In this document: positions 1 to 39,196 of the stretch, in pieces
Layout: the number at the start of each line of letters is the position of its first letter
Numbering within the stretch: position 1 is the stretch's first letter
The notes under the pieces: generated by a model
What the model was told of the DNA's origin: nothing
Databases searched by the model: none
What the model saw: only the letters and a program-made list of their open reading frames with translations
Source of the DNA: Bacteroidota bacterium
Lineage (GTDB): Bacteria > Bacteroidota > Ignavibacteria > UBA10030
NCBI GenBank assembly: GCA_035541775.1
Contig: DATKMP010000120.1
Location: forward strand, 1 to 39,196
DNA: 39,196 bases
Direction of reading: 5' to 3'
Made by a program: the position numbers and the translations under genes

Positions 1-2
1 GT

Positions 3-1013
3 GTGGTGCTCGGTGTTCGGAAATTAAAAATTCTCTCCTTCGGTCCGCGCCCATTCGATTTTCTCGCATGCAATGCACCGATCAAACCGTTGTATGATCT
101 TGGCGTTGAGATTATGGAAAACAGCGAACTCGATTTATATGATATCGTTCAAGCCGAAAAAAATAATCCGGAAGTGAAACGGATTGCAAAAGAAATGGCG
201 GCAGAACTTGGAAAAGGGAATACCTATCCTGATTTGTTGGAAAAACTTGCGCAGTACGAATATGCCTTAGAAAAATTTATGAATGCCAATCTTGGTGCAT
301 CGAGCTATGCAGCGTTTGCGAACAAGTGCTGGCCTGCGTTCGAAAAATATTTCGGCCATGTGCCGTGCTATCTTAATTCGCGTTTGGCAGCGCGCGGAAT
401 TCCGGTGGCATGCGAAACCGATATTTATGGTGCGTTAAGCGAATATATGGTCATCTGTGCGACAGAATTGCCCCCGACGATTTTAGATATCAACAATACT
501 GTTCCGAAAGACATGTATAAAGAGAACAAGAAAGCGATCGGCCATTACGATCTCACTGATCTGTGGATGGGATTCCATTGCGGCAACACGTCTTCAGCGT
601 GCCTGGTGCAGCCGATGATGCAGTACCAGCTGATCATGCATCGGCTGCAGGAACCCAACCAGAAGCCGAACGTCACGCGCGGAACCCTGGAAGGGCAGAT
701 CAAACCCGGGCCGATCTCGATCTTTCGCGCCCAGTCTACGGCAGATGCAAAGATACGGGCGTATGTCGCGAATGGCGAAGTGTTGAAAGTGAATCCGAAA
801 TCGTTCGGTTCCATCGGTGTGTTTGCCATCAACGAGATGGGAAGATTCTATCGCCATGTGCTGATTGAGAAGCGGTTCCCGCATCATACAGCGATTGCGT
901 TTAAGCATGCAGCGAAAACGTTGTTTGCGGCAAGCAAAATGCTCGGGATCGAAGACGTGTTCTTCAATCAGCCGGAAGGCATGATGTATCCGACGGAAAA
1001 TCCGTTTGAATAA
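3..1013 (+). CDS. Sugar isomerase of the L-fucose/L-arabinose isomerase superfamily (COG2407-like). C-terminal 336 aa only; the 5' end lies outside the window
   Basis: The ORF is open at the left edge and ends at TAA 1011-1013. Overall resemblance to FucI-like C-terminal domains (e.g. DLWMGFHCGNTSS, HHTAIAFKH). It sits at the head of a sugar-utilisation locus. Family call from memory only. Confidence 0.55.
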   Translation: MVLGVRKLKILSFGPRPFDFLACNAPIKPLYDLGVEIMENSELDLYDIVQAEKNNPEVKRIAKEMAAELGKGNTYPDLLEKLAQYEYALEKFMNANLGASSYAAFANKCWPAFEKYFGHVPCYLNSRLAARGIPVACETDIYGALSEYMVICATELPPTILDINNTVPKDMYKENKKAIGHYDLTDLWMGFHCGNTSSACLVQPMMQYQLIMHRLQEPNQKPNVTRGTLEGQIKPGPISIFRAQSTADAKIRAYVANGEVLKVNPKSFGSIGVFAINEMGRFYRHVLIEKRFPHHTAIAFKHAAKTLFAASKMLGIEDVFFNQPEGMMYPTENPFE

Positions 1014-1039
1014 ACCGGACTCATCTTTTGCTTTCTTTT

Positions 1040-1070
1040 CCATCGTTCGGATGAACTATCCGAGCGATGG
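1040..1070 (+). terminator. Stem-loop after the isomerase gene with no proper U-tract (weak terminator or RNA-processing/stability element)
   Basis: CCATCGTTCGGAT-gaact-ATCCGAGCGATGG forms a 13-bp stem with one G-U pair. It is followed by AAAACGTATTT rather than a T-run. Confidence 0.3.
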
Positions 1071-1137
1071 AAAACGTATTTGAAACAGCCGTTGTCAACC
1101 AAGAGTAACTTTCGATATTCTCAAGGAGCTTCCACTT

Positions 1138-2412
1138 ATGAAATACGGATCGAGCCTTTTTCGTATCTCTGTTGTATTCTGCGTTCTTACTTCCATGGCA
1201 TTCGCGACGATGCCGGATTCCGCACAGCAATCAAAATCCGCCGGTGCATTTGAAACCGGTGTCTATCAAAATCTGTTTACAGAATGGTTGGGTATTCCGG
1301 AGACACTTGTTCAAGCAAAACTCGATAGCATTTATCATCAATTATTTTTTGGTGATGATAAAACGCAGCGCATTTATTATCCCGTAGGAAACGATATGGC
1401 GTACATCGAAGATGTGCAGTTTCAAGATGTTCGGACGGAAGGAATGTCGTATGGGTTAATGATCGCCGTGCAAATGAATAAGAGGAATGAATTTGACCGG
1501 TTGTGGAAATGGATGAAGATATATATGCAGCATCAAACCGGCCCGCAAAAAACATATTTCGCATGGCAGTGCAAACCCGATGGAACGATTATCGATCAGA
1601 GTACCGCATCGGACGGCGAAGAATGGACGGCGATGGCGCTTTTGTTTGCTTCGGCGCGATGGGGGACAGATACAGGAATGTATAATTATCGGGCTGAAGC
1701 GCAAGCCATTCTTGACAATATGCTGCACAAAGAAACAGCGCCGGAAAACGATGGAAGCGCGACCAATTTATTCAACACCAAAGAACATCAGGTGGTGTTT
1801 GTTCCGAATAAAGACGCATCGGGCTTTACCGATCCATCGTATCATCTTCCGCATTTTTATGAACTCTGGGCGCGCTGGGCAAAACACGATGCACAATTTT
1901 GGCACGATGCTGCGTCGGTAAGCCGGAAGGTTTTTCAACAATCAGCGAACCGTGTAACAGGATTGGCGCCGGATTATTCGCACTTCGACGGAACACCGGC
2001 TTCAACACCGTGGTCGAACGGGACAAAAAATTTTCAATACGATGCGTGGCGTGTTGCAGCAAATGCGGCCATGGATTTTTCTTGGTTTGCCAAAGATACC
2101 GAGGAAGTAACCTTGAGCAATCGCATTCAACAATTTTTTTATTCCGAAGGAATCAAGTCGTACGGCAGCGTGTACACATTAGAAGGAAAAAAACTTGCCA
2201 GCGATCACAGTACAGGATTGGTCGCGATGAATGCCGTTGCGTCGCTTGCATCGACCAATGATCATCGTCAGGCATTCGTTGAAGAATTGTGGAATACGCC
2301 TATACCGGCCGGCAAATATCGGTACTACGACGGCATCTTATATTTTCTTGGAATGCTTGAAGTCAGCGGCCATTTTAGAATTTATGATCCGATGACGCAT
2401 TCTTCGAAATAA
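1138..2412 (+). CDS. GH8 glycoside hydrolase, reducing-end xylose-releasing exo-oligoxylanase (Rex)-like, with signal peptide
   Basis: AAGGAG RBS 9 nt upstream of the ATG. N-terminal signal (VVFCVLTSMAFA/T). Near-match to the GH8 signature in ASDGEEWTAMALLFASARW. EGMSYGLMIAV motif. Confidence 0.85.
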   Translation: MKYGSSLFRISVVFCVLTSMAFATMPDSAQQSKSAGAFETGVYQNLFTEWLGIPETLVQAKLDSIYHQLFFGDDKTQRIYYPVGNDMAYIEDVQFQDVRTEGMSYGLMIAVQMNKRNEFDRLWKWMKIYMQHQTGPQKTYFAWQCKPDGTIIDQSTASDGEEWTAMALLFASARWGTDTGMYNYRAEAQAILDNMLHKETAPENDGSATNLFNTKEHQVVFVPNKDASGFTDPSYHLPHFYELWARWAKHDAQFWHDAASVSRKVFQQSANRVTGLAPDYSHFDGTPASTPWSNGTKNFQYDAWRVAANAAMDFSWFAKDTEEVTLSNRIQQFFYSEGIKSYGSVYTLEGKKLASDHSTGLVAMNAVASLASTNDHRQAFVEELWNTPIPAGKYRYYDGILYFLGMLEVSGHFRIYDPMTHSSK

Positions 2413-2432
2413 AAATTTATCGAAAATTTTCA

Positions 2433-5327
2433 ATGAGGTGTTTCATGCCTTTTATCCATCATCGTCTTTTATCCTTTTTATCGATTATCTTGATCTGGAC
2501 GGCATCGCAATCTGTATTTGCCGTTGACCGGACATCGATGATCGCGACAGAAAAAATTTCCGGCGGCTTTGCGCTTTCAGCATCGGGCAAATCGGCGCCG
2601 CTGTGTTTTAGTTCGCAAGATTATCCCGGCGTTGTTCGCGTTGTGAAACAACTGCAAGACGATATCGACAGTGTGACGAATGCACGGCCGATGGTGTGCG
2701 CCGATGTCCTTCCCGCTTCCGATGAAATTGTATTGATCGGAACGGCCGGAAAAAATCCTTTCATCAATAAACTTGTTGAAGAAAAAAAAATCAATCTGGA
2801 TGATGTCAACGGGCGATGGGAAAAATTTATTATTCAAACGGTCGATCATCCGTTCCCCAATATTGCACGGGCACTGGTCATTGTTGGCAGCGACAAACGC
2901 GGAACCATTTATGGAATGTATGAGCTGTCTGAAAAAATCGGCGTATCGCCATGGATCTGGTGGGCAGATGTGCCCGTAAAAAAATCCGCAAGTTTGTTTG
3001 TGCAAGCAGGAAGATATACCTTAGGCGAACCGGCTGTAAAGTATCGCGGCATCTTTATCAACGATGAAGCGCCGGCGCTTGCGGGTTGGGCTCATGAAAA
3101 ATTTCATGGATTGAACCATCAGTTCTATACCAAAGTGTTTGATCTTATTTTGCGATTAAAAGGAAACTATCTCTGGCCAGCGATGTGGGGCAATGCGTTC
3201 AACGACGATGATACGCTGAATCCGCGACTTGCCGATGAGTACGGCATTGTGATGGGAACTTCGCATCACGAACCGATGCTGCGGGCGCAGCAAGAATGGA
3301 AGCGCTACGGCTCAGGTGCGTGGGACTATCAAACAAACGAATCGACCTTAAAAGCATTCTGGAAAAAAGGCATTCAAAACATGGGAAATCACGAAAGCAT
3401 TGTCACCATCGGCATGCGCGGCGACGGTGATATGCCGATGAGTGAAACAGCGAATATTTCCCTTCTCGAAAAAATCGTGGACGACCAGCGAAAAATTCTT
3501 AGCGAAGTTACCGGCAAAGATGTTACAACGATTCCGCAACTGTGGGCGCTGTATAAAGAGGTGCAGGAATATTACGATAAAGGCATGCGTGTTCCCGACG
3601 ATGTAACGCTGTTATTGTGTGATGACAATTGGGGAAATCTTCGCAAGCTTCCCTTGTTCCATGAGAAACCTCGGAGCGGCGGGTACGGCATTTACTATCA
3701 CTTTGATTATGTCGGCGGTCCGCGAAATTATAAATGGCTCAACACCAATCAGATTGAGCGCACGTGGGAACAAATGCATCTTGCATACTCGTACGGCGTC
3801 AAGCAAGTCTGGATTGTGAATGTCGGCGATATCAAGCCGATGGAATTTCCGATTTCATTTTTTTTAGATTATGCATGGAATCCCGATCAATGGAATGCAG
3901 GCCAATTGCAAGAATACACAACGCTTTGGGCAGAGCAGCAATTCGGACCGGATCATGCAAAAGATATTGCCGAGATTCTTACTCAGTACACAAAGTTCAA
4001 TGCGCGCCGCAAACCGGAATTGCTTGGTCCCGATACGTACAGTTTAACGAACTATCGCGAAGCAGAAACGGTCGTTGCAGAATACAAGGCGCTTGCAACA
4101 AAAGCGCAGCGCCTTGCTGATGAATTACCCGTAGAAGATCGAGATGCATATTTTCAATTAGTGCTGCATCCGGTTCTTGCATGTTCCAATCTCAACGAGC
4201 TTTGGGTGACGGTCGGCAAAAATCATCTCTATGCAAAACAGGGGCGGGCAGCAACGAACGACCTCGCAGAGGAAGCAAGAAACTTCTTTGAACGTGACAG
4301 TCTCATTTCGTACACGTACAATCATGTAATTGCAAATGGAAAATGGAATCACATGATGGATCAAACGCACATCAGTTACACCTATTGGCAGCAGCCGGAA
4401 CAAGATGTACTGCCTGCGGTTCAACGATTAACACTTCCGCATGTTGCTGAAATGGGTGTTGCCATTGAAGGATCTTCTTCGTGGTGGCCTGATGAAAAAA
4501 AACCTGCGGAGCTGCCGGAGTTCGACAAGTACCATCATCAGTCATATTATATCGATGTGTTCAATCGCGGCAGCGTACCGTTCACTTATTCCGTCCAAGT
4601 TGAAAAGCCATGGATGGTGATTGATTCTGCGAACGGAACAATCGAAACAGAACGCCGGTTGCAAGTTGCCATTGCCTGGGATAAAGTTCCTGCTGGAGAA
4701 CATCGCGCTGCGATGACGATCAAAAGTTCCGATGGTAAACAGGTAATGGTGAACGCGTTCGTGAGCAATCCTGCTGTACCAAAACCTGAAAATCTTAACG
4801 GCTTTGTGGAAAGCAATGGATATGTTTCGGTGGAAGCAGAACATTATACTTCTGCAATAGCAACTCCGCCCATGGTGTGGCAAGACATTCCGAACTTAAG
4901 CCGAACACGTTCCGGTATGACCATACTTCCGGTGACGGCCTCTGCGCAAACTCCTGGCGGCGACAGTCCGCATCTCGAATATTCAATGTATTTGTTTCAT
5001 GGCGACTCGGTGCAGGTCGATGCCTATTGCTGCCCGACGTTGAACTTTCATGGCGGCGAAGGATTGCGTTATGCAATTTCGATAGACGATGAACAGCCGC
5101 AAATCGTTGCGCTTCACACGAATAGCAATGAAGGTGTGTGGAACAAATCGGTTGCCAATAATATCGTCATCGCCAAATCGAAACATAAAATAACTCACGC
5201 AGGATTTCATGTTTTGAAATTCTGGACAGTCGATCCGGCTGTGGTTTTGCAAAAGATTGTTGTTGAAACTGGCGATGTGAAGCCGAGTTATTTGGGTCCG
5301 CCGGAAAGTTTTCGATTCATCAAATAG
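2433..5327 (+). CDS. GH115 xylan alpha-1,2-(4-O-methyl)glucuronidase, secreted/periplasmic
   Basis: 964 aa with a signal peptide (LSIILIWTASQSVFA). GH115-typical blocks: YRGIFINDEAPALAGWAHEKF, NYLWPAMWGNAF, MGTSHHEPMLRAQQEW, YGIYYHFDYVGGPRNYKW. The start may instead be the ATG at 2445, which follows GAGGTG. Confidence 0.9.
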   Translation: MRCFMPFIHHRLLSFLSIILIWTASQSVFAVDRTSMIATEKISGGFALSASGKSAPLCFSSQDYPGVVRVVKQLQDDIDSVTNARPMVCADVLPASDEIVLIGTAGKNPFINKLVEEKKINLDDVNGRWEKFIIQTVDHPFPNIARALVIVGSDKRGTIYGMYELSEKIGVSPWIWWADVPVKKSASLFVQAGRYTLGEPAVKYRGIFINDEAPALAGWAHEKFHGLNHQFYTKVFDLILRLKGNYLWPAMWGNAFNDDDTLNPRLADEYGIVMGTSHHEPMLRAQQEWKRYGSGAWDYQTNESTLKAFWKKGIQNMGNHESIVTIGMRGDGDMPMSETANISLLEKIVDDQRKILSEVTGKDVTTIPQLWALYKEVQEYYDKGMRVPDDVTLLLCDDNWGNLRKLPLFHEKPRSGGYGIYYHFDYVGGPRNYKWLNTNQIERTWEQMHLAYSYGVKQVWIVNVGDIKPMEFPISFFLDYAWNPDQWNAGQLQEYTTLWAEQQFGPDHAKDIAEILTQYTKFNARRKPELLGPDTYSLTNYREAETVVAEYKALATKAQRLADELPVEDRDAYFQLVLHPVLACSNLNELWVTVGKNHLYAKQGRAATNDLAEEARNFFERDSLISYTYNHVIANGKWNHMMDQTHISYTYWQQPEQDVLPAVQRLTLPHVAEMGVAIEGSSSWWPDEKKPAELPEFDKYHHQSYYIDVFNRGSVPFTYSVQVEKPWMVIDSANGTIETERRLQVAIAWDKVPAGEHRAAMTIKSSDGKQVMVNAFVSNPAVPKPENLNGFVESNGYVSVEAEHYTSAIATPPMVWQDIPNLSRTRSGMTILPVTASAQTPGGDSPHLEYSMYLFHGDSVQVDAYCCPTLNFHGGEGLRYAISIDDEQPQIVALHTNSNEGVWNKSVANNIVIAKSKHKITHAGFHVLKFWTVDPAVVLQKIVVETGDVKPSYLGPPESFRFIK

Positions 5328-5345
5328 TAGAGGAAGTTGATCGTT

Positions 5346-7295
5346 ATGAAAAAACATTACTGGTATCTTCTTTGTGCTTTCGTTCTTTGCACGATTGCCT
5401 ATAGCGGCGAAAGAGAAAGTCGTATCACAAGTCCTGATGGAAATCTTTCGATCGATGTAAATCTTGCGGCCGAAGGTATTCCCACATACGATGTGTTTTT
5501 TCAAAATGTTCCCGTCATAGAAAATAATCGGCTGGGAGTAAAAAGAACCGATTCGGATTTTTCTCGCGGCCTTCGCCTGCTTTCGCGTTCGTCTGTCGAA
5601 ACGGTGCATGATGATTACACGCTTCTCTACGGAAAGAAACTTCATTGTCAATATCATGCCAATAAAAAAATATTTCATTTTTTGAATTCAGAAAATCAAA
5701 AACTCGATATCATCTTTCAGATATCGAACGACGGGATTGCATTCCGATATTATTTTCCAGATACATCGCGTGCTGTAAAGAACATTATAAAAGAAGAAAC
5801 GCAATTTTCATTTGATGATTCAACGCTTGCATGGATTCAGCCCATCGATGCAGCGAAAACAGGATGGTGCGGTTCAAATCCATCGTACGAAGAATATTAT
5901 TATCGCGGTGTGAATATAAAAAATTTGCCGAAGCATGAACCCGGCTGGGTATTTCCTGCTTTGTTCAAAGCCGGAAAATACTGGATTGCATTTTCGGAAT
6001 CGGCGCCGGATAGAAATTATTGCGGCTGCCGGTTGATGCACGACAGTGCAACGACGATGTTTCGTATCGGTTTTCCGCAAGAAGGAGAAGTTCTTCCCGG
6101 AGGCGCATTGAATCCTGAATCGAAAACGCCATGGGCAACACCGTGGAGAATTCTTGTCGTCGGCCACAATCTCGGAACGCTGATCGAATCTGCGCTGGGA
6201 ACCGATGTAGCAAAACCGTCGGTGTTGACAGCGGCAAAGTTTGTTAAACCGGGACGTTCGTCCTGGAGCTGGGTGTTGTTGAAAGATGATTCCACAATTT
6301 ATCCGGTGCAAAAACGGTTCATCGATTATGCGGCAGAGATGGGCTGGGAATATTGTCTCATCGATGCCGGATGGGATACGCAGATCGGTTATGAAAAAAT
6401 CGGCGAGCTTTGTATGTACGCCGCTTCGCGCAAGGGCGGTATTTTTTTGTGGTACAATTCTGCCGGCTCGTGGAATACGACGCCGTTAACTCCGCGCAAT
6501 AAATTATTGACGCACGAACTTCGCATGGAAGAATTTTCGAAGATTCAAAAACTTGGCGTCAAAGGAATCAAAGTAGATTTCTTCGGCGGCGACGGGCAGT
6601 CGATGATGTCGTACTATCAGGATATTTTGCAAGATGCTGCTCAGTTTGGGTTGATGGTAAATTGTCACGGAGCAAGTCTACCGCGAGGATTGGAACGAAC
6701 GTATCCCAATTTAGTTTCGATGGAAGCCATTAAAGGATTCGAATATTTGACATTTGATCAAAGCAATACAGATCAGGAAGCGAGCCATTGCGCAACGATT
6801 CCGTTCACACGAAATTTATTCGATCCCATGGATTTTACGCCTGTGTGTTTTAGTGAAATTCCCGGCAAACAGCGGCGAACAACGAACAGTTTTGAGTTGG
6901 CGTTGTCGGTGATATTTCTTTCCGGTGTTCAGCACTATGCAGAAATTCCGGAAGGCATGGCAGCAGTACCGGGTGAAGTACGACAGATGATGAAAGATAT
7001 TCCCGTTGCGTGGGATGAAACGAAATTTATCGACGGTTATCCGGGAGAGTATGTAGTTTTAGCACGAAGAAGTGGAAACGATTGGTACGTTGCCGGCATC
7101 AATGGCGAAGCAGCCGAAAAGCGGTTGACATTCCATCTGGATTTTTTACAAAATGCCATCGGCAGTGTCTTGATAACGTGCGGTGAAACCCCGAGAACAT
7201 TTCAGATTGTAAAAAATGTTGTCGATGTTACACAGCCACTCACGCTCACCCTGAAGCCCGACGATGGTTTTGTACTGCACCTTACTGCAAAATAG
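5346..7295 (+). CDS. GH97 glycoside hydrolase (alpha-glucosidase/alpha-galactosidase family), with signal peptide
   Basis: GH97-like N-terminus (SPDGNLSIDVNL..GIPTYDVFF..VIENNRLGV) and catalytic-barrel block GIKVDFFGGDGQSMMSYYQDIL..MVNCHGASLPRGLERTYPNLVSMEAIKGFE. I moved the start from the track's TTG at 5337 to the ATG at 5346, which lies 9 nt after GAGGAAG. Confidence 0.88.
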   Translation: MKKHYWYLLCAFVLCTIAYSGERESRITSPDGNLSIDVNLAAEGIPTYDVFFQNVPVIENNRLGVKRTDSDFSRGLRLLSRSSVETVHDDYTLLYGKKLHCQYHANKKIFHFLNSENQKLDIIFQISNDGIAFRYYFPDTSRAVKNIIKEETQFSFDDSTLAWIQPIDAAKTGWCGSNPSYEEYYYRGVNIKNLPKHEPGWVFPALFKAGKYWIAFSESAPDRNYCGCRLMHDSATTMFRIGFPQEGEVLPGGALNPESKTPWATPWRILVVGHNLGTLIESALGTDVAKPSVLTAAKFVKPGRSSWSWVLLKDDSTIYPVQKRFIDYAAEMGWEYCLIDAGWDTQIGYEKIGELCMYAASRKGGIFLWYNSAGSWNTTPLTPRNKLLTHELRMEEFSKIQKLGVKGIKVDFFGGDGQSMMSYYQDILQDAAQFGLMVNCHGASLPRGLERTYPNLVSMEAIKGFEYLTFDQSNTDQEASHCATIPFTRNLFDPMDFTPVCFSEIPGKQRRTTNSFELALSVIFLSGVQHYAEIPEGMAAVPGEVRQMMKDIPVAWDETKFIDGYPGEYVVLARRSGNDWYVAGINGEAAEKRLTFHLDFLQNAIGSVLITCGETPRTFQIVKNVVDVTQPLTLTLKPDDGFVLHLTAK

Positions 7296-7325
7296 AATTC
7301 TAACATTTTTTGAAAGAAAAATTAC

Positions 7326-9026
7326 ATGAAAAAATATTTCCTGGTATTGTTGATGGGCATGCTTTCTTCTTCTATATTCTCGCAGAACAAAGAATTCACG
7401 AATCCAATTTTAGCCGGCTTTTATCCCGATCCGAGCGTTTGTAAAGTCGGCGATGATTATTATTTGGTGAATTCGACCTTCGCGTATTTTCCCGGCATTC
7501 CGGTTTTTCACAGCAAGGATTTGGTGCACTGGAAATTAATCGGGCATGTTTTGGATCGTCCGGAGCAGTTGAATCTTGATGGCGCAGGAGTTTCGCGCGG
7601 ATTATTTGCACCGACCATTCGCTCGCATCATGGAATATTTTATGTAACCTGTACATTGGTTGATAAAGGCGGCAATTTTGTCGTCACCGCAACAAATCCG
7701 GCAGGGCCGTGGTCGAATCCCGTTTGGCTTACGAATGTGAATGGCATCGATCCATCGTTGGTGTTCGATGAAAACGGAAAATCGTATCTCATCTATAATA
7801 GTGATGCGCCAGAAAACAAACCGCTGTATCAAGGACATCGAACCATCCGAATGCGTGAATTTGATTGTGATAGTCTCAAAACAAAGAAAGAAGAAATCAT
7901 TTTAGTGAACGGCGGAGTCGATATTACAAAAAAACCGGTCTGGATTGAAGGCCCGCATATATTCTATAAAGACGGGTTCTATTACCTCTGTGCGGCCGAA
8001 GGAGGAACATCGGAAAACCATTCGCAAGTAATTTTCCGGAGCACAAAGGTCGAAGGTCCGTATCAACCGTACGAACACAATCCCATTTTAACACAAAGAG
8101 ATTTAGACCCACACCGGAAGAATCCGATTACGTCAACGGGGCATGCGGATTTGACTCAAGCACCCAATGGAGAATGGTGGGCAGTATTTTTGGGCTGTCG
8201 TCCGTATGACACAACCGAAGCACTTTTATACAACACCGGACGCGAAACATTTTTAGCTCCAGTGAAATGGGAAAATGCTTGGCCGACAATCAATCCCGGA
8301 AAAACAGAAGTGCAATATTTTTATCCGAGTCCAGCGCCGGAGTCAGAACCGTTCACAGGAAAGCAGTACAGCGGAAACTTTACACTTCGCGACGACTTTA
8401 CTTCCGACACATTAGATCCCGACTGGATGTTTTTACGAACGCCGCGTGGCAAGTGGTACGATTTGAAAAAGAGAAACGGTTTCCTTGCACTGCAAGTGCG
8501 TCCGGAAGATTGTGCCGGTGCATCTAATCCGACATTTCTCGGACATCGTCAGCAGCATTTGCAAGGTGCAGCAAGCATGGCGATGGAATTCGACCCAACT
8601 GCAGAAAACGAAAAAGCCGGCCTTCTGATTTTTCAAAATGAAACACATTTCTATCTTTTATGTAAATCGATAGAAGGCAACAAGGCTGTCGTTCAATTGT
8701 ATCAATCGGCGCGCGAAGAAAATTCCCCTCAAAAAATAAAATTGATCGCTTCACAAAAAATTCCGGCAGCAGACAACAATGCAAAAATAATTTTGAAGAT
8801 CGAAGCCAAAAGAGATCGCTATGCATTTGCGTTTGGATTCCAACCCCATCAGTGGACAATTTTGAAAGACGATGTGGACGGAACATTTTTAAGCACGCGA
8901 ACGGCCGGAGGATTCGTCGGTTGTATGTATGCGATGTATGCAACATCGCTCGGCAAGCCCAGCAGCAATACGGCATACATCGATTGGTTTGAATACCAAG
9001 GAAACGACGAAGTGTATAACAAGTAA
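7326..9026 (+). CDS. GH43 beta-xylosidase/alpha-L-arabinofuranosidase with C-terminal beta-sandwich (GH43_C2-like) domain, with signal peptide
   Basis: NPILAGFYPDPSVCKVGDDYYLVNSTFAYFPGIPVFHSKDLVHWKLIGHVL is a canonical GH43 N-terminus. WIEGPHIFYKDGFYYL block. About 200-aa C-terminal domain. Signal peptide MGMLSSSIFSQ. Confidence 0.9.
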   Translation: MKKYFLVLLMGMLSSSIFSQNKEFTNPILAGFYPDPSVCKVGDDYYLVNSTFAYFPGIPVFHSKDLVHWKLIGHVLDRPEQLNLDGAGVSRGLFAPTIRSHHGIFYVTCTLVDKGGNFVVTATNPAGPWSNPVWLTNVNGIDPSLVFDENGKSYLIYNSDAPENKPLYQGHRTIRMREFDCDSLKTKKEEIILVNGGVDITKKPVWIEGPHIFYKDGFYYLCAAEGGTSENHSQVIFRSTKVEGPYQPYEHNPILTQRDLDPHRKNPITSTGHADLTQAPNGEWWAVFLGCRPYDTTEALLYNTGRETFLAPVKWENAWPTINPGKTEVQYFYPSPAPESEPFTGKQYSGNFTLRDDFTSDTLDPDWMFLRTPRGKWYDLKKRNGFLALQVRPEDCAGASNPTFLGHRQQHLQGAASMAMEFDPTAENEKAGLLIFQNETHFYLLCKSIEGNKAVVQLYQSAREENSPQKIKLIASQKIPAADNNAKIILKIEAKRDRYAFAFGFQPHQWTILKDDVDGTFLSTRTAGGFVGCMYAMYATSLGKPSSNTAYIDWFEYQGNDEVYNK

Positions 9027-9228
9027 AACAAAAGCGCTCATTGAAAATTATGAACTTGCCGGTACGAAAAAAATTGACTTTTGTTCAAAGCATCCAGAAC
9101 GGAAGGAGGGATCCAGTATAAATTTTTTTCATTTCGCGTTTGTTATTGTTGGGTTCAATATCCTGACGCTTGCGGCGGGGAACTTCATTTCGGAATGTTG
9201 ACGTCAATATCGATTTGGAACAAATTAA

Positions 9229-9293
9229 TTTTTGACTTGCTTTTATAGACCTTACATATTATTTTACTAAATCGGTTCAATTGCTGTTGAACC
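9229..9293 (+). promoter_or_regulatory. Conserved promoter/operator block, copy 1. -35 TTGACT (9232-9237), A/T-rich -10 candidates CATATT/TATTAT (9255-9262), inverted repeat GGTTCAA-N6-TTGAACC (9274-9293)
   Basis: About 57 nt upstream of the GH3 start. 57 of 63 aligned positions are identical to 15472-15534, with one 2-nt indel. The 7-bp inverted repeat is perfect and lies just downstream of the putative -10. Confidence 0.6.
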
Positions 9294-9350
9294 CGTTTTA
9301 TAAATTGAATTTAGAACCTGAGAATAATAAAATTAAAGAGGAGATAAGCA

Positions 9351-11189
9351 ATGTCAGCGGAAAGAGATAAATTTGTTGCATCGAAGCTAGCGAAAATGAC
9401 CCTGGAGGAAAAATGCGGCCAGGTTCTTACCTTCACATGGCGCGGTGCATACTTGACGCCTTCGGGATTTGAACAGATCACCCGGTTGCATGCCGGTGGC
9501 CTTTGTTTGGAACCCTACGCGTTGGAAACCTGTAAAAACTTATATTGGGGACGTTCGCAAGTTGATCCCACGTTCAAGAAACCCAAAGACTGGTTCGATG
9601 TTGCGCACACCTACTTCGACGACCGCAGCTTCGGCGTAAGCGTAACTCCTGAAGAGCTCACTGCTGCGCTCAATCAACTTCAGCAAATCGCGAAAGATCG
9701 TCCCGCGGGTATTCCTCTCCACATTACCATTGACATGGAAGGTGATTTCAAAAACGATTACTCCTCCGGTCACGTCATCCAGTTCCCACCGCCGATGGGT
9801 ATCACTGCAATCGGCGACGTAGATCTCGCCTACAAGGTGGCGTACACGCTCGGTAAGCAAATGGCTTTAATCGGCATCACACAATTTTACCATCCTGTAT
9901 GCGACGTTAACATCAATCCCTTGAATCCTGAAATCGGTGTGCGTTCTTTCGGAGACGATCCGAAGGTTTGCGCAAAATTTGTTGATGCGACAGTTCGCGG
10001 ATATCAAGATGCTGGCATCGTAGCGACTATTAAACATTTTGCCGGTCGCGGTGATTCAGCGACCGATGCGCACGATACATTAGACGTATGCCGTGGCGAC
10101 CTGAAACGCATGAAGGAAGTCGAGCTGGTTACATTTCAGGCAGGCATCGATGCCGGCGCCAAAGCACTGATGACGGCACACACAATCTTCCCAGCATTTG
10201 ATAAAGAATATCCATCCACACTCTCGTCAAAGATTCTCGTTGATCTCTTGCGGAAGGAAATGGGTTTCCAGGGAGTTGTTGTTTCCGATGCTATTGGCAT
10301 GGCCGCCATTCTGAAAAAATGGCCGCTGCCTCAAGCATGTGCCATGGCCATTAAAGCTGGTGTGGACACCATTCTTCTCAAGGCAGACGATGAATCCCGT
10401 TCGCAGTGTTTCTTTGGGATCAAGGGCGCAGTGGAACGTGGAGAACTTTCCGAAGAACGGCTTAACGATGCAGTCCGCCGGCTTCTTTGCATGAAGTACG
10501 ATCAAGGCCTGTTTGAAAAAGCTGGAAAAATGAAACCGGAAGATACGCACCTCCATGTTCACAGCAAGGAAGTTCAAAGTTTCTCACGCGAAGTGGCGGA
10601 GAAAGCGCTTCTTGTGGTGCGCGATAACAAAAAGCTCCTTCCTCTTTCTAAGGACAAAAAAATATTGGTCATCGAACAAATCATTCCTTACTCCTTCTTG
10701 GGTAAAGATCTGTACAGCCATCCGCACATGTTCTGCGAGCAGATGGCCAAGCATTCAATGAACCTCATTTTAGATGATACCGCCTTCTATGCCGGCGACG
10801 AGGAAATAGAGGAAGCTTTGAATCTTGCCAAGTCGGCGGATATGGTTGTTATGACGAATTACTATGCCCGCATCGAGAAAAAGGGCAATAACCAGCGTTT
10901 GGTAAAAGCGTTGAAAGCTGCGGGACACACGGTGGTTGTCGTGACCAACTTCCCGTACCGAAAAGGCGTCACCAGTGAAGCCGACGCTGTGGTCTGCAAC
11001 TTCTCCGGCTCGCCTGATTCTATCCGCGCCGCCGCAGATCTTCTGTGGGGTGCTGTTAAAGCATCTCCGACAACGAAGATGCCGATTGATCTAAGCGCCG
11101 AAGCGAATATTCCTGACGAACCCGCCGCTCCTTTTAAGCCCGCGAAGAAGTCAGGAGCTAAAGCGAATATGTGGGCGGGAAAGTGCTAG
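9351..11189 (+). CDS. GH3 glycoside hydrolase (two-domain beta-glucosidase/beta-xylosidase/NagZ-like), no signal peptide, presumably cytoplasmic
   Basis: GAGGAG RBS. GH3 motifs KHFAGRGDSATDAHD and GVVVSDAIGMAAI (nucleophile Asp context). C-terminal alpha/beta domain. Lys/Ala/Pro-rich tail (PAAPFKPAKKSGAKANMWAGKC). Confidence 0.85.
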   Translation: MSAERDKFVASKLAKMTLEEKCGQVLTFTWRGAYLTPSGFEQITRLHAGGLCLEPYALETCKNLYWGRSQVDPTFKKPKDWFDVAHTYFDDRSFGVSVTPEELTAALNQLQQIAKDRPAGIPLHITIDMEGDFKNDYSSGHVIQFPPPMGITAIGDVDLAYKVAYTLGKQMALIGITQFYHPVCDVNINPLNPEIGVRSFGDDPKVCAKFVDATVRGYQDAGIVATIKHFAGRGDSATDAHDTLDVCRGDLKRMKEVELVTFQAGIDAGAKALMTAHTIFPAFDKEYPSTLSSKILVDLLRKEMGFQGVVVSDAIGMAAILKKWPLPQACAMAIKAGVDTILLKADDESRSQCFFGIKGAVERGELSEERLNDAVRRLLCMKYDQGLFEKAGKMKPEDTHLHVHSKEVQSFSREVAEKALLVVRDNKKLLPLSKDKKILVIEQIIPYSFLGKDLYSHPHMFCEQMAKHSMNLILDDTAFYAGDEEIEEALNLAKSADMVVMTNYYARIEKKGNNQRLVKALKAAGHTVVVVTNFPYRKGVTSEADAVVCNFSGSPDSIRAAADLLWGAVKASPTTKMPIDLSAEANIPDEPAAPFKPAKKSGAKANMWAGKC

Positions 11190-11230
11190 CACCTGCCGTT
11201 TTCTCATAACGCAAATAGAAACAATCATCA

Positions 11231-11271
11231 CAAGCGCCGGCGACGAATTTGAAAATCGAAACCGGCGCTTG
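11231..11271 (+). other. Intra-operon stem-loop between the GH3 and GH116-like genes
   Basis: CAAGCGCCGG (11231-11240) pairs perfectly with CCGGCGCTTG (11262-11271). The loop is 21 nt and can partly pair internally. Only GTTT follows, so it is not a classic terminator. Confidence 0.4.
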
Positions 11272-11315
11272 GTTTAAAACAGAACCTTCAAAAAGAAATT
11301 ATAAATTACAAACCA

Positions 11316-13877
11316 GTGAGCGAGACAAAAATGCCGAAATCAACCGCGTTCGACCTGCATGATATCTACACCATTGCGGGACCCCAAATTGACACCATTT
11401 ATAAAAAGAACAAGATGACGGTTCACTTTCAGGGAATGTCCAAGACGTTGCAGTTCCCGCAAACGGTCGCCCTGCAGGGAGCGCCGACATGTTCTATCGG
11501 CATATCCCCTTATGGTTTGTACAATCGTCTGAACGACGCGGGCAGACTTATCATGCTAAATCAAAAATCGGTTCAGTTCGGCTCTGCACCTTACGTCCGC
11601 ATCGGCGAGACCTGCACGATGCTGACCCAGCAAAAGCTGGACGAAACCGAATTGCCCGATGATATCCCGGCGCTCAAAAATTATTATCATACTCCGATTG
11701 CCGAAAAAAATGTTTCTCTTTCGATTGCCACACCGTCATTGGAGATCACCTATAAACTGGGGAAGATAAAAATCATCCGACGGCTTATCTCTCCTTTGTT
11801 GTCGGGAAACGATCAAACGCTCATGCCCTTTGGCGTCGAAGAGTTTGAAGTTGAAAATACCGCAAATGAGGCCGAAGATCTCTCTCTTGTGATTCCCAGG
11901 CCATCCCTGGTCAACTTACAGGAGAAGGAACTCAAGCCGACCGATCAAGACAGCGTGTACGTAAGTTCGGCCGCAGTCAGCGGTCAAAAGCATGAACAGT
12001 TCCAGTCCGCAGGTCTTCGCGGAGTGATTATGGGCAGCACAGAAACCGACAACCGAATGGCGATAGCTGTGCCCGAACTGCCAGGTGTCACTATAGATGT
12101 TCAACCATACTTTTGTCTGAACAAATATACAGGCGATCTTCTTTTAAATGAGGATGGAAGTTTCTATGAAAAGCGCGAGCCATTACTCCGCAGTGATTAT
12201 GGAGCAGCTATCAGTCTGACTTTCACCGTTGGCCCGAAGTCAATAGTGAAAATTCCTGTGATTGTTGTGCTCGATTTTCCAGTACAGATTTACATTGATG
12301 GAACGACATTTGAACGAAAATATGTTAAAAAATTTCCAAACGCGGTGACGCGGACAATTGACTTAGCCCAACGTGCGCTGGAAAATTATCCGGCATGGTG
12401 GGATCGGACTGTTGCGATCCAGAAACGAATCTTCGATTCGATCCAGACTAGTTCTTCTTACAAAGGCGATCGTGCTGGTGCTTTACGTCTTACCCGCCTG
12501 ATTCTAAACGAACTTCATTTTCCGTTGTCCAATGCCATCGTCTGGATTGAGGATGAAAATGGAAAGGATCGTGCACGGTTTCTGGAATGTTTCGATTACG
12601 CGTACATCGATCCTTCCGATGTGGATTGGTATTCGATGGTGTTGCTGATGCTTTTCCCGCAAGTTGAAAAAGATTTGTGTCAGGCATTCATCGATTCGAT
12701 TCAAGCCGTAGATCCAACGCCACGTTGGTACCACTACCATGCGTCCTTCGTTGATGCACGCAGACATTTCCAAGAACATCCAGAGGCATACGAAGGTCAA
12801 TCGATGACTCAAATCCGCGACGACTTTAAAACGAAGGGAAGTGTGGCTCACGATGTAGGCGCCATGCCCAAGGGACATCCACTCCGCAACGTAAGTGATT
12901 ATGCATGGTATAACAACAACTACTGGGTCGATCTGTATCCAAAACTTGCAATGCGTGTGCTGCGCAATGTCAAGTTCACAGGCGATATCGAATTCGTAAA
13001 GAAGAATTGGGAAACACTCAAATTTGGATTGGAGTCACTGCTCCAGCTCGATTTTGACAACGACGGCATACCCGAGGGTTATCCTAACGAAGTGAAGAAC
13101 ACATTCGATAATTTAGTCCTCTTCGGAGCCGATGCTTATGATGCGACGCAATTTTTAGGCGGATGCCAAGCCCTGATCACACTGGCCGATATAGTCGGCG
13201 ACCAAGCTGGCAAGGAACGCATACAACAAGCATTCGATAAAGGTTGGCAAGCGCTCGAAAAACTGTGGCGTGACGGAAAAAACAAAAAGGGCGAGAAGCT
13301 TCAGTATTATATCACGTGCTTCGATCCCGAGAGTGGAAAGAAAAATACCGACGTCTGGACCAACCAGCTCGATGCTTTGTGGTACCTGATCGCGATCGGT
13401 GAAAAGCCGCTCATTCCCGAAGACCGCGTTAAAAAAATTCTCAAAACAATTTATCGTAATAACCACTCTTTCATGGGTTGGGCCATGTGCAAAACCGAAA
13501 ATGGTAAACCGGTAGAGTCGGATCAAGGAAAAGACGTCTATACGACTTCCAATTATGTCTTTGCCCAATTGTTGGAATACTATGGTATGACGCGGGAGAG
13601 TAAAGAAGTCTATAAACACATGGATCGAGTGGTCTTCGATTATGCCAATACGATGACCACACCGGACAATCTTCGCGCGGAATTAGAGAAAGAGGCGGGA
13701 GAGTCTGCAGCTGGGCCGCATTATATCGTTGCCGCCTATCCGCGACCGGGTGCTGTCTGGACGCATCTGGTTCTGAACCACATCAAAGACGTGCAAGCTA
13801 AGACTCAATCGAAGACAGTCGAATCAAAAGACCTGATGCCGTTCTTCTCTGAATTACTAAAAGAAACAGAGAACTAA
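11316..13877 (+). CDS. Divergent GH116/DUF608-type (GBA2-like) beta-glycosidase, no signal peptide
   Basis: C-terminal (alpha/alpha)6-type block: HDVGAMPKGHPLRN..NYWVDLYPKLAMRVLRNVKFTGDIEF..LDFDNDGIPEGYPNEVKNTFDNLVLFGADAYDATQFLGGCQAL. It matches the DUF608 pattern HDxG...W.DL..KF.L...R......D.DGxxE...TxD....G.saY. The N-terminal domain is divergent. The start is GTG 11316 or ATG 11331, and neither has a good RBS. Confidence 0.7.
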   Translation: MSETKMPKSTAFDLHDIYTIAGPQIDTIYKKNKMTVHFQGMSKTLQFPQTVALQGAPTCSIGISPYGLYNRLNDAGRLIMLNQKSVQFGSAPYVRIGETCTMLTQQKLDETELPDDIPALKNYYHTPIAEKNVSLSIATPSLEITYKLGKIKIIRRLISPLLSGNDQTLMPFGVEEFEVENTANEAEDLSLVIPRPSLVNLQEKELKPTDQDSVYVSSAAVSGQKHEQFQSAGLRGVIMGSTETDNRMAIAVPELPGVTIDVQPYFCLNKYTGDLLLNEDGSFYEKREPLLRSDYGAAISLTFTVGPKSIVKIPVIVVLDFPVQIYIDGTTFERKYVKKFPNAVTRTIDLAQRALENYPAWWDRTVAIQKRIFDSIQTSSSYKGDRAGALRLTRLILNELHFPLSNAIVWIEDENGKDRARFLECFDYAYIDPSDVDWYSMVLLMLFPQVEKDLCQAFIDSIQAVDPTPRWYHYHASFVDARRHFQEHPEAYEGQSMTQIRDDFKTKGSVAHDVGAMPKGHPLRNVSDYAWYNNNYWVDLYPKLAMRVLRNVKFTGDIEFVKKNWETLKFGLESLLQLDFDNDGIPEGYPNEVKNTFDNLVLFGADAYDATQFLGGCQALITLADIVGDQAGKERIQQAFDKGWQALEKLWRDGKNKKGEKLQYYITCFDPESGKKNTDVWTNQLDALWYLIAIGEKPLIPEDRVKKILKTIYRNNHSFMGWAMCKTENGKPVESDQGKDVYTTSNYVFAQLLEYYGMTRESKEVYKHMDRVVFDYANTMTTPDNLRAELEKEAGESAAGPHYIVAAYPRPGAVWTHLVLNHIKDVQAKTQSKTVESKDLMPFFSELLKETEN

Positions 13878-13990
13878 ATTAAAAATCAGACGCGGTTCCC
13901 GTATGGGATTCAGTCTGGAAGCGCGATAATGAAAGTCCGCTTTGAACAAAAAGAACAAATTATTTGACGTTACCATCAACTAAGGATTAA

Positions 13991-14893
13991 ATGAATATGT
14001 CTAAAAAGTACGACATCACTTTTGTAGGCCACATGTGCTATGATGAAATTGTTCCATTCGGCGGAAAGCCGCGTGTTGCTCCGGGAAGCGCCGTTTTGTG
14101 CGGAGCCATGGTCGCTGCAAGAGTAGGCAAGAAAGTTGCTACTGTGGTCAAGATGGCTAAAAAAGATGAATCCATTCTCCAGCCGATGAAAAATATCGGC
14201 ATCGATACGTACCTCATTCCAAGTGACGAAACTTCGTATAACAGGGTGGTTCACGAGTCCGAGAACGTTGATGAACGCACAATGACGCTCATAAAATCTG
14301 CAGGATTGATTTCTCTCAACGAAGTTCCGGCTTTAGACTCGACGTGTTTTCATCTGGCGGGAATATCGGACACCGAATTCGACATGGCGCTTATGAAGGG
14401 TTTAAAGTCCAGAAACTACAAAAGTCTATCGGTCGATATGCAGAGTTTCGTCCGGCATATCAATCCGGTGACACACAATCATGAATTTAGCGATGTCGCC
14501 GATAAAAAAGAGATCGCGGCGATGATGGATAAGCTCAAGCTGGATGTTGTGGAAGCACGCCTTCTCACTGGTACGGATGATTTAGAGAAGGCCGCTCTCA
14601 TCGTTGAATCTTGGGGATGTCGGGAAGTCATGATCACTCATTCGCAAGGTGTATTGGCGCGGGTGAATGGTGTAACGTATTATGAAAAATTTTCTAACAG
14701 TAACGTTTCAGGCAGAACAGGACGTGGGGATACGACTTTTTCGGCGTACCTGTCCTGGCGGTTAGATCATGATCCCAAGGAATCCCTGAAATTCGCGGCG
14801 GCATTGGTTTCAATCAAGATGGAAACTCCCGGGCCTTTCAGTGGATCATTAGAGGATGTCTTAATCCGGTTGAAAGAAAAGCATTCTTTGTAA
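13991..14893 (+). CDS. PfkB/ribokinase-family carbohydrate kinase, substrate unknown
   Basis: 300 aa. C-terminal PfkB anion-hole motif SGRTGRGDTTFSAY. N-terminal ITFVGHMCYDEI..GSAVLCGAMVAARVGKKV resembles the VGH..D-type PfkB subgroup rather than classic RbsK/KdgK. AAGGA RBS. An alternative ATG lies at 13997. Confidence 0.75.
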   Translation: MNMSKKYDITFVGHMCYDEIVPFGGKPRVAPGSAVLCGAMVAARVGKKVATVVKMAKKDESILQPMKNIGIDTYLIPSDETSYNRVVHESENVDERTMTLIKSAGLISLNEVPALDSTCFHLAGISDTEFDMALMKGLKSRNYKSLSVDMQSFVRHINPVTHNHEFSDVADKKEIAAMMDKLKLDVVEARLLTGTDDLEKAALIVESWGCREVMITHSQGVLARVNGVTYYEKFSNSNVSGRTGRGDTTFSAYLSWRLDHDPKESLKFAAALVSIKMETPGPFSGSLEDVLIRLKEKHSL

Positions 14894-14960
14894 AGGAGTG
14901 ATAAAAGCGTTAATCGATCTTTTCGCAGGAACGATTTCCGTTACATATTTTGAGTTATGA

Positions 14961-14988
14961 TGCTGTTAGAGATAACAGCATTTTTTTT
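14961..14988 (+). terminator. Rho-independent terminator of the GH3-GH116-PfkB operon
   Basis: TGCTGTTA-GAGA-TAACAGCA is a perfect 8-bp stem with a tetraloop, followed directly by T8 (14981-14988). Confidence 0.8.
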
Positions 14989-15001
14989 GCCGCCAGTGGT
15001 T

Positions 15002-15450
15002 TTAAGGGCACAGTGCGATACCCATGGTGAACTTTTTAGAAGCCCTTTCAACAATGGTCGTACGCCGGTCATCCATCGTCATCCACGCATCTTGATGATA
15101 CTTTCCTGCTTTCGGTTCACCAAAGTGCTGAAACGTTTATCGAACGGTCAACCATAAGGGAATCCAGAATTCTGTACTTTGCGCCATGCCGGTTCATCGG
15201 CGGGGAAGATGGGTGGGCAAATAAAAACGTCCGGGTGTGTCAGATTGGTTTTAAAACAGGTTCTCGTAAAATTTGTTTGCTATAATACTAAAAAAGTAAA
15301 TCAACCATGTGTCTCGACGTCCGATAGGGTTTCGTGATATTGGACATCTGCACCGCCGGCCTCCATGATCGCTATCGTCGAAGTTTCGATAGGAATAAAG
15401 TCCATGGTTCCACAAGGATTTTTCTTGATCTGTGCAGTTACCAAGCTCAT
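15002..15450 (-). pseudogene. Possible decayed minus-strand gene: an intact 49-codon 5' ORF followed by out-of-frame protein-like fragments
   Basis: The reverse strand reads ATG(15450)..MSLVTAQIKKNPCGTMDFIPIETSTIAIMEAGGADVQYHETLSDVETHG*(15301). Further fragments follow in other frames: HPDVFICPPIFPADEPAWRKVQNSGFPYG* and FQHFGEPKAGKYHQDAWMTMDDRRTTIVERASKKFTMGIALCP*(15002). I recognised no family. Confidence 0.25.
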
Positions 15451-15471
15451 ATTTTCATAGAGTAAAATTGT

Positions 15472-15534
15472 TTTTTAACTTGCTTTTACAGACCTTACAT
15501 ATTATTATTGAATCGGTTTAATTGTTGTTGAACC
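15472..15534 (+). promoter_or_regulatory. Conserved promoter/operator block, copy 2. -35-like TTAACT (15475-15480), same A/T-rich -10 region, inverted repeat GGTTTAA-N6-TTGAACC (15515-15534)
   Basis: Direct repeat of 9229-9293 with about 90% identity. It lies about 180 nt upstream of the GPH transporter start. Confidence 0.55.
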
Positions 15535-15716
15535 TTTTAAAAAGAATAACAAGAGCCGAAGAAAAATGACGCGGATCTCGTTAATCTATTTGGTAGGTCA
15601 CTTGGTCGATGAAGAATGGTCGTACACCATTGATGTGAGAAATGAAAATCGCCAAAAGCTGTTCGTATTGTTACGGTTTCGTTTAATCAAATAAAAAAAA
15701 TAATTTAGAATAACGC

Positions 15717-17093
15717 TTGAGGTCTCTTGTGCAATCTCTTTCTGAAAAACTTTCCGTAAAAGAAAAAGTCGGATATGCCCTTGGCGATACCGCCGCTAAT
15801 TTTATTTTCCAAACGATGATTATGTTCCAGTTGGCATTTTACACCGACACGTTCGGTTTAACTGCCGTTGCTGCAGGAACATTGTTTTTAGTGGTACGAT
15901 TCTGGGATGCAATTTTTGACCCTGTTATGGGAGTGGTTGCAGATAAAACCAATACACGATTCGGAAAATTTCGTCCATGGATTTTGTGGACCGCAATACC
16001 GTTCGGGATCATGGGATTTTTAACATTCATGACGCCGAACTTTTCGCCAGGCGGAAAATTAATTTATGCATACGTCACCTATATTATATTGATGATGGTG
16101 TATTCGGCGAACAACCTTCCGTATTCGGCGTTGAGCGGAGTGATGACCGGAAATCTTGGTGAACGCACCGGCTTGTCGCAGTACCGATTTGTGTTTGCAA
16201 TGATTGCACAGTTGATTATTCAAGGGTTGGCTCTGCCGATGGTGTATTTTTTCGGCAAGGGCAATAATGCCATCGGGTATCAATGGACCATGGGAATTTT
16301 TTCCACGCTTGCAGTTTTCTTGTTCTTTATTACGTTCGCAACGACGAAAGAACGCATTCAACCGGCGCCGAATCAAAAGGCAACGGTCAAACAACACTTT
16401 TCCGACCTTACCAAAAATGGCCCGTGGATGGCAATGTTCGCGCTTACCATTATTCTCTTTATTACGCTCTCGCAGCGTGGAAGTGTTGTGCTCTATTACT
16501 TTAAATATTATGTACGGGATGAAGGCTACTTTAGCATGTTCAATGTGCTGGGAACGCTCGCCACGATTATCGGTATCTTTTTCTCAAAAGGACTGGCAAT
16601 GAAATACGGCAAACGCAACGTGTTCATCGGCGGCTTGCTGGGAACAACGTTGTTCACGGCGCTCTTTGTATTCTTGCCGCCTTCTGCAGTGCCGATGATG
16701 TTTGCCACTGAAATTCTCCGACAGTTTTCCTATGGGTTCACCATTCCATTGTTATGGGCAATGATGGCAGACGTTGCAGATTATTCCGAGTGGAAAAACA
16801 ACCGGCGTGCAACCGCGATTGTTTTCTCGGCAATTGTATTCGCCTTAAAAGCGGGACTTGGTTTTGGCGGCGCCATATCCGGCTATGTATTGTCCCTCTA
16901 CGGCTACGTGCCGAACGCGGTTCAAACACCGGAAGCGTTAAATGGCATACGCATGGCAATGAGTATTTTTCCGGCAATCACATTTGGACTCTGTGTAATA
17001 TGTTTGTGCTTCTATCGCATTAACAAGCAAACGGAAATTCAAATCTCAACGGAGTTAGAAGAGCGGCGCAAGTTGTACGCTCCCGCGAACTAA
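15717..17093 (+). CDS. Glycoside-pentoside-hexuronide (GPH) family sugar:cation symporter (xyloside/xylo-oligosaccharide or glucuronide transporter type)
   Basis: GPH N-terminal signature KVGYALGDTAANFIFQ..FYTD..GL.A..AGTLFLVVRFWDAIFDPVMGVVADKTNTRFGKFRPW. About 12 predicted hydrophobic segments. The start is TTG 15717 or GTG 15729. Confidence 0.88.
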   Translation: MRSLVQSLSEKLSVKEKVGYALGDTAANFIFQTMIMFQLAFYTDTFGLTAVAAGTLFLVVRFWDAIFDPVMGVVADKTNTRFGKFRPWILWTAIPFGIMGFLTFMTPNFSPGGKLIYAYVTYIILMMVYSANNLPYSALSGVMTGNLGERTGLSQYRFVFAMIAQLIIQGLALPMVYFFGKGNNAIGYQWTMGIFSTLAVFLFFITFATTKERIQPAPNQKATVKQHFSDLTKNGPWMAMFALTIILFITLSQRGSVVLYYFKYYVRDEGYFSMFNVLGTLATIIGIFFSKGLAMKYGKRNVFIGGLLGTTLFTALFVFLPPSAVPMMFATEILRQFSYGFTIPLLWAMMADVADYSEWKNNRRATAIVFSAIVFALKAGLGFGGAISGYVLSLYGYVPNAVQTPEALNGIRMAMSIFPAITFGLCVICLCFYRINKQTEIQISTELEERRKLYAPAN

Positions 17094-17106
17094 TCATTCG
17101 GCGATT

Positions 17107-18240
17107 GTGAATCATTTTTTAAATAATAGAGAACAAAGGTTGTTTTTAATGTTGACGTGGTTGAGCTCTGTTTGTCTCTTCGGCACGGGGTGCAATAGTG
17201 TTTCAGCACAAACGTTGCCGAGCTTAAAAGAAGTCTTTAAGAACAATTTTTTGATCGGCGCGGCAATCAATCAAAATCAAATTTCTGAACGCGATACGAT
17301 CGGAGTCGCAATTCTTTCATCGCAATTTAATTCTATCTCACCGGAAAATGTACTAAAATGGGAACGCGTGCATCCGCACTTCGACCGGTACGATTTCGAC
17401 GCTGCGGACCGTTATGTTGCTTTTGGAAAAAAATATGGCATGGCCATCATCGGACATGTTTTGGTCTGGCACAATCAAACACCACCATGGGTCTTTGAAG
17501 ACAGCGCGGGAAAACCGGTAGATCGTGAAACATTGTTGCAACGCATGCACGAGCATATTGCAACGGTGGTCGGCCGATACAAGGGGCAGGTTCATGGCTG
17601 GGATGTTGTGAACGAAGCAGTGAATGAAGACGGCACGCTTCGTGAAAGCCCATGGCTGAAAATAATCGGTGAAGATTATATCGAAAAAGCATTTCAATAT
17701 GCGCATGAAGCCGATCCGTCTGCGGAACTTCATTACAATGATTTCTCGTTGGAGAACAAACCAAAACGCGATGGCGTTTTGAAGTTGATAACGAAGTTGA
17801 AGGAACATGGTGTTCCGGTAACGGCAGTCGGATTGCAAGGGCACTATAAAATGGATTGGCCGACGCTTGCTCAAATCGATACGACGGTTGATGAATTTGG
17901 CAAACTCGGGACGCGTGTTATGATCACCGAATTGGATGTTGATGTTGTTCCTGCCACGCAAGCCAATCGCGGAGCGGATCTTTCATTGAACAATCAACGA
18001 CAAGCGCATGCCGATGTATATGCTGCCGGTTTGCCGGATTCCGTACAGCAAGCGCTTGCAAAACGATATGCCGGCCTCTTTACCGTGTTTCTTCGCCATA
18101 AAGAGATTGAACGGATAACATTTTGGGGCGTAACAGACGCCAATTCGTGGCTCAATACCAGGGGCCGCACCAATTATCCGCTGCTCTTTGATCGAGAAGG
18201 AAAAGCTAAGCCGGCATTCGATGCTGTGATAAAACATTAA
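17107..18240 (+). CDS. GH10 endo-1,4-beta-xylanase with signal peptide and no T9SS C-terminal domain
   Basis: GH10 motifs GHVLVWHNQTPPWVF, GWDVVNEA (acid/base Glu), VMITELDV (nucleophile Glu), ITFWGVTD. The start is GTG 17107 or, more likely, ATG 17149 (MLTWLSSVCLFGTGCNSVSAQ), which gives a possible lipoprotein Cys. Confidence 0.92.
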   Translation: MNHFLNNREQRLFLMLTWLSSVCLFGTGCNSVSAQTLPSLKEVFKNNFLIGAAINQNQISERDTIGVAILSSQFNSISPENVLKWERVHPHFDRYDFDAADRYVAFGKKYGMAIIGHVLVWHNQTPPWVFEDSAGKPVDRETLLQRMHEHIATVVGRYKGQVHGWDVVNEAVNEDGTLRESPWLKIIGEDYIEKAFQYAHEADPSAELHYNDFSLENKPKRDGVLKLITKLKEHGVPVTAVGLQGHYKMDWPTLAQIDTTVDEFGKLGTRVMITELDVDVVPATQANRGADLSLNNQRQAHADVYAAGLPDSVQQALAKRYAGLFTVFLRHKEIERITFWGVTDANSWLNTRGRTNYPLLFDREGKAKPAFDAVIKH

Positions 18241-18260
18241 TGGCATTGTGTGAGAAATTT

Positions 18261-18294
18261 TTGTACAATGGAAACGGTTACATATATACATTGT
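18261..18294 (+). promoter_or_regulatory. Candidate sigma70-type promoter for the TBDT unit (TTGTAC-16 nt-TATATA), flanked by a 6-bp inverted repeat ACAATG/CATTGT
   Basis: -35-like element at 18261-18266 and -10-like element at 18283-18288. ACAATG 18265-18270 pairs with CATTGT 18289-18294. It shares the TTACATAT string with the conserved blocks at 9229 and 15472. Confidence 0.3.
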
Positions 18295-18327
18295 TAGAGA
18301 CGTCAATCAATCGAAAGGAGAATAACT

Positions 18328-21300
18328 GTGAATGATATTTTGAAACAAACGGTGACGACAATAAAGTCGCTTCTAAATCGTGCGGGTTGTCGTTTTAGAT
18401 GCCAAGATATTTTTGTTGGCGGAATTATTTTTATGCTCGCCTCTTCTATGGCGTTGGCAGGCGGAACGATCCGCGGAAAACTGCTTGACAAGGAATCAAA
18501 AGATCCATTACCCGGCGCAAACGTTGTTGTTAAAGGAACAAGTTTGGGTACATCGACGGATATTGATGGCGCGTACGTTATTTACAATGTTCCGGCAGGC
18601 GCACAAACCGTAATCGGATCGTATGTCGGATATCTTTCGCTTTCGGTGACAATCAATGTGACGGAAAATAGTGATATCACACAAAACTTTTATCTTAAGA
18701 GTACGGAAATCGAAGGCGAAGCGGTCGTCGTGACGGGGCAAGCCCAAGGGCAATTGCAAGCGATCAACCAACAAATATCGTCAAACAAAATTGCCAATAT
18801 CGTCTCCGAAGAAAAAATTCAAGAATTGCCCGACTTTAACGCCGCACAGGCAATCGGTCGTTTACCTGGTGTCTCGACAACGAAGAATCAGGGTGAGGAT
18901 AATAAAATAGTTATTAGAGGTTTAGCTCCTCAATTTAATGCGGTTGCCGTTGGCGGTATTACGCTTGCTTCAACGGGAAGCACTCAGATCGGGGCAACTT
19001 CGACCGGCCTCACTTCAGGTACGATGAGTAATGATAGAAGTGTTGACCTTACCATGGTAACTCCCTATATGATCAAATCGATCGAAGTTTATAAGTCGCT
19101 TACTCCTGACATGGAAGCGAACGCAATAGGCGGTTATGTGAACATGGAGTTGAGAGAAGCCCCATCGGGATTGCGCACGAACGTACTGTTTCAAGAAGGT
19201 TATACAGAAAAGAGCAACACCTACGGAAACTATAGAGCCGTGGTTTCGGCGAGCGATCGATTCTTCGGAGATAAAATCGGTGTTTATGTACTCGCAAACG
19301 CAGAACAATACGATCGCAGTGCAGATAACATGAACGCGGGTTACCAAACCGCGAATTCACTTGTGGATTCAACCGGGTTCAGGCAGGTTCGTGTAACCAA
19401 TGTGACACTTGATCGCCATGTTGAAACCAGAAACCGATACGGCGCAAACGTGATTCTGGATTATATGCTGCCCTTCGGCTCTATCAAATCGGTGAATATG
19501 TTCAGCCGCGAGAGGGAGGATTACACGGATTATAGCGAACTTTTGAATTATGCCAGTCCAAACTATGATATAGATTTTCGTTACCGGCAGGGTATCAATA
19601 CGAATGATGTTGCTGTCAATTCTTTAGAATTTACAAATGATTTTAAACTTTTCTCCGTGGATATCAAGGCGGCGAATTCATATTCAAGGAATGCCCAGCC
19701 GCTCTCGCCGTATTATACATTTTTTCAAAACGGCGGCATCAGCCACACAAACGTTCCGACAGGCCATATAAATATACTTCCAGAAAATCTTGTGCATTTT
19801 CTTACCCCACAACCAGACTCGACAACGTTGTTGGGATCGACGAGTATGTTTAGTGCCGCATATCAAGAGAACGATCAAATCTATAAGGGCGATTTCAAAG
19901 TCCCGATGAACATCAGTTCATTCCTCTCCGGCTTCTTTAAGTTCGGCGGTGAATATCGATATAATCTTCAAAAAAATGACCAGAGCACGCCGTATATTTC
20001 AATCAACAAAGGGAATTCCACAAATCGTGATATAAATTATACGGTTGCGCAAGCTATTAATGCACTGTGGCCTAACTTGCGGTATGCAAGTACCGGACAA
20101 CTGGAAGGAGCTAACTTCACCAATAGTGAATCAAAACTTTATAATAGCTTTCTGAGTAACAAATTCGGGAGCATGTATTGGGCTACAAACCCGACCATCC
20201 TGAATGGAATGATGAATTACATCATGAACAATGCTGCTCTTCAGGCAACGAACTCTGTCGGTGGATGGTTCAACGGCCCATACCAAAATCTTCCTAATGA
20301 TTACAAATATTCTGAAAAATATACTGCAGGATACTTGATGGGTGAGTTGGACGTAAGCCAGCAATTTATGATAGTCGGCGGCGCGCGTTATGAAGAAGTT
20401 CATGGCTTGTTCGATGCTTACAACATGGAGGATGAACGTAACCCGGCAATTCAGCCGTATCGAAAGGTCTCGGCCAGTATGTGGAATCATTTCTGGCTCC
20501 CACAGGTACAGGCGAAGTATAGTTTTGGTAATTGGGCAGATTTACGGTATTCATACACGCAGACACTTGCCAGGCCCGATTATACCCAGCTCGATCCGCA
20601 TTATAATATATCGGCCGATTCCCCAAGAAACATCTATTCTGGCAATCCTAACCTTGTACCGGCACAGGCATATAACCACGATGTCTTGTTGTCGCTTCAT
20701 TCCAACGACTTAGGCCTTCTCACCATCGGCGGCTTCTACAAGGAAATAAAAAATTTCACCTATGCCACATCGTACCACCTGCACAGTCAAGCTGTGTATA
20801 ATAAATTTGGTATAACCGGCCTCGACTCTGTAACATCATTCCCCGAATTATCTCCTGTTACGGATGATGATGCAGTGTTGAACACGTTCGTCAACAGTCA
20901 GTATATTGCATATGTAAAGGGACTTGAGGTAGATCTTCAAACGAGACTCTGGTATCTTCCCGCTCCTTTTAACGGAATAGTGCTCGGGATTAATTACACG
21001 CACGTTTGGTCAAGAGCCATTTATCCATACTACGACGAAAATGCTCTTCGAGGCGTGATTACGAAGTTCACCGACAGTACAAGAGTTGGCCGGTTGATTG
21101 ATCAGCCAAATGATATTTTGAACAGTTACGTTGGCTATGATTACAAAGGATTTTCAGCCAAAGTTACCTTTACGTTCCAAGGAAATTCTGTCACCTATGT
21201 CGGAGCATATCCCGAGACGGATGGTTTTTCCAAAGATTATTTTAGTGTCGGTTTTTCCGCGAGACAGATGTTGCCATGGACAGGGCTTTCAATATTCTTC

Positions 21301-21417
21301 GATGCGAACAATCTTAACAGCGAATCGAATATTTCTACTCAGCCGTCGATTGGCGGATTCACTTCTGAAAACTTCTACGGCATGACATTAAATTTAGGTA
21401 TTCGATACGAACTTTAA
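18328..21417 (+). CDS. SusC-like TonB-dependent outer-membrane transporter with N-terminal carboxypeptidase-regulatory-like domain
   Basis: AAGGAG RBS 8 nt before the GTG. The CarbopepD_reg-like segment is GTIRGKLLDKESKDPLPGANVVVKGTSLGTSTDIDGAYVIYNVPAGAQTV. Plug region (VVVTGQAQG..KIANIVSEEKIQELPD.NAAQAIGRLPGV). A long beta-barrel ends in NLGIRYEL. Confidence 0.9.
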   Translation: MNDILKQTVTTIKSLLNRAGCRFRCQDIFVGGIIFMLASSMALAGGTIRGKLLDKESKDPLPGANVVVKGTSLGTSTDIDGAYVIYNVPAGAQTVIGSYVGYLSLSVTINVTENSDITQNFYLKSTEIEGEAVVVTGQAQGQLQAINQQISSNKIANIVSEEKIQELPDFNAAQAIGRLPGVSTTKNQGEDNKIVIRGLAPQFNAVAVGGITLASTGSTQIGATSTGLTSGTMSNDRSVDLTMVTPYMIKSIEVYKSLTPDMEANAIGGYVNMELREAPSGLRTNVLFQEGYTEKSNTYGNYRAVVSASDRFFGDKIGVYVLANAEQYDRSADNMNAGYQTANSLVDSTGFRQVRVTNVTLDRHVETRNRYGANVILDYMLPFGSIKSVNMFSREREDYTDYSELLNYASPNYDIDFRYRQGINTNDVAVNSLEFTNDFKLFSVDIKAANSYSRNAQPLSPYYTFFQNGGISHTNVPTGHINILPENLVHFLTPQPDSTTLLGSTSMFSAAYQENDQIYKGDFKVPMNISSFLSGFFKFGGEYRYNLQKNDQSTPYISINKGNSTNRDINYTVAQAINALWPNLRYASTGQLEGANFTNSESKLYNSFLSNKFGSMYWATNPTILNGMMNYIMNNAALQATNSVGGWFNGPYQNLPNDYKYSEKYTAGYLMGELDVSQQFMIVGGARYEEVHGLFDAYNMEDERNPAIQPYRKVSASMWNHFWLPQVQAKYSFGNWADLRYSYTQTLARPDYTQLDPHYNISADSPRNIYSGNPNLVPAQAYNHDVLLSLHSNDLGLLTIGGFYKEIKNFTYATSYHLHSQAVYNKFGITGLDSVTSFPELSPVTDDDAVLNTFVNSQYIAYVKGLEVDLQTRLWYLPAPFNGIVLGINYTHVWSRAIYPYYDENALRGVITKFTDSTRVGRLIDQPNDILNSYVGYDYKGFSAKVTFTFQGNSVTYVGAYPETDGFSKDYFSVGFSARQMLPWTGLSIFFDANNLNSESNISTQPSIGGFTSENFYGMTLNLGIRYEL

Positions 21418-21534
21418 CGAAAATGAAAAGTGAAGGTATTCCGATTTGTTGCATTTGATCGTAGAAAAAAATATATTTTCACATTGCTGTTTAGTATGAA
21501 TTATTTATTAACCATAAATTAAAGGAGAAGTAAC

Positions 21535-23373
21535 ATGAAAAAAATTGTTATTGCGCTGCTTTTTATTGCGGCAGCATTTTCAGTATCACTTTATGCCCAA
21601 ACAGTTGTGCCGGTTACGAGCGATGCTGTTACTGGTACCGAAGGAAATCTTAACAATCAAATTAACGCTGTGATCACCGCAGATCCCACGGGAGCACAGC
21701 TATCCAACACGGTGTTCCAATTAGCCGCTGGTGGTTATTACGTTCTCACCAGCACAATTACAACGCCGGCACATTCGCATCTTACCCTTGTAGGGCCAGA
21801 TCCGGGTACGACGTTTGAAACATCGTTGCCGCAAATAGTATGGACCAACAGCGGCGGCGTGACGACAACATTTAATTTTGATTGCGGCGGCGATCTCACG
21901 ATGAAGAACATCTGGATTCTCTGCGCAAAAACAAGCGGCGCTCAAGTTGGAACGAGCATCGTGTTAGAGGATGATTCCCTTGCCAATCTGAGCGGCAAAG
22001 GCGAACACTTAGTGATGGATGGCTGCAATATCGATTACCAGAGCATCGGTAATGGCGGCGGAGCGATTGAGCCGTCTTGCAGACACCTTCGCGCACAAAT
22101 TACCAATACCTATTTCCGAAATTGCACCGACCCGCACTACCGTTATTACGGCAGGCCATTATCATTCACCTATCAAAGTACCACATGGCACATCGATACA
22201 GTGAACTTTGAAAATTGCACCTTCGCAAACTGCGGATACGATTATATGCAGGAATCTCCTGAATATGGTGATCATGTTTCATTCAACCATTGCACGTTTG
22301 TGAACACCATGATGTTCACATTAGAATCATCCTATTGGTGGTGGTTGTCGGTGACGAATTGCCTCTTTGTGAACTCGTATATGTTTGGCGACATTCCTTC
22401 CGGAGACGGTGCTAACCATTTTGGCGCCGGTGGATTGGTGAACATCGACAGCGTGAAGTCGTTTGGCTTTACAGTACCTTTTTCAGATTCTACGACAGTT
22501 TCGTCAGCGCTTCAGCGCCATATCCTGATCTCTAACAACAGTTATGGCCATGAAAAATGGTACACAGATTATCTTACGAACAATCCATATTTACCATCCG
22601 GCGATACAGACAAAATACACCGTATGCCTGCGATGAGCAGTAAGACACTGAAGTTCTTCACCGGGACTACAAACAATCAAAAGAACTTTCCCTATATGAC
22701 CCTGGCAAATCTTTATCCGTCTGTTGATACTATTGCTGATTGGCCATGTACCTATAATGCTGCAACAGATCCAGGATTTATTCAAAATCCATGTAACGAA
22801 GATAGCATTAAAGCATTTTTATTAGGCAGATGGTATAACGGAACAGATCATAGCTGGGCATACAATCCCTCTGCGGATGTGGCACAGAGCTGGCCATTGG
22901 CCGAAGACCTATCGTACACAAATCCCACGTTGAAAGCTGCTGCCATGGGTGGTTTCCCGTTAGGCGACCTCTTCCATTGGTGGGGACCAACAAGTACGGT
23001 TGATAAATATACATCATGGCTTGCTCAAGCGCCTGCGGAACGCGCCAGCATCTTGAACCAGTTGACTAATGGTCCTACGTCCGTCAATGGGCGGGGATCA
23101 AATGTTCCTTCAAAATATGAACTGAATCAGAACTACCCGAATCCGTTCAACCCATCAACCGTCATCAAATTTTCACTGCCCGTTCAGAGCAATGTCCGGT
23201 TGGAGTTGTTGAATATCTTAGGACAGGTTGTAAAAGTGGTGGCTGCGGGAACATACAGTGCAGGTTCTCATGAAGTGACCTTGAATGCTTCTTCACTTGC
23301 AAGCGGCGTGTATTTCTACAAACTTCAAACAGAGAATTTCTCTTCTGTGAAGAAAATGCTTCTGTTGAAGTAA
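21535..23373 (+). CDS. Secreted 612-aa protein of unknown function with a predicted right-handed beta-helix-like core and a T9SS C-terminal sorting domain. It occupies the position of SusD
   Basis: AAGGAG RBS. Signal peptide (AAAFSVSLYAQ). Quasi-periodic coils LTMKNIWI / LVMDGCNI / ITNTYFRNC / VNFENCTF / VSFNHCTF / SVTNCLFV spaced about 22-36 aa apart. C-terminal YELNQNYPNPFNPST..GVYFYKL..KKMLLLK. Confidence 0.8.
   Translation: MKKIVIALLFIAAAFSVSLYAQTVVPVTSDAVTGTEGNLNNQINAVITADPTGAQLSNTVFQLAAGGYYVLTSTITTPAHSHLTLVGPDPGTTFETSLPQIVWTNSGGVTTTFNFDCGGDLTMKNIWILCAKTSGAQVGTSIVLEDDSLANLSGKGEHLVMDGCNIDYQSIGNGGGAIEPSCRHLRAQITNTYFRNCTDPHYRYYGRPLSFTYQSTTWHIDTVNFENCTFANCGYDYMQESPEYGDHVSFNHCTFVNTMMFTLESSYWWWLSVTNCLFVNSYMFGDIPSGDGANHFGAGGLVNIDSVKSFGFTVPFSDSTTVSSALQRHILISNNSYGHEKWYTDYLTNNPYLPSGDTDKIHRMPAMSSKTLKFFTGTTNNQKNFPYMTLANLYPSVDTIADWPCTYNAATDPGFIQNPCNEDSIKAFLLGRWYNGTDHSWAYNPSADVAQSWPLAEDLSYTNPTLKAAAMGGFPLGDLFHWWGPTSTVDKYTSWLAQAPAERASILNQLTNGPTSVNGRGSNVPSKYELNQNYPNPFNPSTVIKFSLPVQSNVRLELLNILGQVVKVVAAGTYSAGSHEVTLNASSLASGVYFYKLQTENFSSVKKMLLLK
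23116..23370 (+). other. T9SS C-terminal sorting domain (Por_Secre_tail type) of the 612-aa protein
   Basis: YELNQNYPNPFNPSTVIKFSLP....LNILGQVV....AGSHEVTLNASSLASGVYFYKLQTENFSSVKKMLLLK. Confidence 0.85.
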
Positions 23374-23399
23374 TGATTCTTTTTAATATCTATTATTCG

Positions 23400-23439
23400 C
23401 ATCGGAGATCCTTTCTTGGGATCTCCGATGAAAATTTTT
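23400..23439 (+). terminator. Stem-loop terminator after the 612-aa gene
   Basis: CATCGGAGATCC-tttcttg-GGATCTCCGATG is a perfect 12-bp stem, followed by AAAATTTTT. Confidence 0.6.
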
Positions 23440-23657
23440 CATAAAAATGTAATAGAAATAAAAAAATAAGGAGGTGGTTTAAATCAGCTTGGGATGTAAG
23501 GCGTAGCGCTGTTTGTTTTAGCTTTAATCACGTAAAAGTGATTGGTTGTATGTAAAAAAAATATTTTCCTTTTTTGCGGAGAATATTTTGGAGTTACAAA
23601 TTGTATGAAACACTTTTTAATTAACAACTATCCAACAACAAAAACCTTGGAGGAATT

Positions 23658-26600
23658 ATGAAAAGGTTTACGATACTAATACCAGCCCTAGTACTCGTCC
23701 TCGTATTGGGAATGAGTCTGGCAACTGGTCAGGTGGCGGACCCAGTTTTTTCTGGCGGCCCGGGTTTGACTATACCATCAGGCGCCGCAAACGGCGGCTT
23801 TGCATGGGGCGATGTGAACGGAGACGGTTTTCTCGATGTCTTTATTCCGTCGAATAACATAATGCTCAATAGTAGCGGCACGACGTTCACTGCATCGACA
23901 ACAATGACGGCGAATGTAACGGTTAGCACGAACTCTGTCGGATGTTTACTTGCCGATTTCAACGGCGACGGAGTTCTCGATCTGTTCACAACGAATGGCG
24001 GAACACCCAGTTCTGGCCTCTACTATAACACCGCTGGTGTATTTACCGCGGCAACCGGAACAGGCGATCTTGCCAATGCAGGAGTTACGGGCGAAGTTTT
24101 CCAAGGTGCTGCGGTAGCAGATATTAATCACAGCAATTACCTTAGTATTACTTGGCCAGGAAACTTCACAAATATTTCAGCTAGTGCCGGCCCATATCCC
24201 AGCGGCGGCGGTATTTGGCTGCTGAAAGGCAATGCAGGCGGAACGTTTACCAATCTTGGAAACGGAGCATATGCGGATATCACTGCAAATATTGTAGATG
24301 TTTTTTCAGGTAGCGCCATTGGTACAGCAATCACCGGTATCGGCTGGAGTGCTTCGGATGCTAACGCAACAGTCGCCGCTGATCCGGTTGTCAGTTCAAA
24401 CAAAGTTATGAAAGTTAAAATTGGCAACTATAATGCAGCGCCTGTACTTTCATTTTCCATACCTGCCGGCAGAACACTGGCAAACTATAACAAATTCATC
24501 TTCAAGGGCTATTGGGCACAGGGAGATGTTGGTTACAAGAGTATTGTTGTTGAAGCGTCCCAATCGTCTCCGACGGGACAGGCGTTTAACAACACAGGCG
24601 GAAAAGTTCAAATTGGTTCAGTGAGTCGCTCTAAAGGCGCTTCCACTGCATGGGAATATGATACAGTGGTCATTGCCAATAGTTCCAGTCTTAGCGGAAC
24701 GGTCTATCTTGATTTTGGAATAAATTGTGCAGGTAAAGGAGCGCTTGGCACTGTTACTACCGCTGATAGTTCAACGCAATGGTATGCGGATAGTGTCACG
24801 CTTATAGGAGCGCCAGCTCCAGCTCAAGCCATCGATACGACACTTTCGCATGAAGCATGGCAGCTTTCTTTCCTTGATGCAAACAATGATGGATATCCTG
24901 ATTTATTAATGCCGAGTTTCCGAAATGGACTCTCCTTAATCGACACCGGTACAGCAGGTGGTCGTAAAGGATGCGTCTTATATATGAACGATGGAACAGG
25001 TAAATTTATTGTTCCTAACGCAACTACGCTTGGACGCCCAATTTATTCGGTCGGTGCAAGTGGAGCCAGCACAACAGTTGATACCGGAATCATTGTTGAC
25101 GATACAGTTCGTCACTTTGGCGCCATCGGCGAACAATGGGGCGACCTCAACAACGATGGTAACATGGATCTGATATTGAGCTGTAATAGTGCGGTAAATA
25201 ATAATAGCACTGGAGCTCTGGTGAACATTATTATTCTGTATGGAAAAGGCGATGGCACGTTCACGTACAAGTGGAATGGAACAAGCATTGTTACCGCCAA
25301 TGGAATTGTACAGAATGGAAACCAACGCTCGATAGGCATTGGCGACTACAACAATGACGGGCTGCAAGATATCGTGACACACGAGACATACAGCGGTCCT
25401 GTCCATTTGTACAAGAATAACGGCGATGGCACGTTCACTGACGTAGCGACCAATCTTGGCCTGACGCCGGTGAGCGGTACCATACGATCTGTGCAGTTTG
25501 TTGATTACAATAACGATGGGTTCCTGGATGTTTTTGCATGGTCTGGCGGCGCTGGCGGCAATCTTTTGCAGAAAAGCGGCGGCAACACCAACCATTGGAT
25601 TGGTTTCAAACCTATCGGCTCAGGTCACAATATGTCGGCTATTGGTGCGCGCTTTACCGTGTACACCGGAACGACAAAGCAAGTTCGCGATATTAAAGCT
25701 GAAGCCGGCGAAGGAGCTCAAGGTGGAGAATTAAGAGCGCTCTTCGGAATTGGAGCAAACACAAAAGTTGACAGCGTGAATGTTCGATGGCCGGATGGAA
25801 CAAGCACAATGTACAATTTCGGTAGTGCAAGCAATACTCTTGCGGTAAATAAGTATTATACCGTGCAAGAAGGATCGATCATTCCGTCAACACCTGCAAC
25901 GGGAAGACCGTCATGGGCATCGGCAGATACTTCTTTGCCTTCTGTGAACACGATGACGTGGCATAAAGTGGCAAGTGGAGCACAACCGTTGACGTATCAA
26001 ATACAAATTGGTACCAACAAGGCAATGTCCACGATCCTTCAAAGTTTCACAGGATTAACAGATACCACGAAATCTGTGAAGCTTCCTCTGGCAACGAAAC
26101 TCTACTGGCGTGTATCTTCATGGAATAACGATTTCCAGAGTGCATGGTCGGTGGTAGATAGTTTCCGTACCAATATGACGCCTGTGGCGCCAACAGCGAT
26201 ACCTCCAATTCTTTCACCGGCAGTGAACAGCACAACCGTGCCGAAGATTCCTGTGATTACATTGGGAAGTATTTCGACGGCATATACATATCATATTCAA
26301 ATTGATACGTTGAATACGTTTGCACACAGAGATTCAGTAAAATCGTATTCAGGCCTCATTCTTAATGATTCAACATCATTCTTAGATACAGTTGAAACAA
26401 TTAAGTCTGTGACATTTACGAACAGCAAGAAATATTTCTATCGCGTTCGTGGATGGAATGCTGCCGGTGCATCGAATTTCTCTGCAGTGGATTCGTTCAC
26501 CATCATGTTTATTCCAGCACCGCCAAGCATGATCTATCCGGCGCATAACCAAGCAAACGTGCCAGTCAATCCTCTTACGTTCAAATGGCATACAGTTGCT

Positions 26601-27407
26601 GGCGACAGTAACTATGTCGTTAAATACTGGACATCTACACCTTTAGGATTGGCTACCGTTGTCGATACGACCACTCCGGGTCATGATACAGTGCTGACGG
26701 TCAACGGAATGGAAAACCGTGCGAAATATTACTGGCAGATCCAGACCGTGAACCAAGGTGGAGCAAGTGCTTTCACGGCAGTGGATTCCTTTACCACCGT
26801 CATTGAATTGCCGGGTGTACCACTTACAATCTCTCCGAAGAGTGTTGTAGCATCATCAGGAAAGCCGACGTTTGTATGGAACAGCTCGGCAAACGCCGTT
26901 TGGTATCATCTGCAAGTTGCTACAACGAATTTCGCCAGCGCTTCTGATGTTGTATTAAATGATACACTCCGTGATACAACATTGACAGTAATAGATACGC
27001 TGCAACCAAGCTTTACCTATTACTGGCATGTGAGTGCTATTAATTTGGGCGGCGAAAGTGCATTCTCTACGTCTGCACACTTCACGACACCATTAACCAG
27101 CGTGCAAACAGGATCGGCTGTGCCGAAAGAATTTGCACTCAATCAAAACTATCCGAATCCATTCAACCCGTCGACGATGATCTCGTATGATCTGCCAAAG
27201 AGCTCGTATGTAAAGCTCCAGATCTATGATGTCCTTGGACGACTTGTTACGACTTTGGTTGATGGTGTACAACCGGTAGGCCGTCAGAATATTCAATGGA
27301 ATGCCGGCAGATTAAGCAGTGGTGTGTACATCTATCGTCTCCATGCTCGTAGCCAGGATGGAGCGAGCGACTTTACTTCCTCAAAGAAACTTTTGTTGAT
27401 GAAGTAA
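23658..27407 (+). CDS. 1249-aa secreted multidomain protein: FG-GAP/VCBS beta-propeller repeats with an inserted CBM-like beta-sandwich, an ASPIC/UnbV domain, four Fn3-like modules and a T9SS C-terminal domain
   Basis: GGAGG RBS and signal peptide. FG-GAP Ca-binding-like motifs DVNGDGFLDVF, DFNGDGVLDLF, DANNDGYPDLL, DLNNDGNMDLI, DYNNDGLQDIV, DYNNDGFLDVF. ASPIC/UnbV-like NHWIGFKPIGSGHNMSAIGARFTVYTG...VDSVNVRWPDG. C-terminal EFALNQNYPNPFNPST..GVYIYRL..KKLLLMK. Confidence 0.85.
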   Translation: MKRFTILIPALVLVLVLGMSLATGQVADPVFSGGPGLTIPSGAANGGFAWGDVNGDGFLDVFIPSNNIMLNSSGTTFTASTTMTANVTVSTNSVGCLLADFNGDGVLDLFTTNGGTPSSGLYYNTAGVFTAATGTGDLANAGVTGEVFQGAAVADINHSNYLSITWPGNFTNISASAGPYPSGGGIWLLKGNAGGTFTNLGNGAYADITANIVDVFSGSAIGTAITGIGWSASDANATVAADPVVSSNKVMKVKIGNYNAAPVLSFSIPAGRTLANYNKFIFKGYWAQGDVGYKSIVVEASQSSPTGQAFNNTGGKVQIGSVSRSKGASTAWEYDTVVIANSSSLSGTVYLDFGINCAGKGALGTVTTADSSTQWYADSVTLIGAPAPAQAIDTTLSHEAWQLSFLDANNDGYPDLLMPSFRNGLSLIDTGTAGGRKGCVLYMNDGTGKFIVPNATTLGRPIYSVGASGASTTVDTGIIVDDTVRHFGAIGEQWGDLNNDGNMDLILSCNSAVNNNSTGALVNIIILYGKGDGTFTYKWNGTSIVTANGIVQNGNQRSIGIGDYNNDGLQDIVTHETYSGPVHLYKNNGDGTFTDVATNLGLTPVSGTIRSVQFVDYNNDGFLDVFAWSGGAGGNLLQKSGGNTNHWIGFKPIGSGHNMSAIGARFTVYTGTTKQVRDIKAEAGEGAQGGELRALFGIGANTKVDSVNVRWPDGTSTMYNFGSASNTLAVNKYYTVQEGSIIPSTPATGRPSWASADTSLPSVNTMTWHKVASGAQPLTYQIQIGTNKAMSTILQSFTGLTDTTKSVKLPLATKLYWRVSSWNNDFQSAWSVVDSFRTNMTPVAPTAIPPILSPAVNSTTVPKIPVITLGSISTAYTYHIQIDTLNTFAHRDSVKSYSGLILNDSTSFLDTVETIKSVTFTNSKKYFYRVRGWNAAGASNFSAVDSFTIMFIPAPPSMIYPAHNQANVPVNPLTFKWHTVAGDSNYVVKYWTSTPLGLATVVDTTTPGHDTVLTVNGMENRAKYYWQIQTVNQGGASAFTAVDSFTTVIELPGVPLTISPKSVVASSGKPTFVWNSSANAVWYHLQVATTNFASASDVVLNDTLRDTTLTVIDTLQPSFTYYWHVSAINLGGESAFSTSAHFTTPLTSVQTGSAVPKEFALNQNYPNPFNPSTMISYDLPKSSYVKLQIYDVLGRLVTTLVDGVQPVGRQNIQWNAGRLSSGVYIYRLHARSQDGASDFTSSKKLLLMK
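24285..24815 (+). other. About 177-aa CBM-like/beta-sandwich insertion between FG-GAP repeats of the 1249-aa protein
   Basis: This segment lacks DxNxDG motifs and interrupts the repeat series. It reads like a carbohydrate-binding-type sandwich (GWSASDANATVAADPVVSSNKVMKVKIGNYNAAPVLSF..LANYNKFIFKGYWAQ...QWYADSVTLIG). The fold assignment is inference. Confidence 0.4.
25881..27089 (+). repeat. Four tandem Fn3-like protein modules (25881-26171, 26172-26504, 26505-26798, 26799-27089) inside the 1249-aa CDS
   Basis: Each 97-111-aa unit carries a W..V....Y.(I/V)Q core, then Y(Y/F)WRV/YRVRGWN/YWQIQTVN/YWHVSAIN + ..G.S.(F/W)S, and ends (A/V)VDSF(R/T)(T/I) or SAHFTT. This is the Fn3 F-G strand pattern. 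The units are diverged at the DNA level. Confidence 0.7.
27129..27404 (+). other. T9SS C-terminal sorting domain of the 1249-aa protein
   Basis: EFALNQNYPNPFNPSTMISYDLP...IYDVLGRLV....NAGRLSSGVYIYRLHARS..DFTSSKKLLLMK. It parallels 23116-23370. Confidence 0.85.
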
Positions 27408-27495
27408 TATCTGTCTATGTGTGTGTATGGCTTCTTGGAAAAAGGAGCCATACACTATCGTTAGATAGTTGTACAGTACGTTGTTCATATTACAA

Positions 27496-27529
27496 TCCCG
27501 GTTTGTGTAACAGGCCGGGATTTTTTTTT
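27496..27529 (+). terminator. Rho-independent terminator after the 1249-aa gene
   Basis: TCCCGGTTTGT-gta-ACAGGCCGGGA is an 11-bp stem with two G-U pairs, followed by T9 (27521-27529). A second hairpin lies upstream at 27423-27455 (GTGTATGGCT/AGCCATACAC). Confidence 0.85.
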
Positions 27530-27574
27530 GATTCTCTCTTGAATATTAAAATTCTTCGCAATCATGGATTTCAA

Positions 27575-29515
27575 ATGAAAAGACAATCGATCAAATTTAT
27601 TTTCGTTTTTATTTTTTTCTTTTCGTTTTTAGCATTTGGCCAAGTACGACTGCCGCGCCTCATTGCCGATGGCATGGTATTACAGCGAGAAACGAACGTA
27701 AAAGTATGGGGGTGGGCATCGCCCAACGAAGCAATAACACTTCATTTTGTAGATTCTCTGTATACGACAACGGCATCTGCGACTGGCGAATGGAATATTT
27801 TGCTGGATAAATTAAAAGCCGGCGGACCGTACTCCATGGAAATCCATGCCAGCAATGTTGTGACGATTCAAAATATTCTCATCGGCGATGTGTGGGTGTG
27901 TGCAGGGCAATCGAATATGGAATTGCCGATGCAACGCGTCAGTCCGCTGTATGAACAAGAAATTGCACACTCTGAAAACAACTATATCCGATTATTTACC
28001 GTTCCGCAGAAATATAATTTCATCCAATCGCAAAAAGATTTTGATTCCGGCAGGTGGATGGCTGCCAATCCTCAAACCATCCTGAATTTTTCTGCGGCGG
28101 CATATTTTTTTGGGAAAGCATTGTACGAAAAGTACCATGTTCCCATCGGTTTAATCAATACAAGCTTGGGCGGCTCGCCGGCAGAAGCTTGGATGAGCGA
28201 CAGCGCCTTAAAAGAGTTTCCCCATTACGCGCAAGAAGCATTACGATTCAAAGATAGCACCCTGATCCATCAAATTGATGAACAGGATAGTAAAAGAATG
28301 AATGCGTGGTACTCGCTTCTCTTTCAAAAAGATCTTGGTTCAAAACCATCAAAACAAAAATGGTCTCATCCTGCGATTAAATTATCGATGTGGGATACGA
28401 TGTCGATTCCCGGTTATTGGGCAGACACAAAACTCGGGCCCGTGAACGGCGTTGTCTGGTTCCGAAAAGATTTTTCCGCTTCTGCATCGATGGCAGGAAA
28501 AGAAGCGAAGCTGAATCTCGGAAGAATTGTCGATGCAGATTCGGTGTTTGTCAATGGAAAATTTGTCGGTACGACAAGTTATCAATATCCACCGCGATGG
28601 TACACCATTCCTGCGGGAATTTTGCAACAAGGGAAGAATACCATTGTCGTACGGGTGATCAGTACCAGCGGAAGCGGTGGATTTGTTTTGGATAAGCCCT
28701 ATCACATTATTGCCGACCACGATACGATAGATTTAACAGGCACTTGGAACGTTCGCCTTGGCGCAGCTATGGAACCCTTAGCAAGCCAGACGTTCATACG
28801 CTGGAAACCAGAAGGGCTTTTCAATGCCATGCTGGCGCCATTGTTTAACTTTCGCATTGCTGGCATTATTTGGTATCAAGGCGAGTCCAACGCAACACGC
28901 GCTGTTGAGTACAGAAAACTTTTTCCTGCCATGATTCGTGATTGGCGCAATCACTGGCAGCAGGGAAATGTTCCGTTCTTGTTTGTACAACTTCCGAATT
29001 TTATGGAGCCCAACGAACAGCCGTCGGAAGGAGATTGGGTGTTGCTGCGGGAAGCACAACTGCAAACATTATCGCTGCCTCAAACCGGAATGGCTGTCAC
29101 GATCGATATCGGTGAATGGAATGATATTCATCCGTTAGATAAAAAAGATGTCGGCCAGCGGCTTGCCCGGGCAGCGCAGAACATTGCCTATCACGATAGT
29201 ACTGTTCTTGCCTCCGGACCTCTCTACAAATCCATGCGCAGAGCAGACAATAAAATTATCGTCACCTTCACAAACTGCGGACAGTATCTCATGGCGTATG
29301 GCGATACGGCGCTACATTATTTTTCAATTGCTGGCGCCGATAAAAAATTTGTTTGGGCAAAAGCAAAAATTGAAAACAACACCGTTATTGTATGGAACGA
29401 TGCCATTGCTCATCCGGTTGCAGTTCGTTACGCATGGGCGGATAATCCGCTAGGCGCGAATTTGTACAATAGCGAGGGATTGCCTGCTTCACCATTCAGA
29501 ACGGATGCAGAATAA
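27575..29515 (+). CDS. SASA/DUF303-family carbohydrate O-acetylesterase (sialate-O-acetylesterase-like; probable acetylxylan esterase in this context), with signal peptide
   Basis: Catalytic block GDVWVCAGQSNMELPM, plus GGSPAEAWM and IIWYQGESN motifs. Signal peptide FIFVFIFFFSFLAFGQ. I trimmed the start from the track's 27419 (which overlaps the terminator) to the ATG at 27575. Confidence 0.85.
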   Translation: MKRQSIKFIFVFIFFFSFLAFGQVRLPRLIADGMVLQRETNVKVWGWASPNEAITLHFVDSLYTTTASATGEWNILLDKLKAGGPYSMEIHASNVVTIQNILIGDVWVCAGQSNMELPMQRVSPLYEQEIAHSENNYIRLFTVPQKYNFIQSQKDFDSGRWMAANPQTILNFSAAAYFFGKALYEKYHVPIGLINTSLGGSPAEAWMSDSALKEFPHYAQEALRFKDSTLIHQIDEQDSKRMNAWYSLLFQKDLGSKPSKQKWSHPAIKLSMWDTMSIPGYWADTKLGPVNGVVWFRKDFSASASMAGKEAKLNLGRIVDADSVFVNGKFVGTTSYQYPPRWYTIPAGILQQGKNTIVVRVISTSGSGGFVLDKPYHIIADHDTIDLTGTWNVRLGAAMEPLASQTFIRWKPEGLFNAMLAPLFNFRIAGIIWYQGESNATRAVEYRKLFPAMIRDWRNHWQQGNVPFLFVQLPNFMEPNEQPSEGDWVLLREAQLQTLSLPQTGMAVTIDIGEWNDIHPLDKKDVGQRLARAAQNIAYHDSTVLASGPLYKSMRRADNKIIVTFTNCGQYLMAYGDTALHYFSIAGADKKFVWAKAKIENNTVIVWNDAIAHPVAVRYAWADNPLGANLYNSEGLPASPFRTDAE

Positions 29516-29561
29516 AAATTGACGGGCTTGTGCCGCTGTTTGAAAACATTGTACGATCGTC

Positions 29562-29624
29562 TTGAATGATGAAATGATATTTCATGCAATCATTCAATGA
29601 TCCAAGATGGTAATGAACAGTTCA
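29562..29624 (+). promoter_or_regulatory. Cluster of nested palindromes and AATGAT/ATCATT hexamers upstream of the LacI-family gene
   Basis: TTGAATGAT (29562-29570) pairs with ATCATTCAA (29589-29597). Inner palindrome ATGAAAT-gat-ATTTCAT (29569-29585). ATCATTcAATGAT (29589-29601). TGAACaGTTCA (29614-29624). No U-tract follows. Confidence 0.4.
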
Positions 29625-29781
29625 ACAGGATGTATAGCGTTTCAATATTAGTAATTGTCGATAAAATATCATACATTCTTTACCAACAGTTTCAAAACAT
29701 TTTAACGACAAAAGGAAAACGACCGACGGGGATCTTACGATGTAAAAATAGGGAGGATGGCTTTCAGAAAGGGATCGGCAA

Positions 29782-30819
29782 GTGAAGAAAATAACTATTG
29801 AAGACGTTGCAAAGAGATCGGGTGTGTCAAAGGGCACGGTTTCTGCGGTGATCAATGCAAAAAACACGGTGAAACCCGCAACGCGCAATCACATTCTTGA
29901 AGTAATGAAAGAATTGAATTTCCGCCCAAAAGGTGTTGCACGAAATTTAAAAAACGGCAATCAAGATAAAACCATTGGTATCATCATCAAAGATTTGACG
30001 TATCCTTTTTATACCGCTATTGTTTCCGGAGCAAGGGATTATGCGACGAACAAAGGATATTCCGTCATTGTTTCGAGCTCAGACGATAACCATGAACGTG
30101 AAAAATATTTTTCTCACCTCTTTTCGACAAAAGATATCAAAGGAGTGATCATCGCGCCGGTCGTTGAAGGCGCGGCAGAGATTGAACATCTCTTTCGATT
30201 GAAAATGATCAACTATCCATTTGTGCTGTTAGAAGATGTAAAAGGTATTCAAGCGAATGTTGTGACGATTGATAATATCAAAGCAATCAAACGTGCGGTC
30301 AAATATTTAATTAGTACGGGACACACGAAGATTGTTCATTTTGCCGGCCCTTCGAGCTCCTCGCACACGCAAGAACGCATTGAAGGATTTCGATATGCAT
30401 TTAGCGAAAGTCCGCTAGTATTTCATAACGACATGATTGTCTCGATCGGTTCACATTTTGACGAAAGCTATGTAAAGACGATCGAGTATTTCAAAGAGAA
30501 ACAGCGAAGCGATTACCCGACAGCCATTGTGTGCTTTAACGATCTTCAAGCGCTGGCGGTGATGATGGCGCTGAAAGAATTACAAATTTGTGTTCCTGAA
30601 GATATTTCCGTCGTTGGGAATGATGATATCTTCTATGCGAAGATTTATCCAATCCCGCTAACGACCATCAATGCACCACAACATGAAATCGGCAGACGAG
30701 CAGCAGAAATATTAATTACGAATATTGAATCTCCTTCCTTATTACCCAACGAACATGTAATTCTGGAAACGGAGTTTGTCGTTCGTGAATCATCCCGGGT
30801 TCTGATTGGAAAAAAATAA
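29782..30819 (+). CDS. LacI-family transcriptional regulator
   Basis: N-terminal HTH ITIEDVAKRSGVSKGTVSAVINAKNTVKPATRNHILEVMKELNFRPKGVARNLK followed by a periplasmic-binding-protein-like sugar-binding domain. GTG start. Confidence 0.92.
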   Translation: MKKITIEDVAKRSGVSKGTVSAVINAKNTVKPATRNHILEVMKELNFRPKGVARNLKNGNQDKTIGIIIKDLTYPFYTAIVSGARDYATNKGYSVIVSSSDDNHEREKYFSHLFSTKDIKGVIIAPVVEGAAEIEHLFRLKMINYPFVLLEDVKGIQANVVTIDNIKAIKRAVKYLISTGHTKIVHFAGPSSSSHTQERIEGFRYAFSESPLVFHNDMIVSIGSHFDESYVKTIEYFKEKQRSDYPTAIVCFNDLQALAVMMALKELQICVPEDISVVGNDDIFYAKIYPIPLTTINAPQHEIGRRAAEILITNIESPSLLPNEHVILETEFVVRESSRVLIGKK

Positions 30820-31056
30820 GTTGCACAAATAAACTTCCACGGTTTTCGTTGTGGGTGGAAAAACAGACCTGTTTTGATTCATGATCATTGAATCGTCAAG
30901 CCACGAACGAATGCTGCCACGCGGGAGTTTTTCCTTTCTCATTTTTCATAATTGCACAACGGCAATCAAAAAATAATTCTGTTTTTCCAGAAAGTTTTTA
31001 CATACTTTATAAGTGGAAAAAATTTATTCTTGATGTCCATTGTTTGATGAGGTACC

Positions 31057-31911
31057 ATGTTTCCAATCATCCAAAAAGAAGTCCTTGCTGAAACGATTTC
31101 TCGTTTTGTCATTCACGCGCCGTTTATTGCCCCCAAGCGCAAACCGGGCATGTTTGTGATGCTTCGTATCAATGAACATGGCGAGCGCATTCCTATTACA
31201 CTCGTAGATAGTGATCCGAAAGCGGGAACCATTACGCTCATTGTGCAGGGGATCGGAAGAACAACGAAAGAGTTGCTTACCATGAATGCTGGAGAATCGT
31301 TATCGGATGTCGTTGGTCCGTTGGGTAATCCGACACCGATCGTGAAAGAAAAAACTGTTGCCTGTGTTGGCGGTGGTGTTGGCACAGCCGAGTTGCTGCC
31401 CATTACGCGCGCGTTGAGAGAAGCCGGCAACATTGTTCACTCAATCGTTGGCGCACGCAATAAAGAACTGGTCATTCTTGAAAAAGAAATGGGCGCGTGT
31501 TCGGATTTTCTGTACATCACGACTGACGATGGTTCATATTCAAAAAAAGGATTTGTCACCGATCAATTAAAAGAATTGCTTGACGTTGAAAAAGGCATCG
31601 AAGTTGTGTATGCGATTGGCCCTCTGCCGATGATGAAAGCCGTCTCGAACTTAACTCGCCCGTATGGTGTTAAGACATATGTAAGTTTGAATGCTATTAT
31701 GGTCGATGGAACTGGAATGTGCGGCGGCTGCCGCGTCTCGGTCGGTGGAAAAATGAAATTTGCATGCGTCGATGGCCCGGAATTTGACGGACATGAGGTG
31801 GACTTTGATGAAATGCTTATGCGCAACCGTTCCTACCTTGAAAGCGAACGAACTTCCTTGCAGCAATATGAAGAACGAGGTCATATTTGTCGTTTGGAGG
31901 CAACGCTATGA
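31057..31911 (+). CDS. nfnA: Ferredoxin-NADP+ reductase-like FAD/[2Fe-2S] subunit (NfnA/SudB; sulfide/dihydroorotate dehydrogenase-like electron-transfer subunit)
   Basis: MFPIIQKEVLAE.. N-terminus. FAD/NAD-binding fold (ERIPITLVD, VACVGGGVGTAELLP). C-terminal Cys cluster GTGMCGGCRVSVGGKMKFACVDGPEF. Paired with a GltD-like gene through an ATGA overlap. Confidence 0.8.
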   Translation: MFPIIQKEVLAETISRFVIHAPFIAPKRKPGMFVMLRINEHGERIPITLVDSDPKAGTITLIVQGIGRTTKELLTMNAGESLSDVVGPLGNPTPIVKEKTVACVGGGVGTAELLPITRALREAGNIVHSIVGARNKELVILEKEMGACSDFLYITTDDGSYSKKGFVTDQLKELLDVEKGIEVVYAIGPLPMMKAVSNLTRPYGVKTYVSLNAIMVDGTGMCGGCRVSVGGKMKFACVDGPEFDGHEVDFDEMLMRNRSYLESERTSLQQYEERGHICRLEATL

Positions 31912-33338
31912 GTGCGAATCAGCTAAAGCCGTCGGAACGAATGAAGATTCAGCGCCAGCATTCCATCGAACAAAATGCGGAAGAGCGCAGCCATAATTTT
32001 AAAGAAGTTTCTTTGGGATTGGATGAAGTGCTCGCGCTGATGGAGGCGTCGCGATGCCTCGAATGCAAAGATCCGATTTGCATACAAGGATGTCCGGTGA
32101 ATGTCGATATAAAGTCGTTCATACAGCTTGTGAATGAAAAAAAATATGTCGATGCAGTAAAAAAAATACGCGAGTCGAATTTTCTTCCAGCAATCTGCGG
32201 CCGTGTTTGCCCGCAGGAAGAACAATGCGAAAACGTTTGCACGCTGGGAAGAAAACATGATCCGGTGGCAATTGGAAAATTAGAGCGATTCGTTGCCGAT
32301 TATGAGTTGAAGTCCGGGCAATTTGAAGTCCCCACTCTTGAAACGAAGCGGAAAGAAAAAGTTGCCGTCGTTGGTTCCGGTCCTTCCGGTTTAACATGTT
32401 CTGCTGAATTAGCAAAATATGGATATGATGTCACGCTCTTCGAAGCGCTGCATGAAGTCGGAGGCGTACTGCGGTACGGCATTCCGGAATTTCGATTGCC
32501 GCGTGAAATCCTCAACGTGGAAATCGATCGCATTAAAGCATTGGGCGTGAAAATTTATAAGAACTTTGTGATCGGAAGAACGGCAACGGTCGATGAGTTG
32601 TTTAACGAATGGAAATTTAGCGCTGTGTTTTTAGGAACGGGCGCCGGCACGCCGCACTTTATGGGAATTCCCGGCGAGAGTTTGAATGGTGTCTATTCTT
32701 CCAATGAATTTCTTACGCGTGTTAATTTGATGAAGGCATACAAATTCCCCGAATATGATACGCCGATCCGTCTCGGCAACCACGTGGCGGTTATCGGCGG
32801 CGGCAACACGGCCATGGATGCCGTTCGTACATCGAAACGACTCGGGGCAGAAAAAGCATATTTGGTGTATCGTCGTTCGCGGAATGAGATGCCCGCACGT
32901 CTGGAAGAAATTCATCATGCGGAAGAAGAAGGAATTGAATTCTTGATGCTCACCAATCCCACAAAAATTCTTTCCGATGGAAAAAACAATGTTCTCGGCA
33001 TGGAGTGCCAGAAGATGGAACTCGGCGAACCTGATGCATCCGGCAGAAGGAAACCGGTTCCGATTCCCGGATCGGAATTTGTTTTGAATGTTGAAACCGT
33101 TATCGAAGCGGTCGGCCAGGCGCCGAATCCCATTATTCAAGCGACCACGCCGGGACTTGAAACGACCAAACGCAGTACGGTCGTTGTGAACGATACGCAG
33201 CAAACGAATCGTAGAGGAATTTTTGCCGGCGGCGATTTGACACGCGGTGGTGCCACCGTTATTCTTGCGATGCGCGATGGAAAAACTGCCGCGGCGGCAA
33301 TTCATCAATTTTTACAAAACCCCACAAACGAATCTTAA
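31908..33338 (+). CDS. nfnB: GltD-like NADPH-dependent oxidoreductase subunit (NfnB/SudA; glutamate synthase small-chain family)
   Basis: Two Fe-S Cys clusters (CLECKDPICIQGCPV; ICGRVCPQEEQCENVCTLG). Dinucleotide folds VAVVGSGPSGLTCSAELAKYG and VAVIGGGNTAMDAV. GIFAGGD motif. The start was set to ATG 31908, which overlaps the nfnA stop (ATGA). Confidence 0.85.
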   Translation: MSANQLKPSERMKIQRQHSIEQNAEERSHNFKEVSLGLDEVLALMEASRCLECKDPICIQGCPVNVDIKSFIQLVNEKKYVDAVKKIRESNFLPAICGRVCPQEEQCENVCTLGRKHDPVAIGKLERFVADYELKSGQFEVPTLETKRKEKVAVVGSGPSGLTCSAELAKYGYDVTLFEALHEVGGVLRYGIPEFRLPREILNVEIDRIKALGVKIYKNFVIGRTATVDELFNEWKFSAVFLGTGAGTPHFMGIPGESLNGVYSSNEFLTRVNLMKAYKFPEYDTPIRLGNHVAVIGGGNTAMDAVRTSKRLGAEKAYLVYRRSRNEMPARLEEIHHAEEEGIEFLMLTNPTKILSDGKNNVLGMECQKMELGEPDASGRRKPVPIPGSEFVLNVETVIEAVGQAPNPIIQATTPGLETTKRSTVVVNDTQQTNRRGIFAGGDLTRGGATVILAMRDGKTAAAAIHQFLQNPTNES

Positions 33339-33348
33339 AAGCGTTAGT

Positions 33349-33651
33349 ATGATTAAACACATCGTTGTCTGGAAATTAAAAAATTTTGCAGAAGGCGGCA
33401 GCAAACAAAAGAACGCGTTAAAAGTAAAAGAGTTGCTTGAATCGATGCACGGAAAAATTCCAGGCCTACATCATATCGAAGTCGGCATCAACTTTACCAA
33501 CGAAGAAAATGCGGGCGATATAGTTCTCTATTCCGAATTAGATTCGCGGGAAGCACTTGATGCTTATCAAAATCATCCTGCACACGTCGCTGTAAAAGAT
33601 TTTATAAAAAATGTCCGCTCTGAACGTCAGGTTATTGATTATGAAGTGTGA
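33349..33651 (+). CDS. Dabb (stress-responsive dimeric alpha/beta-barrel) domain protein, 100 aa
   Basis: MIKHIVVWKLKNF...GLHHIEVGINF......DIVLYSELDSREALDAYQNHPAHVAVKDFI is the typical Dabb pattern. The start was trimmed from 33247, which overlaps nfnB. Confidence 0.8.
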   Translation: MIKHIVVWKLKNFAEGGSKQKNALKVKELLESMHGKIPGLHHIEVGINFTNEENAGDIVLYSELDSREALDAYQNHPAHVAVKDFIKNVRSERQVIDYEV

Positions 33652-33864
33652 AGAATATCTCCATTCATAAATAGAGTCCCCCTAATTCTCTCTTCACCGA
33701 ATTCCATTCACCACTCGCCGAATTTTCTGCAACTTTCTATCAATCGGATAGTATTTTAAGACAGTTCTTTTGAACACCAAACATTTATTTTTGTTCATTA
33801 GAATTTCTTAATGCTTAAAGGATTGAAGAATGCCGCAACTTTTATTATACTGTATCGTAAAGAA

Positions 33865-33877
33865 TGACTACGAGTCA
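33865..33877 (+). promoter_or_regulatory. Candidate TetR operator palindrome TGACT-acg-AGTCA just upstream of the TetR gene
   Basis: Perfect 5-bp arms with a 3-nt spacer, 21 nt upstream of the TetR ATG. It is short, so chance cannot be excluded. Confidence 0.3.
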
Positions 33878-33898
33878 GTAAATAAAGGATAGTCTAAT

Positions 33899-34570
33899 AT
33901 GGGAATTGTTGAACGTAAAGAACGCGAAAAAGAGCACAGAAAAGAGGAAATTTTAGACGCCGCACAAAAAGTCTTTTTTGAAAAAGGGCTTGCTGTTGCA
34001 ACGATGGATGAAATAGCGGAAACGGCTGAGTTAAGCAAGGGAACACTTTACCTTTATTACAAAAGTAAAGAAGATATGTATCTCGCCGTGATGATGCGGG
34101 GGATGGAAGAATTGTATGACGAATTTGAACGCATCAGTAGTTCGGAACTTTTAACGGTGGAAAAAATTATAAAACTTGGAGATGCATACAGAGAATATTT
34201 TTATAAGCACCGTAAGTATTTCCGGATGATTCACTTTCTTCAGAATCCGCAAATTCATAAACAGGTTTCCGAAGAAATGAGGCAGCATTGTGACCGAGAA
34301 GCCCAAAAGATGTGGAACGTGATTCAAAGTATTTTGAAACACGGCATCGACGATGGCGTTCTGCGAAATAACTTCAACCCTATTGAACTTGGTGTTATTC
34401 TTTGGTCGAATATGACGGCGCTGTTGTTCCGCATCGATAACGAAAATATGATGTGGAAAGAGCGGTTCAATATCGATTTAGAACACACATTAGAAATTTC
34501 AAGCGCGTTATTGCTCGAATCAATTCTGACAGATCATGGACGTGCGGACTTGGCATCGCTCAAACGGTGA
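33899..34570 (+). CDS. TetR/AcrR-family transcriptional repressor
   Basis: N-terminal HTH ILDAAQKVFFEKGLAVATMDEIAETAELSKGTLYLYYKSKEDMY. It lies immediately upstream of the efflux genes. Confidence 0.9.
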   Translation: MGIVERKEREKEHRKEEILDAAQKVFFEKGLAVATMDEIAETAELSKGTLYLYYKSKEDMYLAVMMRGMEELYDEFERISSSELLTVEKIIKLGDAYREYFYKHRKYFRMIHFLQNPQIHKQVSEEMRQHCDREAQKMWNVIQSILKHGIDDGVLRNNFNPIELGVILWSNMTALLFRIDNENMMWKERFNIDLEHTLEISSALLLESILTDHGRADLASLKR

Positions 34571-34602
34571 TCGTCGCTTTAGTTTTTAAACAAGAGGAAC
34601 CA

Positions 34603-35958
34603 ATGGTAAAACGATTAACGAAAATAATTTTTCTCCTTTCGATAAGTATCTATCCATCTTTTGCACAGCAAAAACTTTCCCTCACGATCGAACAAGCGAT
34701 TCAAACGGGATTGGAAAACAGCAAAGCGCTCCGTACCTCGCAGTTTAAAGTACAAGCCGCCGATGCGAAAGCAAGCGAGACGAATACACTCGGGCTGCCG
34801 TCTCTCAAATTCAACGGAACGTACACGAGATTGAGCAGTGTGCCTGGCTTGGTATTTCCATTTCCAGTAGGAGGAGTTGTGAATTCAGACAATACGGTCA
34901 CACTCATAACGCAAAATTATCCCTTGACCTCGGACATTCTCAATAACTATGGTTTGAAGGCGACAGTGCAGCAGCCGTTGTTCACCGGTGGAAAAATTTC
35001 TGGTGCAATCGATGCCGCAGAATATTCGGCAACGGCAACGCACGAAGATTTCCGCAAGGATCACGCGGAAGTGTTATATAGCATCAAACAGGCATATTGG
35101 AATCTCTACCGCGCCATCGAATTTAAAAAATTTGTCGATGAAAACGTCGATCAAATTAAATCGCATACAATCGACGCAGAAAATCTTTTTAAACAAGGAT
35201 TGTTGACAACAAACGATGTGATGAAGGTTCGCGTTCAATATTCCGATGCTTTAGTTCGCCAGATCGACGCAAAAAATAATGTTCAATTAGCAATGTTGAT
35301 GTTGAACAATACGCTCGGACTTCCGCTGCAAACGGAAATCGCTCTTGCTTCCACTATTAATATTGCCAATCGCGATTGGTCGCCCACAGAGCAATTGATA
35401 AAAACAGCGTTCGAAAAACGTCCGGAGATGCTCGGCATGAACGCCCGCGTGAAAGCAGGCGAGGCAGGTGTTACTTCTGCCCGCGGTGGATGGTGGCCAC
35501 AAGTCTATTTCGTTGGAAATTATGATTACAACAGGCCGAACCAGCGATATTTCCCGGCTACGGATGAATTTAAAGATTCATGGGATGTCTCTGTTTCTGT
35601 TTCGTTCGATCTCTGGAATTGGAACCAAACAGGCCATCAAACAACACAAGCACAAGCGCAATTAGCGCAAGCGCAAGAAGGGCTTTCGATGACGAAGGAC
35701 GGCATTACCCTGGAAGTAACGCAATGCTATTTGAATATTCAAAAAGCAAAAGAACGCAAAGTCGTTTCGGAACAGGAAGTCGCGCAAGCAGAAGAAAATT
35801 ATCGCACGATGGAGGGCAAATACAAACAAGGCCTTGCCGCAAATTCCGAACTGCTTGATGCCGAAGTCGCATTGCTGCAGGCGAAATTAAATTTAACACA
35901 ATCATTAGTCGATTATGAACTTGCCAACGCACAACTCTCGAAAGCGATTGGTGAATAA
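34603..35958 (+). CDS. TolC-like outer-membrane efflux protein
   Basis: Signal peptide (IFLLSISIYPSFAQQ). Two OEP repeats with typical LSLTIEQAIQTGLENSKALR and coiled-coil-rich segments. The start was trimmed to ATG 34603, since the track ORF begins inside tetR. Confidence 0.88.
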   Translation: MVKRLTKIIFLLSISIYPSFAQQKLSLTIEQAIQTGLENSKALRTSQFKVQAADAKASETNTLGLPSLKFNGTYTRLSSVPGLVFPFPVGGVVNSDNTVTLITQNYPLTSDILNNYGLKATVQQPLFTGGKISGAIDAAEYSATATHEDFRKDHAEVLYSIKQAYWNLYRAIEFKKFVDENVDQIKSHTIDAENLFKQGLLTTNDVMKVRVQYSDALVRQIDAKNNVQLAMLMLNNTLGLPLQTEIALASTINIANRDWSPTEQLIKTAFEKRPEMLGMNARVKAGEAGVTSARGGWWPQVYFVGNYDYNRPNQRYFPATDEFKDSWDVSVSVSFDLWNWNQTGHQTTQAQAQLAQAQEGLSMTKDGITLEVTQCYLNIQKAKERKVVSEQEVAQAEENYRTMEGKYKQGLAANSELLDAEVALLQAKLNLTQSLVDYELANAQLSKAIGE

Positions 35959-35980
35959 GAATTTAGCAAAGGAAACTATT

Positions 35981-37039
35981 ATGAAGACAAAAACACGAAT
36001 TATACTGATCAGCAGCATTGTTGTGATCCTTCTCATCATTCTCATGGTGAAAAACAAAATAGAAATGAATGCATCCAAGGGCGCCGGTGCGATGACAACG
36101 TCTCCAGCGGTCTCCGTGTATAAAGCACAAAAACAATCTATCGATAATCGATTTTCGCTTGTGGGAACGCTGAATGGCTTTAACGATGTTGTGGTACTAT
36201 CGGAAACGCAAGGGCGCGTGGTGAAAGTCGATGCCGAAGTTGGGCAATATAAGGAAGCTGGTTCGGTTCTGGTGGAAGTGGACAGCGAAACAAGAGAAGC
36301 CGCATACAAGGCAGCAGAAGTGAATTACGAAAAAGCAAAAAAAGATTTAGAACGTTACGAAGTACTTTATAACGAGCATTCAATTTCTGATTCTCAAATT
36401 GAACAAGCACGTTGGGCATATCAAAGCGCAGACGCTCAGTATATTACAGCCCGCCGCGCGTTCACCGATACGAAAATCACAACGCCGATTTCCGGAATTG
36501 TGACAGCACGATACGTCAATGTGGGAACCATGACCGTCGGCGCGCCACAGGCAACGCAGATTGCCAATATTGTTGATATCTCTCGCTTGAAAGCAAAAGT
36601 ACAGGTTGCGGAAAAAGATGTGTTCCGATTGCATACCGGCGATGCGGTGGATATAACGACCGATGTATTTCCGAAGGCAGTGTTTGCGGGAAAGATATTC
36701 ACCATTTCTTCGAAAGGAGATGATGGGCATACGTACGCTGTAGAAGTACTTTTGCCGAATCCGAAACTGCAACTAAAAGCCGGTATGTTTGTGCATGTCA
36801 CCTTCAAGCCGAATGCAGAAAACAATGCAATGATCATTCCGCGAGCAGCGATTATTGGCAGTGTGCAAAATGCGCAAGTCTATGTCGTGAAAAATAATAT
36901 TGCGACATTGCGCTCCATTCTTGCCGGAGCAGAAATTGGTACGAATGTGGAAGTGCTGCAAGGACTTCAAGAAGGCGAAGTGGTGGTGGTGGATGGGCAA
37001 AACAATCTGAACGACAACATCCAGGTTGTGGTCCATTAA
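35981..37039 (+). CDS. RND efflux periplasmic adaptor (membrane fusion protein, HlyD family)
   Basis: N-terminal TM anchor (IILISSIVVILLIILMV). Lipoyl/beta-barrel motifs (GTLNGFNDVVVLSETQGRVVKVDAEVGQYKEAGSVLVEVD; ITTPISGIVTARYVNVG). The start was trimmed to ATG 35981. Confidence 0.88.
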   Translation: MKTKTRIILISSIVVILLIILMVKNKIEMNASKGAGAMTTSPAVSVYKAQKQSIDNRFSLVGTLNGFNDVVVLSETQGRVVKVDAEVGQYKEAGSVLVEVDSETREAAYKAAEVNYEKAKKDLERYEVLYNEHSISDSQIEQARWAYQSADAQYITARRAFTDTKITTPISGIVTARYVNVGTMTVGAPQATQIANIVDISRLKAKVQVAEKDVFRLHTGDAVDITTDVFPKAVFAGKIFTISSKGDDGHTYAVEVLLPNPKLQLKAGMFVHVTFKPNAENNAMIIPRAAIIGSVQNAQVYVVKNNIATLRSILAGAEIGTNVEVLQGLQEGEVVVVDGQNNLNDNIQVVVH

Positions 37040-37066
37040 TGTGTGTAGGAATAAAGGATTAATGTT

Positions 37067-39196
37067 ATGACGCTTACTGAATTATCTATTAAACGGCCGA
37101 CGTTAGTGGTTGTTACTTTTACCGTGCTGGCTGTGCTGGGCATCTTCAGTTATTTTCAATTGAAGTATGAACTGCTTCCCAAAATGTCCATTCCTGTCGT
37201 CACGATTACGACGGTGTACCCCGGCGCGTCGCCGTACGAAGTCGAAAACAACGTCAGCAAAGTGATCGAAGATGCGGTCTCTGGCATTGATAAGATCGAC
37301 AATGTACGCTCGACATCCTTCGAAGGAATGTCGTTGGTGATTATCGAATTTAAACAAGATGCAGACATAGACAATGTTGTGCAGGATGCATCGCGGAAAG
37401 TGAATGCGGTGCTTTCCCAGCTTCCCACTGACGCCAAACAACCGACGGTTTCCAAAATTGCATTCGATGAAATTCCCGTGCTTCGGATGGGAGTGACCAG
37501 CAGCATGGATTCTCGGGAATTTTATCAATTTATGAAGGACCGTGTTCAACCGCGCATTTCAAAAATTGCCGGTGTTGCCCAGGTGTCGCTGACAGGGGGT
37601 GAGGAACGCGAGATCAAAGTAAATTTAGATGCGAATAAGGTCCGTGCGAACGGACTTTCGATTTTGCAAGTGATGCAAGCAGTTCGCAACGCGAATATGG
37701 ATTTTCCGACAGGAAATGTCAAAGATGCCGATGCGCAATTTGTTGTACGTATTGCCGGGAAGTTCAAATCGATCGAAGATTTGCGACAACTGGTCATTGG
37801 CCGTTCGCGTCAAGGCGGGGACATTCGTCTTGCGGATATTGCCGAAGTACAGGATGGACGAAAAGATTATTCTCAAATCAACCGTGTTAACGGCGTAACA
37901 TCCATTGGTATTCAAGTCGTCAAACAATCCGATGCCAATGCTGTTTCTGTCAGTGGCCTTGTCCGCGCAGAGTTGATAAAGATTCAAAAAGAATTCCAAC
38001 AGCAAGGCATTGTTTTCACGATTGCCGAAGATAGCTCGACGTTCACACTCGATTCGGCAAATGCCGTGAAAAAAGATCTTCTCATGGCGGTGTTGATGGT
38101 TGCTATTGTTATGCTTTTGTTTTTGCACAGCGTAAGAAATTCTCTTATTGTCCTCGTGGCAATTCCGACTTCGTTAATTACGACGTTTGGGTTTATGTAT
38201 GCGATGGATTTCTCGATGAATTTGATGACGCTGCTTGCCATGTCGCTGGTGATCGGTATTCTTGTGGACGATTCGATTGTCGTCCTTGAAAACATCTATC
38301 ATCATCTCGAAAGAGGAGAAGAGACGCGCGTTGCCGCACTGCGCGGGAGAAATGAAATAGGATTTGCCGCCTTATCGATCACCATGGTTGATGTGGTCGT
38401 GTTTTTACCATTATCGCTCGTCAGCGGAATTGTGGGCCAGATCATGCGGCAATATGCTCTTGTTGTTGTCGGTTCGACGCTGACAAGTTTGTTTGTGTCC
38501 TTCACGATTACACCAACGCTTGCGTCACGGTTTGCAAAACTTGAACGGCTTTCAGAACAAACATTGTTAGGAAAGTTCGCCCTGGCCTTTGAACGATATT
38601 ATCACAAATTTTCCGATTTGTACCAACGATTATTGAAATGGGCGCTCAATAGCAAAGTATGGTTTCATATCCGTTGGTGGAGGTTCGATTGGAAATTTAC
38701 GAACAAGATGAAAGTGATTGCCGCAACATCGATGTTGTTTATTGCAGCATTCATGCTTCCGATGTTTGGATTTATCGGAAACGAATTTATGCCTCAGGCC
38801 GATAGAGGTGAATTCAGCGTCTCCATTGAATTGGAGCCCGGAGCTTCGATCGAACAAAATAATCAGACCACCTTAAAGATCGAACGTATCTTTGCACAGA
38901 TACCGGAAATCCAAAAGGTCTTTACCGGTGTCGGTGCTCAGGATGCTGGTTCACTTTCGCTCTCAAGCGATAATTTGACGCAGCTTAACGTAACGCTTAT
39001 TCCCAAAGACATGCGGAAGAAATCGACCACAGAGATCGGGGAAGAAATAAAAGCGAAATTAAAAGAACTTCCCGGTGTCAAAGGTTATGTGTCGCCCATC
39101 GGTATGTTTGGCTCCGCGAATCAAGCATCGATACAAATCGCGGTCAACGGTACCGATTTTAATGCATTGACAAAAGCGGCTAATCAAGTTGCCGAT
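37067..39196 (+). CDS. RND (AcrB/HAE1-type) inner-membrane efflux transporter. N-terminal 710 codons only; the 3' end lies outside the window
   Basis: Hand translation from ATG 37067 gives MTLTELSIKRPTLVVVTFTVLAVLGIFSYFQLKYELLPKMSIPVVTITTVYPGASPYEVEN... It continues ...NLMTLLAMSLVIGILVDDSIVVLENIYHHLERGE... with no stop up to 39196. It is absent from the ORF track only because it has no stop codon in the window. The many minus-strand shadow ORFs over 37103-38857 are consistent with this. Confidence 0.9.
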   Translation, partial: MTLTELSIKRPTLVVVTFTVLAVLGIFSYFQLKYELLPKMSIPVVTITTVYPGASPYEVENNVSKVIEDAVSGIDKIDNVRSTSFEGMSLVIIEFKQDADIDNVVQDASRKVNAVLSQLPTDAKQPTVSKIAFDEIPVLRMGVTSSMDSREFYQFMKDRVQPRISKIAGVAQVSLTGGEEREIKVNLDANKVRANGLSILQVMQAVRNANMDFPTGNVKDADAQFVVRIAGKFKSIEDLRQLVIGRSRQGGDIRLADIAEVQDGRKDYSQINRVNGVTSIGIQVVKQSDANAVSVSGLVRAELIKIQKEFQQQGIVFTIAEDSSTFTLDSANAVKKDLLMAVLMVAIVMLLFLHSVRNSLIVLVAIPTSLITTFGFMYAMDFSMNLMTLLAMSLVIGILVDDSIVVLENIYHHLERGEETRVAALRGRNEIGFAALSITMVDVVVFLPLSLVSGIVGQIMRQYALVVVGSTLTSLFVSFTITPTLASRFAKLERLSEQTLLGKFALAFERYYHKFSDLYQRLLKWALNSKVWFHIRWWRFDWKFTNKMKVIAATSMLFIAAFMLPMFGFIGNEFMPQADRGEFSVSIELEPGASIEQNNQTTLKIERIFAQIPEIQKVFTGVGAQDAGSLSLSSDNLTQLNVTLIPKDMRKKSTTEIGEEIKAKLKELPGVKGYVSPIGMFGSANQASIQIAVNGTDFNALTKAANQVAD

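What the first reader, a model, noticed from the sequence alone, without database searches (positions are those of the whole stretch)
9229..15534. A 63-nt promoter/operator-like block occurs twice as a direct repeat, bracketing the 6.2-kb cytoplasmic GH3-GH116-PfkB module
Positions 9229-9293 and 15472-15534 align at 57 of 63 positions with one 2-nt indel. No other intergenic DNA in the window is similar.

Both copies are in the same orientation. Each has a -35-like hexamer (TTGACT or TTAACT), an identical CTTGCTTTTA(Y)AGACCTTACATATTATT stretch containing -10 candidates, and a downstream inverted repeat GGTT(C/T)AA-N6-TTGAACC placed where a repressor would block initiation. Copy 1 precedes the GH3 operon and copy 2 precedes the GPH transporter-GH10 unit.

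I see two readings, and they are not mutually exclusive:
- It is a shared operator that co-regulates the import step and the cytoplasmic hydrolysis step. The locus-encoded LacI-family protein at 29782 is the obvious candidate, but the site lacks the central CG typical of LacI operators.
- The repeats are the footprint of a duplication or recombination event that inserted the GH3-GH116-PfkB module, plus the decayed gene at 15002-15450, between GH43 and the transporter.
Basis: seen in the sequence. Interest (0 to 1): 0.6.

Follow-up and report, generated by a model that had tools for sequence, protein, structure and literature searches.

The report
Duplicated promoter with LacI repressor site
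The two near-identical 65-base blocks are two copies of one promoter carrying the binding site of the locus's own LacI-type repressor, so sugar import and intracellular breakdown of xylan fragments are most likely switched on together; this is ordinary bacterial gene control, newly seen in an uncultured Ignavibacteria-like bacterium.

Summary
Window 9229-9293 and 15472-15534 match at 57 of 65 aligned columns. The blocks occur only twice in the 2.75-Mb genome (blastn E 1.6e-10).

Each block holds a classic LacI-type operator with a central CG. These are CTAAATCGGTTCAA at 9267-9280 and TTGAATCGGTTTAA at 15508-15521.

- **Motif and regulator travel together.** The consensus TTGAAnCGnTTCAA occurs 57 times perfectly in 495 kb around 80 orthologues of the window's LacI gene. 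It occurs once, inside a coding region, in the window's own genome.
- **Genome-wide rank.** A weight matrix built only from relatives ranks copy 2 first and copy 1 sixth in the whole genome.
- **Single candidate regulator.** The LacI gene at 29782 is the only LacI-family gene in the genome.
- **Fixed promoter layout.** In relatives the operator starts 28 nt after a -35 TTG in 59 of 67 promoters. A TTGAAC half-site usually follows the operator after 6 nt. Both window copies have it.

The near-identity beyond these elements (spacer 16/17) points to a recent promoter duplication or conversion, most likely from the GH3 promoter. The idea that the GH3-GH116-PfkB module was inserted between GH43 and the transporter, and the "decayed gene", are not supported.

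This is a new member of a known kind, of modest interest.

The parts
9222..9300 (+). Block copy 1: promoter-operator module in front of GH3-GH116-PfkB
   Evidence: Aligned with copy 2. Its upstream part is 71% identical to the GH3 promoter of relative L148.
9237..9242 (+). Likely -35 hexamer TTGCTT of copy 1.
   Evidence: A -35 TTGnCt is conserved in 67 non-redundant related promoters. In copy 1 it lies 30 nt before the operator, because of a 2-nt insertion.
9260..9265 (+). Likely -10 hexamer TATTTT of copy 1, 17 nt after TTGCTT
   Evidence: Read from the sequence. The architecture matches the consensus. The transcription start is not mapped.
9267..9280 (+). Operator O1 of copy 1, CTAAATCGGTTCAA (10/12 to TTGAAnCGnTTCAA, central CG at 9273-9274)
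   Evidence: PWM score 18.6 bits, rank 6 in the whole genome. The higher non-window hits lie in coding sequence.
9287..9300 (+). Auxiliary half-site TTGAAC (9287-9292), or weak second operator TTGAACCCGTTTTA (9/12), centre 20 bp from O1
   Evidence: A TTGAAC half-site follows the operator after a 6-nt gap in 38 of 51 related sites that have such a hexamer nearby.
15465..15545 (+). Block copy 2: promoter-operator module in front of GPH-GH10 (and probably the SusC-like unit)
   Evidence: Its upstream part is 70% identical to the L148 GH3 promoter but only 42-48% identical to the GPH promoters of relatives.
15480..15485 (+). Likely -35 hexamer TTGCTT of copy 2
   Evidence: It lies exactly 28 nt before the operator start, as in 59 of 67 related promoters.
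15503..15508 (+). Likely -10 hexamer TATTAT of copy 2 (17-nt spacer). Its last base is the first base of the operator.
   Evidence: Relatives show the same layout, TAATA|TTGAA.
15508..15521 (+). Operator O1 of copy 2, TTGAATCGGTTTAA (11/12, central CG at 15514-15515)
   Evidence: PWM score 22.8 bits, the best hit in the whole 2.75-Mb genome.
15528..15541 (+). Auxiliary half-site TTGAAC (15528-15533), or weak second operator TTGAACCTTTTAAA (10/12), centre 20 bp from O1
29782..30819 (+). LacI-family repressor gene, the proposed regulator of both blocks
   Evidence: Pfam LacI HTH plus Peripla_BP domains. It is the only PF00356 match in the genome. Orthologues at 70-81% identity are widespread in the order. 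Its first 60 residues match the orthologue consensus at 58 of 60 positions.
9351..14893 (+). Transcription unit 1: GH3 (9351-11189), GH116-like (11316-13877) and PfkB-like kinase (13991-14893)
   Evidence: Pfam and NCBIfam matches.
14959..14982 (+). Intrinsic-terminator-like hairpin (10-bp stem followed by TTTTTTT), 66 nt after the PfkB-like stop codon
   Evidence: It explains why the downstream genes need their own promoter.
14894..15464 (.).
   Evidence: No Pfam match. No match in 41 related genomes, by tblastx or blastn to any fetched locus, or in 1.84 billion representative proteins.
15717..18240 (+). Transcription unit 2, first genes: GPH-family sugar:cation symporter (15717-17093) and GH10 xylanase (17107-18240)
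   Evidence: GPH orthologues at 75-81% identity lie in the LacI-linked xylan loci of relatives.

Best explanation
Each block is a sigma-70-type promoter. It has a -35 TTGCTT, a 17-nt spacer and a -10 TATTTT or TATTAT. Its start region is covered by the operator of the locus-encoded LacI-family repressor (consensus TTGAAnCGnTTCAA). An auxiliary TTGAAC half-site follows the operator after 6 nt, so its centre lies 20 bp, about two helical turns, from the operator centre.

Without inducer, the repressor would sit across the -10/+1 region of both promoters. That would block transcription of the cytoplasmic GH3-GH116-PfkB unit and of the GPH transporter-GH10 unit. An inducer, probably xylose or a xylo-oligosaccharide, would release both at once.

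The 87-90% identity, which extends through the otherwise unconstrained spacer, reflects recent shared ancestry. Most likely the GH3-type promoter was copied in front of GPH, by duplication or gene conversion. This happened in a lineage where a terminator and about 570 nt of orphan DNA separate PfkB from GPH.

**Shown here:** the repeat, the motif, its co-occurrence with the regulator across genomes, and its fixed position relative to the promoter.
**Inferred:** binding, repression, the inducer, the transcription start, and the direction of copying.
For: 1. A central-CG palindrome lies in both blocks.
2. TTGAAnCGnTTCAA occurs 57 times perfectly and 42 times at 11/12 in 495 kb around 80 LacI orthologues. 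Five control permutations of the pattern give 0 matches. The window's own genome has one perfect match, inside a coding region.
3. A PWM trained only on relatives ranks copy 2 first (22.8 bits) and copy 1 sixth (18.6 bits) in the genome. The other high scorers that were inspected lie inside coding sequence.
4. The window's LacI is the only LacI-family HTH in the genome. Its DNA-binding domain matches the orthologue consensus at 58 of 60 residues.
5. In relatives the same operator precedes lacI itself, xylA, GH3, GH8, GH115 and SusC-like genes.
6. In 59 of 67 non-redundant related promoters the -35 TTG lies exactly 28 nt before the operator. Copy 2 fits this exactly.
7. The TTGAAC half-site at a 6-nt gap recurs in 38 related sites. 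Chance predicts about 4% for any TT[GA]AAN within an 11-nt window.
8. A natural experiment supports the link. The same-genus genome G001 has no LacI-family match. At the syntenic place it has lost lacI and most of GPH. Its GH3 promoter keeps the -35/-10 part, but the operator centre reads AA instead of CG and a 29-nt insert separates it from the -10.
9. A terminator follows PfkB.
10. The upstream parts of the two window copies are 39/45 identical. The equivalent paralogous pairs in L148 and L156 are 20/46 and 22/43 identical. Both window copies resemble the L148 GH3 promoter (about 70%) more than the GPH promoters of relatives (42-48%).
Against: - There is no direct evidence of binding, repression or transcription starts.
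- Copy 1's operator has a degenerate left half (CTAAA) and lies 2 nt further from the -10, so its occupancy may be weak.
- No strong operator lies before lacI itself in this window (best 9/12 at 29632), although autoregulation is common in relatives.
- The genome is 94% complete, and the xylA promoter lies off a contig end, so the regulon cannot be fully listed.
- The direction of copying rests on short alignments of about 45 nt.
- A Campbell-type recombination origin gives the same final structure.
Confidence: 0.82

Rival explanations
1. The repeats are the footprint of a recombination event. A circular or incoming DNA carried promoter-GH3-GH116-PfkB plus extra DNA. It recombined with a resident identical promoter in front of GPH, leaving direct repeats around the 6.2-kb insert. 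On this view the repeats are primarily scars, whatever regulatory role they also have.
For: - Direct repeats in the same orientation bracket exactly the module plus orphan DNA.
- The GH3-GH116-PfkB cassette is unusually conserved (75-92% amino-acid identity) on contigs with 40-67% G+C. Most genomes of the same family lack it, which suggests horizontal mobility.
- GPH orthologues in relatives sit in operons headed by other genes.
Against: - No relative shows the 'empty site' GH43-block-GPH.
- The order GH43 | GH3-GH116-PfkB | GPH exists on distant contigs L164 and L190.
- GH3-GH116 directly precede GPH in G032, G023 and G096.
- Both copies are of the cassette's own promoter type. A resident GPH promoter of the same type would therefore have to be assumed.
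- Only 65-80 nt of homology is short for such recombination.
- This is a rival about origin only. It does not conflict with the operator function.
Confidence: 0.15
2. The functional element downstream of the promoter is an RNA hairpin, not a DNA site. GGUUCAAU-UGCU-GUUGAACC would form at the 5' end of both mRNAs. It would act as a stabiliser or, with the following U-run, as an attenuator.
For: - The hairpin folds at -11.7 kcal/mol (z = -3.6) in copy 1 and -8.5 kcal/mol (z = -2.4) in copy 2.
- The C-to-T difference in copy 2 keeps a G-U pair.
- The scan lists copy 1 as terminator-like.
- In relatives the operator's right half plus TTGAAC can always pair.
Against: - The hairpin potential follows automatically from an operator half-site plus a repeated half-site.
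- There is almost no variation with which to test covariation: the paired positions are G-C in 37 of 46 cases.
- Where the operator half deviates (L058, L076, L081), TTGAAC or TTAAAC does not compensate.
- Relatives have no U-run after it.
- Rfam has no match.
Confidence: 0.1
3. The blocks are copies of a small dispersed or mobile repeat (MITE-like). Alternatively they are bound by a regulator other than the locus LacI.
For: Two copies of a short AT-rich element with an internal inverted repeat.
Against: - Only two copies exist in 2.75 Mb.
- No exact match to the core was found in the metagenome contig collection.
- There are no terminal inverted repeats or target duplications.
- The motif tracks LacI orthologues across 80 loci.
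- No other LacI-family protein is encoded in the genome.
Confidence: 0.03

Closest known systems
LacI/GalR-family repressor-operator pairs with TGAAnCGnTTCA-type operators (for example E. coli Cra/FruR; recalled from general knowledge, not tested here)
   Same: An imperfect palindrome of 14 bp with a central CG. The regulator has an N-terminal LacI HTH and a periplasmic-binding-protein-like sugar domain. The operator overlaps the -10/+1 region. The regulator gene lies in or near the regulated locus.
   Different: The regulon content is xylan/xylose use in Ignavibacteriales. A conserved extra half-site lies 6 nt downstream. No biochemical data exist for this orthologous group.
LacI-family xylan regulators: XynR of Caldicellulosiruptorales (PMC12285236), and the LacI-type regulators of TonB-dependent xylan systems such as Xanthomonas (mentioned in PMC12125979)
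   Same: A LacI-family repressor controls several operons for xylan degradation, oligosaccharide uptake and catabolism through sites found by comparative genomics. In Xanthomonas-type systems a TonB-dependent transporter belongs to the regulon.
   Different: A different phylum and a different orthologous group. The XynR motif was not compared here. In the present case two promoters of one locus are near-identical copies.
Promoter/operator duplication within an operon (an internal promoter acquired after an operon is split)
   Same: Two transcription units that were one operon in relatives now each carry the same regulatory module.
   Different: The event is inferred from comparison with relatives only. 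A pre-duplication genome was not found.

Membership tests
LacI/GalR-family operator | Imperfect palindrome of about 14-20 bp with a central CG | tested here: met
   CTAAATCGGTTCAA (9267-9280) and TTGAATCGGTTTAA (15508-15521) score 10/12 and 11/12 to TTGAAnCGnTTCAA.
LacI/GalR-family operator | A LacI-family regulator is encoded in the genome, ideally nearby | tested here: met
   The gene at 29782-30819 has PF00356 plus Peripla_BP domains. It is the only PF00356 match in the genome.
LacI/GalR-family operator | The motif co-occurs with orthologues of the regulator across genomes (phylogenetic footprinting) | tested here: met
   57 perfect sites in 495 kb around 80 orthologues; 0 for five control patterns. 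63 of 80 loci carry at least one site. G001, which lacks the regulator, has a decayed site.
LacI/GalR-family operator | The site is positioned to interfere with RNA polymerase | tested here: met
   The operator starts at or just after the predicted -10, with a fixed 28-nt distance from the -35 in 59 of 67 relatives. The transcription start itself is not mapped.
LacI/GalR-family operator | Direct, inducer-sensitive binding by the regulator | not testable with these tools
   This needs EMSA or footprinting with purified protein.
Sigma-70-type promoter | -35 and -10 hexamers 16-18 nt apart, with transcription starting about 7 nt after the -10 | tested here: inconclusive
   The hexamers are present and conserved.
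Dispersed repeat / MITE | Many copies across the genome, with terminal inverted repeats and target-site duplications | tested here: not met
   Two copies only. No hit in metagenome contigs.
Known cis-regulatory RNA (riboswitch, leader) | Match to a curated RNA family | tested here: not met
   No Rfam match at gathering threshold anywhere in the window.
Intrinsic terminator / attenuator | G+C-rich hairpin followed by a U-run, conserved in relatives | tested here: not met
   The stem is weak (3 G-C pairs). Only copy 1 passes the scan. Related promoters have TTGAAC without a following T-run.
Insertion footprint (direct repeats made by integration) | An empty site with a single repeat exists in relatives | tested here: not met
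   No GH43-block-GPH arrangement was found in 41 relatives, 80 metagenome loci or 11 GPH-orthologue loci. Closer relatives may exist that were not available.

The most novel reading that the evidence does not exclude
The strictly spaced extra TTGAAC half-site (6-nt gap, centre 20 bp from the operator centre) is conserved across many genera. It may define an unusual 'one-and-a-half site' operator architecture for this LacI group. One possibility is two dimers, or a tetramer, bound on one face of the helix. Another is a dual DNA/RNA element, in which the same bases form a 5' mRNA hairpin once repression is lifted. Promoter copying between operons, as seen here, would then be a way in which Ignavibacteriales rewire their xylan regulon.
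Probability: 0.2. Interest if true: 0.45.

Novelty: new member of a known kind. Interest (0 to 1): 0.33.

Why it matters
- It gives a concrete, testable operator (TTGAAnCGnTTCAA), promoter architecture and regulon for an uncultured, environmentally common group. The regulon comprises lacI, xylA, GH3, GH8, GH115, a SusC-like transporter, GPH and GH10. The group, Ignavibacteriales, has no described transcriptional regulation of polysaccharide use that I could find.
- It shows how one lineage kept importer and cytoplasmic hydrolases co-regulated after their operon was split, by copying the promoter-operator module.
- It offers a natural loss-of-regulator comparison within the same genus.
- None of this departs from textbook LacI-type control.

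Tried and rejected
- **MITE or dispersed repeat:** rejected. Only 2 copies exist in the genome, and the 25-nt core pattern has no exact match in metagenome contigs.
- **Known RNA family:** none found.
- **The 'decayed gene' at 14944-15450:** nothing was found for any frame or for a read-through translation. I searched Pfam, 41 related genomes, tblastx and blastn against the own genome and all fetched loci, and phmmer against 1.84 billion representatives.
- **Simple consensus scan of the genome:** mostly chance hits inside genes. I replaced it with a PWM built from relatives plus an ORF-cover filter.
- **Other high PWM hits** (C117, C172, C196, C274, C248, C106): all were inspected; five lie in coding sequence and C106 sits in a short gap at a convergent gene end, none next to sugar genes.
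- **The single perfect site in G001:** it lies between two glycosyltransferase-like genes and is taken as chance.
- **Covariation test of the hairpin:** too little variation to decide.
- **First attempt to orient promoters:** the -35 search window was too narrow. Corrected.
- **Literature:** no paper on a LacI xylan regulon in Ignavibacteria or Melioribacter turned up in the searchable library.
Full report
**1. The observation**

The two stretches are real and at the stated coordinates. MAFFT aligns 9222-9300 with 15465-15545. The repeat finder reports them as the only high-identity intergenic repeat in the window (family D5).

Against the whole genome the pair scores 87.7% over 65 columns: 57 matches, 6 mismatches and one 2-nt gap, E = 1.6e-10. 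The genome is 2.75 Mb in 311 contigs, 45% G+C and 94% complete. There is no third copy.

**2. The setting**

The window is a xylan-utilisation locus. In order it contains:
- GH8, GH115, GH97, GH43;
- block 1, then GH3, a GH116-like gene and a PfkB-like kinase;
- a terminator-like hairpin at 14959-14982 and about 570 nt with no gene;
- block 2, then a GPH symporter, GH10, a SusC-like TonB-dependent transporter, two T9SS-sorted proteins and a SASA-type esterase;
- a LacI-family regulator at 29782-30819.

Record titles of loci that hold LacI orthologues place the organism among Ignavibacteriales/Melioribacteraceae-like bacteria.

**3.

Each block contains a palindrome with a central CG.
- Copy 1: CTAAATCGGTTCAA at 9267-9280.
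- Copy 2: TTGAATCGGTTTAA at 15508-15521.

I first saw the same motif, as TTGAAACGGTTCAA or close variants, directly after TTGACx-17/18-TATATT promoters in related genomes G010, G027 and G032.

**4. The motif belongs to this LacI orthologous group**

- *Orthologues.* Orthologues of the window's LacI (70-81% identity) occur in 45 of 151 sampled genomes of the order and in at least 80 public genome contigs.
- *Enrichment.* In the 495 kb around those 80 orthologues, TTGAAnCGnTTCAA occurs 57 times perfectly and 42 times at 11/12. 63 of 80 loci carry at least one site. Five control permutations of the pattern occur 0 times. The window's own genome has one perfect match, inside a coding region.
- *Genome-wide rank.* A weight matrix built only from relatives ranks copy 2 first in the whole genome (22.8 bits) and copy 1 sixth (18.6 bits). 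The other high scorers lie within coding sequence next to unrelated genes.
- *Single regulator.* The window's LacI is the only PF00356 helix-turn-helix in the genome. Its first 60 residues match the orthologue consensus at 58 of 60 positions, including the recognition helix.
- *Regulon in relatives.* The operator precedes lacI itself, a xylose isomerase gene, GH3, GH8, GH115 and SusC-like genes. I identified the isomerase from its ~439-aa length and its conserved N-terminal sequence, by general knowledge.

**5. Promoter architecture**

In 67 non-redundant related promoters the consensus is ttttttcTTGnCtttt - N - taataTTGAAACGGTTCAAtta..ttnAAC. The -35 TTG lies exactly 28 nt before the operator in 59 of the 67.

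| Element | Copy 1 | Copy 2 |
|---|---|---|
| -35 TTGCTT | 9237-9242 | 15480-15485 |
| -10 | TATTTT, 9260-9265 | TATTAT, 15503-15508 |
| Operator O1 | 9267-9280 | 15508-15521 |
| -35 to operator start | 30 nt | 28 nt |

Copy 2 fits the consensus exactly. Copy 1 has a 2-nt insertion between the -10 and the operator, and a weaker left half-site.

Among related sites, a TT[GA]AAN hexamer downstream of the operator sits at a 6-nt gap in 38 of 51 cases, and it reads TTGAAC in 34. Chance gives about 4% for any such hexamer within an 11-nt window.

In the window these half-sites extend to weak second operators:
- 9287-9300, 9/12 to the consensus;
- 15528-15541, 10/12 to the consensus.

Each is centred 20 bp from O1.

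**6. A natural experiment**

G001 belongs to the same genus. Its coding DNA in this locus is about 78-84% identical to the window's.
- It has no LacI-family match at all.
- At the syntenic place it lacks lacI, keeps only the last ~60 codons of GPH, and has a truncated esterase gene.
- Its GH3 promoter keeps the -35/-10 half of the block. However, a 29-nt insert separates this from a site whose centre reads AA instead of CG.
- Its only perfect motif match lies between two glycosyltransferase-like genes.
- It carries a FecR-type anti-sigma gene in front of the SusC-like gene, which suggests a change of regulatory system.

**7. Why the copies are so alike**

Functional constraint alone does not explain it. 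I compared the part upstream of the operator.

| Pair compared | Identity |
|---|---|
| Window copy 1 vs copy 2 | 39/45 |
| L148: GH3 promoter vs GPH promoter | 20/46 |
| L156: GH3 promoter vs GPH promoter | 22/43 |
| Window copies vs L148 GH3 promoter | 32/45 and 30/43 |
| Window copies vs relatives' GPH promoters | 42-51% |

The 17-nt spacer of the two window copies is 16/17 identical. In L148 and L156 both promoters carry the operator, so they are a fair comparison. Copy 1 is also closer than copy 2 to the GH3 promoter of G001.

True orthologues of the window's GPH (75-81% identity) sit in relatives inside operons, behind another gene and without a promoter of their own.

The simplest account is that a GH3-type promoter-operator was copied in front of GPH. 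This happened after a terminator and orphan DNA came to lie between PfkB and GPH. Gene conversion or a recombinational origin cannot be excluded.

**8. The insertion reading**

- No relative has GH43-block-GPH.
- GH43 | GH3-GH116-PfkB | GPH occurs on distant contigs (L164, L190).
- GH3-GH116 directly precede GPH in G032, G023 and G096.

So the repeats are not shown to be an insertion scar. The GH3-GH116-PfkB cassette does look horizontally mobile on a longer time scale. It has 75-92% amino-acid identity on contigs of 40-67% G+C, yet most genomes of the window's own family lack it.

The 'decayed gene' finds no support in any search.

**9. Other readings**

- *Known RNA family.* There is no Rfam match.
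- *RNA hairpin.* The hairpin formed by the operator's right half and TTGAAC folds at -11.7 and -8.5 kcal/mol. This follows automatically from two inverted half-sites. Covariation could not be tested, and relatives lack a U-run. An RNA role is therefore possible but unsupported.

**10. Verdict**

This is an ordinary LacI-type promoter-operator module present twice, and it most likely co-regulates import and cytoplasmic hydrolysis. It is a new member of a known kind. The regulon and operator do not appear in the literature I could search. The closest described systems are the LacI-family xylan regulators XynR of Caldicellulosiruptorales (PMC12285236) and the LacI-type regulators of TonB-dependent xylan systems (PMC12125979).

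Noticed in passing
window 9351-14893; loci L138-L217: The GH3-GH116-PfkB cassette is 75-92% identical at protein level on metagenome contigs with 40% to 67% G+C. Most genomes of the window's own family lack it; their best GH3 hits are 30-36% identical. This looks like a horizontally spreading three-gene cassette of unknown substrate.
   Followed up: partly
L021/L022 (G001:C9:141000-180999): The same-genus genome G001 has lost lacI, keeps only the 3' end of GPH, and has a truncated SASA esterase gene. It carries a FecR-type anti-sigma gene (L021 17914-19032) just before the SusC-like gene. This looks like a swap from LacI control to sigma/anti-sigma control of the transporter.
   Followed up: partly
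L021 about 9230-9290 (G001, upstream of GH3): A different palindrome, TTGTATTT-N6-AAATACAA, lies in a 29-nt insert between the conserved -10 region and the decayed LacI operator. It could be the site of another regulator.
   Followed up: no
window 14894-15464: About 570 nt of DNA with no detectable homologue anywhere, whether searched as protein or DNA, in the own genome, relatives or 1.84 billion representative proteins. Its origin is unknown.
   Followed up: yes
window 15535-15716: The predicted GPH leader is about 200 nt long, against about 78 nt for GH3. It contains a 42-codon ORF (15566-15694). It has no Rfam match and no similarity in relatives.
   Followed up: partly
window 18269-18282 and 29632-29645: Two weak operator-like sites, each 9/12 with a central CG. 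TGGAAACGGTTACA lies in the 87-nt spacer before the SusC-like gene. GTATAGCGTTTCAA lies upstream of lacI. In relatives these two promoters usually carry strong operators. Here the sites score far below the training sites.
   Followed up: partly
genome contig C4:8-1192: The xylose isomerase gene of this genome starts at a contig end (residue 44 onwards). Its promoter carries the operator in many relatives but is not assembled here.
   Followed up: no
loci L057-L136: Regulated promoters fall into two flavours. The TTGACA type usually has the TTGAAC half-site and lies before xylA and a large GH3. The TTGCCT type often has TTAACC/TTACC instead and lies before lacI and SusC-like genes. The window's blocks combine a TTGCTT -35 with the TTGAAC half-site.
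   Followed up: partly

Follow-up and report, generated by a model that had tools for sequence, protein, structure and literature searches.

A T9SS-sorted β-helix protein encoded behind a TonB-dependent transporter is a candidate glycan-binding partner of that transporter

The stretch of DNA analyzed here (the window) covers 39,196 nucleotides of contig DATKMP010000120.1, from a Bacteroidota bacterium of the Ignavibacteria. The open reading frame under study, hereafter the target, agrees in coordinates, length, and ATG start with the initial annotation (Table 1), which had also placed it directly after a TonB-dependent transporter (TBDT); a gap of 117 bp separates the two genes. A terminator-like hairpin behind the PfkB-like gene probably forms the upstream boundary of a transcription unit composed of the MFS, GH10, TBDT, and target genes, and a second, stronger hairpin follows the target. 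An Rfam scan of the window gave no matches, and a sigma-70 promoter scan gave matches at chance level. Judged by its family, the MFS_2 symporter would serve the inner-membrane uptake of xylo-oligosaccharides, and it is found upstream of the TBDT in relatives too. With its signal peptide but without a T9SS domain, the GH10 enzyme is probably periplasmic. The claim that the locus lacks an extracellular xylanase is thus true for the window, which holds no other T9SS-tagged xylan enzyme. In syntenic relatives, the same locus includes GH10 genes (one or two) whose products carry a T9SS domain, and this weakens the argument that the locus needs the target as its xylanase.

Table 1. Features of the target and its surroundings (positions in the window; aa, residues of the encoded protein)
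Feature	Position	Strand	Basis or remark
Terminator-like hairpin after PfkB-like gene	14959..14982	+	10-pair stem, then T run
MFS_2 glycoside/oligosaccharide symporter	15717..17093	+	PF13347, E 5.9e-99; first gene of putative operon
GH10 endo-xylanase	17107..18240	+	PF00331, E 3e-101; N-terminal hydrophobic segment, no C-terminal sorting domain
TonB-dependent transporter (TBDT)	18328..21417	+	CarboxypepD_reg N-terminal domain, plug, "TonB-Xanth-Caul"-type barrel (Pfam)
Ribosome-binding site AAGGAG	21522..21527	+	7 nt 5' of target ATG, read in sequence
Target, 612 aa, start ATG	21535..23373	+	ORF list
Sec signal peptide, aa 1-21, MKKIVIALLFIAAAFSVSLYA before Q	21535..21597	+	Visible in sequence; cleavage site predicted
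Right-handed parallel β-helix, aa 22 to about 340	21598..22554	+	AlphaFold2 model, Foldseek
Six coils of the initial annotation, aa 121-279	21895..22371	+	Paired strands at each motif in model
Inter-coil loop segments, aa 196-219, 234-244, 259-267	22120..22335	+	Clade conservation; proposed xylan-binding groove
C-terminal mixed α/β aromatic-rich body part, aa 341-512	22555..23070	+	pLDDT 84-95
Motif W453-P454...Y461...P475-x-G477-D478-L479-x-x-W482	22891..22980	+	Superfamily-wide; 84-99% conserved
Flexible linker, aa 513-533	23071..23133	+	pLDDT <50 at aa 515-524
Type A T9SS C-terminal sorting domain, aa 534-612, and stop	23134..23373	+	TIGR04183, PF18962
Strong intrinsic-terminator-like hairpin	23400..23430	+	13 pairs, 7 G-C; 27 nt past target stop
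T9SS-sorted FG-GAP/ASPIC (CRTAC1-like) β-propeller protein with Ig/fn3 spacers, 1249 aa	23658..27407	+	Pfam

The SusC/SusD PUL frame in which the locus had been viewed did not hold; the transporter is not of the SusC type, and the host is Ignavibacteria-like. Its best model is TIGR01782 (291.8 bits, cut-off 310); TIGR04056 gave 68.5 bits (cut-off 368) and covered aa 47–255 only, and with no full-length match to this model membership in SusC/RagA was rejected. The window contains no SusD-like gene. The FG-GAP/ASPIC protein, which matches CRTAC1 (9etn, E 1e-8), is the product of the third cassette gene in the xylan clade.

The target carries both features of type A T9SS cargo, a Sec signal peptide, recognized by reading the sequence, and a C-terminal sorting domain (CTD). 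A21 and Q22 are almost invariant among 52 homologues, within the N-terminal stretch MKKIVIALLFIAAAFSVSLYA followed by QT, and cleavage behind A21 would probably leave Gln as the mature N terminus. The signal peptide contains no Cys and hence lacks the lipobox of SusD/RagB proteins. The CTD scored 46.0 bits with TIGR04183 (cut-off 23) and 45.6 bits with PF18962 (cut-off 27, aa 534–608), in agreement with the T9SS sorting originally claimed, and resembles the CTDs in the T9SS translocon structures 8glj, 8glk, and 8gl6 in both profile and fold matches. The window does not contain the T9SS genes themselves.

An AlphaFold2 model of the full-length target, calculated from a 52-sequence alignment, has a mean pLDDT of 85.3 and a pTM of 0.79. 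All nine motifs quoted in the initial annotation occur in the protein. LTMKNIWI, LVMDGCNI, ITNTYFRNC, VNFENCTF, VSFNHCTF, and SVTNCLFV begin at aa 121, 159, 189, 223, 248, and 272, and WYTDY, WYNGTDHSWAYNP, and FHWWGP at aa 342, 433, and 480. In the model, strand-turn-strand units are present at the first three motifs (119–124/127–130, 157–162/165–167, and 185–190/193–195) and at the next three (220–226/229–233, 245–251/254–258, and 268–274/277–279), and the six motifs form six consecutive coils, with more coils upstream and one downstream (329–338). Their spacing of 38, 30, 34, 25, and 24 aa is slightly wider than the 22–36 aa given earlier. The C-terminal half is rich in aromatic residues as described (F+W+Y, 13.7% at aa 301–512), but these are not confined to it and the whole protein is aromatic-rich (11.8% at aa 22–300). 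The part C-terminal to the β-helix (aa 341–512) closes with a long helix at aa 491–512 in the model and is conserved together with it as a single unit, distant relatives aligning to profile positions 1 to about 480.

With the full-length model as query, Foldseek returned Ig-like matches only, all to the sorting domain. When a model of the body without signal peptide and CTD was used (pLDDT 70.4, lower, yet adequate for fold assignment), the top 50 matches were almost all right-handed β-helix proteins; PL6 lyases, RbmB, tailspikes, AlgE4, pectate lyases, and members of GH55, GH82, and GH87 are among these neighbors. The best match was the PL6 lyase 7dmk (E 3.3e-5, TMq 0.38, 14% identity). The Pfam model Beta_helix (PF13229) aligned to aa 155–291 of the target with E 3.4e-5 and 24.0 bits, below its cut-off of 25.9, and scored above it in homologues (31.8 bits for the one at locus L029 and 36.5 bits for P0152). 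Two Asn ladders, an N163-equivalent/N191/N227/H252/N275 and N196/N232/N257/N280, run through the target, and the ladder positions other than N163 and N232 are 84%–97% conserved in 79 distant relatives. As modeled, the target is a right-handed parallel β-helix of the Pfam clan Pec_lyase-like, the fold first proposed for it.

The pattern of conservation differs between parts of the protein. No part is better conserved within the xylan clade than the loops 196–219, 234–244, and 259–267, and none is less conserved over the superfamily as a whole; their top-residue frequency is 0.72–0.85 in the clade compared to 0.27–0.32 in distant relatives. D199, H201, Y204, Y205, R207, H219, Y235, E240, and E264 are invariant or nearly so in the xylan clade, and W268 is a further clade-specific residue. 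These loops are proposed to lie on one face and to line a candidate groove, a placement made by β-helix geometry and not by coordinates. The strands and Asn ladders are retained throughout the superfamily. No superfamily-wide acidic or basic residue occurs in segments 168–184, 234–244, and 259–267; in segment 196–219, which did not form part of this listing of charged residues, only N196 and G206 recur. Polar positions kept across the superfamily are D/E162 (94%), D/E167 (92%), R195 (86% basic), D221 (82% acidic), H252 (95%), R328 (95%), and D478 (96%). The C-terminal motif is equally widespread at 84%–99% in 79 relatives of 22%–34% identity, most of which read PLGDLNWFP, and it served successfully as a search pattern. 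Speculatively, the stretch W453...PLGDLxxW482 could be a structural cap or a surface that faces the transporter.

Known catalytic families were not recovered. No GH, PL, or CE model of Pfam or NCBIfam matched the target, and sequence and profile searches of the PDB with its body gave no match; together with the Foldseek result, which assigned no catalytic family either, this bears out the earlier reading that a catalytic signature is lacking. Membership in GH28, CE8, or the pectate lyases was rejected, with PF00295, PF01095, PF00544, and PF12708 all absent at E values up to 10; true GH28 proteins in related loci were readily found by the same Pfam search. PL6 membership was rejected as well, since no PL6/chondroitinase B Pfam match and no PDB match accompany the weak link in fold. 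The conserved D/E162, D/E167, N191, R195, and D221 are at most candidates, by sequence and not by spatial arrangement, for parts of a PL6-type Ca2+ site with catalytic Lys/Arg. DUF5123/DUF4957 membership was rejected, since neither PF17161 (E = 4, 9.1 bits, cut-off 35.1) nor PF16318 gave a match. SusD/RagB membership was rejected on the β-helix fold, the missing lipobox, and the lack of a SusD Pfam match at E values up to 10; the gene position directly behind a TBDT, in many paralogous pairs, is that of SusD/RagB and represents a functional resemblance only.

The family of the target is uncharacterized and comprises at least 564 clusters when grouped at 50% identity. It ranges over Ignavibacteria, Kryptonia, Balneolales, Rhodothermia, Marinimicrobia, and Calditrichaeota with several paralogues per genome; one member, P0353, is encoded by the Balneolaceae isolate ANBcel3. 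Literature searches turned up no account of the family and none of SusD-less partners for TBDTs in these phyla; the Melioribacter genome paper mentions a classical sus operon only (PMC3534657). In four relatives at 47%–73% identity, the order TBDT, homologue, FG-GAP/T9SS protein is kept within xylan loci. Every close family member checked is encoded behind a TBDT of one clade, on its strand and at a distance of <400 bp, and relatives at 21%–25% identity likewise sit behind a homologous TBDT. A contig search with the full-length alignment was keyed on the CTD motif QNYPNPFN and yielded mostly unrelated T9SS proteins, the useful loci being L001–L004, L024, L029, and L042 only. Distant members were taken from 80 metagenome loci, an independent set retrieved through the C-terminal motif with the C-terminal sub-alignment of an 18-sequence distant alignment. 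Among the 41 assessable members of this set, drawn from several phyla, 31 follow a same-strand TBDT at a distance of <400 bp, and 14 further, truncated contigs show a partial TBDT upstream of the family member. The remaining 10 assessable members do not adjoin a TBDT, and one clade (L092–L102) is among them. Viewed from the transporter, three of four TBDTs of this clade, in loci retrieved for an unrelated reason, are followed by a family member.

The pairwise identities of TBDTs and their partners are correlated (r = 0.94, 40 pairs; r = 0.77 where TBDT identity is <45%), and the partner is the more diverged of the two in 93% of comparisons. A faster-diverging partner is also the pattern of SusC/SusD pairs. 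Fusions in the family are confined to binding or spacer modules, namely CBM35, CBM4_9, Laminin_G_3, and fn3/Ig. The glycan contexts of the family loci are diverse and include xylan (GH10, GH43, and GH115), β-mannan (GH26, GH130, 2-epimerase, GH2 mannosidase, GH5, and GH27), galactan (GH53 and GH35), rhamnogalacturonan (PL11), and α-mannan (GH38), with GH9, GH28, and GH88 as further markers. Ten representatives of the mannan cassettes were scanned, and the GH26 representative, whose cluster has lengths of 349–433 aa, had no T9SS domain match.

The context and the conservation suggest that the target more probably captures glycans as a partner of the transporter than acts as a new xylan enzyme, and they favor the first of the two functions initially offered for it, a surface glycan-binding protein. 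Specifically, the target is proposed to be a T9SS-displayed, non-catalytic, substrate-tuned glycan-binding partner of the upstream TBDT, with a role like that of SusD or of surface glycan-binding proteins (SGBPs) and a different fold and anchor; read from sequence and gene context, this is given a probability of about 0.55. The proposal draws on the fold and sorting signals, the conserved position behind the TBDT in differing substrate contexts, the co-divergence of TBDT and partner, the clade-specific conservation of the loops, the restriction of fusions to binding and spacer modules, the lack of a SusD-like gene in the window, and the several paralogues per genome. Within a large family that would take the SusD/SGBP role in non-Bacteroidia FCB bacteria, the target is best explained as the member tuned to xylan.

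In such a scheme, the target would be transcribed as the last gene of the MFS-GH10-TBDT unit, as the flanking terminator-like hairpins and the short gap behind the TBDT suggest. It is exported by the Sec route, as its signal peptide shows, probably with Gln at its new N terminus, and would cross the outer membrane via the T9SS, to which its type A CTD directs it. As would be expected of type A cargo, the CTD would then be removed and the protein attached to the cell surface. Xylan or xylo-oligosaccharides may bind to the face of the β-helix formed by the three conserved loops, with the nine near-invariant loop residues as predicted contacts. Oligosaccharides would be held for, or passed to, the TBDT for TonB-driven import, and breakdown would be completed by the periplasmic GH10, GH8, GH43, GH115, and GH97 enzymes, the MFS symporter, and the cytoplasmic GH3 and GH116 enzymes of the locus.

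Several observations count against a partner of this kind. The structural neighbors are almost all enzymes (lyases, hydrolases, and epimerases), a body with CBM and CTD is also typical of secreted enzymes, and the seven polar residues kept across the superfamily (positions 162, 167, 195, 221, 252, 328, and 478) could form an active or metal site. Nearly a quarter of the assessable distant members (10/41) lie away from any TBDT, and TBDTs of the TIGR01782 type are known to work without a dedicated partner in Proteobacteria. Type A cargo can be released instead of anchored, and co-inheritance by itself would make adjacent genes diverge together.

The same structural neighbors, of which the good ones are all enzymes with a PL6 alginate lyase at their head, together with the conserved polar residues and the CBM35 or CBM4_9 modules of some members, would fit the founding member of a new β-helix carbohydrate-active enzyme family (an endo-glycanase, lyase, or esterase) placed beside the transporter, in which cleavage and uptake are coupled and subfamilies are retuned. 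The absence of another T9SS-tagged xylan enzyme from the window, and of a T9SS domain from the GH26 representative, points in the same direction. This possibility is considered unlikely. Beyond the missing matches to GH, PL, and CE models and to PDB sequences, the glycans concerned (β-1,4-xylan, mannan, and galactan; RG-I; α-mannan) are chemically unrelated, and a single catalytic chemistry is hard to reconcile with this spread. Lyase chemistry is disfavored because the family occurs in loci for neutral glycans, whose backbones are not open to lyase action. The inter-coil loops, where β-helix enzymes usually carry the active site, have no charged residue conserved across the superfamily in the segments listed for this, and by the strand register of the model a number of the polar residues kept throughout occupy Asn-ladder or turn positions, which suggests a structural role. 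Close xylan loci already possess a T9SS-tailed GH10. For the narrower idea of an unrecognized xylan-active enzyme family no support was obtained; the same place behind the TBDT is occupied in mannan, galactan, rhamnogalacturonan, α-mannan, and GH9-type loci, and a xylan-specific enzyme was rejected as the function of the family on account of this diversity.

Adjacency and co-divergence would be equally compatible with an obligate structural subunit of the TBDT, a lid or assembly factor held in a stable complex with the barrel and thus a true structural replacement of SusD, not a loose binder. The C-terminal motif, kept regardless of substrate as a protein-protein interface would be, and the SusC-like CarboxypepD_reg domain retained by the TBDT agree with such a subunit. 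It is nevertheless quite improbable, given a barrel type that is known to function alone in other phyla, a C-terminal T9SS anchor behind a flexible linker, which is a geometry unlike that of the N-terminally lipidated SusD, and the members that have no TBDT neighbor. An adhesin or structural protein at the surface, by which the cell holds on to plant particles, or a part of a surface layer, with no hand-over to the TBDT and linkage by co-regulation only, would suit the T9SS domain, the Ig/fn3 spacers of relatives, the clade located away from any TBDT, the adhesion-type fold of the CRTAC1-like cassette partner, and the frequency of β-helix adhesins in general, and is very doubtful in view of the constant place behind the TBDT across several phyla, the co-divergence with it, the loops specific to a substrate clade, and a gene order too tight to be fixed by co-regulation alone.

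Compared with known systems, the proposed glycan-binding partner most resembles SusD-like proteins in its setting, with a gene immediately downstream of a glycan TBDT, many paralogous pairs per genome that each serve a different glycan, a partner that outpaces its transporter in divergence, a surface location, and a presumed capture of glycan for the TBDT. In contrast, SusD has an all-α TPR-like fold, is lipidated at its N terminus, and pairs with a SusC-type TBDT, whereas the target is a β-helix with no SusD Pfam match, a Sec signal without lipobox, and a T9SS CTD, and its TBDT is of another type. The target is at most an analogue of SusD, not a member. Known SGBPs are lipoproteins of Ig-like or CBM-like β-sandwich domains encoded after SusD. 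Like these SusE/F-positioned proteins, and like the Bacteroides "utilisome" complexes that White and colleagues reportedly described in Nature in 2023, the target would be a non-catalytic surface protein beside a transporter gene, divergent between loci and tuned to its substrate, with binding predicted; unlike them, it is encoded directly behind the TBDT, is T9SS cargo, and is a β-helix.

With the β-helix CAZymes and their relatives (PL6, PL1/PL9, GH28, GH55, GH82, GH87, CE8, AlgE epimerases, and phage tailspikes), the target shares the overall fold, the Asn ladders, and the location in glycan-degradation loci. It differs in matching none of their sequence models, in having no conserved catalytic constellation that could be found, in an additional C-terminal subdomain of about 170 aa that is conserved and rich in aromatic residues, and in the fixed position of its family behind a TBDT across unrelated substrates. 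DUF4957/DUF5123 β-helix proteins, which follow SusD in some Bacteroides pectin PULs, are similar in that they are possibly non-catalytic β-helix proteins in PULs; the PF17161 score indicates no family relationship, and no literature on their function was found. The TBDT-centered "CUT loci" of Xanthomonas and Caulobacter, reportedly described by Blanvillain and colleagues in 2007, combine a TIGR01782-type barrel with glycoside hydrolases, an inner-membrane sugar transporter, and a LacI regulator. To our knowledge, they have neither a dedicated surface partner gene after the TBDT nor a T9SS, and the TBDT described here differs further in its SusC-like CarboxypepD_reg N-terminal domain.

A more far-reaching proposal, put forward tentatively and itself unlikely, is that non-Bacteroidia FCB bacteria possess their own two-part importer, in which a non-SusC TBDT forms a defined complex with an obligate T9SS-anchored β-helix "lid" or capture subunit, a convergent replacement of SusD by another fold and anchoring route, duplicated and retuned for each glycan. 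Models of glycan foraging in Bacteroidota relatives and tools for PUL prediction rest on the SusC/SusD pair. Should the family prove to be enzymatic instead, it would constitute a new CAZy family at the point of uptake. If it is the counterpart of SusD, the signature of a TBDT followed by a family member would mark glycan loci in Ignavibacteria, Kryptonia, Balneolales, Marinimicrobia, and similar environmental degraders, and its members would be available as β-helix glycan binders of differing specificities, ready for use as reagents. It would also represent a second, independently evolved way of handing polymers to an outer-membrane transporter, with T9SS anchoring in place of lipidation.

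The β-helix gene starts with an ATG that follows an AAGGAG ribosome-binding site by 7 nt. Its product carries a Sec signal peptide that lacks a lipobox, and by sequence the mature protein is likely to begin at Gln22, which is near-invariant across the family. A clear type A sorting domain occupies residues 534–608 and identifies the protein as T9SS type A cargo. The motifs quoted in the initial annotation were all found at the places given there, and the six read by eye as coils begin at residues 121, 159, 189, 223, 248 and 272 (nt 21895–22371). In a confident AlphaFold2 model built with 52 homologues (mean pLDDT 85.3, pTM 0.79), each of them sits on the strand-turn-strand unit of successive coils, and the periodicity is thus that of a β-helix repeat, as proposed. 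A Foldseek search with the full-length model matched the Ig-like sorting domain only, so the body (residues 22–516) was modelled separately. Nearly all matches were then right-handed β-helix proteins, led by the PL6 alginate lyase 7dmk (E 3.3e-5, TMq 0.38, 14% identity) and followed by RbmB, tailspikes, AlgE4, pectate lyases and GH55/82/87. As modelled, the protein is a right-handed β-helix. The Pfam Beta_helix model scores 24.0 bits in the protein (cut-off 25.9), and homologues exceed the cut-off.

Sequence and profile searches of the PDB gave no match besides the sorting domain, and no model in Pfam or NCBIfam covers the body. The protein was checked against PL6, GH28, CE8 and DUF5123 and by sequence belongs to none of them; nor is it a SusD. 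A word-indexed search returned 531 homologues at E <= 1e-3, and a body-only profile search 564 representatives of 50%-identity clusters (323 at E <= 1e-10), most matches spanning the full ∼480-residue body. All are annotated as "hypothetical" or "T9SS type A sorting domain-containing protein", and no description of the family was found in the literature. Among the named sources are Ignavibacteria, Candidatus Kryptonia, Balneolales (one cultured isolate), Rhodothermia, Marinimicrobia, Calditrichaeota and Candidatus Acidoferrales. The extra domains of longer members are CBM35, CBM4_9, Laminin_G_3 or fn3/Ig spacers, in no case a known catalytic domain.

Genes from position 3 to 30819, all on the + strand, together form a xylan-utilisation locus in which the β-helix and FG-GAP proteins are the only T9SS cargo of the window. 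The hairpins after the PfkB-like gene and after the β-helix gene suggest that MFS, GH10, TBDT and β-helix genes form one transcription unit. Each hairpin stands just before the start of a long non-coding gap. The two gaps flank the putative unit, gave no Rfam match and probably hold promoter and LacI-operator regions; a gap of ∼900 bp lies at the equivalent place in the syntenic locus L081. The LacI regulator is 75% identical to that of an Ignavibacteriales MAG, in keeping with a position of the window within the Ignavibacteria. GH3 and GH116 recur as a pair in the related loci L081 and L084, which, with their lack of signal peptides, suggests cytoplasmic degradation of imported xylo- or glucuronosyl-oligosaccharides following MFS uptake.

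Features of the xylan locus and the non-coding elements around the β-helix gene
Feature	Position (nt)	Strand	Remarks
GH8, GH115, GH97, GH43		+	signal peptides, no T9SS tail
GH3, GH116	9351–13877	+	no signal peptide
PfkB-like kinase		+	terminator-like hairpin after gene
Hairpin past PfkB-like gene	14959–14982		terminator-like
Non-coding gap	14894–15716		∼820 bp
MFS_2 symporter		+	
GH10		+	signal peptide, no T9SS tail
TBDT	18328–21417	+	
β-helix protein	21535–23373	+	612 aa; T9SS tail
Hairpin past β-helix gene	23400–23430		strong, terminator-like; 13 pairs; 27 nt past stop codon
Non-coding gap	23431–23657		∼230 bp
FG-GAP/ASPIC protein	23658–27407	+	1249 aa; T9SS tail
SASA-type esterase	27419–29515	+	698 aa
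LacI regulator	29782–30819	+	

No SusD-like gene is present in the window. The TBDT barrel fits TIGR01782 ("TonB-Xanth-Caul") at 291.8 bits, slightly below the cut-off of 310, and the SusC model matches only the N-terminal CarboxypepD_reg and plug region, which rules out a SusC/RagA-type transporter. It is a hybrid type, with a SusC-like CarboxypepD_reg domain ahead of a TIGR01782-fitting barrel. Counted from the annotated GTG, the N-terminus ahead of the hydrophobic segment is unusually long, and the real start may therefore lie further downstream. The FG-GAP protein combines a CRTAC1-like β-propeller with four or five Ig/fn3-like spacer domains, and its sole PDB sequence match is cartilage acidic protein 1 (9etn, E 1e-8). 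Its gene follows the β-helix gene throughout the xylan clade, the close relatives in xylan loci, and is absent from mannan and galactan cassettes. The next protein, probably an acetyl-xylan esterase, has a split SASA domain (sialate O-acetylesterase-like, CE6-type) with a GH2-N/galactose-binding-like insert; it shows no signal peptide from the listed GTG, leaving the start codon doubtful. The SASA gene also follows the FG-GAP gene in the related loci L081–L083, and a similar SASA/GH2_N gene ends L170. Close syntenic loci continue with two tandem GH10-T9SS genes (L081:17707-21209), whereas in the window LacI comes next, followed by unrelated genes (glutamate-synthase-like oxidoreductases, TetR, an efflux system). 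The host must have its extracellular xylanase genes at another place or have lost them.

The decisive evidence on the β-helix protein is gene context across the family. In four relatives of 47%–73% identity, all in xylan loci, the homologue comes after the TBDT and before the FG-GAP/T9SS protein; three of these loci encode GH10 enzymes with T9SS tails, and the fourth has GH8 and no GH10. Genome relatives of only 21%–25% identity likewise follow a homologous TBDT, in other kinds of locus: galactan (L004; GH53-T9SS and GH35), mannan (L029; GH5-T9SS, GH5 and GH27) or without CAZymes nearby (L002). An independent sample comprised 80 metagenome loci selected by the C-terminal motif P[LV]GDLNWF. Upstream sequence sufficed for assessment in 41 members; in 31 of these a same-clade TBDT lay <400 bp upstream on the same strand, and 14 further members on truncated contigs had a partial TBDT there. 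In a less biased sample, loci fetched for an unrelated reason, a family member followed three of four TBDTs of this clade. One recurrent metagenome cassette, in which the TBDT and a CBM35-containing member precede GH130, 2-epimerase, GH26 and MFS, with a GH2 mannosidase or GH94 nearby, is the classical β-mannan route. In others the pair is followed by PL11 rhamnogalacturonan lyase, by GH38, or by a PPIase-domain protein, a 780-aa protein and GH9, with CE15, GH30 and GH10 around. Further loci added GH28/GH127/GH27/GH88/GH9 contexts and a second lineage, only 25% identical, in a xylan locus.

The PPIase/GH9 cassette occurs in 11 metagenome loci (L115, L123, L126, L130, L136, L138, L141, L159, L160, L163 and L167; for example L163:10245-17013). 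The PPIase (rotamase)-domain protein has ∼590 aa, the 780-aa protein has a weak spermine-synthase-like match and is methyltransferase-like, and the GH9, which is usually present, carries CelD_N. The first two have no obvious role in glycan uptake. No TBDT adjoins ten of the 41 assessable members, of which six or seven form one clade (L092–L102, 511–644 aa). The members of this TBDT-less clade, from peat and soil metagenomes (L092, L094, L095, L099, L100, L102 and L145), mostly have 511–576 aa, and a length of 511 aa would not accommodate both body and sorting domain. The clade may represent a form that is soluble or anchored in another way, and it may come from another phylum.

Over 40 pairs, pairwise identities of TBDT and partner are correlated (r = 0.94; r = 0.77 where TBDT identity is <45%), which indicates from sequence that TBDT and partner were duplicated as pairs and diverged together. 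The partner is the more diverged in 93% of comparisons (mean identity 30% versus 36%). Such co-divergence is already expected from co-inheritance, and SusC/SusD pairs show the same pattern. Tandem arrays (TBDT-partner-...-TBDT-partner in L141:8945-20301, TBDT-partner-TBDT in L168:6854-14930) and paralogues sharing single contigs (P0019/P0027, P0272/P0281, P0025/P0354) indicate that the pair was duplicated repeatedly within genomes.

The best explanation, at a probability of roughly 0.55, is that the protein, displayed through the T9SS, serves the upstream TBDT as a non-catalytic glycan-binding partner. Anchored at the surface, it would bind glycan, here tuned to xylan or xylo-oligosaccharides, and hand it over to the transporter. 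The site may lie in the inter-coil loops 196–219, 234–244 and 259–267, the most conserved part in the xylan clade (top-residue frequency 0.72–0.85) and the least conserved, with few gaps, across the superfamily (0.27–0.32). Invariant or near-invariant loop residues in the clade are D199, H201, Y204, Y205, R207, H219, Y235, E240 and E264. β-helix geometry and the strand register of the model would place these loops on one face, and the pattern is the one expected of a substrate-specific site on a common scaffold and not of a common catalytic centre. Among 79 relatives of 22%–34% identity, the kept positions are two Asn ladders with adjacent turn residues (N125, N191, N196, N227, H252, N257, N275, N276, N280, N335), a few polar residues (D/E162, D/E167, R195, D221, R328) and the C-terminal motif W453-P454, Y461, P475-x-G-D478-L-x-x-W482.

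The few charged positions among these, the structural neighbours, which are enzymes, and the CBM-containing architectures, like those of secreted enzymes, would suit a new enzyme family. This is nevertheless unlikely: no catalytic family is matched, the associated glycans are chemically diverse, no charged loop residue is kept across the superfamily, and syntenic xylan loci already contain GH10-T9SS enzymes. Of the two functions offered in the initial annotation, whose description of the protein holds, the comparative data thus favour a binding protein over a xylan-active enzyme. An obligate, lid-like TBDT subunit, a stronger version of the partner reading, is rather improbable, and an adhesin or structural protein without transporter coupling is the least probable explanation.

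As a glycan-binding partner, the protein would be closest in role to the SusD/SGBP proteins of Bacteroides PULs, from which it differs in its β-helix fold, presumed C-terminal T9SS anchor and non-SusC transporter. The whole locus resembles a hybrid of a Bacteroidota PUL and a proteobacterial TBDT "CUT locus".
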